Of a stretch of DNA of 64,000 nt, positions 1-64,000 are shown piece by piece. The notes below the pieces were generated by a model. That model was not told where the DNA came from. It did no database searches and was given only the letters and a program-made list of their open reading frames with translations. Positions within the stretch are counted from its first letter, which is position 1; each line of letters starts with the position of its first letter. The translations under genes were made by a program, and so were the position numbers. Source of the DNA: Bdellovibrionota bacterium (GTDB taxonomy: Bacteria > Bdellovibrionota_G > JALEGL01 > DATDPG01); assembly GCA_035292885.1 (NCBI GenBank), contig DATDPG010000187.1, positions 857-64,856 on the forward strand. Reading direction: 5' to 3'.

Positions 1-7
1 GTCGAAT

Positions 8-884
<877 letters not shown>

Positions 885-1337
885 ATCGCGCTTCTTGGTG
901 GTCGGAGCCTTTGCCCTATCGGTTCATGCGGAACCTCGCGCAACAGGAGACCTCGATATTTGGGTGGAGGCGGCTCCAGAAAACGCGAAAAGGGTGTATC
1001 AGGCCTTGAAGGATTTCGGGGCTCCCCTTAAGGATCTCACGGTCGATGATTTGTCAAAGCCGGGGATCGTGTTTCAGATGGGTCTGCCACCGAACCGTAT
1101 TGATATTTTGACCAAAATTTCGGGGGTGACTTTTGAAGAGGCGTGGACGACGAGGGTGACGATCGACATTTCCGGCTTGAACGTCCCTGTGATTGGAAAA
1201 GAGCTGTTTTTGGTAAACAAGAAGGCAGCTGGCCGCCCGAAGGATCTGTTGGACGTCGATCTCGTTGAAAAGCATTCTCCCCCACCCAAAAAAACCTAAC
1301 TGAACCCCGCAAGCTTCATCGCACCGCCGACGAGGCG

Positions 1338-1385
1338 ATGTACAAGGTGAAAAACAGCACACGCAACCGGGTGGAGGCGGCGTAG
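1338..1385 (+). CDS. conserved 15-codon micro-ORF (MYKVKNSTRNRVEAA) with a 'gagg' Shine-Dalgarno-like motif
   Basis: 'gagg' lies 5 nt upstream of the ATG. The copy at 2088-2135 encodes the identical peptide and differs only at four synonymous third-codon positions. It could instead be a conserved RNA or DNA element. Confidence 0.3.
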   Translation: MYKVKNSTRNRVEAA

Positions 1386-1414
1386 AACTCCGAATCCTGG
1401 TAAAATGACTTCCC

Positions 1415-1612
1415 GTGCGGCGTATTATGAAAATTGATCCTCAAGAGACCGGTACCAACATAAAGGAGGAAGACTTCGATCTCGCTTACTATCGATCGCT
1501 TTCAACAACCCAACGATTTCGCATGATGTTAGACTGGTCCCTTGCGCTAGGAAAGATCGGCACGCGACGTGGCACAGCTCGAAAACCTGCTTCGGTTACT
1601 AAACGCCTATAA
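1415..1612 (+). CDS. small hypothetical protein (65 aa); partner gene of nucleotidyltransferase module 2
   Basis: Overlaps the downstream nucleotidyltransferase gene by 44 nt. Core 'DFDLAYYRSLSTTQRFRMMLDW' is similar to small protein 1. An alternative start is MKIDP at 1427. Confidence 0.35.
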   Translation: MRRIMKIDPQETGTNIKEEDFDLAYYRSLSTTQRFRMMLDWSLALGKIGTRRGTARKPASVTKRL

Positions 1613-2054
1613 AGTCCGATACGTCATCATCGGAGCTGCGGCGTTTGTCGCTCATGGATGGTTCCGCGCCACACGCGACTTGGATCTATTTGTGGCGAAC
1701 GACGATGAGAACCTGGTTCGATTGCGCAAGGCTCTGTCGGAGTTTGGATACGACCTGTCCGACGCTACTACGGAGGATTTTAAGAAATACAAAATCCTTT
1801 TTCGGCAGTACGATTTTCCCTTGGATATTCATCCAATGGTTAAGGGAGCTTCCAGCTTTGAAGGGGTGTGGAAGCGTAGAAAGGCATCGACTATCGGAAA
1901 TGTGCTTACGAATTTCGTCTCGTTGACCGATCTAATCTCGATGAAACGAGCCGCCGGGAGACCGAAGGATCGCATCGACCTTGAGCAATTACGAAAACTG
2001 CAGCGAAAAAATTCAAAAAAAGGGAAAAAGAGAAGTCGGCCTCGATCAAACTAG
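1569..2054 (+). CDS. minimal nucleotidyltransferase-fold protein (AbiEii/MNT-like), module 2
   Basis: 'YVIIGAAAFVAHGWFRATRDLDLFV' and C-terminal 'AAGRPKDRIDLEQL', followed by a lysine/arginine-rich tail. It aligns with nucleotidyltransferase 1 along its whole length. Confidence 0.7.
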   Translation: MAQLENLLRLLNAYKVRYVIIGAAAFVAHGWFRATRDLDLFVANDDENLVRLRKALSEFGYDLSDATTEDFKKYKILFRQYDFPLDIHPMVKGASSFEGVWKRRKASTIGNVLTNFVSLTDLISMKRAAGRPKDRIDLEQLRKLQRKNSKKGKKRSRPRSN

Positions 2055-2087
2055 GAAAGCCTCCCGAGCCACGCCGCCGGCGAGGCA

Positions 2088-2135
2088 ATGTACAAGGTGA
2101 AAAACAGCACCCGCAACCGCGTCGAAGCGGCGTAG
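2088..2135 (+). CDS. conserved 15-codon micro-ORF, second copy (MYKVKNSTRNRVEAA)
   Basis: Same peptide as the copy at 1338-1385. 'gagg' lies 5 nt upstream of the ATG. Its stop codon abuts the stop of the convergent lipoprotein gene. Confidence 0.3.
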   Translation: MYKVKNSTRNRVEAA

Positions 2136-2136
2136 A

Positions 2137-3234
2137 CTAAGGCGTTATTGGCGTGAACAACGTGTAAAACGCCACAGCGGCCGAATAGTCTGCCCGGTAG
2201 TAGTAACAGAGATTTGGCGCGCCCGATTGGTAATTGACATTCCCAAACGAAGGACCGGTATATCGTCCGTTGGCATCTGTCGTCGCCTGAGTGCCGTATT
2301 GTGCCGAGGGTAGAATATCAATTGGGTTTGTAGGGCACGTGCTGTAATAGCCTACTCGATACCTGATATCCTGATTTGGAACAGCGGTGCACCCTTCGAA
2401 AAGCAACTGCAGTGTTGGCATAAAGGCCGTTTGGTTGTCCGGCTGCGATGTCGGCAACACCGCATCCAAGGAAAGAAATCGCAGTGTGGGCCACGTCTGA
2501 ACCGTGGTTTTGCTTGGAGGCACGTTTGTGCCGACCGGCGCTTCGACTAAAATATCCCCGACAGCGGGTGGTGTTGCTCCGGCATTCGCGGGGGCACGTA
2601 CAATAAACGAGATCTTGCCACCTCCGTCTGTTTGTAAGTCGACCGACTTCGTATCCCCATTCAATATAAGACCATTCTCAGGGGTAACTTTCAGGAGAAG
2701 GCCCGAAACACCGTTGTTGTACTTATCGCTCAACTTCACTACCCACTTGCTTTCTTTGTCAACGCTCGTGCACGTTGCTGCAGTAACAGGCGATAATGTT
2801 GTCGGAGCATCTCTTACTGCCATGACATCAAAAAAAACCGTCCGATTTTCGTCGTTGTTCGGGTCGGGAAGCAATCGAGCCTTCACCTTCGCAGCGCCGG
2901 CGACGGTCGTCAGCTCGGCGGACACTGTGGCTTTGCCGTCCAAGTCTGTCTGAATTTCCGAAGCTCCCAAGCGAACCGGGCCGGATTCGACACCAAACTC
3001 CACTTTTGCACCGATCAACGGGTTACCGGAACCATCGATCGCAGCAACGACCAGATCGGAAAGTTTTGTCGTCACGGTTGCGCTTTGGCTGTTCCCACCC
3101 ACGATGATCAAACGTTCGGCGCCTGTCGCCTGTTGCTGAAGGTTTTGCCTTGTCGGTTCATCCTGAATTCCGCACGAAAAGACGAAGGCAAAAAGTGAAA
3201 GGGGAATTGCCTGGAATTGAATTTGTCTGGGCAT
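2137..3234 (-). CDS. secreted lipoprotein with a bacterial Ig-like (Big_1/invasin-like) domain
   Basis: Signal peptide plus lipobox 'LSLFAFVFSCG'. GGAG sits 6 nt upstream of the ATG at 3234. Big-like stretch 'LSDLVVAAIDGSGNPLIGAKVEF'. The six-frame ORF extends to 3384, but the start with the ribosome-binding site is at 3234. Confidence 0.65.
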   Translation of the reverse strand: MPRQIQFQAIPLSLFAFVFSCGIQDEPTRQNLQQQATGAERLIIVGGNSQSATVTTKLSDLVVAAIDGSGNPLIGAKVEFGVESGPVRLGASEIQTDLDGKATVSAELTTVAGAAKVKARLLPDPNNDENRTVFFDVMAVRDAPTTLSPVTAATCTSVDKESKWVVKLSDKYNNGVSGLLLKVTPENGLILNGDTKSVDLQTDGGGKISFIVRAPANAGATPPAVGDILVEAPVGTNVPPSKTTVQTWPTLRFLSLDAVLPTSQPDNQTAFMPTLQLLFEGCTAVPNQDIRYRVGYYSTCPTNPIDILPSAQYGTQATTDANGRYTGPSFGNVNYQSGAPNLCYYYRADYSAAVAFYTLFTPITP

Positions 3235-3390
3235 CGTGGACTCCATGGTTGAAACTGATGCGCAATAAGAGCAAAGAAAATGCCAGAGATAAACAGGAAA
3301 AATAATCCTTAAATCCAGGTAGTTAGATGAAACATCCTTTTGAGCAGCGCGACTTTCCAGAAATGGAGTCGCGTTTTCGGTCACAAGACA

Positions 3391-3430
3391 AAAGAAAAGG
3401 GCGGCCGTTTCGGCCGCCCTTAACTTTTTT
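3391..3430. terminator. bidirectional intrinsic terminator hairpin
   Basis: Stem 'gggcggccg-tttc-cggccgccc' is flanked by an A-run upstream and a T-run downstream. It lies immediately downstream of the minus-strand lipoprotein gene that ends at 3450. Confidence 0.6.
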
Positions 3431-3449
3431 GGCTCTCAACTAGTCGAGA

Positions 3450-4802
3450 CTAGTTGAGTGTCGCCGTGAATACCTGATTAGGCGCACCCGTGTTCACATT
3501 GTTGAGCGCCCCACTAGCAGCTGTTTCAACGCCATCACAGTCTCCGTAGCCGGACACTACGTTCGCGCCTGGATCGTTTGCAACGCTGATACCTGCATAC
3601 CCACCGTTGATCGAGTAGATAGCACCAGCGTCCTCACCCGAGGCGGGCGTAAGAAACACACCACCAAATGTCCAGGTGTAGCCTAAGTCGCCGCCGCTCG
3701 GAGCGACCAAATATGTCGGCGTAAGTGTAACCGTGTCTCCGGTCACATCCACAGTCGCCTGTTCGGATGCGGTATTGTCCACATTTGGGTTCGTCGTAGC
3801 GTTCGGGTCCGCCGCGATGTCAAAGCTCGGTGTGCTAACCTCCGCTGCTACGCAGTTTGCGCCACCGACAAGGCTGGCATCCCGGTTCAGGACGATCGTG
3901 ACAGGGCCATTCTCGCCAATCCGATGATTGCCGTCATCGATATTGGAATAGATCGCAAAGAGACCCGTTCCGCTCGCACTCAGCGATATCGTCACGAAGT
4001 TATCATCCACGCCAACGGTGAACCCGCCGAAGCCCGTGTATGAGACCACAGCACCATCGACTTCATCCGTCGCATGGGCGGCGCAGTCATATGACGCGCC
4101 CTTGGTCAGTGTCGAGCCAGCGAATACCACTACGCCACTAGCATCGGTCGTGCCTGAAACGATCGGATTAAAGTCGTTGTCCGGGTCGATGTAATTCGAC
4201 ACACCGGGGTCGCCGACAACGTCAAAGTCGTTGCTGCCGTTAAATACACAGCGAACCGACACATCGGGGATTCCCCGGCCGCTCAACTCCGCGAGAACCG
4301 TGTAGTCATAGCTGATTCCCGTCGGGAAGATTCGGATGTTTGCATACAATCCCGGGCTGCCCGCGAATTGCGGCTCATTGCCGAATGCCGCTCCATAAAA
4401 GTCCGTGGCCGCATCTGGATCGATGAAGACGGTTCCACTGAATCCTTCGTAACCGCTTCTCTGCACAAACACCGGGAAAAAGACACCCGTGGGAAGGCCG
4501 CGGAAGAGGTAGCAGCCATTCATGCTGACCGTATTGGTCGTGTTGGAATCGCCCGTGCCGCAAGGCTGGGCGGTCTTGAACGATCCGTCGACCAAAGCAT
4601 AGATCTGATCTGTCGAATTATTGTCATCGGCATTATTGGTCGTGCCGAAAAAGTTCAGTTTCTCGCCGGATTTCGCATCCACGACGAAACCGACCAAAAT
4701 TCCGTTGCTGGCCGAAATCGAGCCGCCTTCGGGGCCGCTGGAACTGCAGCCGACCGCCGTCAGCGCGATGAGCGGCAGAGTTGCTAAAAGTAACTTCTTC
4801 AT
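3450..4802 (-). CDS. hypothetical lipoprotein
   Basis: Start 'MKKLLLATLPLIALTAVGCSS' is a signal peptide plus lipobox. GGAGG sits 6 nt upstream of the ATG at 4802. Gly/Asp/Asn-rich secreted domain with no recognisable catalytic motif. Confidence 0.65.
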   Translation of the reverse strand: MKKLLLATLPLIALTAVGCSSSGPEGGSISASNGILVGFVVDAKSGEKLNFFGTTNNADDNNSTDQIYALVDGSFKTAQPCGTGDSNTTNTVSMNGCYLFRGLPTGVFFPVFVQRSGYEGFSGTVFIDPDAATDFYGAAFGNEPQFAGSPGLYANIRIFPTGISYDYTVLAELSGRGIPDVSVRCVFNGSNDFDVVGDPGVSNYIDPDNDFNPIVSGTTDASGVVVFAGSTLTKGASYDCAAHATDEVDGAVVSYTGFGGFTVGVDDNFVTISLSASGTGLFAIYSNIDDGNHRIGENGPVTIVLNRDASLVGGANCVAAEVSTPSFDIAADPNATTNPNVDNTASEQATVDVTGDTVTLTPTYLVAPSGGDLGYTWTFGGVFLTPASGEDAGAIYSINGGYAGISVANDPGANVVSGYGDCDGVETAASGALNNVNTGAPNQVFTATLN

Positions 4803-4967
4803 TTCATTCCTCCAATTCAATGTGTGAGTTGCGTCCTTTTACGTTTAAATCGGTCGGAAGCCCTATCTGGTACATCCTGGTACGAAGCTGCCGAGTAGTG
4901 CCCGAATTCTGAAGGATCCCTAAAGGTTGTCAAACTTTTTTGGCCTGGTATCCCTCGGGGTCCCGCT

Positions 4968-5906
4968 ATGAGTCGCCTGGAAGAGATCGTATCGGCCAAA
5001 CTGGCTCTCTGCCCCAAAGAGGCGGCTGAGCCCTTCCTCTCTCTCTTGGCGGCTAAGCTGGGCGAGCGCGCCTCCGGAATCGTCCTCTACGGCTCTTGCC
5101 TCAATCCGGCGACGCGGTCGGAGAGCTCCATCCCCGATTTTTACGTGGTCGTACCGAATTACTGCCAATTCTACGGTTCGATCTCGCAAGCGCTCTTAAA
5201 TTGGTTCCTCCCTCCCAGCATTTTTCATGTCCGCGCGGGTGAAAGGGACGCCAAATACAGCGTCATTTCCGAAAAGGATTTAAAGCGCGAGACTTCTCCT
5301 CGCGCCCGGGACGTTTATCACTTGGGCCGTTTCTCGAAACGGATTGCCATCGGCTGGGCCCGGGACGAATCCGCCCGGTTGTTTCTGGCTTCGCGGCAGG
5401 TATCGGCGATGCGGGCGGTGGCGCAACGGGTCTATTTCTCGCTGCCGGAGACATTCTCGATTTCCGATTTGGTTCTGCAGGCGCTTAACTTGAGTTATTT
5501 GGGGGAATTCCGCGTGGAAGCCACGGACAAGGTCGATCGGTTGTACGAGGCGGAGAAAGATTACTATGACGCCGCTTTCGGAGCGGCCCTTGAGGAGATG
5601 TCTTCGGCGCCATGGAATGTCACGTACGATTCCGCTTCTCGGGTATATCGCCGGCCCAGGCGAACTTCGTTCGATCTTTGGGGAAGGTATCGTCTTTCCC
5701 GCTTTCTCCGCCGAAGCCGATGGAGAGCGAAACTACGCTGGCCGAAGGGGATTATTACCGTTCCGAACTGGCTGGATTATCTGCTGGCCAAAATCGAGCG
5801 GACGCACGGAATTAAAATCGAGCTTTCAGAAAAGGAGCGCCAGCATATCTTCATCTATGGATGGAAGTACTTTTTTCACTTACGTCGGAAGAAGGTTTTG
5901 AGATAG
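4968..5906 (+). CDS. nucleotidyltransferase-fold protein, Tam41/Mmp37-like (possible CDP-diacylglycerol-synthase-like)
   Basis: 'GIVLYGSCLNPATRSESSIPDFYVVVPNY' fits the minimal nucleotidyltransferase GS...D.D pattern, and the overall length and layout resemble Tam41/Mmp37. The family assignment is tentative. Confidence 0.4.
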   Translation: MSRLEEIVSAKLALCPKEAAEPFLSLLAAKLGERASGIVLYGSCLNPATRSESSIPDFYVVVPNYCQFYGSISQALLNWFLPPSIFHVRAGERDAKYSVISEKDLKRETSPRARDVYHLGRFSKRIAIGWARDESARLFLASRQVSAMRAVAQRVYFSLPETFSISDLVLQALNLSYLGEFRVEATDKVDRLYEAEKDYYDAAFGAALEEMSSAPWNVTYDSASRVYRRPRRTSFDLWGRYRLSRFLRRSRWRAKLRWPKGIITVPNWLDYLLAKIERTHGIKIELSEKERQHIFIYGWKYFFHLRRKKVLR

Positions 5907-6004
5907 CTCCTAACAACGTGACGGCGCACTTTAATTGCTTAGTTATAACAATGTCTTAGGCTCGGAAAATGAGTTACGGAGTCGGCGTGAACACAAACGA
6001 ACAT

Positions 6005-6040
6005 TTGACTAGTAGGTCATTTCAAAATATAGTTAACTAG
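6005..6040 (+). promoter_or_regulatory. sigma70-type promoter plus palindromic operator for phd-vapC
   Basis: TTGACT (6005-6010), 17-bp spacer, TATAGT (6028-6033), then the palindrome 'agttaact' just before the ATG at 6044. The resulting transcript would be nearly leaderless. Confidence 0.45.
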
Positions 6041-6043
6041 TCT

Positions 6044-6340
6044 ATGAAAACCGTTCCCGTCAGCCAACTGAAGAGTCGCTTGAGCGAGTATTTGCGAAAG
6101 GTCGGCCAAGGAGCCCGGTTTGTCGTAACCGACCGCGGAAAGCCAATCGCCGAGCTGGCGGCATACGGCACGCTGTCGACGGGAGCCGATCCCGTCAAAA
6201 TTCTCCTGCATCAGATCGAGTTCCGGGGATCGGTGCGCGGCCCGCTGAAGCCGGGCCCGCTTTCGGTGACGCCGAAACGTCCCCGTTTTCACGGCACGCC
6301 CGCTTTGGACCTCATTCTCCAAGACCGGCGCAACTCTTGA
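6044..6340 (+). CDS. Phd/YefM-family type II antitoxin
   Basis: 'MKTVPVSQLKSRLSEYLRKVGQGARFVVTDRGKPIAEL' is the canonical Phd/YefM N-terminus. It overlaps vapC by 4 nt. Confidence 0.8.
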   Translation: MKTVPVSQLKSRLSEYLRKVGQGARFVVTDRGKPIAELAAYGTLSTGADPVKILLHQIEFRGSVRGPLKPGPLSVTPKRPRFHGTPALDLILQDRRNS

Positions 6341-6768
6341 TCTTCATCGATTCCAGCAGCTTCATTAAGCACTATGTTGCCGAAGAAGGCACGGCGGAAG
6401 TCAACGCGCTCTTGTCGAGCAGTTCCGAAATCTTCGTCGCCTGGCTTTCCCTTTCCGAATGCCTGGCGGCGCTTGCGCGCCTGGAACGACAGAAACTCCT
6501 CACACGTGAGGAGTTCGGCGTAACAAAGAAGAATTTCTTGGAGGATTGGGAGCGGCTTCGCATTGTTCGCGAAACCGCCGAACTCGAGCCGATTGTCATC
6601 CGATTGATCGGAAAACATCCACTTCGAGGAGCGGACGCGGTCCAGCTGGCGTCCGCCGTCTACCTTCGGGAATACGATCTCCCGGTAACGTTTGTCTGTT
6701 CCGACCGGCAGCTCGCGAACATGGCGCTGGAAGAAGGATTTAAGACTGAAACGCCCGGCGCGGCGTGA
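6337..6768 (+). CDS. vapC: PIN-domain toxin (VapC)
   Basis: 'IFIDSSSFIKHY' supplies the N-terminal PIN acidic residue, and further conserved D/E positions follow. The annotated start is TTG, overlapping the phd stop. Confidence 0.8.
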   Translation: MIFIDSSSFIKHYVAEEGTAEVNALLSSSSEIFVAWLSLSECLAALARLERQKLLTREEFGVTKKNFLEDWERLRIVRETAELEPIVIRLIGKHPLRGADAVQLASAVYLREYDLPVTFVCSDRQLANMALEEGFKTETPGAA

Positions 6769-6794
6769 CACATTTCCGCACGGAAGGAGACACC

Positions 6795-7622
6795 ATGCTC
6801 AAACAGAAAAAGATCGGCATTATCGGTTCCGGCAACATGGCTCGGGCACTGGTCTCCGGACTGCTGAACGGAAATCACGCGTCTAAATCCAACATTTGTT
6901 CATCCGATCATCGGGAGACGAAAGTAAGAACGTTGGCGAAGGAATTCGGAATTTTCACGACGACCGACAACAGCGAGGTCGTCACACGCTCCGACATCAT
7001 CGTTCTGGCAGTGAAGCCGCAAGCGCTGGAAAAAGTTCTCCGGGAAGTTGGAGCGAAAGTGACTTCCAAAAAATTGGTCGTGTCGATGGCGGCGGGCGTG
7101 CCGATCGAATCGATTGAGAAGAAATTGCCCAAAGGCTCCCGGATCGTCCGCGTGATGCCCAACGTGGCGGCCTTGGTCGGGGCGGGCGCCGCGGCGCTGG
7201 CCGTCGGCGAGCATGCTTCGGAAGAGGATCTGGCCCTGGCACGGGCGCTGTTTGAGGCCGTCGGAATCACCGTGGTCGTGGAAGAAGTGCAGCTCGACGC
7301 CGTCACGGGCCTGTCCGGAAGCGGGCCGGCCTATATCTTTCTGGTGATCGAATCGCTCGCGGACGCCGGCGTCAAAGTCGGCCTCTCGCGCGACATCGCG
7401 CTGAGTCTTGCGGCGCAGACCGTTCTTGGAGCGGCCAAATTGCTGATTGAAACCGGCGAACATCCCGGGCGATTGAAAGACATGGTGACTTCGCCCGGCG
7501 GCACCGCCATCGCGGGAATTCACACGCTGGAAGAGGGAGGTCTTCGCACCACGCTGATCAACGCCGTCGAACGCGCCACGATCCGCTCGCGCGAGCTGGG
7601 CGCATTATTCAACGTGAAATAG
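6795..7622 (+). CDS. proC: pyrroline-5-carboxylate reductase
   Basis: 'KKIGIIGSGNMARALVSGL' Rossmann motif and a ProC dimerisation domain. AAGGAGA ribosome-binding site lies 7 nt upstream of the ATG at 6795. Confidence 0.9.
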   Translation: MLKQKKIGIIGSGNMARALVSGLLNGNHASKSNICSSDHRETKVRTLAKEFGIFTTTDNSEVVTRSDIIVLAVKPQALEKVLREVGAKVTSKKLVVSMAAGVPIESIEKKLPKGSRIVRVMPNVAALVGAGAAALAVGEHASEEDLALARALFEAVGITVVVEEVQLDAVTGLSGSGPAYIFLVIESLADAGVKVGLSRDIALSLAAQTVLGAAKLLIETGEHPGRLKDMVTSPGGTAIAGIHTLEEGGLRTTLINAVERATIRSRELGALFNVK

Positions 7623-7647
7623 AAGATCCTTCGCGTGTATAATTGAA

Positions 7648-7938
7648 TTGATGCTGCCCCCTCTCTTCCATGATCTCGCCTGGGACGTTGATCCAGCCGC
7701 CGTAGACCCCGCGCTTCACCGCCGGTGGTTGATCGCGAGAGTCCTGGGAAGAGGCACACTCAAGCAGGTCTACGCTATAGAGAAAATGGTCGGCCGAAAA
7801 ACCATCGAGGAGTTTTTCCGGAACGGGGGCTTGGATCAAGTGGATGTCCAGACCGGTTCGCTTTGGCTTACGCTCCTCGATTTGCCGAGGGAAGAATGCA
7901 CACGGAGATCCTCACCGTCGAGCAGCTGGAAATTCTAG
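7648..7938 (+). CDS. hypothetical small protein; possible cognate antitoxin of the AbiEii-like gene
   Basis: 96-aa ORF whose 3' end overlaps the start of the AbiEii-like gene by 44 nt. No recognisable domain. Confidence 0.25.
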   Translation: MMLPPLFHDLAWDVDPAAVDPALHRRWLIARVLGRGTLKQVYAIEKMVGRKTIEEFFRNGGLDQVDVQTGSLWLTLLDLPREECTRRSSPSSSWKF

Positions 7939-8531
7939 ACAGAGTATCCGAGACAGGAGGGACGCCGTTTCATTTGGCCGGCGGCACCGCTTTGGGCTTG
8001 ATCCTCGGGCACCGAAAATCCGTCGACTTTGACTTTTTTTCAAACGCGGAATTCGATGTCGAAGAACTCTATCAGGAATGGAGCCGACGTCTGCCCGGTT
8101 TTCGCCGGACACGCCAGGCGCCCCAAACGCTTTTGGCCACATGGAAAACTGTTTCGGTGAGCTTCTTTCGCTATCGATATCCCGAAATCGCCCCTTTGAT
8201 CCCAACACCGTGGAAGTTCGACCTGGTCGGCTTGGAAGACATCGCCGCCATGAAACTGGAGGCCGTCGGCGGGCGCGGAAGCCGAAAGGATTTCATCGAC
8301 CTTTATTTTCTTTTGCAGGGGCATTTCACGTTGGAGGACGCGTTTCGCTTCTTCGAGCGGAAATTTAAAGGTACGGGCTACGATCCCTACCATCGACTGC
8401 GCAGTCTGTCTTACTTCGCTGAGGCCGACGGCCAGCCGATGCCTGAAATGTTCATGCCGGCGGAATGGACGAAGATTAAGGATTTCTTTTCGGCCGAGGT
8501 CCGCCGGATGTGGGGAAAACCGCTTCAGTAA
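7895..8531 (+). CDS. nucleotidyltransferase AbiEii/AbiGii-family (DUF1814-like) protein
   Basis: 'FHLAGGTALGLILGHRKSVDFDFF' matches the AbiEii GG...R.S.D.D motif. The six-frame ORF starts at 7725; the start used here is the ATG at 7895 (MHTEILTVEQ). Confidence 0.7.
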
Positions 8532-8537
8532 ACCCCG

Positions 8538-8639
8538 TTACGAATAAAACCGCGCTTTTCGTTTCTTTTCGTGGCGCTTCAGACGCGCTTTACTCTTGGC
8601 CGTTTTGCGCCGATTCCGACTCTTTTTCGTCTTTTTCAT
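8538..8639 (-). CDS. very basic 33-aa ORF (MKKTKKSRNRRKTAKSKARLKRHEKKRKARFYS) in a low-GC patch
   Basis: ATG to TAA in a ~100-nt low-GC island between convergent genes. Only a weak Shine-Dalgarno motif. It may be spurious or a small basic protein or sRNA locus. Confidence 0.2.
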   Translation of the reverse strand: MKKTKKSRNRRKTAKSKARLKRHEKKRKARFYS

Positions 8640-8666
8640 GATCGCCATGGGCGCTCTCTTACCGAA

Positions 8667-9443
8667 TTAATAGACCACGCGCCAGAGAAAGAGTCCCTGA
8701 GCCGGGGCGGAAACGCCGCTCTTCTCTCTCCTTTTGGAGGCGAGGATATCAGGAATGTCCGAAGGTTTTCGCTTCCCCTGCCCTACTTCGACCAATGTTC
8801 CCACGATGTTCCGAACCATCTGCTTTAAGAAACCGTCGGCCGTGATCTCAAAATAGAGAAGCTCCAACGGCCCGCTCCCCCACACTGCTTCTCGAACAGT
8901 CCTTTCCGTGGTTTTGGTCTCCGTTCCCCGTGTCCTGAACGCGGCAAAGTCGTGTGTCCCGACCAGTTGTTTGGTCGCCTCCCTCATCGCCTCCAGGTCC
9001 AAGGCCTGGCGAACGTGCCACGTGTAGTTTCGCAAAAACACGAGCGGCTCGGCGCCGATCTGAAAGAAATAGCGATACGTCTTTTCTTTCGCTTCGGGGG
9101 CGTGAAACAAAAGTTCGGCCTCCTCGGAGCGGTAAACGCGGATATCGGGCGGCAGAAGCGTGTTGGTCCCGTCGACGAACGCCTCCACCGGAGTACGCGA
9201 CGTTCGAAGTGAAAAACTGGCGACCTGTTGCCGGGCATGAACCCCGGCATCGGTCCGGCCGGCGGAAAAAAGCGTCACCTTTTCGTCGGCGATCTTGCCG
9301 AGCGCCCTTTCCAAAAGTCCGTGGATCGACGCCCCCTTCAGCTGCCGCTGCCAGCCGACGTACGCGGTCCCTTCGTATTGCACGTCGATCCGAATCGTCC
9401 GCCGGGTACCAGGAGGCGGACCGGGTCGAGGCCCTCTTCGCAT
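8667..9443 (-). CDS. truA: tRNA pseudouridine(38-40) synthase
   Basis: 'SAGRTDAGVHA' carries the catalytic Asp motif. 'RYFFQI' and 'DFAAFR' are further TruA hallmarks. The true start may lie downstream of the annotated ATG. Confidence 0.9.
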   Translation of the reverse strand: MRRGPRPGPPPGTRRTIRIDVQYEGTAYVGWQRQLKGASIHGLLERALGKIADEKVTLFSAGRTDAGVHARQQVASFSLRTSRTPVEAFVDGTNTLLPPDIRVYRSEEAELLFHAPEAKEKTYRYFFQIGAEPLVFLRNYTWHVRQALDLEAMREATKQLVGTHDFAAFRTRGTETKTTERTVREAVWGSGPLELLYFEITADGFLKQMVRNIVGTLVEVGQGKRKPSDIPDILASKRREKSGVSAPAQGLFLWRVVY

Positions 9444-11926
9444 CAGAACTCCACGCCGAGACCAGGCTGGACGATCCAGCCGCTGACGTCGAGACCTTTG
9501 CTGAATTGGTGCCGGTACGAGCCAAGCACTTCCAAGAAGAAATGCTCAATTCCCATCAGGTCCTGAAGATCGTTTCCGGAGACGAAACGTTCGAGCATCA
9601 GGCGAACGCCGCCCGTGACCGTTATAGCCTGCTTCGCGCCGTTTTCAGACGCCTGCGGTTCGTGGATGTCGAAATAGATCAGGTCGTAGCCGGCGCGCAC
9701 GAACGGAACCGCCAACGGCCGCGCGCCGATTTCCACGTTGTATTGTGCGGAAAACTCCATCGGCACGAGTGTCAGGCGCGACTCTTCGCCGCTCTGCCGC
9801 CCGCTGCTGACACCCACCAGAGCGGCGTCTTCGGAAAAGAATCCCCCCTCGAATCCGAAATCGAACGAACCGGCCCGGACGCCAAACCGGAGCGTGTAGA
9901 TTTCGTTCCCGCCGTTTCCGAAAAAGGAATTCACCAGATCATCTTGCGGCAGCCACCAACCGACGCGGAATTCGGTCGATGCTCGAACCGGTGGCACGCT
10001 TTCAGCGGAAGTCAGCGTCTCGGCCGAAACGGACCGCGTCGACGCCGCCGAACAAACGACCAGGAACATTATGGCGGCCGCCTCGCGGCGACGCGCCGGA
10101 ACCGACAGGAGAAAAATCACGGAAAACAAAATCGGCGGAACCGCAGACGCCGCGCATCCGCCGGTTTCTCCGGACAGCTCTAAAATTCCGATCGTCTGTT
10201 CAGCGGTTTCGGACAGCGTCTCCGTGGGGGCGCTTTCGTTCCCGGATTGATCGACGACCGTCACGCGGACGAAAAGAGTCGTACCGTTGTCGATCGGCTG
10301 CAATGTGAGGGCTGAATCCGCGGTTTGTTCGACCCTCTGGGGTGAGGAGAGCGAGCCGAAGCCTCCTTCTGCGCCGTCGGTCGTGCCGAAATAGACGTTG
10401 TAATGGCTGATGTCCGCCTCCTCCACCTTGTCCCACGCGGCGAAGATTTTCTGATTTCCGAAGGATAAACGAAACCCGGTCGGGGCGGGAGGCGGCGTGT
10501 CTTTCACGACGTCGACCGCCGTCCTGCCGATCAACGTCCCGCTGTCCAAAAAGAGAGCCAACGTGTTGGAACCTTCTTCGAAGTTTTCGGATGGAATGGA
10601 GACTTCCGCTTCGATGTCCGCATCGAGGGAGGCGGAAGTCAAAAGCGAGCCGTTGGTTTTCGACACCCTTTCGTCGGTCGTCCCCGTATACCGGACGACG
10701 GATAGGGTTCCGGTGACATTCGACCGGACAAAGAGGGAAAAATTCCCCGTTCCTATGGAGCCGCTGGGCGCCGAAGTGACGGTCAAAAACGGCTGGTCGG
10801 TGACGACAGACACCGAAGCTCCGGCGTTGTTGAGGGCGTACAGGTATCCTTCGTCCGTCGAGGACGCTGCGAGTCCTCCCGGCGGAACATCGGGAACCGA
10901 ATCAATCGTGGCGATCGGTTCGACCTTCGCCGCTCCACCGATATCCGCTGTATCCACGACCGAAAGCGTTCCCGCCGTGCGGTTCGCGGCGAACAGATAC
11001 GCGGCGCCGGCCGAAGTATCTGCTAGAGAGCGGTTCACCTGCAATACGAGGGAACCGCTCGGCCCGTCGCCGACGACAATGGGATCGAGCGCGGTGGTCG
11101 AAGAATCCGCGTCGCTGATAAAGAGGTTGTTGTCGGTCTGAACCATGTTCACCATGAAAATTTCGCCGGGCGAAACGTTGTTCGAAAGAAAAGCGTAAGT
11201 CCCGCCCGAAGCAGCGCCCACATGAACGCCGCCAAAGGCTTGGGTCGTCGTCTGCGCTCCCAAATCGAGCTCCGCTCCCGCCTGAGAGAGTGCACTTGCC
11301 AGGAATGTCTTGAATTTTCCGTCGGAGCTGATGGCGGCCACCCTTCGGAAATCGGGGGAGAGGGATAGCGAGACGGGATCAAAACCGACGTCGATCCGAT
11401 CTTGAGAACCGTTCTTCACCAGCTCGTCCGACGTGCGACTGAAATAATAAAGCGCACTCTGAGACCGGCTGGAAAGAACCAAGATGTCGGCGCCGCTGGA
11501 ACCCGCCACCTCAAGGTTATCGAATGTCACCCCCGAAGTGCCGATCGAAATCGTCGTGGGGCTCGCGGGCGTCGACGGATCTTTGAGGTCGAACGAGAGG
11601 ACGGAGTCCGCGGCATCGATGACGACATACAAAATTGTGCCGTCTTGGCTGAATGCAAGGTCCCTGGGGGTTCCGGAAAACTGAACGGTCGACTTTTCCG
11701 AGAAAGATAACGTGTCGACGACAACGAGCGAACCTCTGGATGAATCCAAAACGTAGATGTAACGGTCGGTCGGCCCGACCCGTGCCGCGAGTGGCTGAAT
11801 CGACAGGGGAATGACTCCGGCGACCTTGTCCGGATAGGCCACGGCGTTTGCGCCAAGAAGGTAACATCCCGCAATAATAGGGAGAGTTCGGGTTCTGAAA
11901 AGCCGCATGGGATCGCGACGCATCAT
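9443..11926 (-). CDS. large secreted beta-propeller/FN3-like protein with a MYXO-CTERM-like tail, fused in frame to a C-terminal beta-barrel module
   Basis: N-terminal signal peptide, repeated propeller-like segments and an FN3-like block. Then 'GETGGCAASAVPPILFSVIFLLSVPARRRE' (Gly-Gly-Cys, transmembrane stretch, Arg-rich). This is followed, without a stop, by 'MFLVVCSAASTRSVSA' (signal-peptide-like) and a 208-aa beta-barrel-like domain ending in terminal Phe. Confidence 0.55.
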   Translation of the reverse strand: MMRRDPMRLFRTRTLPIIAGCYLLGANAVAYPDKVAGVIPLSIQPLAARVGPTDRYIYVLDSSRGSLVVVDTLSFSEKSTVQFSGTPRDLAFSQDGTILYVVIDAADSVLSFDLKDPSTPASPTTISIGTSGVTFDNLEVAGSSGADILVLSSRSQSALYYFSRTSDELVKNGSQDRIDVGFDPVSLSLSPDFRRVAAISSDGKFKTFLASALSQAGAELDLGAQTTTQAFGGVHVGAASGGTYAFLSNNVSPGEIFMVNMVQTDNNLFISDADSSTTALDPIVVGDGPSGSLVLQVNRSLADTSAGAAYLFAANRTAGTLSVVDTADIGGAAKVEPIATIDSVPDVPPGGLAASSTDEGYLYALNNAGASVSVVTDQPFLTVTSAPSGSIGTGNFSLFVRSNVTGTLSVVRYTGTTDERVSKTNGSLLTSASLDADIEAEVSIPSENFEEGSNTLALFLDSGTLIGRTAVDVVKDTPPPAPTGFRLSFGNQKIFAAWDKVEEADISHYNVYFGTTDGAEGGFGSLSSPQRVEQTADSALTLQPIDNGTTLFVRVTVVDQSGNESAPTETLSETAEQTIGILELSGETGGCAASAVPPILFSVIFLLSVPARRREAAAIMFLVVCSAASTRSVSAETLTSAESVPPVRASTEFRVGWWLPQDDLVNSFFGNGGNEIYTLRFGVRAGSFDFGFEGGFFSEDAALVGVSSGRQSGEESRLTLVPMEFSAQYNVEIGARPLAVPFVRAGYDLIYFDIHEPQASENGAKQAITVTGGVRLMLERFVSGNDLQDLMGIEHFFLEVLGSYRHQFSKGLDVSGWIVQPGLGVEF

Positions 11927-11953
11927 AGCACAACTATTTGATATACTTAGGTT

Positions 11954-12466
11954 ATGACAAAGACCCGCCGATACACGTTGCCGATCATCCTTCTTTCTCT
12001 TTTTCTCGTCAGCTGCTCCGGCACACCGATCGCCACATTACGAGCCGCCGTCAGTTTTGCAGGGGACACCACCGGTGAGAATTCCGCCTCCGCCAATATC
12101 AATTTCACCAGTTTCACACAGCCGCCCGGTCCGAACGGAAACGATACGAATCTCCGAATGCTGTTTACGAATCCGGAGGGGGACACGATGCAGATTGTCC
12201 TGGCCCCCGTGGGCGGAACTTTTCCCACCAACACAAAATATGACCTGGACGGCGCGACCAACACGTTCGAGGCGTCGTTCACGGTGACCAGCGGGTCCGG
12301 CGCCCGCACCTATACGGTCTCAACGACGAACGGCTTTTTGAATCTTTACTCGGTGAATATCGTCGACGGTTATTTAAAAGGGATCAGCGCCGATTTTCGA
12401 ATGAACTTCGACAGCGGCGGCGAGAGTGCGGGAACCGGTGACGGCACGATTAGTTACAGCAATTAA
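11954..12466 (+). CDS. hypothetical lipoprotein
   Basis: 'LLSLFLVSCSG' lipobox. Small Thr/Gly-rich secreted protein. Confidence 0.6.
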   Translation: MTKTRRYTLPIILLSLFLVSCSGTPIATLRAAVSFAGDTTGENSASANINFTSFTQPPGPNGNDTNLRMLFTNPEGDTMQIVLAPVGGTFPTNTKYDLDGATNTFEASFTVTSGSGARTYTVSTTNGFLNLYSVNIVDGYLKGISADFRMNFDSGGESAGTGDGTISYSN

Positions 12467-13501
12467 TTAAATCAATTCTTTCGCGACAAAATGCTCGGCG
12501 ATCTGAATCGCGTTGAGCGCGGCGCCCTTGCGGAGGTTGTCCGCAACCACCCATAAATTCAGGCAGTTTTTGCGCGACGAATCGGCGCGAATTCGGCCGA
12601 CACAGACGGTGTCCTGGCCGACGGCATCGGCCAAAACCGGGTACCGGCGGGAGTTCCTGTCGTCGATCAAGCGAATGCTTTTCGCTTTGGACAAAACCGC
12701 GCGGGCCTCTTCGGGCGTGACGCTCTTTTTCGTCTCGACGTTGATGGAAACGGCATGGCCGTGGAACGTCGGCACGCGTACGGCCGTAACCGAGACGCCG
12801 ATCGAGCTGTCCCCCAAAATCTTCTTCGTCTCCTCGCAGATCTTGATCTCTTCCCCCGTCTCCCCGCTCTCCGCAAAATCCCCGATGTGCGGGATCAGAT
12901 TGAATGCGATCCGTTCCGGAAAAACCTCATTCTTCGTTTCACGATAATTAAAAAGATCCGTGACCTGCCGCGAAAGCTCTTCCATGGCCCTTCGTCCGGC
13001 CCCCGACGTGGATTGAAACGTGGAGACGACGATCCGACGGATGAGCGCGTGCTCGTGAAGAGGACCCAGAGCGACCGCCATTTGAATCGCCGCGCAATTC
13101 GGCACCGAAACGATGCGTCGTTCGGGGACTTGGTCCAACGTGTGAGCGTTCACCTCGGGCACCGCCAAAGGAACGTCGGCATCCATTCGAAAGGCGCTCG
13201 TGTTGTCGATGACGAGAGCGCCCGCGCGGGCGGCCACCGGAACGAATTCCCGGCTCACGGCCGCTCCGGCCGTGAAAAACACGAAATCGCTTCCGGCGAA
13301 CAGTTCTGGAGCCAGGCGGCGCACCGCAATTTCTTCGCCGTTGAATTCGACCGTCTGGTTTTGGGAGCGCTCGGATGCGGCCAGGCGCAATGCTTTTAAA
13401 GGAAATTTTCGTGAGGAGAGAAGCGAAACCATCTCTCGCCCCACCACACCCGTGGCGCCGACGACCGAAAAAACGAAGCTCTTGGCCGCGCTTCTAGCCA
13501 T
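12467..13501 (-). CDS. asd: aspartate-semialdehyde dehydrogenase
   Basis: 'VGATGVVGREM' NAD(P)-binding motif and the active-site Cys in 'SVPNCAAIQM'. Full-length Asd. Confidence 0.9.
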   Translation of the reverse strand: MARSAAKSFVFSVVGATGVVGREMVSLLSSRKFPLKALRLAASERSQNQTVEFNGEEIAVRRLAPELFAGSDFVFFTAGAAVSREFVPVAARAGALVIDNTSAFRMDADVPLAVPEVNAHTLDQVPERRIVSVPNCAAIQMAVALGPLHEHALIRRIVVSTFQSTSGAGRRAMEELSRQVTDLFNYRETKNEVFPERIAFNLIPHIGDFAESGETGEEIKICEETKKILGDSSIGVSVTAVRVPTFHGHAVSINVETKKSVTPEEARAVLSKAKSIRLIDDRNSRRYPVLADAVGQDTVCVGRIRADSSRKNCLNLWVVADNLRKGAALNAIQIAEHFVAKELI

Positions 13502-13606
13502 GGTGGATCGCTCGAACGATATGGGTTGTGCGAACCGCCGTCAATGCCGCGGCCGGCGCTTAGGGTTCGCGCAAAAATAAGTTCCCACTTTGTGGGCGCC
13601 GAGCCC

Positions 13607-14521
13607 TTATAATCTCGATAACATGCGAAGGATGACTTCCCCCACGAACGAAAGACTCGCGGGCGAGAGCTTGTCGACCGTGTCTTGAGCCGTGTGCCAG
13701 TATTTTCCGGGTGAGGTGGTATCCCCGTACGTATAGTCCATCAAGTGAAGCGTCGGAATACCTGCGGAGATGAGCGGAATATGATCGTCGATCATCCCCG
13801 AAGGCGTGACGTCCAGAAGTTCGCTGTGGCCCAGATCCTCCACCACCTGCTTTAATTGTGCCCGCAAATTCGTATCGGAATTGAATTCATTCAGGAGACG
13901 CAGATCCGCGTCCCCAACCATGTCCACGACGAAGGCCGCCCGGATGTCCTTTCTTCCCTGCAAGGAACTTCCCAGCCGCCGGCTTCCGTACAAACTGTCG
14001 GCGTCGGTCCATTGAGCGATCGCCTCCTCCCCGTCCACGAAGTCGATTTCGACGTCAAACGGGAGTTTCCGTTTTTGAATCTCGGGTGTCAGCGCCACGA
14101 GAAGCGCAACCGAGGATGCGGCGTCGTTCGCACCGACAAAATCAAATCCGACAAATCGTTTGCTGTCGTAGTGGGCGACCAAAAGAACCTTTCGAATCCG
14201 CTGTTGACCGGGAATGACGTACGACAAGTTCACCATTTCGATCCTTCCGATCGGCGTGGGAGCCTGGAATCGATCGGATTGAAGCGCGAATCCCTGCTCG
14301 CTCACTTTGCGCGACAACCAATCGCGAACCTTTTGAATTCCCGCCGAGCCTGGAGGACGCGGCCCGATGCCCGTAATCACCTTCGTATATTCGATGGCAT
14401 TTTCGCCGATGGCCGATACGGCGACTGTTTCTTCCCCCGCGCAGCGCGAAGCGGTGCAGATCAGTGCGATGGCCAGAAGCGTGAATCCCCTGCGCGCTCG
14501 GGAGCGAAAAAGCGGTCTCAC
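13607..14521 (-). CDS. M28-family metallopeptidase (aminopeptidase/glutaminyl-cyclase-like), secreted
   Basis: Signal peptide. 'LLVAHYDSK', 'NDAASSVALLV' and 'DGEE' supply the M28 zinc-ligand motifs. Confidence 0.8.
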   Translation of the reverse strand: MRPLFRSRARRGFTLLAIALICTASRCAGEETVAVSAIGENAIEYTKVITGIGPRPPGSAGIQKVRDWLSRKVSEQGFALQSDRFQAPTPIGRIEMVNLSYVIPGQQRIRKVLLVAHYDSKRFVGFDFVGANDAASSVALLVALTPEIQKRKLPFDVEIDFVDGEEAIAQWTDADSLYGSRRLGSSLQGRKDIRAAFVVDMVGDADLRLLNEFNSDTNLRAQLKQVVEDLGHSELLDVTPSGMIDDHIPLISAGIPTLHLMDYTYGDTTSPGKYWHTAQDTVDKLSPASLSFVGEVILRMLSRL

Positions 14522-15411
14522 GACCGCCGGAGCGGACGGACGTTTTCTCCCGTCGCTTCATCCTCGGATTTGGTGCCAGGAGGCGTCGGTAACGGTCCCG
14601 AAGCGAGGGAATCCAAGCGATCCAGCGCTTTTCGGACGCGGTGGCGGCGCTTGGCGCGCTCGAACGCCCGCACAGGCCGCGGCAATACGTATTGTTCGAT
14701 CGGCCCGGACAAGAGATACGCGCAGCCCAAAAAGAAGAGCATCCACCAAGGCTTCGTCACCCAGATCATGAGACCCATCACCACAAGCACCAGGCTATAG
14801 AACGGGCGGCGATCCGTAAGGTGCAGTGTCTTAAAGCTTCGGTAAGGAATCGAGCTGACCATGAGGCCGGCCAGCGAAAACGTCATCACCAGGAGATAAA
14901 CGTACACGTCGTCTTCAAAGAAAAGCGTGGTGTCGCCTTTCAGTTTGCCTTCCCAAATCAAAATGGCCGCCGAGACCATCATGGCCGCCATCGGAATGGG
15001 CAAACCCTGAAAGAATTTTTTCTCCACGCTGCCGGATTGCACGTTGAACCGGGCCAAACGCAGGGCTCCGCACGCGAGGTAAAGAAATGACCCGAGCCAG
15101 CCGATGCGCCCCATGGAACCGAGCGCCCAAATGTGAAGAACCACGGCCGGGGCGACGCCGAAGGAGACAAGATCGGAGAGGGAATCATATTCGGTCCCGA
15201 ACCGTGAAGCGGTTCGCGTCCGCCTCGCAACGCGGCCGTCCAGGCCGTCGAACATGGCCGCCAAGAGAATCGCCCACGCGCACTCCGAAAAATCCTGCCT
15301 CCCCGCAAGCCCGAGGTTGATCGCGTTGATCACGGCGTAGAAACCGCACATCAGACTTGCCGTCGTAAAAAGATTGGGGAGCATGTAAACGCCCTGGCTT
15401 AGATCACTCAT
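14518..15411 (-). CDS. pssA: CDP-diacylglycerol--serine O-phosphatidyltransferase
   Basis: 'MSDLSQGVYMLPNLFTTASLMCGFYAV' and the CDP-alcohol phosphatidyltransferase motif 'DGLDGRVAR...G...D'. The six-frame ORF extends to 15651, but that region is Arg-rich and non-coding-like. Confidence 0.85.
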   Translation of the reverse strand: MSDLSQGVYMLPNLFTTASLMCGFYAVINAINLGLAGRQDFSECAWAILLAAMFDGLDGRVARRTRTASRFGTEYDSLSDLVSFGVAPAVVLHIWALGSMGRIGWLGSFLYLACGALRLARFNVQSGSVEKKFFQGLPIPMAAMMVSAAILIWEGKLKGDTTLFFEDDVYVYLLVMTFSLAGLMVSSIPYRSFKTLHLTDRRPFYSLVLVVMGLMIWVTKPWWMLFFLGCAYLLSGPIEQYVLPRPVRAFERAKRRHRVRKALDRLDSLASGPLPTPPGTKSEDEATGENVRPLRRS

Positions 15412-16091
15412 CGAAACCTCCCAATGACGCCGCTGCCGCCATGAACTTTGTCCCCCACGCGCACCAGGACGTCCGCGCCGTCCGGAAGATAAATGTCGCA
15501 TCGGGAGCCGAAACGAATCAGGCCGAATCGTTCCCCTCGATTCACCGACTCTCCCGGGGCCAGTCGGCAGACAATTCGGCGCGCGATGAGGCCCGCGATT
15601 TGAACGAACATCACGGGCAAACCTCGGTCGGTGTCGATGAGGATCGCGCACTGTTCGTTGTCCAAGGACGCCTTTTCGGCAAACGCGGCGAGATATTTGC
15701 CCGGGTTGTATTGCACGCTTCGCACCCTTCCGGAACAGGGGCTCCGATTCACATGAACGTTGAACACCGACATAAAAACGGAAACCCGCGTCGCCTCACC
15801 GGCCAGTAGCCTCGGATACGATGTCCGCCGGACGTCGATCACTTTCCCGTCCGCGGGCGAAACGACGAGATTGGGATCGGACGGAACCGTCCGTTCGGGA
15901 TCGCGGAAGAACCAGATCGTCCAGAGCGTCAGAAGACCCAACGGCAATCCCGCCCATTTTCCAAGAATTAAAACGCCGAGAATCGTCAGCAGAACGCCGA
16001 CGCCGACAAACGGCAGGCCGTCGACACAAATTCCCGCGATTCTTTTGACACGTACATACCCGGAAGCCGGAAGGTCTCCTTCCGGCCGCAT
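15408..16091 (-). CDS. psd: phosphatidylserine decarboxylase (short form)
   Basis: Proenzyme cleavage motif in 'IRFGSRCDIY'. N-terminal membrane anchor. Overlaps pssA by 4 nt, so the two form an operon. Confidence 0.85.
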   Translation of the reverse strand: MRPEGDLPASGYVRVKRIAGICVDGLPFVGVGVLLTILGVLILGKWAGLPLGLLTLWTIWFFRDPERTVPSDPNLVVSPADGKVIDVRRTSYPRLLAGEATRVSVFMSVFNVHVNRSPCSGRVRSVQYNPGKYLAAFAEKASLDNEQCAILIDTDRGLPVMFVQIAGLIARRIVCRLAPGESVNRGERFGLIRFGSRCDIYLPDGADVLVRVGDKVHGGSGVIGRFR

Positions 16092-16117
16092 TTTTACGGC
16101 GGGGGCGATCAGAAAAT

Positions 16118-16363
16118 TTACCTTACGGCGTGATGGCGAAGAATCTCCGCCATTCGATCCTTCCGATGCAGTTTCATGACTTGGAGCCGTTTGCGCTCCA
16201 CCTGTTCCTCGGGCGTCAAGTACGGACGCCGGTCCATTTCCTCGAGTTGCTCGTCCAGGGAGCGGTGGTCTTTGAAGAGTTTCCGGAATTCATCATTCTT
16301 CTCAAGAAGTTCACTGACCACTGGATCCCGATCGTGATCGGAACGCACTAATTCTGCGCTCAT
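16118..16363 (-). CDS. DUF465 (YdcH-like) small protein
   Basis: 'ELLEKNDEFRKLFKDHRSLDEQLEEMD...LKLHRKDRMAEIL' matches the DUF465 pattern. Confidence 0.6.
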   Translation of the reverse strand: MSAELVRSDHDRDPVVSELLEKNDEFRKLFKDHRSLDEQLEEMDRRPYLTPEEQVERKRLQVMKLHRKDRMAEILRHHAVR

Positions 16364-16573
16364 GCGTCACCTCCTCTGAATGGGTTGATTTTGAAGGGCT
16401 CGGATCTCGAAAAGTATAGCACGTCGCTGTCGATCCCTACCGGCATTGTGGTGCGTTTGAACACCCTCTGTCAAACAAAGAAACCTCTGGACAGGAGTGC
16501 CTCACCGGCCGCTTTTCGCCCCAAAAAAGGGATACTTATTCTTTTAATTTCAAACATTTAGCTTTCAGTTTGG

Positions 16574-16589
16574 TGGTACGTGGCTTGCT
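16574..16589 (+). promoter_or_regulatory. putative sigma-54 (-24/-12) promoter
   Basis: 'TGGTACGtggcTTGCT' against the consensus TGGCACG-N4-TTGCW, with GG and GC correctly spaced. It lies about 38 nt upstream of the zinc-ribbon/M23 gene. Confidence 0.35.
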
Positions 16590-16626
16590 GTAACTCCCTG
16601 TTGGAAAAGCTTTTTGGAGCCAAGTC

Positions 16627-17724
16627 ATGAACGTTCAATGCGAAAGCTGCCGGCAGAGCTTTGAAACACCGGTAACGGAAGTCGGGCGCATCGAATACGC
16701 CCGATGCAAGAACGTCTTTCGCGTGAGGTACCGGTTTCGGACGCCCTGTCCCCACTGCAAACAGATCATTCAGCTGACTCCCCACGGCTCTCATTCCGCT
16801 TTGGGAATCCCTTGCAGCATCGCCACGGACGAACCGACCGAGGCGTTCAACGCTCCGCCGCCGGCCATTTCACCGGATGACCCGACGCTGCCGCGAACCT
16901 TGATGCCCGAACTCCCGAATTCACCTCCCCCCAAGGTGAACATCAAGACTCCGGAGGAGCCCCCGAAAAATCTTCGTTTTCGGCTCATCGAAAGTTTTAA
17001 GGGTCGACCGGCGCCGGTGCACGTCGCTCTTCGGCCGAGAAAACGGCCGCCTTTTCCGTTTCTTAAAATCCTTCTCCTCGTCATTATTTCGGTCAGCACG
17101 ATTTTGACGATCGGCTTGACGATTCTCGCGTTCCAATCGGGGAAGGACAAAGCGGAGGTGATTCCCGCGACACCCGGGCCGGAAATTCCGCCTCCTCGCG
17201 AAAACATTCGGCCATCTAACCCGCTCCCCCAGGGCGGACCCGAAAACGACAGCGACGTCGTGGATGACTCTCCTCCCCCGAAGCCGGTCAAACCGACGAT
17301 CAAATCGATTCCCGGCAAAAAGACGGCCGCACTTTACATCCCGAAAATCGAGAAAGTGACGTCGAGCTACGGCCTTCGACGCGATCCGTTCAACGAGGAC
17401 CTGAAATTTCACGGCGGAATCGACATCGCCGCCGACGATCGTTCGGAAGTGAAAGCCGCTCTTGATGGAAGGGTCACGTATGTCGGCCCTAAGGGCGGGT
17501 ATGGAAACGTCGTGATTCTCGACCACAAGGACGGCTACGAGACGCTTTACGGCCACCTCGCCAAGTCGTTGGTCAAAGAGGGGGCCAAAATAAAACAGGG
17601 AGATCTTTTGGGTTTAGTCGGGACGACGGGGAGGACGACAGGGCCCCATTTACATTTCGAGCTTCGTAAGGACGGCAGAAAAGTCGATCCTCTTCGCGCG
17701 AAGCTGATGGCCCGGAAGTCCTGA
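16627..17724 (+). CDS. zinc-ribbon / proline-rich / transmembrane M23-family peptidase
   Basis: N-terminal C..C...C..C ribbon, Pro-rich linker and a transmembrane helix. C-terminal 'HGGIDIAA...GYGNVVILDH...GTTGRTTGPHLHFEL' gives the M23 His/Asp ligands. Confidence 0.8.
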   Translation: MNVQCESCRQSFETPVTEVGRIEYARCKNVFRVRYRFRTPCPHCKQIIQLTPHGSHSALGIPCSIATDEPTEAFNAPPPAISPDDPTLPRTLMPELPNSPPPKVNIKTPEEPPKNLRFRLIESFKGRPAPVHVALRPRKRPPFPFLKILLLVIISVSTILTIGLTILAFQSGKDKAEVIPATPGPEIPPPRENIRPSNPLPQGGPENDSDVVDDSPPPKPVKPTIKSIPGKKTAALYIPKIEKVTSSYGLRRDPFNEDLKFHGGIDIAADDRSEVKAALDGRVTYVGPKGGYGNVVILDHKDGYETLYGHLAKSLVKEGAKIKQGDLLGLVGTTGRTTGPHLHFELRKDGRKVDPLRAKLMARKS

Positions 17725-18529
17725 CCAGACAACCGCCGATTTCAGTGTGGTCTTTGAGATATTCCTTCGCACGCCGAGCTCCCATCACGAATAGCGCCGT
17801 GGAGGCCGCATCCCCACGAGCACCGTCCATCGACAGCACCGTAACGGAAAGAAGGTCGTTTCGGACCGATTTTCCCGTTTCCGGGTTGAGAATATGCCCC
17901 GGCCGCTCGCTTTGGTTCGATGTGGAAATGTAACCTTCCAGCAGCTGTATGGGCGGAAGTTGAGCCTCGCTGGGCGGAGGGAGCGCTACGTTGAATTTCC
18001 ATCGTTCACCGCTCCGCCTCCCGCCGAAAACGCCCGCATTTCCCCCCAAATCGACCAAGGCGGCTCTCGCCCCCGACTTTCGTAGAGGAATCAGGGCTTT
18101 TTCCAGCGCCCCTCCCTTGGCGATTCCGCCCAAGTCGATCCGGATTCCGCGTCGGCGGAACCGAAAACAGTTTTCGCCGGATTCAACGGATTCGTGCCCG
18201 CGATGAATCCCTTTCGGTGAAGAGCCCGCCGTCGGGTCGAAAGCACCTTCGGTTTCCTTCGCGATCTTCAACGCCAAACCGATCATCTCCCGCGTCTCGG
18301 CCGACACCGAAACACACCGGTTAAAACCCTCGCGATTAAGGACGGAGATCTCGCTGTCCGTCTTGTACAAGCTCATCAGACGATCCCAACGATCCACCAC
18401 CGCATGCGCCTCTTGAACCGCCCGAAGCGCCTCGACCTCGGAGAGCCCGACGACTTCGACGCGCAAAAAAGTTCCCATCGTCGGCCAGACCCGCACCAGG
18501 GAGGGCGGCTCGGCTCGAAGGCAACCCAT
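17573..18529 (-). CDS. apbE: FAD:protein FMN transferase (ApbE family)
   Basis: 'MGTFLRVEV', 'DLGGIAKG' and 'DAASTALFVMG' are ApbE hallmarks. The start is uncertain (MGCL at 18529 or MGTF at 18478). The 3' tail overlaps the convergent M23 gene and looks like non-coding composition. Confidence 0.7.
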   Translation of the reverse strand: MGCLRAEPPSLVRVWPTMGTFLRVEVVGLSEVEALRAVQEAHAVVDRWDRLMSLYKTDSEISVLNREGFNRCVSVSAETREMIGLALKIAKETEGAFDPTAGSSPKGIHRGHESVESGENCFRFRRRGIRIDLGGIAKGGALEKALIPLRKSGARAALVDLGGNAGVFGGRRSGERWKFNVALPPPSEAQLPPIQLLEGYISTSNQSERPGHILNPETGKSVRNDLLSVTVLSMDGARGDAASTALFVMGARRAKEYLKDHTEIGGCLVRTSGPSASREEDRLFCRPYEARNVNGALSSSPSSRLNPKDLPVLFWPPL

Positions 18530-18598
18530 TAAGGGGACACACGACGTAACCCAAATTCGTATCCACCAATTCGGGTCCAGTCGCTTGTCCCCGTAATT
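18529..18598. repeat. REP-like inverted-repeat pair (BIME-like)
   Basis: 'ttaaggggacacacgacgtaacccaaattc' + 9-nt spacer + 'aattcgggtccagtcgcttgtccccgtaatt'. Both are related to the inverted repeats that flank the RayT remnant at 40697-41236. Confidence 0.55.
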
Positions 18599-19182
18599 CA
18601 CAGCGAATGTTGTGCCAGTTTCACAACGCCACTCTCCCCATTTTGGGATTGACGCGCAGGCTCCTTGGGCCACCACATTTCCCGGAAAGGCACGGCCATC
18701 ATGTAACCCAGGGCAAACGTCAGTACGATCATGTTTCCGATCTGAACGTACGAAAGGCCGGGATGAACAAAACGGACGAGCCAGGGCGCGGCAATCCCCA
18801 GGAGATAAGACGCGAACGCCGATACGATCACGATGCTTTTCGAGCGGTCTTTGAGACGCGTAAGCGTGAAAAGATGCGCCAAGATAAACAGCAAGATTCC
18901 CTGAATGAACAGGTGAGGATGACTGACGTCCCCTAATTCCTCTTTGGTTTTCGGAAAAAGCATCTTCGGCGAGGCCGGCCTTTCCACGTTCTCATTCCCG
19001 CGCACATATTCCGCCGCCACGCTGGGTTGGAAACTCGTTTTCGCATGAAACATTACAACGCTGAGGGCGATGGCGGCCGCCATCGCCAGATAAAAACAGG
19101 AGATCAAGAGCCGCGAACTCGCCGGAAGATACGAATAGTAAAAGTCGCGACGGGGATATTTCTGAGCGTAGATCGAACTCAT
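18598..19182 (-). CDS. His-rich 4-TM membrane protein (possible heme-b / DUF4405-like electron-transfer subunit)
   Basis: Four predicted helices with His residues at the helix boundaries ('MFHAK', 'SHPHLF', 'ILAHLF', 'FVHPG'). It sits between the FMN-binding gene and apbE. Confidence 0.55.
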   Translation of the reverse strand: MSSIYAQKYPRRDFYYSYLPASSRLLISCFYLAMAAAIALSVVMFHAKTSFQPSVAAEYVRGNENVERPASPKMLFPKTKEELGDVSHPHLFIQGILLFILAHLFTLTRLKDRSKSIVIVSAFASYLLGIAAPWLVRFVHPGLSYVQIGNMIVLTFALGYMMAVPFREMWWPKEPARQSQNGESGVVKLAQHSL

Positions 19183-19784
19183 GGATGGATTACCCTCACC
19201 GGTCCGTAGAACTCACGGGTGAATATCAGCGCGCGCCGTGTCGCCACCGCGACGGAATCCGAGGAGATCGTCGCGCCCGAAATGTGAATGATGTCCCGAT
19301 GAATCCGAATCGGATCGTTCGGCGACTTTCCCTCGAACTGGCGCAAGAACCGCTTACGGCTGACTTCGCCGCCGCGCGATTCGCGATAGACCATTACCGC
19401 TATTTCTTTCACGGCCAACTCCGGCGTGATCGCGACCAAGATCGTGATCGGCCGGTACTTCCCTTTTTCGTTCATCACGAGTCCGTACCCGAACAGGGAG
19501 CCATTCTTGTCGACGGCCCGATGAAAAACCAGCGTCTGCTCTTCAAACGGGTGACCGATCTTCTGTTCTACGTTCCGTCGAATTTCCGGTGAAATCTCTT
19601 TCGTGTCGTTTTCGAACCGGGCGGCTTCGGGAAAGGTCTCCTTCAATGCTTGGTCCTCGGTAAGAAGAATCTGTTCCTTTCCGATCTCTTCCTCCGTCGG
19701 TGTCGGCTCCGCCTCGGCGCCGATCACTCGCGGCGCAAGAAACACCTGGGTCAGCGCAAGAAACAAGATCCACTGTCCCATCAA
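19179..19784 (-). CDS. secreted FMN-binding domain protein (NqrC/RnfG/NosR-type) with a flavinylation motif
   Basis: Signal peptide 'MMGQWILFLALTQVFLAPRVIGAEA'. 'DIIHISGATISS' fits the Dxx(s/t)GA(T/S) site flavinylated by ApbE. Confidence 0.75.
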   Translation of the reverse strand: MMGQWILFLALTQVFLAPRVIGAEAEPTPTEEEIGKEQILLTEDQALKETFPEAARFENDTKEISPEIRRNVEQKIGHPFEEQTLVFHRAVDKNGSLFGYGLVMNEKGKYRPITILVAITPELAVKEIAVMVYRESRGGEVSRKRFLRQFEGKSPNDPIRIHRDIIHISGATISSDSVAVATRRALIFTREFYGPVRVIHP

Positions 19785-20974
19785 AAATACGTCGCGAACG
19801 AAAAAGCCAATTGACTCCCTTCGTCCAGCCCCGTCCCGTTCTCGTTCGCCGCGACACCGAAAAGCGCGTAATCGATCTTGAAGACGGTCTCGTCGATCGG
19901 CCGGAAATTGAGGCCGACGGTGAAACGATCGGTGTAGGTGTCCGCGGGCTGGGAACGCTCCGTCGCCAAGTCATATCGAACGACACCCGTGAAATGACTG
20001 TCGGGCACCGCCGAGAAAAGCCCGTGCAAGAATTTGTATTGAAGCTGGCCGTACAGACCCTGTTGGTTCACTCCCTTTTCGACCCACGCTTTGGCGTATT
20101 CCCCCAAAAGTTCGAACGCTCCGCGCGAATACGTCACGTCGACCGCCCCAATCGTCAGCCAGTCCTCCCCATTGTCGCTGTATGCGCCGGTATGGACGGA
20201 ACCGCCGACCTCCAAACCGAGAAAAGGGCTGTAGGCGACACGCGACACCATGCTCTTGTCCCGGTTGTTGTCCGAACCGGCTCCGCCGCGGCCTTCCCGA
20301 AGATCCGTTCCGGCGGCGTTCACCGTATCGCCGTCAAAGCCGTTGACGACATAAATCTCGTAGCTCATGGCCGCTTCTTCCGTCGGATAGAAACTCCCGA
20401 AAAAACCGACCCCCGCCTCGGACAATGTCGTCGGAATGACATATCGATCGACCAACGGCCGATCGGTCAATTCATTGATCGGACCGTCGTGAACCAGGTT
20501 GAACCGGCCGAGAGGGTCGAGAATCAAACCGCCACGGAAATTCAGCCAATCCGTCATTCGAAAATCGAGCGTGACAAATTCGACCTTGATTTCCCCGTCC
20601 GTCTCTTCCGTCGGGTCTCCCGCGACGAAGCCGCCATGTTCGAATTCAATTTCGGCGGAAAGATGCAACCGGGGGTGGATCTCCCCGAAAATGAACGGCA
20701 CAAAACGAGTCTGATCGAAAAACGTCTTGTCCGAACCGGTGTCAAACGTATTGAAAAACTGCGTGTCGAAATAACCGCCGAGAAAAGAACCCTTTCCGAA
20801 CTTCACGACAAAGGGTTTGGAATAAAGCCCCCCGGTGGTCGTCGAAGGGGTGGATGCCTTGATCGGGGACGGTGTGGGTGTCACTTGGGGCTCCACCTCT
20901 TGCGCCCAAGTTTTGCCGCAAATCACAACGATCGCAGAAGCCGCCAACGAACCGATTGAATTACGCCGTCGCAT
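19781..20974 (-). CDS. outer-membrane beta-barrel protein (porin-like)
   Basis: Signal peptide 'MRRRNSIGSLAASAIVVICGKTWAQE'. Alternating amphipathic strands and C-terminal 'FATYF' ending in Phe. The start overlaps the fur stop by 14 nt. Confidence 0.65.
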   Translation of the reverse strand: MRRRNSIGSLAASAIVVICGKTWAQEVEPQVTPTPSPIKASTPSTTTGGLYSKPFVVKFGKGSFLGGYFDTQFFNTFDTGSDKTFFDQTRFVPFIFGEIHPRLHLSAEIEFEHGGFVAGDPTEETDGEIKVEFVTLDFRMTDWLNFRGGLILDPLGRFNLVHDGPINELTDRPLVDRYVIPTTLSEAGVGFFGSFYPTEEAAMSYEIYVVNGFDGDTVNAAGTDLREGRGGAGSDNNRDKSMVSRVAYSPFLGLEVGGSVHTGAYSDNGEDWLTIGAVDVTYSRGAFELLGEYAKAWVEKGVNQQGLYGQLQYKFLHGLFSAVPDSHFTGVVRYDLATERSQPADTYTDRFTVGLNFRPIDETVFKIDYALFGVAANENGTGLDEGSQLAFSFATYF

Positions 20975-21422
20975 GCCTTTCCTCTCCTTTTTTGGTTTTG
21001 GCCCCGCAACTTTGACAGAGGCCGTACAGCTCCATTTTGTGGGACCGAAGTTCGTAGCCGTACTGTTCGGCCACCTCATCCTGAAGCTTTTCGATTTCGG
21101 GCCTCTGGAACTCCACAATCTTGCCGCAGGAAGTGCAAATCAAATGATCGTGGTGCTCTTTGGGAATTTTTTCGTACGTCGTCGCCCCGGTTTCGAAGTT
21201 ACGCCGCGCCGCCAAATTGGCCGCCACCAAGAGATTGAGTGTGCGGTAGACAGTGGCAATACCGATCTTGGGATTGACGCGCTGGACGGCCCCGTACAGC
21301 TCCTCGATGCCCACATGCTTCGACATTGAAAAGAACACGCGCGCCACCTGCTCCCGCCTTTTCGAGTGCCGGAGCCCTTGAACCGAGAGGTACCTTTCAA
21401 AATCATCCATCCAGCGCCGCAT
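20961..21422 (-). CDS. fur: Fur-family metalloregulator (Fur/Zur/PerR)
   Basis: 'HHDHLICTSCGKI...GLCQSCG' gives the HHDH motif and two CxxC pairs. N-terminal winged helix. The subfamily cannot be assigned from sequence alone. Confidence 0.85.
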   Translation of the reverse strand: MRRWMDDFERYLSVQGLRHSKRREQVARVFFSMSKHVGIEELYGAVQRVNPKIGIATVYRTLNLLVAANLAARRNFETGATTYEKIPKEHHDHLICTSCGKIVEFQRPEIEKLQDEVAEQYGYELRSHKMELYGLCQSCGAKTKKGEERHATA

Positions 21423-21440
21423 TTTGGATCACCGTCCTTT

Positions 21441-21482
21441 ATTGATACGGCTTATCAATATCAACTGCAATGCGGCCGTCAA
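21441..21482 (-). promoter_or_regulatory. putative promoter with a Fur-box-like inverted repeat (autoregulatory operator)
   Basis: Inverted repeat 'ATTGATAcggctTATCAAT' (21441-21459). On the minus strand, TTGACG-N16-TATTGA overlaps it directly upstream of fur. Confidence 0.35.
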
Positions 21483-21530
21483 GTGCGATGAAAATGAATG
21501 GCTCTGTGTCTTTGGGGTACCCGCGAGGGT

Positions 21531-22064
21531 CTATAGGGGTGGCGCGGAAAACTCGGGACGTGCAATACGAATCAGGTCCCGAAGTTCTTCGGCGCACCGC
21601 TCGGCGTCGGCGTGAAGCTCACGCGCTTGAAGTTCCTTCATCAGTTCGCTAAGCGCATAAATTCGATCGCCCGCGAGCGTGCTCTGAAAAGCGATTTTTC
21701 GCATGATTCGGAATCGTTCTTGTTCGGCGTCGAAGCGCTCGCGGCGCATACCGAGGGTTCGGTAAACCGAAATCAGAAGCGTCGAGCACCAGACGGCCGC
21801 CGGACTCATCGGATACTGTGCGACGGCGAGTCTCGCCCAATACAGCGTGCCCCGGAGATCGCCCCCCCAAAACGAGCTCGAGGCTAAACCCGCCTGGGCC
21901 AGCGGGCGCAATGCCGGTATGCCCCGTTCCGCCAAACGTTCGAGGCAGCGTCTTCCGCGGGTTCGGGTTTTTTCGCGTTCGCAAAGCAACAGAGCCCGCC
22001 GAAGATCGGCAAGATCTTCGGGGTCGATATTGCAGGGTCCGAGCAGCTGCAGGAACTTCTCCAT
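21531..22064 (-). CDS. hypothetical all-helical protein
   Basis: 177-aa ORF with coding-like composition. No recognisable motif. Confidence 0.4.
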   Translation of the reverse strand: MEKFLQLLGPCNIDPEDLADLRRALLLCEREKTRTRGRRCLERLAERGIPALRPLAQAGLASSSFWGGDLRGTLYWARLAVAQYPMSPAAVWCSTLLISVYRTLGMRRERFDAEQERFRIMRKIAFQSTLAGDRIYALSELMKELQARELHADAERCAEELRDLIRIARPEFSAPPL

Positions 22065-22156
22065 TAAAGGGGATTATATCGCGAACGCACCACAAGTTGA
22101 TAGTTGACAAAGTGAAAAACCCTTGTCCTATCAAGGAATTGGCATGCCCCACCCCG

Positions 22157-24598
22157 CTATGGAGTCGGCCTGCGGCAGGGTCGGACGGAGGTCATCTCGG
22201 CGCGTCCATTCCCGATCCGGGTGATGATTTCACCGCACTCGTCGCCTCGCCATACGCGCGCGCCGTACTTCATCAGACGCTCCACGACTTCCGGCGATGG
22301 ATGATGAAATCGATTCCCGAACCCCGCCGTAATGATTGCGTTGGAGGGATGCACCACGGCCAAAAAACCATCGGTCGAAGAGGTTCGGCTCCCATGATGC
22401 GGCACCTTAAGGAAATCGGCGTGCGACAGAACCTTGCGCCGAAGCAGATCCCTCTCGCCGTCGGCTTCCAAATCCGCCGCCATGAGCGCCCGGTACCCGT
22501 CGATATCCACGGTAACGATGAGCGAACGGTTGTTTTCGCTCTTCAAATGATCTGCCCGCTTCGGCGGATGAATCGGCGTGACCCGGACATCATCCAACGT
22601 AACGGCGGCGGTGTCGGCGCCCACCGTTTCCCAAGGAACGTTCCGCTTCAAGGCCACCGATCGCGACTCCAGGACCACCGGCGTCTCGGCGAAGCCGGCA
22701 AACCAGATTTTTCTCACGTCCGCTTGTTCGATGACGGATTTTGCGCCGCCGATGTGGTCGCTGTCGGCGTGAGTTAGAACCAAGAGGCTAATCGTTCGAA
22801 CGTTGTGTTTCCGGAACCACGGAACCAGGATGCGATCCCCGGCGTCGAAGTCTTGCCCTCCCCCCGGCCCGGCGTCGACCAGAACTGTTTTTCCCGTACG
22901 CGAACGGATCAACGTGGCGTCGCCCTGCCCCACGTGGAAGACATGAATTTCGTCGACTCCTTTGTGCCGAAGCCATCCGTCGACGACCGGCGAATAAAGC
23001 GAAAGAAGAACGCCGGTCAGAGCCATCGCCGTATTCAGGAAAGCCGACTGAATCCTTTGTCCTTTCCACGCGAGAACAAGAATGAAAAGAACCGCATAAC
23101 CTAAACAAGAAACTTCGGAGAAATAAGGAACCCAAAGATCGGACGCGGGCCAAGAGCCGATTCGTTCGACCCAAGGGATCCACAGATCCAGCCAGACGCC
23201 GAGAACGCACATCAAAAAATCTCCTAGCGGGCGGAACGGACCGCAGACAAACATGGCCAAAAATCCGAGCGGCGTCGCGATTCCTCCAAGCGTGGGAACG
23301 AAAATCAGATTCCCAAGCGGCGACCAGAGCGTGATCTGTGCGAAATGATAAAGCACGACGGGAAGAGTGGCGAAGATAGCTCCGAGCGTCGCAATTCCGA
23401 GCGAACGACACCCAAGTAAGATTCGATGGAGCGGGTCCGGTTTTTTCTTTGGCGGAGCCGGGAATAGCGCAACGCCCAACAGAATGCCGAGAACGGCCAA
23501 AAACGAAAGCTGCGCCGAGACATCGAACAGATAAAGGGGGGAGACCAAGAGAACGCCGAACGCCGCAGCCAACCATATCGCGAAAGGATCGCGCGAACGC
23601 CCGAACAAAAGGAGCAGGCCGCCCAGAAGAACGGCTGCAAGGGAACGCACCGTCGGAACGGGGAGATCGGTCAAAAGACAAAAGACCACGGCTCCGATGG
23701 CGCCCCCCATCGCTCGCGGAAACCAAATCGGCACTCGCGAAACGAGGAACACCGAACGGCTCCAAAGAAACCCCGCCAAGAGCGACCCGACCGCCGCCAT
23801 CAACGCCACTTGAAATCCGGAGACCACCAAGATGTGGAGAATTCCCGCTCCTCGGAAGGCCCGTTCGAGACCCTTTGAGATATCTCCTCGATCGCCGAGA
23901 ACCAAACTCTTGAAGAGCGCCGCATTGGAGTGGCTTAAAAAGAAATCGGCTCGCTCACTCGCCTGCCAACGAAGCCAATTCAGCATTTTCCAAAGCGGCG
24001 GCATCGATGTCGCCATCGGTACCCATCGCTGATCATCCGCAATCGCGCCGACGGCCCCGATCGACCGAGTCCGCGCGTATCGCTCGAAATCAAATTCCCG
24101 GTCGTTTCCGAAATTTCGAGGCGTCCGCAACCTCGCCCGGAAACGAAAGGACTCTCCCCGTTCGGGAGTTTCAAAGCCTCGCATCGAAAGGAGCGCGTGA
24201 ATTTCCAACGGCTCCCAATTTCCATCGTTCTGCCATGAGTGAACCAAAGCGCGAAAGCGGTATCCGGCCTCGGAACGCTCCGGATAACTTTCCACGGTCG
24301 CGTCGTAGATTTGGGCCTCGGTGGCTTGGGGAGGCGCGGAAGAACCCGGTGCGTATCGAACGACATTTTGGTTATGAGCGCGCTCGGCGCCGATCAACAT
24401 CGCCACAAATACAAGGAGAAAGGTTGTAACGAGACTCCTCTTTAAGAACCACGCACCTATCCCGAGCAGTAACAAAACAAACACCGCAATCAGGATCCAC
24501 GTTCCGCCGATTCGATCGCTCAGCACAATGCCGAACGCATACGACACGCAATACGGAAGAATCGGCAGGCGGGAAAGAAAATCATTCTTCGGAGGCAT
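22157..24598 (-). CDS. comEC: DNA internalization-related competence protein ComEC/Rec2
   Basis: Polytopic N-terminal domain plus a C-terminal metallo-beta-lactamase motif 'LVLTHADSDHIGGA'. Confidence 0.85.
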   Translation of the reverse strand: MPPKNDFLSRLPILPYCVSYAFGIVLSDRIGGTWILIAVFVLLLLGIGAWFLKRSLVTTFLLVFVAMLIGAERAHNQNVVRYAPGSSAPPQATEAQIYDATVESYPERSEAGYRFRALVHSWQNDGNWEPLEIHALLSMRGFETPERGESFRFRARLRTPRNFGNDREFDFERYARTRSIGAVGAIADDQRWVPMATSMPPLWKMLNWLRWQASERADFFLSHSNAALFKSLVLGDRGDISKGLERAFRGAGILHILVVSGFQVALMAAVGSLLAGFLWSRSVFLVSRVPIWFPRAMGGAIGAVVFCLLTDLPVPTVRSLAAVLLGGLLLLFGRSRDPFAIWLAAAFGVLLVSPLYLFDVSAQLSFLAVLGILLGVALFPAPPKKKPDPLHRILLGCRSLGIATLGAIFATLPVVLYHFAQITLWSPLGNLIFVPTLGGIATPLGFLAMFVCGPFRPLGDFLMCVLGVWLDLWIPWVERIGSWPASDLWVPYFSEVSCLGYAVLFILVLAWKGQRIQSAFLNTAMALTGVLLSLYSPVVDGWLRHKGVDEIHVFHVGQGDATLIRSRTGKTVLVDAGPGGGQDFDAGDRILVPWFRKHNVRTISLLVLTHADSDHIGGAKSVIEQADVRKIWFAGFAETPVVLESRSVALKRNVPWETVGADTAAVTLDDVRVTPIHPPKRADHLKSENNRSLIVTVDIDGYRALMAADLEADGERDLLRRKVLSHADFLKVPHHGSRTSSTDGFLAVVHPSNAIITAGFGNRFHHPSPEVVERLMKYGARVWRGDECGEIITRIGNGRAEMTSVRPCRRPTP

Positions 24599-26438
24599 CT
24601 TCGACCCGATGGAAAAAATCGAACAGCATCCGGGCCGCGGGCGCCGTCATTCCCTTTACAGCGGAGATCTCTTCGATCGACGCGGCTTGAATACGTTCCA
24701 AGCTACCCAAGGATTTTAAGAGCGCTCTTTGCCGTTTCGGGCCTACACCGGGTATCCGGGAGAGAATCGACTGCAACGTGGCCTTGTTTCGCGCTTTTCG
24801 GTGATGCGTAATTCCGAACCGGTGGGCCTCGTCTCGAACCCGTTGGAGAAGATGAAGGAGTGGATCCGACGGCGCGAAGATGAGCGGATTTTTTTGGCCC
24901 GGGAGAAAAACTCGTTCGGGAGCGTATTTCCGACCGCTGCGGGAGCGCAGCTCCTTTTCCTTGGCGAGCGACGCGAGGCTCAAATCCGAAATTCCGAGGT
25001 CACGGGCGACTTCGACGATCTGGCGAAGCTGTCCTTTTCCACCGTCCACCAGAACTAAATCGGGGCGGTCGTCCTCCGACATCGTCCGGAAACGGCGTTC
25101 GAACATTTCGTGCAGCATCGCAAAATCGTTGGACCCCTTGACGGTCCGGATGCCGTAATGGCGATACTTCGTCTTGTCGGCCTCCCCGTCGATAAATGTC
25201 ACCCGTGAACCGACCGGCTGTGCCCCATGGAAATTGGAAATGTCGTAACCTTCGATCCGTTTCGGCAGTCGCGGCAAATGAAGTTTTCGCTGAAGATTCT
25301 CGAGAAGCTTTACATTCCGTTCGCTCCGTCGTTTCCGTTCGGCCAGAGAGGAAACGGCGTTTCGCTCCGAGAGGAGGAGCAGCCGGTGCGCCGTTCCCCG
25401 CTGAGGCTGGAGGATCTTCACCATTCTTCCGCACCGGTCGGCCAAAAGACTCTCAAAGATCGCGGCGTCCGATACGGAGTGTTGAACCAGAAGTTGCGGG
25501 GGAATTTCATGCCCCGGAAAATCGGATAAATAATATTGTTGAAGAAACGCCCGTGTAATTTCCGGAGCGGACGAAATCGGTTCGTTCACGAAAAACTCAT
25601 CCGCGGAAATCAGCCGCCCGCGCCGGATCTTCAAGATCTTCACGAGCGTGGCGTCCTCATCCCCGGCCAGACCAATCGCGTCGGCGTCCCGTTCGTCCTT
25701 CCGCGATTCCACTTTTTGCGGCTCCAACGTCCCTTCCACGGCCAACATCCGATCGCGAAGCTGCGCCGCCTCTTCGTAAAGCTGGTCGGTCGACGCGGCG
25801 GTCATTTCCGACTTCAAGCGTTCGATGAGGGTCAGCTTGTCGCCCGCTAAAAAGAGCTTCGCCTGTTGGATCTGCCCGGCGTATTGATCCTCGCGAACCC
25901 ATTTCACGCACGGGGCCGTGCACCGGCGGATCTGGTGCTGGAGACACGGACGGGTACGGCGGTCAAAAAACGAATCGGAACAGTCCCGAATCTGAAAAAG
26001 TTTCTGAATCAACTTCAGCGTCTGGCGAAGATCCGCGACGGACGAATAGGGCCCGAAGTACTCGCTTCCGTCGCGCACGATCTTTCGCGTGACGAACAAT
26101 CTTGGAAAGGCGTGCCTCGTCAGCCGGAGACTCGCGTACGACTTGTCGTCGCGAAGCAGGATGTTGTATCGCGGCCGATGCGTCTTGATGAGGCTGTTTT
26201 CAAGAAGGAGGGCCTCTTTCTCGTTGTCGGTCAGAAGCCATTCGACCGTTTCGACTTGCGGGACGAGGATTTGAACCGATGGGCGCTCATCGCGGCCCGG
26301 AACGACGTATGCTTTGAGCCGGTCCCGCAGACGTTTGGCTTTTCCCACATAGAGGACGTTTTCCTCGGCGCCCTTGAGAAGATAGACGCCCGGTGATTGG
26401 GGGGCCCGCTCGATCTGCTCTGCGGCGTTCCGGTGCAC
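24582..26438 (-). CDS. uvrC: excinuclease ABC subunit C
   Basis: GIY-YIG motif 'GVYLLKG...VLYVGKAKRLRDRL', UvrBC-interacting region and C-terminal HhH ('RIPGVGPKR'). Confidence 0.9.
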   Translation of the reverse strand: MHRNAAEQIERAPQSPGVYLLKGAEENVLYVGKAKRLRDRLKAYVVPGRDERPSVQILVPQVETVEWLLTDNEKEALLLENSLIKTHRPRYNILLRDDKSYASLRLTRHAFPRLFVTRKIVRDGSEYFGPYSSVADLRQTLKLIQKLFQIRDCSDSFFDRRTRPCLQHQIRRCTAPCVKWVREDQYAGQIQQAKLFLAGDKLTLIERLKSEMTAASTDQLYEEAAQLRDRMLAVEGTLEPQKVESRKDERDADAIGLAGDEDATLVKILKIRRGRLISADEFFVNEPISSAPEITRAFLQQYYLSDFPGHEIPPQLLVQHSVSDAAIFESLLADRCGRMVKILQPQRGTAHRLLLLSERNAVSSLAERKRRSERNVKLLENLQRKLHLPRLPKRIEGYDISNFHGAQPVGSRVTFIDGEADKTKYRHYGIRTVKGSNDFAMLHEMFERRFRTMSEDDRPDLVLVDGGKGQLRQIVEVARDLGISDLSLASLAKEKELRSRSGRKYAPERVFLPGQKNPLIFAPSDPLLHLLQRVRDEAHRFGITHHRKARNKATLQSILSRIPGVGPKRQRALLKSLGSLERIQAASIEEISAVKGMTAPAARMLFDFFHRVEDASEE

Positions 26439-26493
26439 CAGACGATGGGATCACCGGCTGGAGAAAAGACTGAACGACGGCGAACCGGCGGGG

Positions 26494-27510
26494 TCAATGC
26501 ACTCGACGGAGTGGCGTGCGCCTTGGGCTTTCAAACGGAACCGTCTCCGGGGACTCGGTCGGCTCTTGAACTTCTCTTACGCGGGGAAGCCTCGGCGGAA
26601 CGTAAAACTGCACATGGCGCCCTTTCCGCTTCTTGGCCTTGTACATCGCCATATCGGCCTTCGATATCAAATCATCGAGTCGTCGGCCGTCGCCGGGGCA
26701 GATCGAAATCCCGATGCTGATGTCGACGACCATTCTGCGCCCGCAGAACAGCACGGCATGCCGCACGGCGCGAAGCATCTCGCGAGCGACGCGTCCGGCA
26801 TCGGATCTGTTTTCAATATTGCACAACATCGCGATAAATTCGTCGCCACCTACCCGTCCGACCACATCGCTGTGACGTACGGCTTCTTTCAGGCGCTCCG
26901 CAACCGACTGAAGAACATGGTCCCCGGCGGCATGCCCCCACTGATCGTTGATCTGCTTGAAACCGTCGAGATCGATGAATAGAACGGCCAATTTGGATCC
27001 CGAGCGCCCGGCGTTGGCCACCGCCTTTTCCAGATATTCCCCGAAGAGGTAGCGGTTCGGAAGATTGGTCAATTTGTCATGCGTCGCGAGGTAGTGCTCT
27101 TGCTCGCGCAGAAAATCAACTTCCAGGAGAAGGCGATTCCGCGCTATCGCGTAACGGATGGAGCGCGAAAGGTGCTCCGTATCCACTTCCTGTTTGAGCA
27201 GGTAATCTTGCGCTCCTTGCTTCACGGCCTCCATAGCGACCGATTCATCTTCGAGGGTTGTAACGATGATGACCGGCATGTGAGGGGCTTCTCTCTTGAC
27301 ACGCAGGAAGGTGTCCAGTCCTTCGTTGTCGGAGATCATGAGGTCTAGGATGATGAGATCGATCGAACGCTCCTGAAGGAGCTTGAGACCCTCGGCCAGC
27401 GAAGAAGCCCCGTAAAGGAGAAATTGATCGCTTAAGTGAAGAAAGTCGCACGCGGCCTTCCCCTTCCCGCAGCATGGCTCGATGGCTAGGATTGCCGGTC
27501 TTTCTTCCAC
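26494..27510 (-). CDS. response-regulator receiver + GGDEF diguanylate cyclase
   Basis: Receiver domain with 'IDLIILDLMISD'. GGDEF domain with 'RVGGDEFIAM'. Confidence 0.85.
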   Translation of the reverse strand: MEERPAILAIEPCCGKGKAACDFLHLSDQFLLYGASSLAEGLKLLQERSIDLIILDLMISDNEGLDTFLRVKREAPHMPVIIVTTLEDESVAMEAVKQGAQDYLLKQEVDTEHLSRSIRYAIARNRLLLEVDFLREQEHYLATHDKLTNLPNRYLFGEYLEKAVANAGRSGSKLAVLFIDLDGFKQINDQWGHAAGDHVLQSVAERLKEAVRHSDVVGRVGGDEFIAMLCNIENRSDAGRVAREMLRAVRHAVLFCGRRMVVDISIGISICPGDGRRLDDLISKADMAMYKAKKRKGRHVQFYVPPRLPRVREVQEPTESPETVPFESPRRTPLRRVH

Positions 27511-27654
27511 GCGCCCTCTCTGGTTCTTATGGTTGACGTGAGTTTCTCATATGCCAAGCCGGAAATCCTGATGGGGATCAGGGAAATTTAACTTTCGTTG
27601 ATAAATCGAAACGCCTGACCTAGAGTTTCCGCTTAAATTTTCCGGAGGATTCCT

Positions 27655-28329
27655 ATGCACCCCTTGGACAAAGTCATCTCGAAGCGACATCTCCTGAAAC
27701 ACCCCTTCTACCAAAGATGGGTGGACGGGCGACTGACGATGAATGAACTTCGCGCATATGCAGCGAACTATTATCCGCACGTCTTGGCGTTCCCCACGTA
27801 CGTGTCCGCCGTTCATTCGCGATGCGAGGACATCAAACAACGACAGGCGCTGCTCGAGAATTTGATCGAGGAAGAACGGGGGGAGGAAAATCATCCGGAA
27901 CTTTGGCTTCGATTCGCCGAGGCTGTGGGCGCAACGCGCGAAGAAGTGAACCGGACCTCGCCGATCGCTGAATCCCATGAATTGGTCGAAACGTTCAGAC
28001 GGCTGACACGCGAGAGCTTCGCATCCGGCCTGGGTGCGCTTTACGCCTACGAATCGCAGGTCCCGGACATCGCCCAACAGAAAATCTCAGGTCTGGAGAA
28101 ATTCTACGGCGTCGAAAACGCCCGCGGACTCAAGTTTTTCGCCGTCCATCAAGAAGCGGATCAATGGCATTCCGCGACCGCTCGCGAAGCGATCGATCGA
28201 TTGTCCGACGTGGAAAAAGAGCAAGCCTTGGAGGCCGCAAGAACGGCTTCGGAGGCGCTCTGGAACTTTCTGAGCGGCCTCGACCGGGCGAACGGTGTCG
28301 ACTCCCGCGGCTGCGCATCCGCGGCATGA
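27655..28329 (+). CDS. CADD/PqqC/TenA-superfamily di-iron (heme-oxygenase-like fold) protein
   Basis: Spacing 'E...H' ... 'E' ... 'HQEADQWH' (H-x3-D-x2-H) matches the CADD di-iron ligand set. Confidence 0.6.
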
Positions 28330-28739
28330 AAACGCTGACCGAGTACCTTTATTTTCATACCAAGAAGCACCGCGAATACATCCGAATCACGGACCCGGTC
28401 GAGGAGATCGTCCGGAAAAGCGGCGTGCACGAGGGGTTCGTCCTCGTTTCCGCGATGCACATCACGGCGGGTGTTTACGTCAATGACGCGGAAGACGGTT
28501 TAATCGCCGACATCGACGAATGGGTCGAGAAGCTGGCTCCGTTTCGTGAAAATTATCGCCACCATCGGACCGGGGAAACCAACGGGGACAGCCACTTGAA
28601 GAGTTTGCTGATCGGACATGAGGTCATCGTTCCGATTACAAAAGGGGAACTCGACCTGGGCACCTGGCAGCAGATTTACTACGCCGAGTTCGACGGCCGG
28701 CGGAAAAAGAGGCTGATTGTGAAAGTGATGGGGGAATGA
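28326..28739 (+). CDS. yjbQ: YjbQ/UPF0047-family protein (secondary thiamine-phosphate synthase-like)
   Basis: '[23 protein letters not shown]...[15 protein letters not shown]...[21 protein letters not shown]' is a typical YjbQ. ATGA overlap with the upstream gene. Confidence 0.8.
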
Positions 28740-28757
28740 ACGTGGCCCGCCATACGC

Positions 28758-30941
28758 TCATCCTCTCACGCGAGCCGGGCGTTCTTGGGCGATCCGCCGG
28801 TCACGGGCACGCTCGTGGGCCGCGGCGGCTTTAATGAAGTTCGGGTGAAGACGAACGGCCTGGGCGTACGACTTCTCCGCCCGTGACCAATTGCCGAGAT
28901 AAGCAAAAATCTCTCCCCGAAAGTATCGTAAGTGAGGATCGGCGGGCTCGTGTTGGATCGCATCTTCCAGTAGTTCAGAGGCGCGCTGCAGGTGTTCCTT
29001 CGGATCCTTCGTAAAGAGCGCCCATGCGAGATACCCTCGAAGACTCGAATCGTCCGGATACTGTTTGAGCGCGGCCTCGAGAAGGCGTACGGCCTCTTTC
29101 ACTTTCCCCTGTTCCAGTGTTTGAACGCCGCGCAGAAGATATCGCTCGATATCAATCTGCGAGTCCCGGCCCGCCCCTGACGGTTTGCTGCCTCGGCGGG
29201 CATAGATCTGGCGTAAACCGGGATCCCTGAGCGTGTCATAGGCTAAGCGAATCCAGGAGGCGATTTGGGCGGCCTGTTCGCACGCCTCGGGATCTTCCAA
29301 ATTTTCGATCAAAGTGGAGGAATAGGGCGCCGTGCACGCCACATAAGCCCGCATAAGCTCGGCCTCATTAGCCGTCGGACGAACGCCGAGAATCTCGTAA
29401 AAATCGAGAGATCGAAGGCGCTTGTGATCCTCTCGTATCCGCCGCTTGAGCGTCTCCATCGCCTGCTCGCTTAAAGCGGGGGCGGCGGCCTGTTTTCTTG
29501 ATACACGGGCCGCGGTTTCCTTTGTAGGTTGCGCGAAGTCCAGCGCCGCCCATCCCGCCAGGATCAGAGCGAAAATATCCGGGAGCAGAAGATCGACCGA
29601 CTCTTTAAATTCAGCGCTGATTTCCAACAACGATCGCGATTCGGCGATTAAACGAAGAAGTCGAAGAACGCGCGGCGGTATAGGAGCATCCGCGGAGGGC
29701 GAACTCACGCGGCGGATCCGACTCTCCGGCGCCAGGCCCATCCAGGAGCGAATCAGGGGCGGATCGTACCAGCGGCGAATCCCGGAAAAGAGGATATGGA
29801 ACGTCCGAAGAGGAAAAATCGAGATCGAAGCGGGCCATTCGGTGACCGTGGAGAACATGAACTTGCCGTCGAACCAGGGAAACGTGTGGATCAGTTTCTC
29901 CTCATGATGTTCGATCAGCGCTTCGGCCAAGGCCGCGCCATCGATCCAGCCGTTCTTGATCAGCACTTCTCCGTAGCGCAGGTCACTTTCCCCGACCTCA
30001 CGCATCGACGCCTCCCAAGCGTCCAGGGAGATTTTCTCCTTCTGAACAAGATAATATCCGAGCTTATCGGTGCGGCCGTTCGATTCGACAAAGATGGGCT
30101 GACCCTGTTTCAGATAAACGGACGTCTTCAATTCCCGAAATTCCAGGCGGAGCAATCCGGTGGCCCGCTTACGATGGAGGTCCAAGAGAATCTCGGGAAC
30201 CAAGTAATGTCCCAGCGATCCGGAGAACGGAATTTCCTTCACCTGTCGCCGTTCAGGCGTGCAGCGGTGGACTTCCAGTCGGTGAAGGTATTGTTCAATC
30301 GCCGCTTTAGCCTCGGGGACCAGATCGACGAACTGCACGCCAACCCCGGGCGCCCGTCCCACTTCCAGCGCCTTTTGCGCACTCATCAGATAAGCGATTC
30401 GTCCCGTGACTTCGATGGGGTCCGGCACGCCGGGAATTTCGAGTTTGGCGCGGATCGGTGTGTTGGGCTTCAAATGGGTTTCCGTTGCTAAATACATCCC
30501 GCCTCGGCTCAGATTTTGGATGTATTCGGTGAGAAATGCCCCTTGGGATTCGAACGAAACCCGGTGATACACGTCGAAACGCTCCTCACTCGGTCGATGA
30601 GCTTCGGCCGCCTGCGAGCGCAACCGATGCACGAGCTGGAGATATTCGGCGGAGGCCGCAGCCAGGGAGATTCCCATCCCCCCGGGACATTCCACACCGT
30701 CGTCGATCCGTTTGGAGAGGCTCCAGACGACCGTCCCCTGAACGCTGACGACCTGCTTTCCGGAACCCACCGTCAGTGACAGCTCCGATCCCAGGCTTAA
30801 GATTCGATCGGATTGAACAAAGAGCCCTACTTCCGAGAGATCGAGAATCACTCCACGCTGACTTACTCCGCCCACTTCGAAGCGGACCACCATCCGGTGT
30901 TTGATTCGTTTGGATCGTCGACGATCTTTTGACGCCGTCAT
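28758..30941 (-). CDS. multidomain PilZ - PilZ-like - DUF4388 - degenerate J-domain - TPR protein (c-di-GMP effector candidate)
   Basis: 'RRSKR...DLSEVG' gives the PilZ RxxxR/DxSxxG motifs. 'ATGLLRLEF...VYLKQGQPIFVES' fits DUF4388. 'DFYEILGV' is J-domain-like but lacks HPD. TPR repeats at the C-terminus. Confidence 0.7.
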   Translation of the reverse strand: MTASKDRRRSKRIKHRMVVRFEVGGVSQRGVILDLSEVGLFVQSDRILSLGSELSLTVGSGKQVVSVQGTVVWSLSKRIDDGVECPGGMGISLAAASAEYLQLVHRLRSQAAEAHRPSEERFDVYHRVSFESQGAFLTEYIQNLSRGGMYLATETHLKPNTPIRAKLEIPGVPDPIEVTGRIAYLMSAQKALEVGRAPGVGVQFVDLVPEAKAAIEQYLHRLEVHRCTPERRQVKEIPFSGSLGHYLVPEILLDLHRKRATGLLRLEFRELKTSVYLKQGQPIFVESNGRTDKLGYYLVQKEKISLDAWEASMREVGESDLRYGEVLIKNGWIDGAALAEALIEHHEEKLIHTFPWFDGKFMFSTVTEWPASISIFPLRTFHILFSGIRRWYDPPLIRSWMGLAPESRIRRVSSPSADAPIPPRVLRLLRLIAESRSLLEISAEFKESVDLLLPDIFALILAGWAALDFAQPTKETAARVSRKQAAAPALSEQAMETLKRRIREDHKRLRSLDFYEILGVRPTANEAELMRAYVACTAPYSSTLIENLEDPEACEQAAQIASWIRLAYDTLRDPGLRQIYARRGSKPSGAGRDSQIDIERYLLRGVQTLEQGKVKEAVRLLEAALKQYPDDSSLRGYLAWALFTKDPKEHLQRASELLEDAIQHEPADPHLRYFRGEIFAYLGNWSRAEKSYAQAVRLHPNFIKAAAAHERARDRRIAQERPARVRG

Positions 30942-30948
30942 GTCGGCA

Positions 30949-32970
30949 TCATCCCGTCATCACGGAGCGCTTTTGAAGGCGCAAAATCTTGTCTCGAAGC
31001 TCGGCAGCCTGTTCGAATTCCAAGTTCTGGGCGGCCTTAAACATCTCTTTACGGAGCTTTTCCACCATCGACGTGACATTTTCAAGGGGAATATATTCCT
31101 CGGATGGCTCGGCGGCTTTCGCGAAATCCACGTAGTCGGCCTCATACACGGCCGCCATCGGCGAATGTATTATCCGCTCGATCGTCGCCGGCGTAATGTT
31201 GTTCTCTTGGTTGTAGCGAGCCTGTATCTCGCGCCGTCGTTGCGTTTCGTGGATCGCTTTTTGCATCGATTGCGTGACCTGATCCCCGTACATGATCACC
31301 CGCCCACGGACGTTTCGAGACGCCCGGCCGAAGGTCTGGATTAACGAAGTGATGGACCGGAGAAAACCTTCTTTGTCGGCATCCAAAATAGCCACAAGAG
31401 AAACCTCCGGAAGATCGAGCCCCTCGCGCAATAAGTTGATGCCGACCAACACGTCGAATTTCCCGAGGCGCAGGTCGCGAAGAATCTCCACCCGCTCGAG
31501 CGTATCGACGTCGGAGTGGAGATATTCCACTTTCACGTTCAGTTCCCGATAATAGTCCGTCAGATCCTCCGCCATTCGCTTGGTGAGCGTCGTCACCAGA
31601 ACCCGTTCATTTCGCTCGACCCGTTTGCGTATCTCACCCAACAAATCGTCCACTTGTTGCGTGGCCGGGCGGACTTCGAGTTCCGGATCCGTAAGTCCGG
31701 TCGGTCGGATAATTTGCTCAATCACCTCCCCTTTCGTGCTCTTCAGTTCATAGGGTCCGGGCGTCGCCGATACGAACACGGTCCTCTTGGGAAATGCCTC
31801 GAACTCTTCAAACGTCATCGGGCGATTGTCCAGGGCGGAGGGGAGGCGAAAACCGTATTCCACCAATGTGCTCTTGCGGCTGCGGTCCCCTCGAAACATT
31901 CCGCCGATCTGAGGGATGGTGACGTGGCTTTCGTCGATGACGCAAACGAAATCTTTGGGGAAATAATCCAGGAGCGTCGGCGGCCGCTCGCCGGCGGCAG
32001 CCCCGGTCAGATGCCGGGTGTAATTTTCAATTCCCGAACAAAAGCCCATTTCCTCCATCATTTCGATATCGAACAGCGTGCGCTGCTCCAGACGCTGGGC
32101 CTCGAGCAATTTGTTTAAGCTTCGAAGCTCCTGCAATCGCCCGCGCAACTCGTCTTGGATACTCTGAATGGCCCGCCGGAGCTTGTCTTTTGGGGTCACG
32201 TAGTGAGTTCCGGGATAGACCGCCGCACTCGGCAATTCGCGAATTGACTGGCCGGTCAGCGGATCGAATTCCCTTATTTTCTCGATTTCATCGCCGAAAA
32301 AGGAAATCCGGAGGGCCCGTTTCTCTTCGTGCGACGGAAAGATCTCCACGACATCGCCCCGTACACGGAACGTGCTCCGCGTGAATTCATAGTCGTTTCG
32401 CTGGTACTGAACGTCGACCAGGCTGCGAAGAAGGGCGTCCCGTTCCATCTCCTCGCCGACGTTCATCGAAACCAATTGTGCCTTGTACTCCTCGGGACTG
32501 CCCAAGTTGTAGATGCAGGATACGGACGCGACGACGATCGTGTCGGGCCGCGTGAGAACGGACCTCGTCGCCGAGTGGCGCATCTTGTCGATTTCATCGT
32601 TGATTCGGGCGTCTTTCTCAATATACGTGTCGGTCGTCGGAACGTAGGCTTCAGGCTGATAATAGTCGTAGTAGCTGACGAAATATTCGACGGCGTTCTC
32701 CGGGAAAAAATTCCGGAATTCGTTGTAGAGTTGCGCCGCCAGCGTTTTGTTCGGAGCGATGATCAGAGCGGGCTTCCCCGTCTGAGCGATCATGTTCGCC
32801 ACGGTGAACGTCTTGCCGGAACCGGTCACTCCGAGAAGAACTTGATACGGTTTGTTCTCACCGAGACCGGCCACCAGCGAATCAATCGCTTCCGGCTGAT
32901 CCCCTTTCGGCACGAAATCGGTGGTAAGCCGAAAAGGGCTGTTCCCGTTATTCAACTTCTTTGGCGTCAC
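30949..32970 (-). CDS. uvrB: excinuclease ABC subunit B
   Basis: Walker A '[10 protein letters not shown]', helicase motifs and the C-terminal UvrB/UvrC interaction domain. Confidence 0.9.
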
Positions 32971-34355
32971 TTAGTGTCCGATATCCGCCAGGTCGTGCCT
33001 TCCGGACTGTCTTCCACAATCACGCGCAGCGCCTTAAGTTCATCTCGAATTCGGTCGGCGCGTTGAAAGTCCTTCGTCCGCCTGGCTTCGGCCCGCTGGG
33101 CGATGAGCGATTCGATCTGGGGACGATCAAAATCCGCCTTCCCGGGAATCGACTGGAAGTACGATTGCGGGTCGTCCTGCAGGAGTCCCAGGACGTTGGC
33201 CAGGCGAATCACCGTGGCCCGGAGAGCCATGGCTTCCGCCACGGTTTCCGCTTTCTGCTGGAGCCGATTGGCTTCCTTTACGGCGTCGAAAAGCACGGCA
33301 ATCGCTTTCGCCGTATTGAAATCGTCATCCATTGCTTCCCGGAACGGCCGGGCATATTTCTCGGCGGAAGAACCTTCCCGAACGTCTTCGGGTATCGCAA
33401 GCAGCACGCGGTACATTCGATCCAATCCCTTCGCCGCTTCTTCGACCGCACCGTCGAAAAAATCGATGGGCGAACGGTAATGGCTCGACAACAGGTAGAG
33501 GCGCAACGCTTCGGGATGGTACTTGGCCAATAAACTCTTGAGCGTGACGATATTTCCCAACGACTTCGACATCTTTTCTTTGTTCAGATTCACGAACCCG
33601 TTGTGAAGCCAGTATTTCGCAAACGGCTTTCCATGTGCGGATTCCGACTGAGCGATTTCGTTTTCGTGGTGCGGGAAAATCAGGTCCCGCCCGCCCGCGT
33701 GAATGTCGATCGACTCCCCCAGTAATTTTTCCGCCATCGCCGAGCATTCGATGTGCCAGCCCGGTCTTCCGGCGCCCCAAGGGGACGGCCAGGAGGGCTC
33801 ACCCGGTTTGGCTCCCTTCCAGAGGGCGAAATCGAGGGGATCCTTTTTGTGCTCGCCCGGCTCCACACGAGCGCCGGCTTCTAAGTCCTCGACATCCTTT
33901 TTCGAGAGCTTTCCGTACGCTTCGAACGATGGAATCGAGAAATAAACATCGCCGCCCGCCGCATACGCCTTGCCTTTCTTCACCAGTTTTTCAACCATGC
34001 CGATAATTTCGGGCATCGTCTCCGACGCCAACGGCTCTTCGTCCGGTTCAAGCAATCCGAGCGCGGCCATGTCCTCGTGAAAAGATTTCGTGTACCTCGA
34101 CGCCACGGCACCGAAAGGGAGTTTCTCCTCGTTTGATTTCCGAATGATCTTGTCGTCGACGTCCGTAATGTTCCGAACATATCGAACCGAAAGGCCGGAA
34201 AACCGAAGGTAACGAACGATTGCGTCGTACGAAATATAGGCGCGGCCATGGCCGATATGCGCGTGGTCGTACACGGTCGGACCGCACACGTACATCGTGA
34301 CTTTTCCGGCCACGAGCGGCTCAAAAGGCTCGATTTTGCCGGAGAACGTATTCAT
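32967..34355 (-). CDS. cysS: cysteine--tRNA ligase
   Basis: '[17 protein letters not shown]' (HIGH) and 'KMSKSLGN'. The start is chosen at MNTFSGK (34355); the six-frame ORF extends to 34463. Confidence 0.9.
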
Positions 34356-34490
34356 TAGGCGGAGCACGGCCCTATGGTATCTGGATTTCATACCGAAAAA
34401 AACACGATGCGGTCGTGGTTTAAGAGCGCGGAGATTCGATCGTCCCGACAATTGTAGTAACAAGCCAATATCTCAGCTAAAACGTGGGGA

Positions 34491-36746
34491 ATGCGGGCGC
34501 TGGCGGGACTAAATCCGGAGCAAGAAAAAGCGGTTAAACGCGTCGACCGCCATCTCTTGGTCGTGGCCGGCGCGGGTTCGGGGAAAACCCGCGTGTTGAC
34601 GCACAAGATCGCCTATTTGATTGAAGAGTGCGGCATATCCCCCTCTTCGATCATTGCGATGACGTTTTCAAACAAAGCCGCGCAGGAGATGGCCGAGCGC
34701 GTCCGGCTCCTGCTCCCCACGTACGAGCAGCCTCGTTGGGTGGGAACGTTTCACTCCACGTGTCTCCGGATCTTAAAAGAATTTTCCGACCCCATCGGCC
34801 TTCCGCATCAGTTTTCGATCTACGACGAGACCGATCAGCTCGTCGCCGTCAAACGGGCCGTCACGGAACTCAATTACGACCCCAAACGGATCTCGCCGAA
34901 ATTAATCCGGTATCACATTGACCGGGCCAAGAACGAAACGGGAGATGTTCTCAAATACCTCGTAGAACATTCGGGCCTTTCCAACCAGGCGCTTCATGTG
35001 GTGGAGCGCTATGAAAACCTGTTGCGGGAGAACAGCGCGCTCGACTTCGGATCGCTCCTTACCGAAATGGTCCGCGCGCTCCGCGACCATTCCGAAGTAG
35101 CCGAAACTCTTCGCCGACGCTGGCGGCACATCTTGATCGACGAGTACCAGGACACAAATCGAATCCAGAAAGAATTGGTCCATCTTCTGGCCGGAACGTC
35201 GGGAACGGTCTGCGCCGTGGGGGACGAAGATCAGTCGATTTACGGCTGGAGAGGCGCCCGAGTCGAAAACATTTTGGAATTCGAAGACGATTTCCCCGGC
35301 GCCGAGCTGATTAAATTGGAACAGAACTATCGTTCGACCAAGAAGATCCTGGCCGTCGCGAACCATGTGATTTCGAACAACATCGGCCGGCGGGGAAAAC
35401 GGCTCTGGACGGAGAACGATGAAGGGGCGGCGGTCTCCTTTTATCACGCCCCGGACGACCACGCCGAAGCGGCTTTCGTCCTGGAAAAAATCGACGAAGC
35501 GGTCCGGGACGGAGCCGTGGAAGCGCGAAACGTGGCGATCTTTTACCGCACACACGTGCAATCCCGGCTTTTGGAAGAGGAGTGCCGCCGGCACAGTCAA
35601 CCCTATGTCGTTTTCGGCGGCGTCCGGTTTTACGACCGCGCGGAAATCAAGGACACGTTGGCGTTTCTGAAATTGGCCCTCAATCCGATGGACATCGTCT
35701 CGTTCCTGCGCGTGATCAACACTCCTTCCAAAGGGATCGGCGAAAAAACCCTCGAACAGTTGGCCGCGGAGGCCCGGGAGAGAAAGCTTTCGCCCGTGGA
35801 CACGATTCCACATTTTGGGGGCCGCGGCAAAGCCTCGGAAGCCCTGAAAGAATTCCACGCCTGGTTCACGCCCTTTCGGGACAAGGCGGCCACGCTTTCC
35901 CCGGCGGAAGCGGCGGATATCGTTCTGACGAAGAGCGGCTACATCAAAGCTCTGGAAAAAGAAGGAACGATCGAGGCGGAGGCGCGAATCGAGAATATCG
36001 AGGAGCTGCTCCGTTCCATGGAAGAATTCAGCGAAAACACGGGAGAAAATCTCGCCACCTATTTGGATCGTATATCCCTCTACTCGGATATGGATAAGTA
36101 CGATCCAAACGCCGACCACGTGACGATGATGACGATGCACAATGCAAAAGGGCTGGAGTTCGATCTCGTTTTCGTCGTCGGTATGGAAGAGGGGATTTTC
36201 CCGCATCAGCGCTCGATTGACGAGGGGGACCCGAACGAAGTCGAGGAGGAACGCCGGCTCTGTTACGTGGCGATGACACGCGCCCGGAAACAGCTACTGC
36301 TGACCGCCGCGCACCGGCGCAGACTCTATCACTCAACGCAGTTCAACCCGGTGTCCCGGTTTATCGGCGAGATTCCCGCAAACTTGATCGTCGAAATTCA
36401 GGAACAAAACATAGACGCGCGGCCCGTTTACGGCTCCCAGCGTGTCCATCTCGGCGTTCTCCCGAAACGCAAAGTTCGAACCGCGCCGTTCGACGAGTTT
36501 CGGCAGGAGTCGTATGACGACGACTTCGGCACGGCCCGAGACGCTTGGGGAAAAGCGGCCCTGAAGGCCGAAGCAGGTTCCCCCTACGCACCCGGTACGC
36601 GGGTTCTTCATCCCGACTTCGGCGTGGGAACGATTCGAAAACGCGAAGGCAACGGCAACAACCTGAAATTGACGATTCAGTTCCAGCGGGCCGGTCTGAA
36701 GAAACTCATGTTAAATTATTGTTCACTGGAAGTGATCGACCGATGA
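34491..36746 (+). CDS. UvrD/PcrA/Rep-family ATP-dependent DNA helicase
   Basis: 'LLVVAGAGSGKTRVLTHKIAYLI' Walker A and all SF1 helicase motifs. 751 aa. Confidence 0.85.
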   Translation: MRALAGLNPEQEKAVKRVDRHLLVVAGAGSGKTRVLTHKIAYLIEECGISPSSIIAMTFSNKAAQEMAERVRLLLPTYEQPRWVGTFHSTCLRILKEFSDPIGLPHQFSIYDETDQLVAVKRAVTELNYDPKRISPKLIRYHIDRAKNETGDVLKYLVEHSGLSNQALHVVERYENLLRENSALDFGSLLTEMVRALRDHSEVAETLRRRWRHILIDEYQDTNRIQKELVHLLAGTSGTVCAVGDEDQSIYGWRGARVENILEFEDDFPGAELIKLEQNYRSTKKILAVANHVISNNIGRRGKRLWTENDEGAAVSFYHAPDDHAEAAFVLEKIDEAVRDGAVEARNVAIFYRTHVQSRLLEEECRRHSQPYVVFGGVRFYDRAEIKDTLAFLKLALNPMDIVSFLRVINTPSKGIGEKTLEQLAAEARERKLSPVDTIPHFGGRGKASEALKEFHAWFTPFRDKAATLSPAEAADIVLTKSGYIKALEKEGTIEAEARIENIEELLRSMEEFSENTGENLATYLDRISLYSDMDKYDPNADHVTMMTMHNAKGLEFDLVFVVGMEEGIFPHQRSIDEGDPNEVEEERRLCYVAMTRARKQLLLTAAHRRRLYHSTQFNPVSRFIGEIPANLIVEIQEQNIDARPVYGSQRVHLGVLPKRKVRTAPFDEFRQESYDDDFGTARDAWGKAALKAEAGSPYAPGTRVLHPDFGVGTIRKREGNGNNLKLTIQFQRAGLKKLMLNYCSLEVIDR

Positions 36747-37585
36747 AAGAACAGTGGATCTGCTCGGGTTGCGGGCACAAGTTCAAGCCGAATCCCTGGC
36801 AAGCCGATGTCCAATGCCCTCGCTGCGGATCGCTGGTCGATGAGCCTCCGCCGCCGGACGAGAGTGAGACGCCGACAAACGTCCGTCCGAAGAGAGATAT
36901 TCCACGTCCTCCGCCCAAAGAACCTCCGATCCCGAACGAAATTCGCGAATTGGACGAGCTGAGTGCTTACGATTCCGTCCGCCCGGTCCTATCCAAAATG
37001 CCATCGCTCGGTTCCAAGACGGAGATCGCCCCGGAAGGTCAATTCGACAAATCTCCGCACCCATCGGAGAAAACCACGGTGGATTTGGGTGAGCCGGAGC
37101 CTCGGGAAGAAGGAACCGCCGTTCGCCCCCCGGATGCGCAAGCCGCGGGCGCACAAACGCCGCTTCCCGTGCAAGAAGGGTCCCCAAGAACGGAATTCGT
37201 CTTGCCGCCGTCGCCTGTACAAACTCTCGCCCATGCATTCGGACCGACGCTCATCGCCTGCGCCCTTTTTCTTGCCTGGGTGGTCTACGACAAAGTTTTT
37301 CGCCATACGCCGCCACCAACACAGCCCACGCCGGAGGCACCGGTGATGCAAACGAACGACGTGGAACCGCTTCTCCTGGAGGCGATTCGAGCGATTGAGG
37401 ATGGCAACACCGACGGAGCCCGGCGGCTATTGGACGAGGCGATCCACAAGAATCCCCAATCCGCTCTGGCGCGCGAACTCAAAGATTGGCTGACGCCGTC
37501 CAGCGAACCCGAGAGCGCGCCTTCTTCACCCGCCCCCGAAGAATCGCCTCTCCCAGACTCCGACAGTTCGGCTCCGGAAGAATGA
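36743..37585 (+). CDS. zinc-ribbon / proline-rich / transmembrane protein with a C-terminal helical (TPR-like) domain
   Basis: 'CSGCGHKF...CPRCGS' ribbon, Pro-rich region and one transmembrane helix. ATGA overlap with the helicase stop. Start taken at MKEQ (36743). Confidence 0.55.
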   Translation: MKEQWICSGCGHKFKPNPWQADVQCPRCGSLVDEPPPPDESETPTNVRPKRDIPRPPPKEPPIPNEIRELDELSAYDSVRPVLSKMPSLGSKTEIAPEGQFDKSPHPSEKTTVDLGEPEPREEGTAVRPPDAQAAGAQTPLPVQEGSPRTEFVLPPSPVQTLAHAFGPTLIACALFLAWVVYDKVFRHTPPPTQPTPEAPVMQTNDVEPLLLEAIRAIEDGNTDGARRLLDEAIHKNPQSALARELKDWLTPSSEPESAPSSPAPEESPLPDSDSSAPEE

Positions 37586-37899
37586 TCCTTGTGAGTGATC
37601 TCTATGGGAACTCCAGGCTTGTTTCCAGGCGATGATTCAACTCCTCAAAAAGCACGCCCATTTCTCGCTTGGACGTTTCGATGGTCTCCGCCGCTTGCTT
37701 ATCGATGTAATTGGTGAGGTCACACGCGTCGAGCCCCAAGCATCTGGACCAGGAGTTTCAAAAAACGCCCTTCCAGCCGGCCGGTGAGCATTCGATTTTT
37801 TCGTCCACAATGAATGCCACGAATTCCTGCTTTCTCCCTTCTCCTACGTCAGGGCGGCGGTTGTTGGCAAGACGTCTGAATCTGGTACTCTGCGCCGCC

Positions 37900-39597
37900 A
37901 TGAAAAACCTTCTTCTTTTCTCGACGATCCTGGGATTTTCCACGACCTTCGCATTCGCTGTACAGACCTATCGGCCGAGCAACGACGCAAAAAAAGCGGC
38001 GCAGACCATTCAGGCCGACACGATTCTCGGCCCTACCCGTTTTTTGTCCAGCGATCTGCTGGAGGGGCGCGCGCCGGCTTCCAACGGCGACCATCTCGCT
38101 CAGCAATATATCGCCTCTCAGTTTGAGGCCGAAGGACTCAAGCCGGCGGGACCCAACGGTTCCTGGTTTCAAGAATTCGATCTGGTCGGCGTCACGTCAG
38201 GCGCACCCAAAATCATCCACTTTCAAAACAAATCTAAGACCTTGTCTCTAAAATATTCCACGGACTATATGGGCGTCTCCGGAATCCAAAGTGAAACAGC
38301 CAGTGTAAAAAGCGCCGAACTTGTCTTTGTCGGATACGGAATCGTCGCACCCGAGTATGGCTGGGATGATTTTAAGGACGTCGACGTCCGGGGAAAAATA
38401 CTACTGATGATGAACAACGATCCTTCGTCGGACGACAAGCTGTTCGCCGGAAAGACGAGACTCTATTACGGCCGGTGGACGTACAAATATGAAATCGCCG
38501 CCGCGAAGGGGGCCGCGGGCGCCATCATCATTCATACGCATGAGTCCGCGGGTTACCCGTGGCAGGTCGTACAGACCTCCTGGGCCGGTGAACAGTTCGA
38601 ACTTCCGCACGAAGGAGGCCCGACGACGGTCTTTAACGCATGGGCCACGGAAGATTCCGTGAAGAAACTTGTCGCGCTTTCGGGAAAGAACCTCGACGAA
38701 CTTCGTGCGGCGGCCGAGAAAAAGGACTTTCGACCCGTGCCGCTGGGAACCACGTTTTCCGTTCAAATGAAGAACGTCCTTCACAAAACGAAGACGGCAA
38801 ACGTCCTCGGCATTCTGACCGGATCCGACCCCGAACTTTCAAAAGAAGCGGTCGTTTACATGGCCCATCACGATCACCTCGGCAAAAAGGCTGGGGCCAA
38901 ACCGGGAGAGGACACGATTTATAACGGCGCACTCGACAACGCGAGCGGCGTGGGGGCCCTTTTGGCGCTCGTCCGCGCATACAACTCTCTGTCCGAACGT
39001 CCACGAAGATCGATTCTCTTCGCCGCCGTAGGCGCCGAAGAGGCCGGGACGTTGGGATCCGAATATTTGGCGCACCGCCCTGTTATCGAACCGGGCCGCA
39101 TGGCGGCCGTGATTAACATGGACGGCATTTCCATTTGGGGCGCTGCTTCCGACCTCACGATGGTCGGAAAAGGGAAATCGACGCTCGATACCGAAGTCGA
39201 ATCGATCGCCAAAATGCAGGGCCGGATCGTTAAACCGGATCAATTCCCGGACCGGGGCTACTACTACCGATCGGATCATTTTAGTTTGGCCAAGATCGGG
39301 GTTCCGGCGGCTTACTTCGACGCGGGAATCGACATCCTCGGCAAACCGAAGGGTTGGGGAAAGGAACAGATCGAAAAGTGGGAGGACACGCACTATCACC
39401 AACCGAGCGATGAAGTCCGGCCGGACTGGGATTTGAGCGGCGCCGTCCAGGACATCCAGCTCAATTTTTATCTCGGCTACGAAGTCGCCCAGGCCAAGGA
39501 GATGCCACGCTGGAATCCGAACGATGAATTCGAGGCCGTGCGATTGGAAGCGTTGAAGAGAATCGCGACCCAGAAGGGAACCACGGTCCATAAGTAG
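37900..39597 (+). CDS. M28-family metallopeptidase with PA domain (secreted aminopeptidase)
   Basis: Signal peptide 'MKNLLLFSTILGFSTTFAFA'. M28 motifs 'AHHDHLG', 'NGALDNASGV', 'GAEEAG' and 'HQPSDE'. Confidence 0.8.
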   Translation: MKNLLLFSTILGFSTTFAFAVQTYRPSNDAKKAAQTIQADTILGPTRFLSSDLLEGRAPASNGDHLAQQYIASQFEAEGLKPAGPNGSWFQEFDLVGVTSGAPKIIHFQNKSKTLSLKYSTDYMGVSGIQSETASVKSAELVFVGYGIVAPEYGWDDFKDVDVRGKILLMMNNDPSSDDKLFAGKTRLYYGRWTYKYEIAAAKGAAGAIIIHTHESAGYPWQVVQTSWAGEQFELPHEGGPTTVFNAWATEDSVKKLVALSGKNLDELRAAAEKKDFRPVPLGTTFSVQMKNVLHKTKTANVLGILTGSDPELSKEAVVYMAHHDHLGKKAGAKPGEDTIYNGALDNASGVGALLALVRAYNSLSERPRRSILFAAVGAEEAGTLGSEYLAHRPVIEPGRMAAVINMDGISIWGAASDLTMVGKGKSTLDTEVESIAKMQGRIVKPDQFPDRGYYYRSDHFSLAKIGVPAAYFDAGIDILGKPKGWGKEQIEKWEDTHYHQPSDEVRPDWDLSGAVQDIQLNFYLGYEVAQAKEMPRWNPNDEFEAVRLEALKRIATQKGTTVHK

Positions 39598-39598
39598 C

Positions 39599-40693
39599 AT
39601 GGGTCTTTCGTGCGGTATCGTGGGGCTTCCCAATGTCGGGAAGTCGACCCTCTTTAATGCTCTGTCGTCGGCTCGGGCGGAAGCGGCGAATTATCCGTTC
39701 TGCACGATCGATCCGAACGTGGGTATCGTACCGGTTCCGGATCCGCGGCTGGATCATATCGCCTCCGTCTTCAAACCGGAGAAAGTAACCCCCACCACTA
39801 TTGAGTTTGTGGATATCGCGGGCCTCGTAAAAGGCGCGAGCAAAGGAGAAGGTCTCGGGAACCAGTTCCTCGGACATATTCGTGAAACGGACGCCATCAT
39901 TCATATCGTCCGCTGTTTTGAAGATCCGAATGTCGTGCATGTGGAAGGGAGCGTCGATCCGAAACGCGATATCGAGACCATCGAAACCGAACTCTGCCTG
40001 GCCGATCTCGATACAGCTACAAAAGCCGCCGACCGCGCCCAAAAGGCTGCAAAATCGGCGGATAAGGCACTCGTGGCAAAGTCTGCCGCACTAACGGCCA
40101 TACGGGATCACCTGGGAAAAGGCCTACCGGCCCGCTCCCTTCGATTGCCGGACGAAGGGATGGAAGCTTTTCGAGAGCTTCACCTCCTCACGGCGAAACC
40201 GGTCCTTTACGTCTGCAATGTCGGCGAATCGAGTGTCGGCAAACCGAATCCGTATGTCGATATCGTCCGAAAGATTGCGGAGACGGAAGGAGCCGACGTG
40301 GTGGAAGTCTCCGCCCGAGTGGAAGCGGAGATTTCAGAACTGTCGGTGGAAGAACGAAAAAGTTTCCTTCAGGATCTCGGCCTGACCGAGTCCGGCCTCG
40401 ACCGGGTCATTCGCGCGGCCTATCACCTTCTCGGGCTCATGACGTTCTTTACGGCCGGACCGAAAGAATGCCGGGCCTGGACGATCAAGAAAGGGACGAA
40501 AGCTCCGCAAGCGGCCGGAACGATCCATTCCGATTTTGAGCGCGGATTCATCTGTGCCGAGATTTACCATTTCAACGATCTCGTCGAGCATAAAACCGAA
40601 GCCGCCGCTCGGGCGAAGGGCAAGATCCGATTGGAAGGAAAAGAGTACGTCATGAAAGACGGCGATCTCGTTTTCTTCCGGTTTAACGTATAA
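39599..40693 (+). CDS. ychF: redox-regulated ribosome-binding ATPase YchF
   Basis: '[17 protein letters not shown]' and a TGS domain at the C-terminus. It starts 1 nt after the upstream stop. Confidence 0.9.
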
Positions 40694-40696
40694 GAA

Positions 40697-40726
40697 TTAA
40701 AGGGACACACGACTGGACCCGAATTC
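40697..40726. repeat. REP-like inverted repeat (left) of a RayT-associated element
   Basis: 'ttaaagggacacacgactggacccgaattc' is the inverse complement of the repeat at 41205-41236, with about 2 mismatches. Confidence 0.5.
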
Positions 40727-40805
40727 CGGTCTCCCGACCGAACAAGTCCTGGGGAACGCCATTGGCAAGGGCCACGAGGCCTTCACACATTACCTAAATT
40801 TCAAG

Positions 40806-41230
40806 ATGAACTGGCGTGGATACTTGTGGCAAGGACGGTTTAGTTCCTTTCCCATGGACGAAGCTTATCTCCTGAGAGCCGCGCGATACACGGAACTTAA
40901 CCCCGTTCGGGCGAAGCTGGTGGGAATTCCGCAGGACTACATCTGGAGCAGCGCCCGAGCGCACCTCGGTCTGAGCCACGACGATTTCGTGCGCACGGAG
41001 CCATTATTGCAGCGAGTTTCAAACTGGAACAACTTTCTTGCCGAGGGAACGGAGATGGCACTGGTCGAACTTCTTGGAAAACATCAACGCACAGGAAGAC
41101 CTCTAGGTTCAAGTGAGTTTATCAAACGGCTCGAGAGCCAAACCGGGCGTTCGCTGCTAAAGAAGAAACCGGGCCCGAAACCGCTTACGATCACAACACT
41201 TGCCGAGTTTGGGTCCAGTCGTGTGTCCCC

Positions 41231-41234
<4 letters not shown>
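40806..41234 (+). pseudogene. remnant of a REP-associated tyrosine transposase (RayT / IS200-IS605 Y1 family); N-terminal HuH half missing
   Basis: 'WQGRFSSFP...YTELNPVRAKLV...DYIWSSARAHLG' matches the C-terminal catalytic-Tyr half of RayT/TnpA(REP). No HuH-motif region is present. The ORF begins 110 nt after ychF and runs into the right inverted repeat. Confidence 0.55.

Positions 41235-41236
<2 letters not shown>
41205..41236. repeat. REP-like inverted repeat (right)
   Basis: 'gagtttgggtccagtcgtgtgtccccttaatt' overlaps the secA stop codon. Confidence 0.5.
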
Positions 41237-43837
<2,601 letters not shown>

Positions 43838-43890
43838 GCTGGTATCGTGACACCGCGTGGCATACTAACAGATAAAAGAAAAATTCGACG

Positions 43891-44838
43891 CTAGTTGAGA
43901 ATATACCGCGAAGGATTGACCGGGATACCGTTGACGTGGATTTCGTAATGGAGATGCGGGCCGGTGGCCCGGCCCGTGCTTCCGATCATCGAAATCACGT
44001 CGCCGCGCCGCACACGCTGTCCCGGCTTCACCATAACCTCCGAATTATGCCCGTAGCGCGTAACTACCCCATAACCGTGATTGATGATGACGACCTTGCC
44101 GTAGTGCGGATCGGTGATGGCTTGAGTCACAATCCCGTCCGCCGCGGCCGTGACCTTCGTTCCGACCGGCGCCGCAATATCAAGACCCGCATGCAACTGC
44201 CGAATTCCGGTGAACGGCGAAACGCGGTAACCGAACTGTGAAGTCAACCATCCCTGCGCCGGCCAGATCGATGGCGTGGACGACAACAGCGAATCCTGGT
44301 CCTTTAGGAGTTCGTAAAGTTCCTGAAGACTTTGCTCCTGTAACGTCGCCCGCGAGTGCAGATCGTCCACGGAGAGTTCAAGCGACCGCATACGAAACTT
44401 CGTACTCGCCGGAACACCTTCCGCCGAAGCGACAAGGGTTCCATCCAGCTGAGTTTCGCCGCCACCCAATGCCTGCTCATCTTCCGGTGTAATCGGGCCG
44501 ATGCCTTCAAGGTGCGTGGGCTTCGCATCGATGCGGGCCAAAACCCGAAGTTTCCGCTCAAAGTTTTGAACTCGGACGATCGTCGCATCGGCCGTGCTGA
44601 TTTTGTTTTGAAGCCGCTGAATTTCACCTTCCAGATATTGGCTCTTCAGCACCGCTTCCTGGAATTCCCCCTGTTTGGCGACGTAACGGAGCGTCATGAA
44701 CGTCGTGAAAATTCCAACCACGACCAAACTTGCGGCCAGCCCCAGCGCCCACCGAACGGCGCGCACGGGGACGATCCATTTCCGGACGTGCGAACTCCGC
44801 TCGGGAATGAGCATGAATGTATAAAAGCGATTCGCCAC
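43891..44838 (-). CDS. M23-family peptidase with N-terminal membrane anchor and coiled coil (EnvC/NlpD-like)
   Basis: Coiled-coil region followed by 'HAGLDIAA...GKVVIINHGYG...GSTGRATGPHLHYEI'. Confidence 0.75.
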   Translation of the reverse strand: MANRFYTFMLIPERSSHVRKWIVPVRAVRWALGLAASLVVVGIFTTFMTLRYVAKQGEFQEAVLKSQYLEGEIQRLQNKISTADATIVRVQNFERKLRVLARIDAKPTHLEGIGPITPEDEQALGGGETQLDGTLVASAEGVPASTKFRMRSLELSVDDLHSRATLQEQSLQELYELLKDQDSLLSSTPSIWPAQGWLTSQFGYRVSPFTGIRQLHAGLDIAAPVGTKVTAAADGIVTQAITDPHYGKVVIINHGYGVVTRYGHNSEVMVKPGQRVRRGDVISMIGSTGRATGPHLHYEIHVNGIPVNPSRYILN

Positions 44839-44952
44839 GATGATTCTGTCTGCTTCGTTTAGATTTTCGGGCCGATGAGGGCTCCAGGTATTTTACCCGA
44901 GTTTTCGCCGTGATCCTATCGACGAAAGTTGGGCAGTCAAACAATTTTCTGG

Positions 44953-44977
44953 AAAAAAACCTTCCCTTTCCGGGAGG
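44953..44977 (-). terminator. putative intrinsic terminator downstream of the PP2C phosphatase gene
   Basis: Minus-strand read 'cctcccg-gaaa-gggaagg' followed by a U7 run. Confidence 0.4.
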
Positions 44978-44996
44978 ATGAAATGGAAACCGAAGT

Positions 44997-45791
44997 TTAC
45001 GTTTTCACCGGTCCCTGCACTTCGGCGATCTTGAGTACGATCAACGTGATGTTATCGTCACCACCCCGCTGATTGGCGAGGTCAACCAAGCCTCGGGCCG
45101 CCTGTTCCGGTTCACTGTCGACCATGAGGTTCTGCATTTCGTGGTCGGCCACCATATTCGAAAGCCCGTCCGAACAAAGTAGGTAATAGTCCCCCGGCTG
45201 GACGGTCCAGACGACTGTATCGATCTCGACCTCCTCCTGAACTCCCACGGATCGAGTAATGATGTTCTTGAGTTGGTGAGTGCGGGCTTCCTCTTCCGTA
45301 ATTAAGCCGCTCTTTAGTTGCTCGTGAACCAAGGAGTGGTCCTCTGTAATCTGCGAAATCTTCCGACCGCGAACGCAGTAAGCCCGGCTATCCCCCACGT
45401 GGGCGATGAACGCTTTGTCTTGAAGAAACAGCATGACCGTTGCGGTCGTTCCCATGCCCCGCAATTCGGGCTCTTCCGCCGCTCGGCGGACAATGACGCT
45501 CCCGGCTCGGGCGATGGCATCTCGAAGCCGATCTTGCTCGTGGCCCTCGTCTTCGTTTTCTTCGGTGTCGAGATATGTTTTTTCGGGAACGTTGGATTTT
45601 TGCCGGTCTTCCCCCTTCAGAATTTCTTCCACCGTGGATACGGCGATCTTGCTGGCGAATTCGCCGCCGGCATGTCCCCCCATTCCGTCGGCCACGACGT
45701 AAAGCTTCAGCTTGTCGTTAACCAGGTAACTGTCTTCGTTTCGCTGCCGCTTCCGGCCGATATCCGTAATTCCACACGAAATAATCTTCAT
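44997..45791 (-). CDS. PP2C-family Ser/Thr protein phosphatase
   Basis: 'GRKRQRNEDSY...VADGMGGHAGGEFAS' and 'CSDGLSN' are PPM motifs. Confidence 0.85.
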   Translation of the reverse strand: MKIISCGITDIGRKRQRNEDSYLVNDKLKLYVVADGMGGHAGGEFASKIAVSTVEEILKGEDRQKSNVPEKTYLDTEENEDEGHEQDRLRDAIARAGSVIVRRAAEEPELRGMGTTATVMLFLQDKAFIAHVGDSRAYCVRGRKISQITEDHSLVHEQLKSGLITEEEARTHQLKNIITRSVGVQEEVEIDTVVWTVQPGDYYLLCSDGLSNMVADHEMQNLMVDSEPEQAARGLVDLANQRGGDDNITLIVLKIAEVQGPVKT

Positions 45792-46558
45792 GGTTCCGAG
45801 TTCCGCTGGTTGAGGGAGGGTACCCTATCCAACCCGTCCACAGGCGTCAAAATCCCCGCCAGGCCGCTGTTGAGAATACCCCAAACTTCCTCCTGAAGCT
45901 TGTCCTTCCGCGCCAAGCCGTAATTCCCACTATTTATAGGTTCGAAAAAGCGCACTTTTATCGTTCGCGAACGGATTTTGGCCGAGCCTTTGGGAAGAAC
46001 ATCAAAGCTCCCTTGAATCATGACGGGAAGGATCGAAGCGCCTGTTTCGGCCGCCAGGTGAAACGCCCCTCGCTTAAACGGTTGGAGTTTGCCGTCGCGG
46101 GACCGGGTGCCCTCCGGAAACATCACGACCGATTTTCCCTGTCGGACTTTCTCGGCGACAACACCCATACTTTGAATCGCCTTCTCGCGGTGACTGCGGT
46201 CAAGACTGATGAAACCGGCACGTTTCATCGCGAACCCGAGCAGGGGAATTCGAAACAGTTCCTTTTTTGCCACCCAAAGAAACGGAAATGGAAGCACCGC
46301 CGAGATGACCAAGATATCGGCCTGCCCCTGATGATTCGCCACGACGACATACGGACCCTTATCCTTAACATTCTCCAGTCCACTGATCTCAATGCGGAGC
46401 CCTGCAATGGCCAGGCACCATCGAGCCCAGCAGCCCATGCTCCAGTGCAAATATCGACCGTCTCGGTCGAACACCAAGACGAAAATCGAAAGGAGGCTTC
46501 CGATAACCGTGGCAACAATGCCTAACGCCCACTTAACGAGTGAGGATAGGTCGATCAT
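45788..46558 (-). CDS. plsC: 1-acyl-sn-glycerol-3-phosphate acyltransferase
   Basis: 'VVANHQGQADI' (HxxxxD) and 'FPEGTRS' acyltransferase motifs. Confidence 0.8.
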   Translation of the reverse strand: MIDLSSLVKWALGIVATVIGSLLSIFVLVFDRDGRYLHWSMGCWARWCLAIAGLRIEISGLENVKDKGPYVVVANHQGQADILVISAVLPFPFLWVAKKELFRIPLLGFAMKRAGFISLDRSHREKAIQSMGVVAEKVRQGKSVVMFPEGTRSRDGKLQPFKRGAFHLAAETGASILPVMIQGSFDVLPKGSAKIRSRTIKVRFFEPINSGNYGLARKDKLQEEVWGILNSGLAGILTPVDGLDRVPSLNQRNSEP

Positions 46559-48263
46559 GGTTGGGGGAGGTTCCGCGGCGCAACAACTCACCGGCGTAAT
46601 CGCGCGTCTTGGGTGTGATTTCGATCCCTCCGATCATACGCGCCAGTTCATCCTCGCGATGTTCTTTCGCCAGAAACTTGACGTTTCCGACTGTGCGGCC
46701 GGTGTGCATTTTCTTCTCCACACGAAGATGTGCGTCCGCATAGCAGGCGATCTGTGCGAGGTGCGTCACGCAGAACACCTGCCGTCCCTGGGCTAAACGG
46801 TGAAGTTGAATTCCCACTCTCTCGGCCGTTTCCCCGCCGATGCCCGTGTCGACCTCGTCGAAAACAAACGTGATGTCAGCCGTCTTTTGTTCTTGAAGAG
46901 CGATTCCTTTGATGGCCAGAAGGACGCGAGACAATTCACCACCGGAAACGATTTTCGACAGCGGTCGAAATCCTTCACCACGGTTCGGCGCCAACTCGAA
47001 ACGAATACTTTCAGTTCCTTCGCTCGAAAAGAACTTGTCTCCCTCTTTCACCACCGAACCTCCCGTATTGGGTTCGATGATTCGCGCGGCCAGCTCGGCC
47101 GAAGGCATGCCCAGTTGCCGAAGTTCCCGTGTCACCTGTTCCGAGAACTGCCGGGCGGTTTTTTTTCGAACCGCCGTTAACTTCGAGGCGGCCTGAATCA
47201 ACGCCTCAATGTTTTCTTTTCGATCTCGAAGAAGGTTCGATTCCGCCAACTCAAAGTTTTCGACGGCGCCCAGTCGTTGAACCGCCCGCTCCCGCTCGGC
47301 AATAGCGATCTCAATCGAACCATATTTCCGCGCCAGCCGTTGCAACAGGGCGAGCCGCTCGTTAATTCGCTCGATCTCTTCCGGTTCGAATCCGAGCCGG
47401 CGACCGTACTTTGAAACCTGCGCACTCACATCCCGAATTCGGGATTCCAGCAACGCCAACTCTTCCGCAAGCGGTTCCAATGTGGGATCGAGTCTCGCGC
47501 AATCCCGAAGCGTCGTCGCTGCTTGCCCCATTCGAGAGAGAATTCCTTCGTCTCCATCGATCCAGCCCTCCACTGACGTCGCCGCTCGCATCAGTTTTTC
47601 AGCGTGGGCGAGCCTCCGATGGAGGGTTTCCAATTCTTCTTGTTCACCTGTTTTCAACTGAGCCGCGGTCAGTTCCTTCACCTGAAATTCTAGAAAGTCG
47701 CGCTGTTTTGCCCCCTCTTCTTTGTCCCGTTGAAGTCTCTCCAGGTTTTGGTCTACGGCGAGAACAGCCGCGAATGCCGCGCGATAATCTTCGCGCGCGG
47801 CACCGTGACCGCCGAACTGGTCCAGGAGTTCGACGTGCGTCGACTCATCCAAGAGCCTCTGCTGACCGTGCTGGCTGCTCACGTCAATCCATCCCGTAGC
47901 CAACTGGGCCAGGCCGTTGACCGTCCAGGGCGATTCGTTCACGTACGCCCGGCTTCGACCGTCGGCACCGATCGTCCGGCGAACGATGACGGTTCCATCC
48001 GGAGACGAAACTCCGGCATCCTTTAATATTGGCCAAATCGGCGACGTCTTGGAAATTTCAAGCACTCCCTCGACCACGGCCATGACTTCGCCGGCCCGGA
48101 CATCCTCCGCGGACGCCCGTTGCCCCGCAAGAAGAGAGAGCGCATCCATAAGTATGGATTTTCCCGCCCCCGTCTCACCCGTCAGGACATTGAAACCGCT
48201 GGAAAAAGTGACCGAAATCTCAGGGAGAATCGCCAAATTTCGGATCCGTAGCTCGCGCAACAT
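46533..48263 (-). CDS. recN: DNA repair protein RecN
   Basis: 'LRIRNLAI...FNVLTGETGAGKSIL' Walker A, long coiled coil and a C-terminal SMC signature. Confidence 0.9.
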   Translation of the reverse strand: MLRELRIRNLAILPEISVTFSSGFNVLTGETGAGKSILMDALSLLAGQRASAEDVRAGEVMAVVEGVLEISKTSPIWPILKDAGVSSPDGTVIVRRTIGADGRSRAYVNESPWTVNGLAQLATGWIDVSSQHGQQRLLDESTHVELLDQFGGHGAAREDYRAAFAAVLAVDQNLERLQRDKEEGAKQRDFLEFQVKELTAAQLKTGEQEELETLHRRLAHAEKLMRAATSVEGWIDGDEGILSRMGQAATTLRDCARLDPTLEPLAEELALLESRIRDVSAQVSKYGRRLGFEPEEIERINERLALLQRLARKYGSIEIAIAERERAVQRLGAVENFELAESNLLRDRKENIEALIQAASKLTAVRKKTARQFSEQVTRELRQLGMPSAELAARIIEPNTGGSVVKEGDKFFSSEGTESIRFELAPNRGEGFRPLSKIVSGGELSRVLLAIKGIALQEQKTADITFVFDEVDTGIGGETAERVGIQLHRLAQGRQVFCVTHLAQIACYADAHLRVEKKMHTGRTVGNVKFLAKEHREDELARMIGGIEITPKTRDYAGELLRRGTSPNHDRPILTR

Positions 48264-48297
48264 ACAACCCTTCTTTGGCTAACATGAAACGAAAGGG

Positions 48298-49368
48298 GTG
48301 TCGAATGTCCCCCGTCAACCTTTGACGACCGTCCGTCCCCCGCATAGACATGGATCCGTGCAAGCACGTATCACTATATTAGGCGGTGGAAGCTGGGGGA
48401 CCGCTCTAGCGGAAGTTCAATCCCGCGCCGGCCACGCAGTCGTTCTTTGGGATCGAAACGAAACTCGGTCGAGGCAGGTTCAGCGAACGCGAATCAATGC
48501 AGCCTATTACCCCAACCTGGAACTTCACTCGGGAATCCGGATCGAGCTTTCGTTAATCAAGGCCCTGAGCGACGCGGATGTAATTCTCCTTGCCGTTCCT
48601 TCGCATACGGTTCGAGATCTCTTATCCAAAATAAAGTCCAGCCTCCCTCCCGAAACATTTCTCGTCTGCGCGGCCAAGGGCCTCGAAGCCGACACGTTGG
48701 ACACGCTGTCCATCGTGGCTTCCGAGGTGTTGGGACAAACCTGGGTGCAGAACCATTATTGCGTGCTCTCCGGGCCCAGCTTCGCTCGGGAAGTTATTCG
48801 AAAGATCCCGACCGCTCTAACCGTGGCCGCGAACGACATCGGCACGGCGAGATCGGTGCAGGAAATTTGTCACACCGATACGTTCCAGCTTTTCGCCAGC
48901 GACGACGTAATCGGAGTCGAGCTGGCGGGCGCCTTGAAAAACGTCGTGGCCATCGCCGCGGGCGCGTCCGACGGCCTCGGGTTCGGCTTGAACGCCCGGG
49001 CCGCGCTGATTACGCGGGCGTTGGCGGAAATCACGCGAATCGGCGTCAAGAAGGGCGCGCACCCCCTCACCTTTTCGGGACTGTCGGGCCTTGGAGATCT
49101 GCTTCTTACATGCACGGGAGATCTCTCGCGAAATCGGCAAGTCGGTCTCAAGCTCGCCCAAGGGAAACCGCTCAAGACGATCCTCCGCGAAATAGGCCAG
49201 GTGGCCGAAGGGATCCGCACGGCCAAGGCGGCCCATCGCCTGGCTCAAGAAATGAAGGTCGCCGCTCCGATTTTGGAGGAGATCTACCTGACACTCTATG
49301 ACCGGAAACCTTTGCGCCAGGCTGTGGCCGACCTCCTCGCGCGCGCACCGGAAGAAGAACGAGGTTAA
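48298..49368 (+). CDS. gpsA: NAD(P)H-dependent glycerol-3-phosphate dehydrogenase
   Basis: 'ITILGGGSWGTALA' and GpsA C-terminal motifs. The true start may be the GTG at 48358. Confidence 0.85.
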   Translation: MSNVPRQPLTTVRPPHRHGSVQARITILGGGSWGTALAEVQSRAGHAVVLWDRNETRSRQVQRTRINAAYYPNLELHSGIRIELSLIKALSDADVILLAVPSHTVRDLLSKIKSSLPPETFLVCAAKGLEADTLDTLSIVASEVLGQTWVQNHYCVLSGPSFAREVIRKIPTALTVAANDIGTARSVQEICHTDTFQLFASDDVIGVELAGALKNVVAIAAGASDGLGFGLNARAALITRALAEITRIGVKKGAHPLTFSGLSGLGDLLLTCTGDLSRNRQVGLKLAQGKPLKTILREIGQVAEGIRTAKAAHRLAQEMKVAAPILEEIYLTLYDRKPLRQAVADLLARAPEEERG

Positions 49369-49375
49369 TCCGCAC

Positions 49376-49948
49376 ATGAATCTTACTCGGCAAAAAGCAT
49401 GGGAACATCTCTGCGAATGGACGGAAACCGACTCCCTACGAAAACATGCCCGCGCCGTCGAAATCGTCATGCGGAAGGCGGCACACCGTTATGGAAGCGG
49501 TTCCCTGGATGAAGAAATGTGGGGAGTCGCGGGAATGCTGCACGATGCCGACTACGAAAGATGGCCCGCCGAACATCCGAACAAAATCGTCGCTTGGCTG
49601 CGCGACCAAAACGAACCGGAGATCGCTCATGCGGTTTCGGCTCACTATACGAAATGGAACGTCGCTTACGAATCTCCGATGGATAAAGCGCTCCTCGCCT
49701 GTGACGAACTGACCGGATTCGTCGTGGCCTGTTGCCTCGTCCGGCCCGAGGGGGTTCGAACGCTGGAGGCGTCGAGCGTTCGAAAAAAACTCAAAGACCG
49801 CGCGTTTGCGGCGAAGGTAGAACGGGAAGAGATTCGGAAGGGAACGGAACTCTTGGGCGTCGATCCGGCCGAGCACATTCAATTCGTCGTCGACGCGCTG
49901 AAGCCATTCGGCGACGAACTGGGGATTCAGGGGTCGGTCCTAAAGTAA
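49376..49948 (+). CDS. HD-domain phosphohydrolase
   Basis: 'RKAAHRYG...AGMLHDADYE' carries the HD motif. Confidence 0.6.
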   Translation: MNLTRQKAWEHLCEWTETDSLRKHARAVEIVMRKAAHRYGSGSLDEEMWGVAGMLHDADYERWPAEHPNKIVAWLRDQNEPEIAHAVSAHYTKWNVAYESPMDKALLACDELTGFVVACCLVRPEGVRTLEASSVRKKLKDRAFAAKVEREEIRKGTELLGVDPAEHIQFVVDALKPFGDELGIQGSVLK

Positions 49949-50992
49949 CTTGGCCCAGCCGGCTGCGGAGAGCTGGAGGAGAATCCCGGTCGATGTGGCC
50001 GATGTTCCGTCGGCTCCCACGGCCAAGGCAGCCGTAGACGATAACGATAATATTCCGTTCAGCTGAAAATCGGTCTCCGCGGGATTGGTTTGTTTGGTCC
50101 AGGTCGATCCGTCATACGAGAGGATTACGCCCTCCTTCCCGACGGCAAAGACCTGTGATCCGGACGTTCCGTGAACGGCGAGAAGATCCAACGACGTCGG
50201 GCTCGTCTGCTTGTCCCACGCACCGTTTGTACCGGCCGCCCGATGAAGAATCGTTCCCGCGTTTCCCACGGCGAAGAATTCGCCGCCGAGAGCGTCTCCC
50301 CACACGGCGTTCAGCGTGGCGTCCAGAATTCCCGTACCACTAACATCGACAGAGTCCCAATTGATTCCATTCGACTGCAGAACGGTCGCACGTCCGCCGA
50401 CCGCCACGAAGAATGCCTGCGAATTCGTGCCGGCGATTCCCATAAGATGTTCTGTCGTCCCCGATGTTTGCGCTGTCCAGGATATACCGTCAAAGAAGAG
50501 AATCGTTCCTTCGTTTCCCACGGCGTACACTTTGCTTTTGTCCGTACCGAATACGGCATTCAGGTCTACCGTGGTCCCGGAAGTTTCCGACGTGAGGGCC
50601 GTGCCGTCGTACTTCACTATAGTTCCGCCGGGACCGACAAACCAAACGTTCGTCTCCAATGTCGACTGCCGGTCGCAATGGGCCGATCGGATGTCCACTT
50701 TGGTGCCGTCGAGAACGGTGAATGTGGATCCGTCCGAAGACGTCAGCAATTTTCCGCCGTTGCTCCCCGCATAAAGAACCCCCGAAAGGGTCTGACAGAT
50801 GGAGGAGAGTGGATTCTCCAAGAGGGAGTTCGGTTCCGTTCCGGCACCTCCGGGCGGAAGTAAGTCAGCACCCCCTCCGGACGAGCCCCCGCCGCCTCCT
50901 CCGCTGGAGGTGCTGCTGACGGGACATCCGCTAAAAAGAAACAACGTAAGAAACAACGCTATGGAGACGGCTACCTTTTGACCCATGGACAT
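49940..50992 (-). CDS. lipoprotein with beta-propeller-like repeats (Ycf48/BNR-like) and a Gly-rich linker
   Basis: Lipobox 'LFLFSGC', poly-Gly/Ser linker and about 6 repeats of the form 'G..G.I.....G..W'. Confidence 0.55.
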   Translation of the reverse strand: MSMGQKVAVSIALFLTLFLFSGCPVSSTSSGGGGGGSSGGGADLLPPGGAGTEPNSLLENPLSSICQTLSGVLYAGSNGGKLLTSSDGSTFTVLDGTKVDIRSAHCDRQSTLETNVWFVGPGGTIVKYDGTALTSETSGTTVDLNAVFGTDKSKVYAVGNEGTILFFDGISWTAQTSGTTEHLMGIAGTNSQAFFVAVGGRATVLQSNGINWDSVDVSGTGILDATLNAVWGDALGGEFFAVGNAGTILHRAAGTNGAWDKQTSPTSLDLLAVHGTSGSQVFAVGKEGVILSYDGSTWTKQTNPAETDFQLNGILSLSSTAALAVGADGTSATSTGILLQLSAAGWAKLL

Positions 50993-51087
50993 AGATTAGC
51001 ACGGCGATCCGCCGAATCGAATAAACCGACGATACATTCAACCTCGATCTTGAATCCGGGTCTAAGTTAGAATGCGCTCCGACACCC

Positions 51088-52107
51088 GTGAATCCTCCTC
51101 CCCATGACTGGTATATCGCATGCCGCTCGGATCGGCTTCGGCATCGTCCGCTGCCGATAACGATTCACGGTCAGCGGCTCGCCCTTTTTCGAACGGCGGA
51201 GGGAGTGCCCGCGGCCCTGTCCGACCGATGCGCCCATCGGAATGCGCCGCTTTCATTGGGCCGCATCCAAGGCAACCACATTCAATGCGGGTACCACGGG
51301 TGGGAATTTGATCGTTCGGGCAGCTGCCGCAAAATTCCGGGCCTTGCGGACATCGCCGGCACCAAGGGAAGAGACGTCCCTTCTTTTCGAGTCGCCGAAC
51401 AGCAAGGTTACGTTTGGGTGCATTTGGGTCCGACGGAGGCTCCAAGCTCATCCCCGTTTCGATTCCCGGATATGGGAGACTCGAGTTACGGCTTAATTCG
51501 GTACCGGACCGTTTTCGACGCCCCCGCTTTTTATATTCTCGAAAATTTTCTGGATGTGCCGCATACCGCCTTTCTTCATCGCGGGCTGTTTCGCACCTCC
51601 GCAGGCCGAGCGATTTCCGTCACCGTCCGGCGCCTTTCCGATCGAGTGGAAGCGCGATACAAAGGCGAGCCCAAGCCAACGGGATTGATCGGTTCCCTTC
51701 TGGCTTCCGGAACCGGCGAAGTCACCCATGTCGACCGATTCTTTTCACCTTCGATTTCACAAATTGAGTACCGACTGGGCGAAAGTCACATCATCGAAAC
51801 GACGGCGCTGACGCCCGAAAACGAGGGAAGAACCCGGCTCTTTATGGAAATCGTTTTTCGACTTCGGATTCCGAAAACTTTGGCCTTCCTCTTGGCGGGG
51901 CCGGTTCTATTTGGAATTCTTCGGCAGGACGCTCGGATCGTTTCCAGGCAGTATGAAAACGTACGCCGGTTCGGCGAGGAGAAATTTTCTTTCACGCCGA
52001 TCGATGTTCTCGGACCGCATATTCTTGCGCTGTGGAAAAGTCAGACAAATGAGCGACTCTCGGCCGCCGCTTCGCAAATCGAACAGAGGTTGGAGATCGT
52101 CCTCTAA
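51088..52107 (+). CDS. Rieske [2Fe-2S] non-heme-iron oxygenase (PAO/ring-hydroxylating alpha-subunit-like)
   Basis: 'CAHRNAPLSLG...CGYHGWEF' (CxH...CxxH) and 'DVPHTAFLHRG' (HxxxxH mononuclear-iron site). GTG start. Confidence 0.75.
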   Translation: MNPPPHDWYIACRSDRLRHRPLPITIHGQRLALFRTAEGVPAALSDRCAHRNAPLSLGRIQGNHIQCGYHGWEFDRSGSCRKIPGLADIAGTKGRDVPSFRVAEQQGYVWVHLGPTEAPSSSPFRFPDMGDSSYGLIRYRTVFDAPAFYILENFLDVPHTAFLHRGLFRTSAGRAISVTVRRLSDRVEARYKGEPKPTGLIGSLLASGTGEVTHVDRFFSPSISQIEYRLGESHIIETTALTPENEGRTRLFMEIVFRLRIPKTLAFLLAGPVLFGILRQDARIVSRQYENVRRFGEEKFSFTPIDVLGPHILALWKSQTNERLSAAASQIEQRLEIVL

Positions 52108-52112
52108 AAAAT

Positions 52113-52871
52113 ATGTCGCTATCTAGTAAAGAACGTGAACGTCTTGCCGAACATGAAGCGACGTACTGGTGGCATGTCGCCAAACGGAAATATTTTCGGG
52201 CACTCTTAGACCGCTTTCCCGTCGTGCTTTCCGCGAAAAGCCGGGTGTTGGATATCGGCGCCGCCGGAGGAAAAACACGCGAGCTTCTCCCTTCCGGAGC
52301 CCGTTTCTATCTTGTCGAACCGGAACTTCACCCTGCTTTTCGCTCGGTACCCGAGCTTCTGAAGATTGTGGCTCGCGGCGAAGCGCTTCCCTTTCGCCCT
52401 TCTTCATTCGATCTCGTCATCGCTGCGGACGTACTGGAACATGTAAAGGAGGACGAACGGATGGCCCGGGAGATCCGCCGTACGTTGGCGATGACGGGGT
52501 GGTTCCTGCTTTCGGTTCCCGCGTATCCGAGCCTGTTTTCCGCCAATGACGAGGCTTTGGGGCATTACCGCCGCTACACGACTGCCGGGCTCCGCAGGCT
52601 CCTCAGGGACTCCGGCTTTGTGATTCACTTTTCGTCGGCACTGTTCATGAGCCTGTTGCCCGCAGTCATTCTCCGGCGCATTCTAACCCCTGCTGGATCC
52701 CCTCAGCCGATCAGCAGTTATATCGAGGGACCGAACTGGTTCAACCGATGTGTCATTCGTTGGTTTGACTTGGAAGCAAAGTTGATTTCAAAATTTCGGC
52801 TTCCGCTCGGTTCGTCGCTCTGCGTTCTCGCGAAGCGTGATTTCTCAACGGTGCAGCCAACGAATCCGTAA
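52113..52871 (+). CDS. class I SAM-dependent methyltransferase
   Basis: 'VLDIGAAGG' motif I and 'FDLVIAADVLEHV' motif II/III. Confidence 0.75.
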   Translation: MSLSSKERERLAEHEATYWWHVAKRKYFRALLDRFPVVLSAKSRVLDIGAAGGKTRELLPSGARFYLVEPELHPAFRSVPELLKIVARGEALPFRPSSFDLVIAADVLEHVKEDERMAREIRRTLAMTGWFLLSVPAYPSLFSANDEALGHYRRYTTAGLRRLLRDSGFVIHFSSALFMSLLPAVILRRILTPAGSPQPISSYIEGPNWFNRCVIRWFDLEAKLISKFRLPLGSSLCVLAKRDFSTVQPTNP

Positions 52872-53561
52872 CGTATCCCAAAATATTCGTAGGCTGTCGC
52901 GAATTGGCTTGACGCGGCTTTGCGGGATGTGGCGCCACCGGACCGGCACTTCGACAATTTTAAATCCGTGCTTTTTCGCGATCCAAAGGAGTTCAGCATC
53001 GAACGCAAAATGATCCAGCTTTTGACGTGAAAAACAGAGTTCCGCCGCTTCTTGGCCGAAGAGTTTGAACCCGCATTGCGTGTCTCGAAACGAGAACCCC
53101 AGGATCCTTCGAACGATGAAATTGAAACACCGACCCATCGCTTCCCGCCACCAGGGCTGGTGAATTTCCAGAACACTCCCCTCAAGATCCCTGGACGCGA
53201 TCACAATATGGCGGGGAGATTGGACGTACGGCAATAGTCGATCGAGCTCCTCGATCGGCGTGGCGTTGTCCGCGTCGGCGAACATCCGTATACGACCAAC
53301 CGCGCGATCCATTCCCTCCCGCACCGCCGCTCCCTTTCCCCGATTCGTGGGCAAACGAGTCAGCTCCAATCGCAGAGCGGAATATTTCCTAGAAAGATCC
53401 TGTGCGCGGGCGTGTGTCCCATCCGTACTCCCATCGTCCACCAAAATAACCTGTGTATTCGGATGTCGATGGACGAGCGAGTCGAGCAATTTCCCGAGGC
53501 AGCGATCTAAACGTTCCGCCTCGTTAAACATCGGAACGACTAAAGAGAGTTCGGTTTCCAA
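52845..53561 (-). CDS. family-2 glycosyltransferase (dolichyl-phosphate-mannose-synthase-like)
   Basis: 'LSLVVPMFNEAERL', 'VILVDDGSTDGT' and 'DADN'. The start is inferred as a TTG near 53561. Upstream, the six-frame ORF is non-coding-like. Confidence 0.65.
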   Translation of the reverse strand: METELSLVVPMFNEAERLDRCLGKLLDSLVHRHPNTQVILVDDGSTDGTHARAQDLSRKYSALRLELTRLPTNRGKGAAVREGMDRAVGRIRMFADADNATPIEELDRLLPYVQSPRHIVIASRDLEGSVLEIHQPWWREAMGRCFNFIVRRILGFSFRDTQCGFKLFGQEAAELCFSRQKLDHFAFDAELLWIAKKHGFKIVEVPVRWRHIPQSRVKPIRDSLRIFWDTLRIRWLHR

Positions 53562-53735
53562 ATCTCGGACAAAATATCGATCTCTGCGGGCCGGCGCTAG
53601 AAATAGTGTCGACCGGACTCTAAGGATCTTGCACCGGTCGGAAATTTCCGAAATCTTTGGGATCTTTCTTCGGATTGGACGCTCGAATGGAACGGATTCG
53701 GAACGGGAGGGAAGAACCAGTTCAACGCCACGTCC

Positions 53736-54527
53736 GTGGCGCTGGGAAGTGATTTGGTTTTCAAATGGCGTCCCGCGGAAGGAGGAAAATACAAAGCGTG
53801 CATCTGGCAGACGGAATATATCTACGGCGACGTTCGAAATGATCCCCTCCGTGGGAAAATCGGCGGGATTGCCAGCTGGCTCCCGAGTATCCTGCGCGGA
53901 GCAAGAAATCCGAAAGTTATGCCGGGAAATCCGGGTTATCTCGAAATCGGCCCGTCGATCGAACCGCTCGAAGTGCACACCGGCGCAATCACGCGCGCGG
54001 AAGGAGACGTCCATCCGTTTGGAAATCCCCATTTCACTCTGGACCCGATCCGAGTTGGCAAAGCCGCTCTTTTGGTCGCCGAACGACTCGGCCAGATCGA
54101 CACGCCCCATGCGGCGATTTATCTGGTCAATGCCGAGAAACTAAAAGGTCGGATGGAAGCCAAGAGCGCAACGTGGACCCAACGATTGGAGAAATCAAGG
54201 ATCAAAAAAATCATCACGTATCACAAGACGCTCACGTATTTTCTGGACCGTTTTCACATCGAAAATCCCGCCATTCTCGAGCCCAAGCCGGGGATTCCCC
54301 CGACCAGCGGACACATTTTGGAAGTCATTCAGATCGTCCGGAATCAGTCGGTTCCATTGATTCTCATCGAAAATTATTTCGATCCGACCGTCACACATCG
54401 AATCGTGGAACAGGTCCCTTCGGTCCGCACGGCCATCGTTCCGGTCGCCGTCGGCGGAGCGCCCGGAATCAAATCTCTCGATGATCTGTATGAAACCCTG
54501 GTCGCAACGATCGAGGCGAAAAAATGA
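53736..54527 (+). pseudogene. TroA/ZnuA-like metal-ABC substrate-binding protein, N-terminally truncated with no signal peptide
   Basis: 'DVHPFGNPHFTLDP', 'YHKTLTYFLDRF' and 'PGIPPTSGHILEVIQ' are cluster-9 binding-protein motifs. There is an in-frame stop at 53604 and no ATG or signal peptide. The N-terminal region would have to overlap the opposite-strand GT2 gene. Confidence 0.45.
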
Positions 54528-55357
54528 CGGCGGCTGAATGGACGGAGGTTTTTCGCTTCCTCGCGGCACCGTTCGTCATGTGCCTGATCCTGGCGGGTAT
54601 CCATTGTTACCTCGGCCTGCACGTCCTGGCCCGGGGAGTCATCTTCGTGGACTTAAGCCTCGCGCAAGTCGCAGCTTTCGGCGCGACGGTGGCCATCTTG
54701 TTCGGGTTCGAGCATCACGGGACGGCCACCTACTTTGTTTCGCTCGCCGCCACTTTTTTGGCCGCAGCGCTCTTTTCCCTTGCGCGCCGGCACGAAGAAC
54801 TCTTCCCGCAAGAAGCCGTTATTGGCATCGTTTACGCCCTTTCTTCCGCTGCCGTCGTGCTCGTGGTCGACCGGGCGGCTCACGGCGCCGAGCACATCAA
54901 GGATCTTCTCGTGGGGCAGGTATTGTGGGTCACGTGGGGAGATGTCTTTCGGACCGGTCTGATTTACGGTGCCGTCGGAGCGGTGCATTTTATCTTCCGA
55001 AAACCGCTCATTCGATCCTCCTTCGAAAAAGGGGAACGCACGACGCCCTTCTGGGATTTTCTTTTTTACGCCCTTTTCGGCGTGGTGATCACCTCGTCCG
55101 TAAGTCTCGCGGGCATCTTGCAGGTGTTTGCTTATTTGATCGTCCCTTCGGTAGTGAGCACGCTGTTTTGTAAATCGATTCGAGCGCGCCTCCTTTTCGG
55201 GTGGACTCTCGGATTCTGTCTGAGCCTTCTGGGCATCGTCTTCAGCCACCGGTGGGATCTCCCGGCCGGAGCATTCATCGTTGTATGCTTTACGTCCCTG
55301 CCGGTGCTTCTCCTCCTTCTTTTGCCGTTGACAAAACTTCTAGCTCTCCGGAAATGA
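54524..55357 (+). CDS. metal ABC transporter permease (ZnuB/TroC, ABC-3 family)
   Basis: Eight to nine transmembrane helices. ATGA overlap with the upstream binding-protein gene. Confidence 0.8.
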   Translation: MTAAEWTEVFRFLAAPFVMCLILAGIHCYLGLHVLARGVIFVDLSLAQVAAFGATVAILFGFEHHGTATYFVSLAATFLAAALFSLARRHEELFPQEAVIGIVYALSSAAVVLVVDRAAHGAEHIKDLLVGQVLWVTWGDVFRTGLIYGAVGAVHFIFRKPLIRSSFEKGERTTPFWDFLFYALFGVVITSSVSLAGILQVFAYLIVPSVVSTLFCKSIRARLLFGWTLGFCLSLLGIVFSHRWDLPAGAFIVVCFTSLPVLLLLLLPLTKLLALRK

Positions 55358-55448
55358 GGGCTCCGGCAGCCACCCACTTCGGAGGTAAATCAACCGGGCG
55401 AAGATCTCGTTCGATAGCACGGAAACGGTCGGGTCGCGTACGAATCGC

Positions 55449-55480
55449 CTAGTCAATTTACTCGCGAGTAAATTGACTAG
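55449..55480. promoter_or_regulatory. perfect 32-bp palindrome (candidate operator)
   Basis: 'CTAGTCAATTTACTCG|CGAGTAAATTGACTAG'. It lies in the 5' region of the DUF4143 ATPase gene, downstream of the metal-transport genes. Confidence 0.4.
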
Positions 55481-56618
55481 GACATCAAAACGATCTATAT
55501 TCAGGCTTGTGAATCGCTACCTGGAAAAATCGATCGCGCGGGATCTCCGGAAAAAAATGGTATTCCTGGGAGGGCCCCGGCAAGTAGGCAAAACCACGCT
55601 CGGGTTTCACCTGCTTTCCAGTAAGAAGAGTTACCTGAATTGGGATGTGCCGGAGCATAGGGAATCCATTTTGCGTCGTGAGTTCCCGCGCGGAAATCCC
55701 ATTTTATTCGACGAAATTCACAAATACAGATCGTGGAGAAATTATCTCAAAGGATTGTATGACAATCCTGATTTTGGAAGGCAAATCCTGGTGACTGGCA
55801 GTGCCCGATTGGACCTGTATCGATACGGAGGGGATTCTTTGCAGGGAAGGCATTACTACTATCGACTGCACCCCCTCAGTTTTGCCGAATTAAGAATGAA
55901 AACCAAAGCGGACCTTTTCGGACTCCTCGAATTGGGGGGATTTCCGGAGCAATTTCTAAATACATCGCGGGTCGATTCCAAGCGCTGGTCCAATGACTAT
56001 CGCACGCGCCTGATTCGAGACGACTTGCGTTCTTTGGAATCACTACAAGATCTTGGGAACATCGAGCTGATGATGCTCCGCCTCCCCTCGTTGGTAGGTG
56101 CTCCGTTGTCGCTCAATGCAATTCGAGAGGATTTGCAGGTCAGCCATCATTCGGTTCGACGTTGGTTGGATGCGCTTGAGCGGCTGTACGCATTCTTCCG
56201 GCTTCCTCCGTTTGGTTCGCCCAAAATTCGGGCTGTCAAAAAGGAACAAAAACATTACCATTTCGATTGGACGCTCGTTCAGGAACCGGGATTACGATTC
56301 GAGAATATGGTTGCCTGCCATCTGTTGAAATGGACTCATTTTCTCCATGATACGGAAGGCCAAAATCTGGAACTTCGGTATTTTCGGGATATCGACAAAC
56401 GCGAGGTTGATTTCGCCGTATTGGAAGATTCTTCACCCATCCTGTTTTTGGAATGTAAATGGGCGGACGAGAAGCTGCATCCGGGGCTCTTGTACCTCAA
56501 GGAGCGGTTTCCTAAGACCCGATCGGTCCAAATCGCAGCTCAAGGTTCCAGGGATGTGGTGCACGCAAGTGGTGTTGAGATCATGCCCGCCGAAAGATTC
56601 CTAGCGACATTAGTTTAG
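55473..56618 (+). CDS. AAA-family ATP-binding protein with DUF4143 domain
   Basis: 'GGPRQVGKTTL' Walker A and the C-terminal DUF4143-like region. The real start is probably the GTG at 55509 or later, because the annotated TTG sits inside the palindrome. Confidence 0.7.
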   Translation: MTRTSKRSIFRLVNRYLEKSIARDLRKKMVFLGGPRQVGKTTLGFHLLSSKKSYLNWDVPEHRESILRREFPRGNPILFDEIHKYRSWRNYLKGLYDNPDFGRQILVTGSARLDLYRYGGDSLQGRHYYYRLHPLSFAELRMKTKADLFGLLELGGFPEQFLNTSRVDSKRWSNDYRTRLIRDDLRSLESLQDLGNIELMMLRLPSLVGAPLSLNAIREDLQVSHHSVRRWLDALERLYAFFRLPPFGSPKIRAVKKEQKHYHFDWTLVQEPGLRFENMVACHLLKWTHFLHDTEGQNLELRYFRDIDKREVDFAVLEDSSPILFLECKWADEKLHPGLLYLKERFPKTRSVQIAAQGSRDVVHASGVEIMPAERFLATLV

Positions 56619-56688
56619 AGCGCCAAATTGCCTGCCGGCTGGATCCGGGGCGAGTTGCACCTTCCATTGATTGCCCATGATGGGCGCA

Positions 56689-56761
56689 CAAAAAAAAGGG
56701 CGCGGAGTTTTCTCCGCGCCCTGATTCTCTAGGCGGGGGACACCCTGCAGAGGGTGTCCCC
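56689..56761 (-). terminator. tandem intrinsic terminator hairpins downstream of groEL
   Basis: 'ggggacaccct-gcag-agggtgtcccc' and 'gggcgcggag-tttt-ctccgcgccc', the latter followed on the minus strand by U8. Confidence 0.7.
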
Positions 56762-56767
56762 TTCTCC

Positions 56768-58420
<1,653 letters not shown>

Positions 58421-58708
58421 TTACTCTAGGATCCCGAGAATCTCATCCTCACCGAGGATCAGATGCTCTTCGCCGTTGATTTTGATTTCGTTCCCGGCGT
58501 ACTTCGCAAAGAGGACGCGGTCCCCTTTCTTCACGGCCATGGGCTGAATTTTGCCGTCCTTGAGACGTTTTCCTTGTCCTACGGCTACCACTTTTCCTTC
58601 CATCGGCTTTTCTTTCGCCGTGTCGGGAATAATAATTCCGCCCTTTGTCTTTTCTTCCTCCGTGATCCGCTTGATCAGAACACGGTCATGTAACGGTTTA
58701 ATGGTCAT
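58421..58708 (-). CDS. groES: co-chaperonin GroES
   Basis: '[14 protein letters not shown]...[10 protein letters not shown]', 95 aa. Confidence 0.97.
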
Positions 58709-58986
58709 GTAGCCTCCTTTTTTGAGGTGTCTTTGGTTTTTGAATCAGACTTACTTTCGGATGTTCCAGAAGTCGACGAGCCGGACTCAGACGCTTTGCC
58801 AGGTTTTGCACTGGCGTAGCCGTCTTTATACCAACCGCCCCCTTTCAGGTGGAATGCCGTAGAAGAAATTAGCTTTCGCACTTTCCCTCCGCACACTGGG
58901 CATTTCTGTAACGGTCGAGCCTTAACTTTTTGAAGCTCTTCAAACCGATGCCCTTTGGAGAGGCATTCGTACTCGTAAATCGGCAT
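58705..58986 (-). CDS. FmdB-family zinc-ribbon protein
   Basis: 'MPIYEYEC...CPVCGG' and a Ser/Lys-rich tail. Overlaps the groES start by 4 nt. Confidence 0.6.
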
Positions 58987-59076
58987 CCGTTAGAAAAAGT
59001 CTAATAATATTAATTGCCTATACCTGGTAATTGGCAGACACAGCGTCCACCTGCTAGCAGGCGAGGCGTACTTTAG

Positions 59077-59919
59077 TCACGGATGGACGGTTGTCAAGGA
59101 GGCTCTCCGCAGAAAGAGAGCCCTTGCGAGAATAGATCCCAAAATAATCGTCCCCCCAACCAGACACCACGGAGGCGGCCGTTCTCCCAAAAAGATCAGA
59201 ACCCAGATTGGATTGAGGACCGGTTCGATAAGGGGGATCAGCATCGCTTCCATGGCCGTCACTTCTTTGATGGCTTTCGCGTATAAAATGTACGGCAACG
59301 CGAGCTGAAAAACCCCCATCGTAACCAAGATGGCCGAGCCTTTATGAGAGGGGCCCGCGTCGAAATAAGCCGGGATGGCGATCACGCCTGCGAGACAGTT
59401 TCCCCAGAAAATGGATTGAATCGGAGAAGCGTGCTTTTGTATCCGGAGAAGTAGCGCGAGCCATCCAAAACTGAAACCGCTGACGATGGCCAGGATGTTC
59501 CCCCACACGTTGCCGATCGATAGATCTTCCACGAAGAAGAGACCCATTCCCCCCAACGCGACGAAGATCGTAATCCAATCCAACTTCGTCGCCTTCTCCC
59601 CGAGAAACCACGGAGCGAACAAGGCCACGTAGATCGGCGCTGTATATTGCAGCAAGATCGCATTGGCCGCCGTCGTAAGTTTGTTCGCGATCACGAAGAG
59701 CACCACAGTGGAAGCGTAAGCCACCGCGCCCAGAAGTTCCGATCGGGAGCGCGTAAATCGGAGCGGCCGGCAAAAAACTGCGATTACGCAAGCGGCGATG
59801 GCGCTCCGGGCACCGGCGATCGCGAGCGGCGACCAATCGACCGATTTGATGAGAATACCCGCCGTGCTCCAAAGAGTCGCGGCCGTCAGAAGGAGAAACA
59901 GCGCACTCGATCGCCTCAC
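59077..59919 (-). CDS. DMT-superfamily (EamA-like) transporter
   Basis: Ten transmembrane helices with a duplicated EamA pattern. Confidence 0.8.
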   Translation of the reverse strand: MRRSSALFLLLTAATLWSTAGILIKSVDWSPLAIAGARSAIAACVIAVFCRPLRFTRSRSELLGAVAYASTVVLFVIANKLTTAANAILLQYTAPIYVALFAPWFLGEKATKLDWITIFVALGGMGLFFVEDLSIGNVWGNILAIVSGFSFGWLALLLRIQKHASPIQSIFWGNCLAGVIAIPAYFDAGPSHKGSAILVTMGVFQLALPYILYAKAIKEVTAMEAMLIPLIEPVLNPIWVLIFLGERPPPWCLVGGTIILGSILARALFLRRASLTTVHP

Positions 59920-59979
59920 GAATCAATTCCCTTATGGCGATGAATTTCCGCGGTCTTTATCCGTGGCTCTGATCTGAGA

Positions 59980-62109
59980 TCAAGCGCGTCCCGTGTGCAC
60001 GATGCTCTCTCGGAGCCGTGTTCGAAACATGACCATCGGCAAAAGGATTCCCGCCGTCACGAGCAGCCACCAAAGCAGCACAAAACTCCGGCTTACGATC
60101 AGCAAGCGGAACGGCAGTACGCCGTCCTTCGGAATCGACGTCTCACGCAACCAGAGGCTTTGCTCCTCGAACGGGATGATCCGAGGCACCGGAAGGCCTA
60201 AATAGGTCTCCTCCTTCGCGATCTTTTCCTCCATCACGACCGCCTCCTGGTCTAGGTCCGCCGTCGCAACAGGGCCGGCGCCGCCTGAAACGCTCTTGCC
60301 TTTCGTGGCGAACCTTGCGCTCGGCCGATAATCCATCCCTTCGGCCATGATTCGCGACGGCTCTGATCGGAATGCCCTGTCGTTCTTCTTCACATCTGTC
60401 GTGCTAAGTCCCACGAGAAGGATGCCACCCACTGCAATCGAACCGAATGCCATGACAGCGAATACCACCGCCCTCCATGGGCGGGTGAACTGCTGCAGGA
60501 TGCACTCCCAAATAGCTCGGCGATAGCGCACGGCATACGCAACCGCCACCAAGACGAGAACCCAAACGAGGATGGGACCGAAAGCCAGACCGAGAAAGAA
60601 GAGCCCGGCCGAAGAGACCGACCTTGGCCACAATTCCCGCACGCCGAGATTCCGCAGCGCCGCATACCAGAGTAACGCAACGACGATCGCCCACAACATC
60701 AGAGGTGCGCTGAACCACGGCACCTGAACCTCTCCGAGTAGGTTTGCCGCCAAAATTTGGTGACGGTCCCCCAAGCGAATCTCCACATTGGCTTCGGGAA
60801 GCGCCGTCTCAGGTTTGACCAGTTTTTCGCGAAGGATTCCGAAGAACCGCGGCACGCGCGCCGACGGCTCATATTGAATTCGAAGATCGGTTGTGCCGGT
60901 CCTGAGCGGGAGAAAGAGCTCGTTCTTCTCCGTCTTGGCGAGGACCTGGGGAGTTCCGTCGGTGGAAGCGAAAAACGCCTTGCCGGGGAGACGGAATTGG
61001 AGACTCGGTTTCCCTTGATTTTGAAGCGTCCAATGCGCGTCGATCACGGCCTCTCCCTGTTCAGGCAAATGAATCAAATAAGATGAAGCTTGGCCGGTGT
61101 AACTGTCGGAAGCAAAGACTTCCCGAACTTTCGATTCCCATACCACCTCTTTCCCTTTTCCGATCAAGAATCCCATCGAAGCCTGGTACGAAGGACTCAT
61201 TCCCGTTTGCTCTACGCTGATGCGTGGCGGCTCCTTCGAAAGTTTGAGTGCGACAAGCGGATGGAATTCCAGAAGAAGGTACTGCTCTTCGTTGTCGAAC
61301 AACGGTACGAAACGATTCTGGGGTAGCTGCCCCGTCAGTGTGACCTGGGAGGATCCGGGCCGGAGTTCAAACACTGCTTCCTTATCGTTCAGCTCGTTCG
61401 CCAAATTGGTCTCGATTCGGCTGACGACTTCGTGGTTGAGGAGTTTCACCGGAAATCGCTTGGTCTCGGGATTCGGATTCTCAAAAGCGAGCGTATAGTG
61501 AAATCGGATCTGGTCTGTCGTCACGGTGAGCCTGTATCGGGGCGTTACGGCGATCTTCCCGTCCTGCGAACGGCGAGCCTGCATTGGCGCCTTTCGGGTC
61601 AAGAGCAATCGGAGGCCGCCCTGCTGGGAAACCTGCTCGGTCACGGAGGCATCGGTAATCGTGGCCCGGACATCCATGATCGACCGGCCAAACTGCAACG
61701 ACACCGATTCCTGCTGCCCCAGAAGCAATTCACACGAACCGGCCAAACGGTCCGATTGGGGGAGAAGCGTGTAACCGCTCTCAGCACGGCTGATCAACGC
61801 ATTTCCTTCACACCGACGCAGGCGAGTCGATTCGGCGAGCTGAATGAAATCAATTGCTGTCGGCGTACCGGACGACCGCCCACGAATCTGAAGCCGGAGT
61901 TTTCCATCCGCCAATCGGCCCGAAACCGCGACCTCTTCGATGATGGTGAGCGCGGGTCGCTTTTTCATATCTAAATACTCATGGTAGGTCTCGATCGGAA
62001 TCGTGACGGTAGCGTGGTCTCCTGTTTCCGCACCGGCCGGCAAAACATGGCCTACCCAAAGGAGGCACATTGTGAGAACCAACCGACTAAGATTCTTTCC
62101 GCATTTCAT
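59980..62109 (-). CDS. large hypothetical envelope protein: signal peptide, ~450-aa periplasmic domain, C-terminal multi-TM region
   Basis: Signal peptide 'MKCGKNLSRLVLTMCLLWVGHVLPAGA' and C-terminal helices ('LMLWAIVVALLWYAAL...', 'FVLLWWLLVTAGILLP'). Start taken at MKCG (62109). Confidence 0.5.
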   Translation of the reverse strand: MKCGKNLSRLVLTMCLLWVGHVLPAGAETGDHATVTIPIETYHEYLDMKKRPALTIIEEVAVSGRLADGKLRLQIRGRSSGTPTAIDFIQLAESTRLRRCEGNALISRAESGYTLLPQSDRLAGSCELLLGQQESVSLQFGRSIMDVRATITDASVTEQVSQQGGLRLLLTRKAPMQARRSQDGKIAVTPRYRLTVTTDQIRFHYTLAFENPNPETKRFPVKLLNHEVVSRIETNLANELNDKEAVFELRPGSSQVTLTGQLPQNRFVPLFDNEEQYLLLEFHPLVALKLSKEPPRISVEQTGMSPSYQASMGFLIGKGKEVVWESKVREVFASDSYTGQASSYLIHLPEQGEAVIDAHWTLQNQGKPSLQFRLPGKAFFASTDGTPQVLAKTEKNELFLPLRTGTTDLRIQYEPSARVPRFFGILREKLVKPETALPEANVEIRLGDRHQILAANLLGEVQVPWFSAPLMLWAIVVALLWYAALRNLGVRELWPRSVSSAGLFFLGLAFGPILVWVLVLVAVAYAVRYRRAIWECILQQFTRPWRAVVFAVMAFGSIAVGGILLVGLSTTDVKKNDRAFRSEPSRIMAEGMDYRPSARFATKGKSVSGGAGPVATADLDQEAVVMEEKIAKEETYLGLPVPRIIPFEEQSLWLRETSIPKDGVLPFRLLIVSRSFVLLWWLLVTAGILLPMVMFRTRLRESIVHTGRA

Positions 62110-62129
62110 AGATAGCTCCTTTGCGAAAC

Positions 62130-63099
62130 TTATCCCGCGACACGAAAAAGGAAAGGAAAGATCACTTCCACTACGCCGCCGCTCGGGGTTGGAAAGCTCA
62201 GGCTTTCGATCGTCTGACGAACGCACTCTTCCACGTCCTGATTTCGAAGCGTCGATTTCCGGATAACCGATCGGCTGACCCGACCGTCCGATCCGATGAT
62301 GAAGTTGCTGACAATTTTTCCCCGAAGGCCGGGTTCAATTTGAAGGGCCCGTTCATAACAGTAACGGATCCGCGGCAAGTGGTTGTCGATCACTCGCAGA
62401 ATCGCTTCCCGGGGGAGATTGCCCATAAAAAACGTCTCGTCTGGCTCGAGCGAAGCCGTGATTTGCGTCTCCCGACTCTTCGACGGTCCGAACCCCAATG
62501 AACCGCGCTTGGATCCGCCCGGACCGGTTCCATGATCCAATAATCCTTCGCCGATCGATTCTGTGGTGGCTCCGCCTCCCGGGCCGTCTCCGCGGATTGC
62601 CTTTCCCTCGAGGCGCTCACGACTGTCCGGAAGACCGTACCTACGTTCCCGGGAAAGTGTAGCGTCCGCCTTTTCCAACTCCTTACGGTTTACGGTCCAA
62701 AAGATGGTCGAAAAGATTACGAGCGAGTGTCCGCTCCCGAAGAATTCCAAGTAAACCGGCGCTCTTTTCGTCCATCCGGTTTGGAGTCCGGGAGTAGATG
62801 TTACCTCGCGGCCGTTCGCCTTCTTTTCCCAGTGCACGTTTACCCGGATTACCGCTTTCAACTCCGAATTTTGAAATCGCAAAACGGACAAACGCTTCGG
62901 ATGTTTGCGGCCGCACGGGTCTGGAAGAAAGATCTGAATGGGGAGAGGGCGATGAGAGAAGACGAACCGTTAACGGGGATGCCGCGGGAAGCATCAAGAG
63001 GACGGCGAAGATTGCAAAATGAAGGGCCTTCGAAACGAAAATCCAACGGATGAAGCTTCCGTCTATCCAGGCCGTCAGTTTCCGAGTTTGGATGTTCAT
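62130..63099 (-). pseudogene. TonB-like protein with AgmX/PglI-type C-terminal domain, split by a frameshift
   Basis: N-terminal ORF (62683-63099) has a cytoplasmic tail plus transmembrane anchor, 'FIRWIFVSKALHFAIFAVLLML'. C-terminal ORF (62130-62891) carries 'TFFMGNLPREAILRVIDNHLPRIRYCYERAL...GGVVEVIFPF', which is TonB_C/AgmX-like. The frames overlap by 209 nt. Confidence 0.45.
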
Positions 63100-63290
63100 C
63101 GCTCACTCCTTTTCCATTTCTCGCTCATGTTCAGGATACGAAAGGAGTGGCCGAGGATTGAAGCCCTCGGATCGTAAATGGTGATCAGCAGGTTTTACCT
63201 AGATTTTACAAAGGGAGAGCCGGAGAGAGACGATAAGACCATTTTAAAAGAGGCCCACATATCAAGGGTGACCCATGTTAGAATCGGGCG

Positions 63291-63479
63291 ATGAAGAAAA
63301 GGAGGAATAAAAAGCGTAACCGGGACCCGGTCGCCGAGAGACTGTTTGAATCGGAAAAGCTCTTTCGAGAAGCGCGGGAGCTTACCCCTTATACGTTTCG
63401 CCCTTTTTGGAAGACATTTGATTCCTTTGCCGAATACGAGCGGTGGAGACATGCCCAAAAAAATCCCTGGTACCGATAA
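63291..63479 (+). CDS. small hypothetical protein (62 aa); partner gene of nucleotidyltransferase module 3
   Basis: Overlaps the downstream nucleotidyltransferase gene by 29 nt. Basic N-terminus; 'FRPFWKTFDSFAEYERW' is loosely similar to the small proteins at 672 and 1415. Confidence 0.3.
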   Translation: MKKRRNKKRNRDPVAERLFESEKLFREARELTPYTFRPFWKTFDSFAEYERWRHAQKNPWYR

Positions 63480-63906
63480 CCGCGTCCTCTACGTCTGCAA
63501 GCTTCTCAATCGATATGAGGTCGATTATTTGGTCGCCGGCGCTGTAGCCGCTAATCTTCACGGAACCCTGCGGTCCACAAAGGATATCGATCTTCTGGTG
63601 CCGAAAAACCTCGAAAACATGAAGCGTCTCTTAGATGCCTTGTCAGAGCTTCCCTATGGGATCGCCAAAGACATCGATGCAGAAGAGATCGTCCACAAAC
63701 CCTTCACCATTGTCGGCGACGACCCGCGCGTCGATATTCTAACTGTGGCCGGGAAAACAACTTACGAAAGGGCTCGAAGGAGGAAAAAAATCCGGAAGGT
63801 ATCGGGAATCCCCATCCCCTACCTCGGCCTTTCGGATCTGATCGATTCGAAAAAAACGGGCCGGCCGCAAGACGAGGCTGATCTGCAGGTATTAATCAAG
63901 AAATGA
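63451..63906 (+). CDS. minimal nucleotidyltransferase-fold protein (AbiEii/MNT-like), module 3
   Basis: 'YLVAGAVAANLHGTLRSTKDIDLLV' and C-terminal 'KTGRPQDEADLQVL'. Paralogue of the genes at 838 and 1569. Start chosen at MPKK (63451). Confidence 0.65.
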   Translation: MPKKIPGTDNRVLYVCKLLNRYEVDYLVAGAVAANLHGTLRSTKDIDLLVPKNLENMKRLLDALSELPYGIAKDIDAEEIVHKPFTIVGDDPRVDILTVAGKTTYERARRRKKIRKVSGIPIPYLGLSDLIDSKKTGRPQDEADLQVLIKK

Positions 63907-64000
63907 CTTCACTGCTGTCCAAAACAGGACAGGTTTAACGACTGACCCCGCATAGGAGAGCCTTTTCCGGGCGACATTTTGTGTTTTTCTGATCCGGGTC

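Follow-up and report, generated by a model that had tools for sequence, protein, structure and literature searches.

The window, by which we mean the whole 64-kb stretch of DNA analysed here, opens inside a tandem array of small gene cassettes separated by copies of one short sequence. Exact-protein look-ups led to L004, a contig of 74 kb that belongs to the same organism, a Bdellovibrionota MAG, and reaches past the window start, and coordinate matching placed window position 1 at L004 9164. With this extension, the array reads gene tail, cassette a, copy 0, cassette b, copy 1, cassette c, copy 2, where the gene tail is the 3′ end of a GAF-GGDEF gene and cassette a lies between this true GGDEF tail, 38 nt 5′ of the window, and copy 0. 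The features, in window coordinates and under the names that we use for them, are as follows.

8–591, minus strand: cassette a, a toxin-antitoxin-like pair made up of a DUF5615/PIN-like gene (8–343) and a DUF433 gene (340–591)
611–654, plus strand: tail copy 0, with 22 conserved nt at 633–654 (CCGCGTCGAGGCGGCGTAGACT) and a degraded part at 611–632
655–1313, plus strand: cassette b, a small ORF (672–884) overlapping a DUF6036-type nucleotidyltransferase ORF (838–1299)
1314–1388, plus strand: tail copy 1, reading LHRTADEAMYKVKNSTRNRVEAA and then a stop in the GGDEF frame, with the repeat core at 1324–1386 and the micro-ORF at 1338–1385
1389–2063, plus strand: cassette c, a small ORF (1415–1612) overlapping a DUF6036 nucleotidyltransferase ORF (1569–2054)
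2064–2138, plus strand: tail copy 2, reading PSHAAGEAMYKVKNSTRNRVEAA and then a stop in the GGDEF frame, with the repeat core at 2074–2136 and the micro-ORF at 2088–2135

Each cassette encodes just two small proteins. Those of cassette a match Pfam families DUF5615 (3.7e-18) and DUF433 (9.3e-24). In cassettes b and c, an ORF of 65–70 aa overlaps by about 45 nt, in another frame, a nucleotidyltransferase of 153–161 aa of the DUF6036/DUF2204 type; the enzyme of cassette c matches DUF6036 (5.7e-8) and DUF2204 (4.1e-7), and that of cassette b gives weak Pfam matches to DUF6036/AbiEii. NCBIfam provided no name for the cassette proteins, and PADLOC returned for them a single, sub-significant AbiEi match (E = 0.004), on the DUF5615 protein. 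No integrase, transposase or recombinase family was found in the cassettes or, by precomputed Pfam, among the called genes of L004 1–20462, a span of about 9 kb on the upstream side and 11 kb on the downstream side. Between the two nucleotidyltransferases, amino acid identity is 34%, whereas their repeats are 90% identical, from which it follows that the repeat did not diverge together with the cassette genes. The cassette b enzyme is 77% identical to a protein of a related genome, L015, where the corresponding cassette occupies a different site, and the closest relatives of the cassette c enzyme (P0002–P0004; 61–68% identical) come from other organisms. Because the enzymes share 34% with each other against 61–77% with proteins of other organisms, cassettes b and c were, to judge by these identities, acquired separately. 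A sigma-70 consensus scan gave no promoter; by eye only, cassette b starts with the extended -10-like motif TGaTAGAAT (657–665) and cassette c with the extended -10 motif TGgTAAAAT (1398–1406).

Copies 1 and 2 share a 63-nt direct repeat in the 64-kb window (1324–1386 and 2074–2136; 90% identity, spacing 750 nt), and each contains an intact ORF of 15 codons. Both ORFs, at 1338–1385 and 2088–2135, translate as MYKVKNSTRNRVEAA followed by a stop. They differ at 1361, 1370, 1373 and 1376, every one of these at codon position 3 and synonymous, and a further difference just 5′ of the ATG (1337/2087) falls in the same codon phase as the other four. The 64 kb contain exactly two occurrences of the 23-mer ATGTACAAGGTGAAAAACAGCAC, one starting at each ATG, where 0 would be expected. 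The 3′ part of the repeat is present a third time at 633–654 (3 matches against 0.35 expected), preceded at 611–632 by a degraded 5′ part with a 6-nt gap and a 1-nt gap. These observations bear out what the sequence-only reading had described, namely two 15-codon copies that encode the same peptide with synonymous third-position differences only, and a degraded, out-of-frame third copy near 611–654. Its placing of a ‘gagg’ 5 nt before the ATG was mistaken: the GAGG at 1332–1335 ends only 2 nt ahead of the ATG at 1338, a suboptimal spacing for a Shine-Dalgarno sequence. Among random single-base changes across these 17 codons, only 21–26% would be synonymous, and 5–6 synonymous changes out of 5–6 have P = 1e-3 to 8e-5, such that chance is no explanation. 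One antisense frame, YAASTRLRVLFFTLYIAS, is likewise invariant in both copies, since it shares its third positions with the sense frame, and the substitution pattern alone therefore cannot tell the coding strand.

The identity of the repeat emerged from the DNA just upstream of the window. By blastn against the fetched loci, a fourth copy was located at L004 9060–9125. It forms the 3′ end of a gene called as GAF-GGDEF (L004 8080–9126), which stops 38 nt short of window position 1. The encoded diguanylate cyclase, of 348 aa, matches Pfam GGDEF (PF00990) at 4.8e-46, with residues 187–344 aligned to positions 2–161 of the 161-position profile, and its translation ends in DEAMYKVKNSTRNRVEAA (in longer form, DDLIHASDEAMYKVKNSTRNRVEAA) before the stop. 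The micro-ORF peptide is identical to the last 15 residues of this protein, 334–348. Its ATG is the internal Met codon of the GGDEF-domain motif ADEAMY, the ‘gagg’ belongs to Glu-Ala codons, and similarity to GGDEF continues in frame for 5–9 codons upstream of the ATG (LHRTADEAMY... in copy 1, HAAGEAMY... in copy 2). Orthologous cyclases, at 72–80% identity, have the same C-terminal peptide with many synonymous sites different. When 173 loci and the window were scanned for the peptide motif, isolated short copies occurred in this organism’s array only; the other 20 occurrences, outside the array copies, each terminate a long GGDEF ORF. We conclude, with a probability of about 93%, that the 15-codon ORF is, in both of its copies, a duplicate of the final coding stretch of the GAF-GGDEF gene, standing at cassette insertion junctions. 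The tail copies would then be junction scars or gene fragments without function, at most substrates for recombination, and not a peptide gene.

Relatives of the window organism preserve the site in its empty state. In five related Bdellovibrionota genomes (L014, L015, L016, L175 and L176), the genes run DivIVA-YggS-Maf on the minus strand, then GGDEF-Tam41 and TruA, with ProC between in four of the five; the GGDEF stop is separated from Tam41, a Tam41-like core gene, by 7–24 nt, and neither cassettes nor a duplicate GGDEF tail follow the GGDEF gene in any of the five. Cassette a is likewise not present at the orthologous loci L014–L016. The window organism instead carries an insert of about 5 kb between GGDEF and the Tam41 site, which beyond copy 2 includes two minus-strand genes, one encoding a protein with a Big_1 domain and the other a protein of 456 aa. 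The array is identical in all six public contigs of this organism, with no strain variants found among them. Other toxin-antitoxin insertions in the same synteny block, namely Phd/PIN upstream of GGDEF, Phd/PIN between Tam41 and ProC, and AbiEii between ProC and TruA, are without flanking repeats. At the loci that hold the closest relatives of the cassette c enzyme (L007–L013), neither a copy of the element nor a significant flanking repeat was found, which indicates that the element is a feature of the insertion site, not of the cassette family. A search for the exact 23-mer in 185,579 species genomes returned 0 matches; the element is therefore not a dispersed repeat in sequenced species.

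The tail copies have diverged from one another in a highly structured manner. Over the last 17 codons and the stop, the true tail, copy 1 and copy 2 vary at seven sites, all seven silent (P of about 1e-3 to 1e-4), with three private changes in copy 1, two in copy 2 and two in the true tail, giving a star-like tree. The true tail alone has gcC and taA at the last two variable sites, where copies 0, 1 and 2 have gcG and taG. Divergence within the copies is about 8–10% over these 17 codons, as against 33–46% immediately upstream, where differences from the true tail fall at first and second codon positions. Copy 1 has Arg and Ala, as do the orthologues, where the host gene has His and Ser. Copy 0 is degraded in its 5′ half and intact over its 3′ 22 nt; its comparison with the true tail was recorded as an 18/18-nt shared core with 1 mismatch. 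Copy 1 could be an earlier host tail frozen in place only if three reversals had occurred. We infer from the synonymous-only differences that each copy once served, at some time and in some lineage, as the working tail of a GGDEF protein, and the junction copies would be chimeras produced by reciprocal recombination within the tail.

Similar duplications, 17–60 nt long, flank related nucleotidyltransferase cassettes at other targets. A metagenome scan with the nucleotidyltransferase alignment yielded 80 loci, about 67 of them testable, and eight of these testable cassettes had flanking direct repeats that scored above the control maximum (33–58 bits against 25.7 bits). Repeat lengths are 22–66 nt in the window array, 23 nt in L015, 29 + 21 nt in L167 and 28–54 nt at six more loci; across the nucleotidyltransferase cassettes, both the length (17–63 nt) and the sequence of the flanking target duplication vary by event. 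In L015, the cassette that is 77% identical to cassette b is placed after YggS, and the sequence repeated on its two sides, 23 nt without a mismatch and with a sharp boundary, is the coding tail of that gene (AAIFGPR). The left end of this cassette, TGTGATAGAAT, is the same as that of the array cassette and lies within 1–2 nt of the repeat. The L167 cassette lies downstream of a 5S rRNA gene (Rfam RF00001, 77 bits), whose 3′ end supplies the repeated sequence. In the distal copy, a 55-nt insert divides two stretches of 21 and 29 identical nt; a diverged homologous terminator comes next, with the blocks identical to the 5S gene abutting terminator regions that are about 40% diverged.

How might such an arrangement have formed? 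As part of the explanation favoured above, three small addiction-type cassettes inserted successively at the end of the GGDEF gene, each insertion adding one further copy of the last ~20 codons and stop. We propose that the cassette, or DNA imported with it, brought a functional, homologous replacement tail, and that recombination inside the tail (site-specific or short-homology, of Campbell type) joined this imported tail to the gene. The incoming tail would thereby become the working gene end and the previous tail would be displaced downstream, as happens with prophage e14 and phage 21 at icd. Several observations weigh against parts of this scheme. Candidate recombination machinery is absent from the cassettes and from L004 1–20462. 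The L015 repeat, perfect and without diverged flanking homology, agrees with plain in-situ target duplication no less than with a tail borne by the cassette. The targets of related cassettes range over GGDEF, YggS, 5S rRNA and a promoter region, and the tail is therefore no fixed part of the cassette.

The best-surviving alternative is origin in situ, in which every insertion, not being site-specific, makes a long target-site duplication whose copies are identical at first and change later by evolution or by allelic replacement of the working tail. This differs from our proposal on mechanism only; on either view the ORF is a gene tail that has been duplicated. We regard it as possible, if somewhat doubtful. 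The perfect 23-nt repeat with its sharp boundary in L015, the variation of repeat length and sequence between events, the diversity of targets and the absence of a recombinase nearby (L004 1–20462) all speak for it, and there is a precedent in 46-bp repeats that overlap gene 3′ ends around units without mobility genes (PMC2853133). It fits poorly, however, with the three private changes of copy 1, all synonymous (P of about 0.01–0.02), and with the orthologue-like Arg and Ala of that copy. The uneven divergence, about 8–10% over the last 17 codons against 33–46% just upstream, a copy 0 that is half degraded and half intact, and the abutment in L167 of 5S-identical blocks with terminator regions about 40% diverged are also awkward for it. 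Derivation of the repeat from the recipient’s single copy of the target fits L015, where the repeat is perfect, whereas the copies in the window array and in L167 are chimeric and show differences that respect constraint. Both processes may have contributed, with duplication making the structure and homologous exchange in the conserved tail spreading and stacking the cassettes.

A further scheme would have the [cassette + tail] unit duplicated in tandem long ago, the cassettes then diverging while gene conversion from the working tail kept the tails homogeneous. Although b and c are alike in two-gene architecture and orientation, we consider this very improbable: each enzyme is 61–77% identical to proteins of other organisms against 34% to its neighbour, cassette a is unrelated and inverted, and the sites in relatives are empty.

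The readings that deny the link to the gene fare no better. Purifying selection on a translated peptide, as the sequence-only reading had it, stands as far as the selection goes (silent-only changes, P 1e-3 to 8e-5) and falls as regards a free-standing peptide, since the sequence is that of the GGDEF C-terminus. An independent 15-aa leader, regulatory or small effector peptide, translated after each cassette, would account for an intact ATG...TAG found twice, for differences that are synonymous only and for the GAGG upstream, but we hold it to be very unlikely. What had been read as such a peptide is the last 15 residues of the adjacent 348-aa GAF-GGDEF protein, with same-frame similarity 5–9 codons past the ATG, a GAGG that ends 2 nt before the ATG, and the frame lost in copy 0. 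No isolated copy occurs in the other loci examined, and the 23-mer is absent from the 185,579 species genomes; the other occurrences of the motif, outside the array copies, all end long GGDEF ORFs. That reading had also taken the third copy as a sign that the peptide is dispensable; copy 0 is one junction of a different cassette and is not evidence on dispensability either way. The sequence does leave room for incidental translation of the 15-codon ORFs.

Its other option, a conserved structured DNA or RNA site that falls in frame by chance (an attC-like hairpin, a terminator or a cis-regulatory RNA), is suggested by an element that follows each cassette of a tandem array at ~740-nt spacing in integron-like fashion, but is judged just as unlikely, as single-strand folding of the three copies on both strands gave z of +0.06 to -1.2 relative to shuffles, Rfam had no match over the repeat cores (window 1–4000, E<=10), 560–2200 contains no RYYYAAC...GTTRRRY pair of the attC core type, no terminator-like site was seen, and changes strictly in phase 3 are a signature of coding, not of pairing. 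Weak Rfam matches at 3290–3500 reflect a terminator hairpin elsewhere. Antisense coding was also considered and rejected: frame 2 is conserved through phase coincidence only, and its listed ORF (42 aa) is in copy 1 only, no listed ORF of >=40 aa running across copy 2 in that frame.

On the reading that the repeated ORF is a duplicated GGDEF gene end, the array falls into two known classes of structure, attachment duplications at gene ends and insertion with long target duplication. The first is exemplified by e14 and phage 21 at icd of E. coli, where the flanking direct repeat corresponds to the last codons of the host gene and the insert side supplies an equivalent tail that leaves the gene intact. 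At e14, most of the changes that set icdC, the displaced fragment, apart from the working end are synonymous, and excision produces a chimeric functional gene (PMC6379469; PMC13626634). The array resembles this type in its intact GGDEF gene, in repeats that copy the 3′ end of that gene and in relatives with a single-copy empty site. Whereas e14 is a prophage of 15 kb that encodes an integrase and duplicates a segment of 163 bp, the inserts of the array are two-gene cassettes of 0.65–0.7 kb without a recombinase, three of them stacked, with a repeat of 22–66 nt.

Insertion with long target duplication has been described for restriction-modification units without mobility genes, for instance with a 46-bp repeat overlapping a gene 3′ end (Furuta, Abe & Kobayashi 2010, PMC2853133), the repeat being single-copy at the empty site of a related genome (PMC2853133); earlier target-duplication work on such units, by Nobusato et al. 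(2000), is cited in that paper (PMC2853133). The array shares with these insertions addiction-type units that lack mobility genes and long, event-specific direct repeats of the target. Unlike those cases, whose repeats are near-identical, it has toxin-antitoxin-like cargo, three cassettes, silent-site divergence and chimeric junctions, and the last two features suggest recombination with a foreign tail. A looser parallel comes from Microcystis aeruginosa, in which a ParE/ParD-like module lies between 152-bp direct repeats downstream of the MaOC1 gene (PMC7935541). There too a toxin-antitoxin pair sits right after a host gene between direct repeats, and in Microcystis its presence varies by strain (PMC7935541). 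Unlike those of the array, the Microcystis repeats begin 14 bp past the stop codon and contain inverted repeats, and they are not copies of a coding tail.

The locus offers a clean natural case in which addiction-type cassettes have accumulated step by step where a gene of a housekeeping operon ends, with the empty site kept in five relatives. Together with the duplications of target ends at YggS and 5S rRNA by the same cassette family, it extends insertion with long target duplication from restriction-modification to toxin-antitoxin-like units, and its chimeric, silent-site-diverged copies provide sequence evidence on how such insertions form. It also holds a caution for genome scanning: a short ORF with a perfect signature of purifying selection can have been displaced from an adjacent gene, and the parent of such a fragment may sit just beyond the stretch being read.

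Integron cassette arrays invite comparison as well, as do CALINs, which are clusters of attC sites without an integrase. Like them, the array strings together small cassettes of about 0.7 kb, often toxin-antitoxin, each followed by a similar repeat. Its repeat, unlike theirs, lacks attC architecture and folding and copies the coding end of the gene next to the array, and the repeats remain direct although one cassette is in the opposite orientation. We tentatively raise the idea that the pairs of small ORF and DUF6036 gene, with their companion toxin-antitoxin pairs, are discrete, recombinase-less mobile cassettes that lodge at the 3′ ends of conserved genes, protein-coding and rRNA. These would carry or acquire a working mimic of the target end and recombine within it, building integron-like arrays in which coding-tail copies act as ‘attachment sites’ and vary at silent sites through selection on the host protein. 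The locus would be of greater interest should the cassette family prove to be such a recombinase-less mobile system that mimics target gene ends. Stacking is seen at other loci too: L166 has an array of at least three cassettes, in which the separating repeat derives from the region upstream of an MFS transporter gene, and tandem nucleotidyltransferase cassettes also occur in L100, L114 and L120.

Every nucleotidyltransferase cassette carries two overlapping genes: the DUF6036 nucleotidyltransferase ORF begins, in another frame, roughly 44–47 nt before the end of a 64–72-aa ORF. This arrangement occurs in cassettes b and c, inserted after the GAF-GGDEF gene of the window, and at two loci from other organisms, L011 and L007.

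Small ORF and nucleotidyltransferase ORF of each cassette
Window 672–884 and 838–1299, cassette b
Window 1415–1612 and 1569–2054, cassette c
L011 3850–4044 and 4001–4453
L007 about 3856–4038 and 4001–4444

Such a conserved two-gene layout could mean that the ORFs act as a toxin-antitoxin-like pair, or that a frameshift joins them into a single product. None of the small cassette proteins matched a family in Pfam, NCBIfam or PADLOC.

Cassettes b and c, and the minus-strand DUF5615/DUF433 cassette a, each begin with an extended -10-like motif, lying within about 3–45 nt of the repeat junction and 7–11 nt ahead of the first possible start codon.

Promoter-like motifs at cassette starts
Window 657–665, TGaTAGAAT, start of cassette b
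Window 1398–1406, TGgTAAAAT, start of cassette c
Window 610–602, minus strand, TGaTATAAT, start of cassette a

This placement suggests that the predicted cassette transcripts are leaderless. None of these motifs came up in a consensus scan for promoters, a method that needs a -35 element.

Cassettes of this kind also occur at two further loci, L167 and L166.

Cassettes and duplicated sequences
L167 526–637 and 1395–1505, 5S rRNA gene with its 3′ end duplicated and a nucleotidyltransferase cassette directly 3′ of the gene
L166 341–2645, array of at least three cassettes, each about 0.6–0.75 kb
L166 972–1093 and 2522–2645, duplicated promoter region of ~120 nt, upstream of an MFS transporter gene

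In L167, the nucleotidyltransferase reading frame continues into 5S-derived sequence, ending at the TAG of GATGGTAG, and the distal pseudo-5S fragment contains a hairpin-like insert of 55 nt. The L166 cassettes, two of which encode nucleotidyltransferases, are separated by copies of a sequence beginning TCAGACGGAGTAAATTAACC.

The closest GGDEF orthologue (80% identity) lies on a contig, L174, that stops 20 nt past the stop codon (1596–1616). The gene is followed by TAAGACT, as in tail copies 0 and 2 of the duplicated GGDEF 3′ end, and repeated tails at this locus, too, might be why the assembly breaks off.

A minus-strand block starts exactly at the end of tail copy 2, the Big_1 gene stop codon (2137–2139) overlapping the ACT just after the TAG of that copy. 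Both genes of the block are also missing from the relatives whose GGDEF stop directly precedes Tam41.

Window 2137–4820, minus strand, genes for a Big_1-domain protein of 415 aa and for a protein without a family, 456 aa long

Further addiction-type inserts, missing from relatives, lie in this organism's conserved Maf/GGDEF/Tam41/ProC/TruA block; none of the three listed here has flanking direct repeats.

Window 6044–6768, Phd/PIN insert between Tam41 and ProC
Window 7725–8531, AbiEii-like gene between ProC and TruA
L004 (the organism's longer contig) 7363–8072, Phd/PIN insert between Maf and GGDEF

Two other features were recorded in the window. The hairpin, probably a terminator, explains several sub-threshold Rfam sRNA matches.

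Window 3388–3425, strong G+C-rich hairpin (aaaagggcggccgtttcggccgccctt) lying between two minus/plus regions whose ends converge
Window 50247–50283 and 50499–50535, 37-nt direct repeat, 84% identical, 252 nt apart

Follow-up and report, generated by a model that had tools for sequence, protein, structure and literature searches.

The SgmI (MXAN_2561) and MXAN_2562 proteins of Myxococcus xanthus (NCBIfam families NF045522 and NF040596) form a pair: first comes an FN3 surface protein with a tail of Cys, helix and Arg cluster, then a barrel of the outer membrane, about 200 aa long. The two genes are adjacent, are apparently co-transcribed and have the same transposon fitness profile. Overlapping ORFs of M. 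xanthus encode TraA, a MYXO-CTERM surface receptor, and TraB, its partner, which is an outer-membrane barrel. Type Va autotransporters combine an N-terminal signal peptide, a passenger and a C-terminal outer-membrane barrel in a single chain. Their barrel has 12 strands, the linker runs through the pore, and neither membrane helices nor a second signal peptide lie in between.

Two precedents are known for sorting tags at internal positions, one proposed only (MXAN_5598) and one tested (an ArtA substrate). In MXAN_5598 of M. xanthus the MYXO-CTERM is internal, and an outer-membrane barrel and an OmpA domain come after it (mBio 2025, PMC11980579). The authors, who note it as one atypical protein, suggest that two genes fused to give rise to it and that its N-terminal part undergoes processing and is anchored on the surface. 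In Haloferax volcanii, an ArtA substrate with a non-terminal tripartite signal is still processed by its sorting enzyme, according to the title of the study (Abdul Halim et al. 2017).

The gene described here lies on the minus strand of the window (the whole 64-kb stretch of DNA that was analysed). It is predicted to encode a secreted surface protein and a small outer-membrane barrel partner as one chain, with two membrane helices between them. A preliminary description of this DNA, silent on the strand, had listed a signal peptide, propeller repeats, an FN3-like block, a GETGGC-helix-RRR tail with no stop after it, a second signal-like helix and a barrel, and all of these elements were located in the ORF. 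A Bdellovibrionota MAG in NCBI has an identical protein, VI895_13400, which is annotated from Met7 with a length of 821 aa. The peptide LSGETGGCAASAVPPILFSVIFLLSVPARRREAAAIMFLVVCSAASTRSVSAETL lies inside the ORF, uninterrupted by a stop, and the C-terminus of the protein is GLGVEF. Full-length homologues exist at 45-51% and at about 25% identity, so the 827-aa ORF is not a product of chance. Nine aligned proteins (alignment A1, 24-52% identity) have the same continuous architecture. The features of the locus are as follows.

12467..13501, minus strand: asd, the upstream neighbour, conserved where the locus reaches that far
9443..11926, minus strand: the whole ORF, 827 aa plus stop with an ATG start, a putative precursor of passenger and barrel
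11837..11926, minus strand: N-terminal Sec signal peptide, aa 1-30, from sequence reading, with a predicted cut between AVA and YPD; Ala followed by Tyr or Phe and then PD is conserved in most of A1
10757..11830, minus strand: YVTN/lactonase-type beta-propeller, about aa 33-390, from Pfam PF10282, TIGR02276 and TIGR03866 matches, AF2 strands and PDB 1l0q
10499..10750, minus strand: beta-sandwich (Ig-like) domain, about aa 393-476, from AF2 strands at 395-475 (pLDDT about 66-85)
10205..10486, minus strand: FN3-like domain, aa 481-574, from Pfam fn3, NF045522 and the alignment with split locus L017 (pLDDT 85-92)
10154..10171, minus strand: sorting-signal signature G-E-T-G-G-C, aa 586-591, with G589 and C591 invariant in A1
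10094..10153, minus strand: helix 1, aa 592-611, predicted stop-transfer helix of the MYXO-CTERM-like tail, from sequence and conserved position; an AF2 helix of low confidence
10085..10093, minus strand: Arg cluster R612-R614, predicted cytoplasmic turn and n-region of the internal signal peptide, from Lys/Arg counts in fused representatives
10081..10084, minus strand: GAGG, 11 nt upstream of the internal ATG, within the codons CGC GAG GCG (R-E-A); not found in orthologues
10022..10081, minus strand: helix 2, the putative internal signal peptide, aa 616-635, AAAIMFLVVCSAAS-TRSVSA, with a predicted signal peptidase I cut after A635, from A635 conservation and small-x-small counts
10067..10069, minus strand: internal ATG (Met620), a residue that is not conserved and is replaced by Leu, Ile, Val or Ala in orthologues
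9446..10021, minus strand: predicted eight-stranded outer-membrane beta-barrel, aa 636-827, with a terminal Phe, from NF040596, AF2 and Foldseek
8667..9443, minus strand: truA, the downstream neighbour, whose start overlaps the ORF stop by 1 nt (TGATG); conserved

The chain begins with MRLFRTRT-LPIIAGCYLLGANAVA, followed by YPD. A lipobox at IAGC21 in this N-terminal signal was considered and rejected, as the Cys is not conserved across orthologues. The propeller matches Pfam PF10282 at its cut-off and TIGR02276 with 30.2 bits against a cut-off of 27.85. The top PDB structural match of this region is 1l0q, the YVTN propeller and PKD of an archaeal S-layer protein. Pfam fn3 matches residues 481-569 weakly (E 0.004, below cut-off), and the same FN3-like region aligns with the passenger of L017 at E 2e-9.

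The C-terminal domain, which the preliminary description gave as 208 aa and took for beta-barrel-like, models as a barrel. The AF2 model has 8 strands (pLDDT 81, pTM 0.74), and its fold resembles OmpA and OmpX. The best Foldseek matches in the PDB are the transmembrane domains of OmpA and OprF together with Ail, OmpX and OmpW (probability 1.0, E 1e-7 to 1e-4), whereas autotransporter barrels match weakly (E 2e-3 or worse, TM 0.28-0.34). The ORF is similar to a type Va autotransporter in the order of its parts. It differs in the 8 strands and in the hairpin and signal peptide, which would be cleaved and separate the parts at the inner membrane, and it is not placed in type Va.

The junction carries the hallmarks of MYXO-CTERM, namely G-G-C at 589-591, a helix and the RRR cluster. 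In canonical MYXO-CTERM proteins such a tail stands at the extreme C-terminus, whereas here 213 residues follow the Arg cluster. Helix 2 has the make-up of a Sec signal peptide, with RRR as n-region, AAAIMFLVVCSAAS as core and small residues at -3 and -1 of TRSVSA before E. When fused and standalone members are aligned together (48 sequences), it falls on the N-terminal signal peptide of the standalone barrels. All proteins of A1 have A635, and its conservation in the 48-sequence alignment is at least 90%. AF2 confidence is low for both junction helices. A second lipobox candidate, LVVC625 in helix 2, was likewise rejected; its Cys is not conserved in orthologues and Val at -1 is unsuited.

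These features recur across the family. Two separable hydrophobic segments are found in 63 of 68 fused representatives and are merged in 4 more. A Cys precedes helix 1 in 61 of the 63 that could be scored, just as C591 is present in 9 of 9 proteins of A1. The loop between the helices has a median length of 3 residues, holds at least 2 Lys/Arg in 63/63 and has a net positive charge in 62/63. A small-x-small site follows helix 2 in 59/63, and A635 itself is matched in every protein of A1. The two joining helices look as if they were designed for excision.

For the missing stop, the preliminary description had offered fusion of two genes by stop loss or an indel, or a coupled passenger and outer-membrane barrel system in one frame. 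Fused architecture is found at 10 Myxococcota-type genomic loci (ORFs of 774-869 aa) and in 68 of the 150 best representatives of the barrel family, which has 1,052 representatives. Bdellovibrionota-like and Myxococcota genomes retain the continuous architecture at identities as low as about 20%, and assemblies of independent origin (ENA, JGI, NCBI and Logan) contain the continuous ORF. The genome-collection scan that gave relatives used the Myxococcota-type barrel alignment A5. A scan of GTDB species genomes with the passenger patterns of alignment A4 gave no relatives, and a profile search of a word-indexed protein database with A3 gave nothing further. The truA gene lies downstream in 14 of 14 distinct fused loci examined. 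The asd gene lies upstream in 11 of the 14; L004, L011 and L012 have too little upstream sequence or no asd match. This synteny with truA and asd marks the fused genes as orthologues and not as accidents.

Split forms of the gene also exist. At loci L016-L018 the passenger has a terminal Cys tail and the barrel gene comes directly after it. The two genes overlap by 1 nt at L017, and at L018 they are parted by one in-frame stop codon (TAG); such overlapping or abutting genes resemble the TraA/TraB arrangement. That a single TAG can separate the two forms, and that tails of this kind usually terminate the protein, would fit an artefact or a recent accident in which a lost stop or an indel in one assembly or strain joined neighbouring genes to no biological effect. 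Against it stand the recurrence of the ORF in independent assemblies and down to such low identity, the presence of truA beside every fused locus examined, the large share of fused forms among the best family representatives and the conservation of the junction residues. The continuous protein is uniform among the syntenic orthologues, which removes the accident reading and leaves the coupled system. An accident is effectively refuted by the orthologues and retains a negligible probability. The fusion is, by this comparison of sequences, real and old, and neither an assembly error nor a recent stop loss. Stop loss or an indel stands as an old evolutionary event, as L018 and L017 suggest, and fails as a recent mutation or assembly error here.

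The coupled-system reading gains support from conservation of the ORF in syntenic orthologues from two phylum-level lineages and from the homology of its halves. These align with the split gene pairs and weakly match the families of the co-transcribed M. xanthus pair. NF045522 (MXAN_2561/SgmI) matches aa 467-614 (E 2e-8) with 34 bits against a cut-off of 150, over profile positions 156-302 of 304 only, i.e., the FN3 domain and the tail. NF040596 (MXAN_2562) matches the barrel (E 2e-13) with 50.3 bits against a cut-off of 100, over profile positions 3-208 of 208, so that fold and length agree with those of the family. At 34 vs 150 and 50 vs 100 bits, the ORF is a distant relative of these equivalog families and not a member. 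The M. xanthus pair consists of two genes with a short passenger (304-position model) that has no propeller; the ORF here is one frame with a propeller/Ig-like extension of about 480 aa.

A similar case from Myxococcus, MXAN_5598, is already on record as a precedent in the literature. It resembles the ORF in having an internal Cys-type sorting tail followed by a barrel in the same chain. It differs in its large adhesin passenger, its OmpA peptidoglycan-binding domain and its location in a cell-division cluster, and the two are likened by description only. Unlike the halves of the ORF, TraA and TraB are separate proteins; TraB includes an OmpA domain, and TraA has an unrelated passenger. The ArtA substrate differs in being archaeal, with a PGF-type signal, an archaeosortase, no barrel and no outer membrane. 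Nothing relevant came from a literature search on precursor proteins of bacteria that carry a signal peptide internally.

The preliminary description had also raised possible internal initiation, which the orthologues speak against. According to this reading, two products arise by an internal start, with the barrel (208 aa to the ORF end) translated from Met620, GAGG as its ribosome-binding site and the read-through chain as a minor product. It draws on an ATG that stands just ahead of the second hydrophobic segment, with GAGG 11 nt upstream. Across four orthologue DNAs the loop holds no conserved start codon with a Shine-Dalgarno sequence, and one orthologue (P0005) has no ATG, GTG or TTG from helix 1 to the barrel. 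GAGG does not go beyond chance, as a 4-mer in DNA of 56% G+C, at a spacing longer than usual, that orthologues lack and that merely spells Arg-Glu codons. Initiation at Met620 would give a signal peptide (MFLVVCSAAS...) that lacks a positive n-region; among standalone barrels, 35 of 43 carry Lys/Arg close to the N-terminus. The upstream frame has no stop, so that the full-length chain is made in any case. As neither Met620 nor GAGG is conserved, internal initiation is not the conserved route. Some initiation at Met620 may occur in this particular organism, and two products made mainly in this way are very improbable.

The ORF probably encodes a two-product precursor that yields two envelope proteins through a hairpin, signal peptidase I and processing at Cys591. 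The N-terminal signal peptide would direct the chain to Sec, and the propeller/Ig/FN3 passenger would enter the periplasm. Helix 1 would then halt transfer, with the RRR turn remaining in the cytoplasm, and helix 2 would re-enter the inner membrane as an internal signal peptide, forming a hairpin with helix 1. The Arg cluster of the sorting tail may double in this way as the positive n-region of helix 2. The barrel domain would be translocated, and signal peptidase I cleavage after VSA635 would free a barrel of 192 aa, which would travel to the outer membrane by the usual chaperone and BAM route. The passenger, tethered by helix 1, would be processed at Cys591 by a myxosortase-like step, presumably with lipidation, and might serve an adhesin-like function at the surface. 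Fusion would provide both partners in 1:1 amounts from one message.

The envelope polyproteins of flaviviruses and alphaviruses contain a stop-transfer helix and, after it, a second helix that serves the next protein as its signal sequence and that the signal peptidase of the host cleaves. The topological logic is the same as that proposed here. These are eukaryotic viruses that use the ER membrane and share no homology with the ORF, and the analogy is one of mechanism only.

The step at Cys591 can be questioned. The hairpin and the signal peptidase cut might operate in this lineage with no myxosortase-type step, in which case the passenger would stay on helix 1 in the inner membrane, facing the periplasm, and the Cys would serve for acylation without cleavage or for a disulfide. 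MYXO-CTERM has been described as Myxococcota-specific, and the contig is labelled Bdellovibrionota, outside the phylum in which the system was defined. The tail of the ORF falls under the MYXO-CTERM cut-offs; in isolation it gave no TIGR03901 or TIGR03382 match at E <= 10, and its best match was the tail of NF041894 (12.7 bits). A Pfam scan of 20 further ORFs of the window found no CPBP/Rce1 protease or secretion gene, and a regex scan of the window and L001-L005 found no other terminal Cys-tailed protein. Around four orthologue loci with Pfam annotation, the 10 kb on either side likewise contain neither a CPBP protease nor genes for type II secretion. The absence of the enzyme means little because only 64 kb of the genome is covered. 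G-x-C is invariant family-wide, including Myxococcota orthologues with tails that pass curated models (P0142, TIGR03382, 21.6 vs 15.85 bits; P0140, TIGR03901, 21.6 vs 20 bits). The SgmI family model aligns through the tail, and the passenger resembles surface proteins. A lineage without the myxosortase-type step is unlikely on this evidence. The database family label of P0142 is TIGR03382.

Starting again from the two-product precursor, one may go further and suppose that the barrel exists specifically to receive its own passenger at the outer membrane or to export it. The gene would then be a self-contained secretion unit whose parts are severed at the inner membrane and come together again at the outer. 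It would operate without type II secretion and, outside Myxococcota, would rely for Cys processing on some enzyme that is not the known myxosortase. Even the two-helix peptide, once excised, might have a role of its own. We offer this as a speculation with a small chance of being correct.

A Cys-tailed surface protein paired with a small outer-membrane barrel is apparently an old conserved unit and not a Myxococcus curiosity, because two phylum-level lineages have retained the pair as one gene at the same chromosomal position. With it, a MYXO-CTERM-like signal is also present in a genome that bears the label Bdellovibrionota. For annotation, it means that such fused genes should not be given a frameshift or mis-assembly flag, and that detectors of sorting signals limited to C-termini will miss them. 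Fused genes of this kind lend themselves to tests of the processing of internal tails, of the order of lipidation, myxosortase and signal peptidase cuts, and of the service that the barrel may render to its surface protein.

The fused gene encodes one continuous chain, with the feature of interest in the 3' third of the ORF. Its parts are as follows.

9443..11926, minus strand: fused ORF, 827 aa.
N-terminus: Sec-type signal, MRLFRTRT / LPIIAGCYLLGANAVA / YPD, whose A/[YF]PD junction is kept in most aligned orthologues.
Residues 33-390: YVTN/lactonase propeller repeats (domain-profile matches).
Residues 393-476: beta-sandwich 1 (structure model).
Residues 481-574: beta-sandwich 2 (structure model and a weak fn3 match).

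Translation of the ORF reproduces exactly the peptide quoted in the preliminary description, ...LSGETGGC591-AASAVPPILFSVIFLLSVPA-RRR614-E-AAAIM620FLVVCSAAS-TRSVSA635/ETL... (the slash marks the predicted signal peptidase site), and runs through it without a stop to the C-terminus GLGVEF. The stop codon shares one base with the start of truA (TGATG). NCBI lists the same protein as "hypothetical" in a Bdellovibrionota MAG and starts it at Met7. Among PDB structures, the full model is most similar to an archaeal S-layer protein with a YVTN propeller plus PKD domains. The C-terminal part had been described as beta-barrel-like, and its final 192 residues do model as a barrel: eight long antiparallel strands are predicted with confidence (pLDDT 81, pTM 0.74), and they match the transmembrane domains of OmpA and OprF as well as Ail, OmpX and OmpW.

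Both halves of the protein resemble families named for neighbouring genes of Myxococcus xanthus. Residues 467-614 match NF045522 ("MXAN_2561 family MYXO-CTERM-anchored protein") in an alignment that spans the tail and reaches profile position 302 of 304, and residues 651-827 match NF040596 ("MXAN_2562 family outer membrane beta-barrel protein") across the whole profile. Both scores are far under the curated cut-offs, so the fused ORF is a distant relative of the two NCBIfam families. According to a 2026 preprint, MXAN_2561 is SgmI, a MYXO-CTERM-tagged protein that contains two FN3 domains and is implicated in type IV pilus-dependent motility. In the same account MXAN_2562 lies downstream of it, is apparently co-transcribed, and is a predicted outer-membrane barrel with the same transposon fitness profile.

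Comparison of sequences indicates that the fusion is genuine and old. The continuous architecture is kept in nine aligned proteins of 24-52% identity, in which C591 and A635 are both invariant. In assemblies from ENA, JGI and NCBI the orthologue loci, including a clade at 25% identity, have truA downstream and, wherever the contig extends far enough, asd upstream. A barrel profile search returned 1,052 cluster representatives; 68 of the best 150 are proteins of 764-990 aa in which the barrel forms the very C-terminus. The same junction is present in ORFs of 774-869 aa at ten genomic loci, five titled Myxococcota and five under other or doubtful MAG labels; in all ten the ORF is followed by truA, and in eight it is preceded by asd. 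Recurrence of the continuous ORF, its junction and the truA/asd synteny across orthologues, family representatives and loci rules out both mis-assembly and the recent loss of a stop codon. The records of contigs L011, L013 and L017 name "Alphaproteobacteria", "Enterobacteriaceae" and "Rickettsiales" MAGs despite a Myxococcota-type gene and asd/truA context, and are probably mislabelled bins.

The orthologues thus speak against the suggested loss of a stop codon as a recent event; as evolutionary history, by fusion or fission, the idea holds because split relatives exist. In two loci with separate genes (L016 and L017), the passengers are 711 or 714 aa long and have their own signal peptide and a terminal tail (...GEVGGCGCESS...LLGLVRREDRK-stop and ...GDSGGCTCESS...LLATLRRRHSTHGQ-stop). 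The barrel gene follows directly, with a one-base overlap in L017 (TAATG). The FN3 block and tail of the window protein align with the L017 passenger up to G-G-C (E 2e-9) and its barrel with the L017 barrel gene (E 1e-5), both halves in the same gene order. In a third locus, L018, the upstream gene terminates ...GEEGCQLL...MLRRRFI-TAG and the barrel ORF, in frame with it and preceded by a GGGGGA run, begins 21 nt further on; the split and fused states differ here by one stop codon. About 43 of 64 short representatives resemble complete standalone precursors. Right after the barrel gene, and convergent, L016 (4605-6689, minus) and L017 (4601-6733, minus) encode a polytopic membrane protein of ~700 aa that is conserved between the two genomes and carries no annotation.

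The anatomy of the junction was compared across the family. Two separable hydrophobic segments are present in 63 of the 68 fused representatives and are merged in four more (crude scan). Among the 63, a Cys stands just before helix 1 in 61, the loop contains at least two Lys/Arg in all and is net positive in 62, and a small-x-small site follows helix 2 in 59. The median length of the loop between the helices is three residues, and inserts, which are rare, reach 132; in the orthologues P0002 (L001 10001-12622) and P0008 (L003 10001-12697), the predicted cytoplasmic loop carries long inserts of roughly 30-55 residues. When fused and standalone proteins are aligned together, helix 2 lines up with the signal peptide at the N-terminus of the standalone barrels, and conservation of the -1 Ala is 90% or higher. 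The same barrel family also ends proteins of ~580-800 aa (P0098, P0122, P0131) whose upstream region has no G-x-C tail and shares the motif ...F[VI]xxYY[KR]xSP..A..I...L...R..LLP..G with hydrophobic segments after it. Here another kind of anchor may have been joined to this barrel.

Since the Arg cluster of a sorting tail and the n-region of a signal peptide are both cytoplasmic and positive, joining the two head to tail would create a ready-made helical hairpin. In the processing route that we propose, the passenger would be exported by Sec, helix 1 would serve as stop-transfer and helix 2 would re-insert. The barrel domain would then be exported and, once signal peptidase I had cut after A635, would assemble in the outer membrane. 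Processing at Cys591 would next act on the passenger, leaving a hairpin of ~44 residues to be discarded. A folded protein would not fit through an eight-stranded barrel, which makes a role as partner or anchor more likely than one as a channel. The published MYXO-CTERM model consists of lipidation, cleavage by the CPBP protease MrtX and surface display through type II secretion. The window tail scores below the MYXO-CTERM model cut-offs and the tails of Myxococcota fused homologues above them. Scans of the 64-kb window and of orthologue loci found neither a CPBP protease nor a type II secretion gene, nor any further protein with a Cys tail. The system is described as Myxococcota-specific (mBio 2025, PMC11980579), and the window contig is labelled Bdellovibrionota.

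Separate synthesis of the barrel by internal initiation had also been considered. The internal ATG (Met620) is at 10069..10067, and a GAGG is at 10084..10081, 11 nt 5' of it, as part of the codons CGC GAG GCG. Met620 varies among aligned orthologues, the loop of four orthologue DNAs lacks a conserved combination of start codon and SD-like run, and the orthologue P0005 has no ATG, GTG or TTG anywhere between helix 1 and the barrel. A signal peptide from Met620 would be without a positive n-region; Lys/Arg occurs near the N-terminus in 35 of 43 standalone barrels. These features argue against internal initiation as a conserved route and imply that the barrel must normally be translated within the full-length chain. 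In the window organism itself, a degree of initiation at Met620 may occur.

The fused ORF has a divergent neighbour.

11954-12466, plus strand: gene for a small predicted lipoprotein of 170 aa with the lipobox LVSC.

The two start codons are 27 nt apart, and the lipoprotein gene abuts the end of asd. Homologues with this divergent arrangement occur in L001/L002 (41% identity) and L004 (33%); in the distant clade the gene is absent at that position and asd lies directly upstream. A Pfam scan of the lipoprotein gave no match. It may belong to the passenger/barrel system as an additional partner. In every fused locus examined truA is downstream, and in most asd is upstream (window 8667-13501; L001-L015). 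In Pseudomonas, Vibrio and Legionella the place between asd and truA is presumably held by FimV/HubP, a pilus and polarity protein, a position that can be set beside the link of SgmI to type IV pilus-dependent motility. Domain-profile scans of the fused ORF found no similarity to FimV domains, so the common slot may be positional coincidence only. Two genes from the fused ORF is an AbiEii-type nucleotidyltransferase toxin gene (7725-8531, plus), and an AbiEii/AbiEi pair lies near the orthologue in a distant genome (L003 4634-6104). Elsewhere in the window, three plus-strand ORFs of 153, 161 and 186 aa (838-1299, 1569-2054 and 63346-63906) have in common the C-terminal motif ...[AT]GRP[KQ]D..D[LV]... 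and look like paralogues.

This kind of architecture is already known. Like the fused ORF, MXAN_5598 combines an internal sorting tail and a following outer-membrane barrel in one chain. It was noted as atypical, with an internal MYXO-CTERM, then a barrel and an OmpA domain, and as possibly the product of a gene fusion; it was likened to TraA plus TraB, whose ORFs overlap, and the authors offered processing of its N-terminal part as an untested proposal (mBio 2025 myxosortase paper, PMC11980579). Processing of an internal tripartite signal by an archaeosortase is experimentally shown (Abdul Halim et al. 2017). The fused ORF adds a different family, which has a propeller passenger and is distantly related, in fused form, to the SgmI/MXAN_2562 pair. 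The wide conservation of this family in a single syntenic slot across two lineages is new as well, as are the presence of split and fused states side by side within it and an explicit hairpin logic with a conserved predicted signal peptidase site.

Follow-up and report, generated by a model that had tools for sequence, protein, structure and literature searches.

What does a regulator of the Fur family control when its gene heads a cluster that encodes an outer-membrane porin, a secreted FMN-binding protein, a small inner-membrane protein and a flavin transferase? The cluster that raises this question lies on the minus strand of a Bdellovibrionota genome, at positions 17573-21482 of the 64-kb stretch of DNA that was analysed (the window), and all five open reading frames are found there at the coordinates listed in Table 1. 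Read from the sequence, the fur stop and the ATG of the barrel gene overlap by 14 nt, the barrel and FMN_bind genes share 1 nt in TGATG (or the 4 nt of TTGA, if TTG is the start), and the two remaining junctions are 4-nt overlaps, ATGA between the FMN_bind and 4-TM genes and GTGA between the 4-TM and apbE genes, the latter given the GTG start of ApbE at 18601. A cluster of the same five genes recurs in a relative (L004), with proteins that are 60-67% identical to those of the window. Overlaps and recurrence support the proposal that the five genes form one translationally coupled operon, and they bear out the tight coupling, including the 14-nt overlap, that the initial annotation had described. 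Its assignment of a Fur regulator, a barrel ending in Phe, a signal-peptide FMN-binding protein with a flavinylation site and an ApbE likewise agrees with the Pfam and fold matches.

Table 1. Genes and putative operator of the fur-headed cluster (window coordinates)
Feature	Position	Strand	Size or distance	Family
fur	21422-20961	minus	153 aa	PF01475
Outer-membrane 16-strand porin	20974-19781	minus	397 aa	
FMN_bind protein	19781 or 19784 to 19179	minus	200-201 aa	PF04205
4-TM inner-membrane protein	19182-18598	minus	194 aa	PF27139 (Aq_1264_TM)
ApbE FAD:protein FMN transferase	18601-17573	minus	342 aa from GTG 18601	PF02424
Fur-box-like operator	21440..21464		18-42 nt 5' of fur ATG	

The regulator is a member of the Fur family (E 1.8e-36, 125 bits vs a cut-off of 23.1), and its alignment to Campylobacter jejuni Fur (4ets) reveals HHDH, two CxxC pairs and Glu and His residues conserved at the regulatory-site positions. 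Among proteins of known structure it matches C. jejuni Fur best (1e-32), with Rhizobium leguminosarum Mur (5fd5) as the second-best relative and Magnetospirillum Fur (4raz) also among the top ones, whereas PerR (6e-19) and Zur (2.5e-6) follow at a distance. The NCBIfam models rank in the same way, those for Fur scoring best (98-109 bits) as compared to PerR (80 and 60 bits) and Zur (40 bits); all the same, the protein stays below every NCBIfam Fur equivalog cut-off, since NF006999, NF051891 and NF051892 give 107-109 bits vs cut-offs of 146-220. It thus resembles true Fur or Mur more closely than PerR or Zur, and its specificity for iron is a prediction.

The 108-nt gap 5' of fur contains a perfect 8-5-8 inverted repeat, TATTGATA-N5-TATCAATA, the arms of which (21440-21447 and 21453-21460) are 100% complementary, as well as a third hexamer, TATCAA. 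Inverted repeats of 7-8 nt by themselves are not rare within the 64 kb. Yet of all sites in the window it is this one that comes closest both to the 19-mer Fur box GATAATGATAATCATTATC (15/19) and to the 7-1-7 consensus TGATAATNATTATCA for Fur (12/15). It compares poorly with the PerR (9/15) and Zur (8/15) boxes, taking the consensus sequences of Bacillus subtilis, and together with the lower model scores this speaks against a PerR or Zur identity of the regulator. With the delta-proteobacterial FUR box TTGAAAATCATTTTCAA (PMC545781) it agrees at 12/17 positions, and the orthologous promoter of L004 holds two overlapping 16/19 matches, which likewise are the best Fur-consensus site there. These matches support a putative binding site of the Fur type rather than of the PerR or Zur type. 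The Fur-box-like repeat that had been noted upstream of fur is therefore real and slightly longer than claimed, but its overlap with a -10 element was overstated, as no sigma-70-like promoter passed the scan.

The second gene encodes a porin that has a signal peptide and a Pro/Thr-rich linker at its N-terminus and ends in a C-terminal Phe. Its fold is predicted to be a 16-strand barrel of the OprP type, with an L3-type constriction loop that is highly conserved (PLGRFNLxHD…PTTLSE); its resemblance to PF07396 (OprO/P) is weak. The third gene product contains an FMN_bind domain (E 8.8e-7, 29.9 bits vs a cut-off of 22), begins with a signal-type N-terminus (MGQWILFLALTQVFLAPRVIG/AE) and carries the flavinylation motif DIIHISGATISS at 19295-19260, with the core DIIHISGAT and the predicted flavinylated Thr of SGAT encoded at 19271-19269. 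Domain, motif, signal peptide and a clustered apbE gene together mark the protein as an ApbE substrate of the FMN_bind type, and we predict that it is flavinylated. Invariant in it are YRESRG, RFLxQ and K153. With RnfG and NqrC of the RNF and NQR complexes it shares the FMN_bind fold, the SGAT-type site and, in YRESRG, an ETPG-like motif; it differs from them in its score with RnfG models (E 5e-11, 42 bits vs a cut-off of 230), in the lack of further Rnf or Nqr subunits nearby and in its cleavable signal-type N-terminus.

ApbE itself (E 4e-47), read from GTG 18601, starts with a lipoprotein-type signal, MNYGDKRLDPNWWIRIWVTSCVPLMG/C (…VTSCVPLMG/C), which would place the enzyme outside the cytoplasm as a lipoprotein. 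The ApbE of L004 likewise begins directly past the 4-TM stop, and natural fusions of a PF27139 protein with ApbE (P0260, P0325) retain a signal-like or lipobox stretch where the two proteins join. Automatic gene callers place the start at an ATG 72 nt downstream, which leaves the protein without a signal peptide. At its 3' end the gene runs 152 nt into a convergent gene for an M23 peptidase.

Precomputed Pfam annotation, which covers this very protein as well as its relatives, places the 4-TM protein in PF27139, and it shows the traits of that family, namely a length of about 160-190 aa, four transmembrane helices and S/T-H-x-H-L-F. The family is uncharacterised, is named after an Aquifex protein and, clustered at 50% identity, still numbers more than 1000 representatives. 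Its S-H-x-H-L-F motif (H88 and H90; 18924-18907) is located where TM2 begins on the periplasmic side and is invariant across the family, whereas H103, deeper in TM2, is present in only 57% of members, so that a two-heme transmembrane wire cannot be family-wide. The initial annotation had seen a His-rich 4-TM protein akin to DUF4405 or cytochrome b. The four helices stand; six His in 194 residues, of which just H88 and H90 are conserved, do not amount to a His-rich protein, and the proposed kinship is not borne out, as a DUF4405 search gave no match even at E<=10, neither sequence nor fold matched known membrane cytochromes, and the protein has four rather than six helices and an adjacent HxH pair instead of four central His. 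H88 and H103 are 15 residues apart on roughly the same helix face, and a homodimeric heme site is conceivable.

How far this arrangement extends beyond the window was surveyed in the neighbourhoods of barrel homologues, with 80 loci taken from the 490 stretches of the genome collection that tblastn had confirmed. An FMN_bind gene lies immediately 3' of the barrel gene in 63 of the 80, accompanied by a membrane partner in 59, and the order porin, FMN_bind, membrane partner is kept across about ten phyla, among them Latescibacterota, Gemmatimonadota, anammox Planctomycetota, Eisenbacteria, Krumholzibacteriota, Nitrospinota and Bdellovibrionota. A recognisable flavinylation motif, mostly NRDIINI[ST]GAT[LMI]SVR, is found in about 74 loci, and ApbE in 25. 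The membrane slot is filled by PF27139 in 38 loci and by a PepSY_TM-like protein with the motifs HRxxG, HP and HxxHTG in 23, never by both. These two are not homologous (hhalign probability 0.4%), and the swap argues for an equivalent, redox-supplying role, since reductases of ferri-siderophores (FoxB) and of ferric iron (VciB) belong to the PepSY_TM family (PMC8238504, PMC11334425). In anammox loci FMN_bind and ApbE matches fall within the same long ORFs, which suggests fusions; along with the fusions of PF27139 and ApbE these ORFs point to a physical association of the parts. Two 4-TM paralogues flank FMN_bind in L015 and L084, a hint at a dimer.

The survey also bears on the metal. FeoA-FeoB lies directly 5' in 24 of the 80 loci, FTR1 occurs in three, and clusters from two further phyla contain a Fur-family gene (L030, Eisenbacteria; L069, Planctomycetota). 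Upstream of porins from other phyla, matches of at least 13/19 to the E. coli-type Fur consensus occur in 23% of segments vs 7.6% of other intergenic DNA, a modest enrichment, obtained with longer test segments. The cluster in the window includes no ferrous or ferric transporter, and none was recognised elsewhere in the 64 kb; the single FeoB-like match (39557-40690) is short and probably represents another GTPase, the same HMM matching an Obg-family gene in L007. Overall, the iron-type reductase and uptake system put forward at the outset gains a much firmer link to iron, through the Fur-type box and the FeoAB linkage, and loses its DUF4405-like cytochrome.

We therefore favour, at a probability of roughly 0.55, the reading that the cluster specifies a Fur-repressed periplasmic ferric-reductase and iron uptake module, with the chemistry deduced from its parts. 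When iron is scarce, Fur would leave 21440-21464 and the five genes would be expressed as a translationally coupled unit. The OprP-fold porin would admit iron species into the periplasm, where the lipoprotein ApbE would have attached FMN covalently to the SGAT Thr of the secreted RnfG/NqrC-like protein. The PF27139 protein, probably as a dimer, would be the inner-membrane partner of the flavoprotein and feed electrons from membrane quinol or from the cytoplasmic side to the FMN at its periplasm-facing HxH. The reduced flavoprotein could then convert Fe(III) to Fe(II) for import by a ferrous transporter, which in sister loci would be FeoB and here would be encoded outside the window. What the sequences themselves establish in this scheme is the content and coupling of the genes, their assignment to families and folds, the flavinylation motif, the Fur-type box, the conservation of the module and its linkage to FeoAB; that Fe(III) is the substrate, which way electrons flow, whether the 4-TM protein carries heme b or no cofactor, and what the porin is specific for, we infer.

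But might the same set of proteins work differently, with the 4-TM protein and its partner in the periplasm handling the metal instead of electrons? In that case the HxH would bind Fe(II) or another divalent metal arriving from the porin and hand it to an importer or translocate it, the flavin being accessory, for instance in keeping iron reduced. H88 and H90, the sole invariant His, sit at the membrane-periplasm interface with polar residues nearby, two His at positions i and i+2 of a helix cannot both ligate one heme, and the missing fold match to any membrane cytochrome fits as well. Moreover, a second PF27139 subfamily is found together with BBP2, another type of barrel, and with an FMN_bind-like protein devoid of the flavinylation motif, has no ApbE and adjoins ZnuA/ABC-3 or NicO genes, and the mature N-terminus of its periplasmic partner begins with His; the deep function of the triad may thus need neither covalent flavin nor iron. 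We nevertheless regard metal handling as rather unlikely, because in the porin-linked subfamily the slot is alternatively occupied by a PepSY_TM-like protein with the motifs of a heme reductase family, a permease is already supplied by FeoB or FTR1 in many loci, a 4-TM protein of 170 aa is small for a transporter, and most loci have kept the flavinylation motif and many have kept ApbE, which puts redox chemistry at the centre.

The Zn- and Ni-type transporters beside the second subfamily would also suit a regulator that senses peroxide (PerR), zinc (Zur), manganese (Mur) or nickel (Nur), in which case the module would serve another metal or periplasmic redox repair by passing electrons to an unlinked periplasmic enzyme. 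The equivalog scores below cut-off and the close relation to the manganese regulator Mur leave room for such a signal, and flavinylated proteins serve many extracytosolic reductases (PMC8238504). It appears improbable to us in view of Fur models that beat those of PerR and Zur by 20-70 bits, an operator that fits Fur and neither of the other two consensus boxes, the recurrence of FeoAB and FTR1 as neighbours, and a cluster with no gene for a terminal reductase such as MsrP or NosZ. Iron could, finally, be an electron acceptor outside the cell, with the module as a porin-flavoprotein counterpart of the porin-cytochrome complexes that sends electrons out to external Fe(III). ApbE-flavinylated proteins do mediate extracellular electron transfer in Listeria (PMC8238504), and a porin adjoins a redox protein here as in MtrAB-type systems. 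A 16-strand barrel with an OprP-like constriction loop is too narrow for a 20-kDa protein, however, the cluster is headed by fur and the module linked to the importer FeoAB, and the locus lacks genes for an NADH dehydrogenase, quinone biosynthesis or a multiheme protein, all of which makes a dissimilatory conduit of this kind highly improbable.

The periplasmic ferric reductase that we favour has relatives among described systems. No named locus with a matching layout emerged from the literature searched, as the initial annotation had surmised, and no paper found there describes a porin/FMN_bind/4-TM/ApbE system; the related precedents are 'psp' of 2004 and the PepSY-type systems of 2021. The PepSY-like flavinylation-associated systems (Méheust et al. 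2021, PMC8238504), to which FoxB and Caulobacter HiuABC (PMC13001220) are related, also combine an ApbE-flavinylated periplasmic protein with a small inner-membrane partner under Fur control and are proposed to act in reducing and assimilating iron, and HiuABC, itself a Fur-regulated operon, encodes a small membrane protein along with an importer of the outer and a reductase of the inner membrane. By the 2021 definition (PF03929 or PF16357 in a flavinylation cluster) the cluster in the window, having no PepSY_TM, is not such a system, whereas the 23 sister loci with a PepSY_TM-like protein in place of PF27139 are. It differs further in its flavoprotein, FMN_bind instead of DUF2271, and in its outer-membrane part, a passive OprP-fold porin rather than a TonB-dependent transporter. 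The DUF4405/FezC membrane cytochromes b (Huang et al. 2024, PMC11334425) are small His-bearing membrane proteins tied to flavinylated proteins and iron as well, and a formation of heme sites by homodimerisation, as in FezC, is conceivable for PF27139 too; the differences in sequence, fold, helix number and His arrangement are those given above. The word 'porin' is absent from both flavinylation papers. It is the 2004 report of 'psp' that supplies one, a PF07396-like hypothetical porin of the Fur regulon with tandem FUR boxes upstream in Geobacter metallireducens and Desulfuromonas and homologues in Aquifex, proposed to act in (ferrous) iron transport (Rodionov et al. 2004, PMC545781). Weak similarity to PF07396, upstream FUR boxes, a delta-proteobacterial setting and an Aquifex link, which for the window lies in the name of PF27139, make 'psp' probably a relative of our porin, likened by description rather than by sequence; the 2004 analysis reported the porin alone and not its FMN_bind, 4-TM and ApbE partners. 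Passage of iron through an outer-membrane channel independently of TonB, followed by import through FeoB, is also known from E. coli OmpC-Feo (PMC7315122) and Francisella FupA/FeoB (PMC5378763). Unlike the module, these routes lack a dedicated flavoprotein or reductase in the periplasm, and the genes of their porins do not stand together with genes for redox components.

For bacteria without siderophores, the conversion of environmental Fe(III) into the Fe(II) imported by FeoB is understood mainly from a few models, among them reductive uptake in cyanobacteria and the OmpC-Feo route of E. coli. The module described here is a compact, linked candidate for the whole envelope pathway, comprising pore, reductase, electron supply and maturation enzyme, and it is found in many phyla of environmental importance that have been little studied, anammox bacteria among them. 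Of its versions, the one in the window, headed by fur and translationally coupled, gives the clearest regulatory pointer to iron. PF27139 also gains a testable functional context, and its non-homologous exchange with PepSY_TM amounts to a natural experiment on electron routes to periplasmic flavoproteins. Tentatively, and with less confidence than we place in the reading of the locus itself, we suggest that porin, flavinylated periplasmic reductase and ferrous importer may make up a widespread, so far unrecognised route of reductive iron uptake in diderms that depends on neither TonB nor siderophores, and that PF27139 may be a new class of membrane redox protein which energises this pathway via its HxH, whether by carrying heme b in a homodimer or by mediating between quinol and flavin without a cofactor.

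To judge from its comparative context, which we regard as the decisive evidence, the layout of the five-gene operon is not unique to this genome but is that of a widespread, conserved module that is rarely headed by fur. In a scan of genomes that represent one GTDB species each, 490 stretches were found to encode relatives of the barrel. The best 80 were examined with home-made HMMs, among them L014, a MAG assigned to Gemmatimonas phototrophica; these loci belong to Latescibacterota, Gemmatimonadota, Planctomycetota (including Scalindua and Brocadia), Eisenbacteria, Krumholzibacteriota, Zixibacteria, Nitrospinota, Rhodothermaceae, Fibrobacteraceae and Marinimicrobia. An FMN_bind gene lies immediately 3' of the porin gene on the same strand in 63 of these 80 loci, and FMN_bind is accompanied by a membrane partner in 59. 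The partner is a PF27139 protein (TM4) in 38 loci; in 23 it is a PepSY_TM-like protein with two TM helices and a periplasmic domain that is BNR/sortilin-like; the two are never found together (0/80). The PepSY_TM-like partner has conserved HRxxG, HP and HxxHTG motifs, and its homology with PF27139 was rejected (hhalign probability 0.4%). Next in order comes ApbE in 25 loci and a secreted protein of about 300 aa without family in 11, the sequence ending less than 1.5 kb downstream in seven. FeoA-FeoB is encoded directly upstream, divergent or co-directional, in 24/80 loci, FTR1 is present in 3/80, and a Fur-family gene lies within the cluster in two, L030 (Fur-FeoB-porin-FMN_bind-TM4-ApbE) and L069. 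The secreted protein takes the place of ApbE after PF27139 in FeoAB-linked Latescibacterota and Gemmatimonadota loci (L007 and about 20 others, among them L009, L011, L013 and L022), and that of L007 has no match in Pfam, NCBIfam or PDB. A second, paralogous porin gene directly follows the porin, FMN_bind and PepSY_TM-like trio in the Latescibacterota loci L020, L024, L033, L034 and L038.

In the window, all ORFs of the minus-strand operon proposed in the initial annotation are present, and their overlapping junctions can be read from the sequence. The barrel ATG lies 14 nt inside the 3' end of fur and is preceded by AAAGGAGAGG; FMN_bind starts either at an ATG that shares its A with the barrel TGA or at a TTG one codon upstream; the start of the 4-TM gene overlaps the FMN_bind stop as ATGA, and the GTG start of apbE overlaps the 4-TM stop as GTGA. 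This GTG gives a lipoprotein-type signal, MNYGDKRLDPNWWIRIWVTSCVPLMG/C; automatic callers place the start at an ATG 72 nt further downstream, which yields a short form without signal peptide. We favour the long form because in L004, a relative with the same five-gene cluster and proteins 60-67% identical, the ApbE start directly follows the 4-TM stop. On either side the operon is flanked by housekeeping genes: UvrC, ComEC and a 177-aa ORF without family upstream, and downstream an M23 peptidase in convergent orientation, DUF465, Psd and PssA. The apbE and peptidase genes share 152 nt at their 3' ends, and the orthologous pair in L004 shares about 100 nt (11543-11643). With the ApbE Pfam domain falling about 56 residues short of the stop codon, ApbE may not need its tail, or the overlap may be regulatory. 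The 177-aa ORF, which was left out of the system as defined, is situated between comEC and fur; Pfam, NCBIfam and PDB give no match to it, and its conservation is limited to the same lineage (L001-L005). An Rfam scan of the whole window was negative for every RNA family, the FMN riboswitch and other riboswitches included.

Features of the operon, its surroundings and selected related loci
Feature	Coordinates	Strand	Remarks
177-aa ORF	21531-22064	-	ends 108 nt before fur, Fur box between
Candidate Fur operator	21440-21464		repeat arms 21440-21447 (TATTGATA) and 21453-21460 (TATCAATA)
fur	21422-20961	-	153 aa; PF01475, E 1.8e-36
Barrel (porin)	20974-19781	-	397 aa; signal peptide (…KTWA/QE); C-terminal end …ATYF
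FMN_bind gene	directly after barrel	-	PF04205, E 8.8e-7
Flavinylation motif	19295-19260	-	DIIHISGATISS
4-TM protein gene	19182-18598	-	PF27139
Codon G129 of 4-TM protein	18796-18798	-	
apbE	18601-17573	-	GTG start; PF02424, E 4e-47
M23 peptidase gene	16627-17724	+	shares 17573-17724 with apbE
L007, secreted ~300-aa protein	10286-11182		
L088, second-subfamily module	4380-7130		three genes
L089, second-subfamily module	4481-7139		three genes
L090, second-subfamily module	4489-7127		three genes

The FMN-binding protein has, as previously proposed, the features of an ApbE substrate, namely the PF04205 domain, an SGAT-type motif and a PF02424 protein encoded in the same operon, so that its flavinylation is predicted. 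It is RnfG/NqrC-like (RnfG models give it 42 bits, a score that falls far short of their cut-off), and in 72 homologues from related loci YRESRG, RFLxQ, K153 and NRDI..[ST]GAT.S are invariant. A regular expression for the motif matches 76/80 loci, with about 74 recognisable versions and two apparently spurious ones. In Planctomycetota loci including those of Scalindua and Brocadiales (L049, L060, L069, L070, L072, L073, L078) the ORFs that carry the motif measure about 560-600 aa and match ApbE as well, a combination that points to FMN_bind-ApbE fusions in these anammox-type loci. PF27139 precedes or follows the putative fusion in such loci, and in L049, L060 and L078 it has Arg at the position equivalent to H103 of the window protein. 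In the barrel family the most conserved stretch is an L3-type loop (PLGRFNLxHDxPxN…RP…PTTLSE) together with an EIEFEHGG strand; H162 and D163 of the loop are invariant. Such conservation points to a specific constriction site and not to a general pore.

The 4-TM protein, which has no match in local Pfam and NCBIfam libraries, is assigned by precomputed annotation to PF27139, Aq_1264_TM. Among 1.8 billion cluster representatives a profile search gave 1204 members of this family, nearly all of which are 155-190 aa long and stand alone. H88 and H90 (S/T-H-x-H-L-F) do not vary among 127 diverse representatives; W134, R137, K115, F105, F123 and W170 are highly conserved there, and H103 is present in 57% of them and in 33 of 45 porin-linked copies. 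Position 129 is Gly in the window protein and in its orthologue from L004 (LLGIAAPW against the usual LLDIAKPW); Asp occupies this position in 98% of the close, porin-linked set and in 33% of the diverse representatives. The AF2 model is a plain four-helix bundle (pLDDT 82.8). The protein had been taken for DUF4405-like; this identification was wrong, as there is no DUF4405 match, and the PF27139 assignment, the invariant residues and the four-helix topology leave membership in that family unsupported. By the positive-inside rule both termini are cytoplasmic, in agreement with the signal-like or lipobox segment that TM4-ApbE fusions, the only fusions among PF27139 proteins in a fused-domain search, keep between their two parts; the HxH pair is thus placed at the periplasmic surface. 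These fusions confirm association and topology, not chemistry. DUF4405 and FezC are heme b proteins (Huang et al. 2024, PMC11334425). A helical wheel places H88 and H103 (i, i+15) roughly on the same side, with H90 facing away, so that the window protein could conceivably form a homodimer with bis-His hemes in the manner of FezC, which is a speculation. In two Longimicrobiales loci two TM4 paralogues flank FMN_bind, an arrangement that hints at a dimer.

A perfect 8-5-8 inverted repeat, accompanied by a third TATCAA hexamer, lies in the 108-nt gap 5' of fur. Inverted repeats of this size are expected many times by chance in 64 kb, and a relaxed search for the repeat pattern has 0.76 expected matches. 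Unlike the bare repeat, the fit of this site to Fur consensus sequences is uniquely the best in the window and not expected by chance: no other site on either strand agrees as well with the 19-mer Fur box (15/19) or with the 7-1-7 consensus (12/15). Its agreement with the PerR (9/15) and Zur (8/15) consensus boxes of the B. subtilis literature is poor. To the delta-proteobacterial FUR box it matches at 12/17 positions (Rodionov et al., PMC545781), and its distance from the fur start is about the same as that of the Geobacter fur boxes, at -30/-31 (PMC545781). The orthologous promoter of L004 has two overlapping 16/19 matches, the best in that locus. A scan upstream of fur passed no sigma-70-like promoter, so that the overlap with a -10 element stays putative, and terminator-like matches did not exceed shuffle expectation. 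Across phyla, the region upstream of the porin holds the locus-best E. coli Fur consensus site in 25/80 loci (raw count), which supports the reading only weakly since enrichment drops to about 2-3 fold against intergenic DNA.

The reading of the whole operon that we consider best supported, at a probability of roughly 0.55, is Fur-repressed reductive iron uptake. Fur-Fe(II) would repress the operon at its operator, and under iron limitation all five proteins would be made; the porin would let iron species in, ApbE would flavinylate Thr171 of the secreted FMN_bind protein, and this flavoprotein, supplied with electrons by the PF27139 protein at its periplasmic HxH site, would reduce Fe(III), the resulting Fe(II) being taken up by a ferrous importer whose gene lies elsewhere. 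The gene anatomy and coupling, the motif, the operator, the conservation and the linkage to FeoAB are observed, whereas the substrate, the direction of electron flow, the cofactor and the selectivity of the porin are deduced. The initial interpretation is largely right as to iron, the presumed substrate, and as to flavinylation. The closest PDB relative of the regulator is C. jejuni Fur (1e-32), with R. leguminosarum Mur, Magnetospirillum Fur and H. pylori Fur also close and PerR (6e-19) and Zur (2.5e-6) more remote. Against NCBIfam equivalogs it reaches 98-109 bits for Fur, 80 for PerR and 40 for Zur, in each case short of the curated cut-off. It has the HHDH motif, two CxxC pairs, and Glu and His at the positions that align with C. 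jejuni Fur. The regulator is therefore Fur-like and probably iron-sensing; it may instead be of the manganese-sensing Mur type, and we consider it unlikely that regulator or function is unrelated to iron.

A role of TM4 in handing over metal is somewhat less improbable, though still doubtful, and is kept alive by a second PF27139 subfamily (182 aa, for example in Methylomirabilota). Its module consists, in this order, of a BBP2-type outer-membrane barrel, TM4 and a secreted 193-aa FMN_bind-like protein, and adjoins ZnuA/ABC-3 or NicO genes. The 193-aa protein is a remote homologue of the window FMN_bind protein (BLASTP E 2e-4; faint PF04205 match) whose predicted mature N-terminus starts with His (HITPPV); it lacks the [ST]GA[TS] motif, and in the modules L088-L090 there is no ApbE nearby. 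The deeper conserved unit would thus be outer-membrane barrel, TM4 and FMN_bind-like periplasmic protein, and covalent flavin a trait of the branch with psp-type porins, which includes the window. A dissimilatory electron conduit appears very improbable.

A full-text literature search found no description of a porin, FMN_bind and PF27139 system with or without ApbE and FeoAB. Méheust et al. (2021) reported five uncharacterised flavinylation-associated membrane systems, one of them PepSY-like and tied to iron, in a text in which the words 'porin' and 'DUF4405' are absent (PMC8238504). A PF07396-like porin preceded by tandem FUR boxes in Geobacter and Desulfuromonas, psp, was predicted by Rodionov et al. 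(2004), who noted homologues only in Aquifex and uncultured bacteria and guessed at ferrous iron transport as its role (PMC545781); PF27139 is named after an Aquifex ORF, which fits these homologues, the likeness being one of description only. Architectural analogues are HiuABC (PMC13001220) and the porin-Feo routes OmpC-Feo (PMC7315122) and FupA/FeoB (PMC5378763). Taken together, the module, itself apparently undescribed, appears to belong with the flavinylated extracytosolic electron-transfer systems for iron assimilation.
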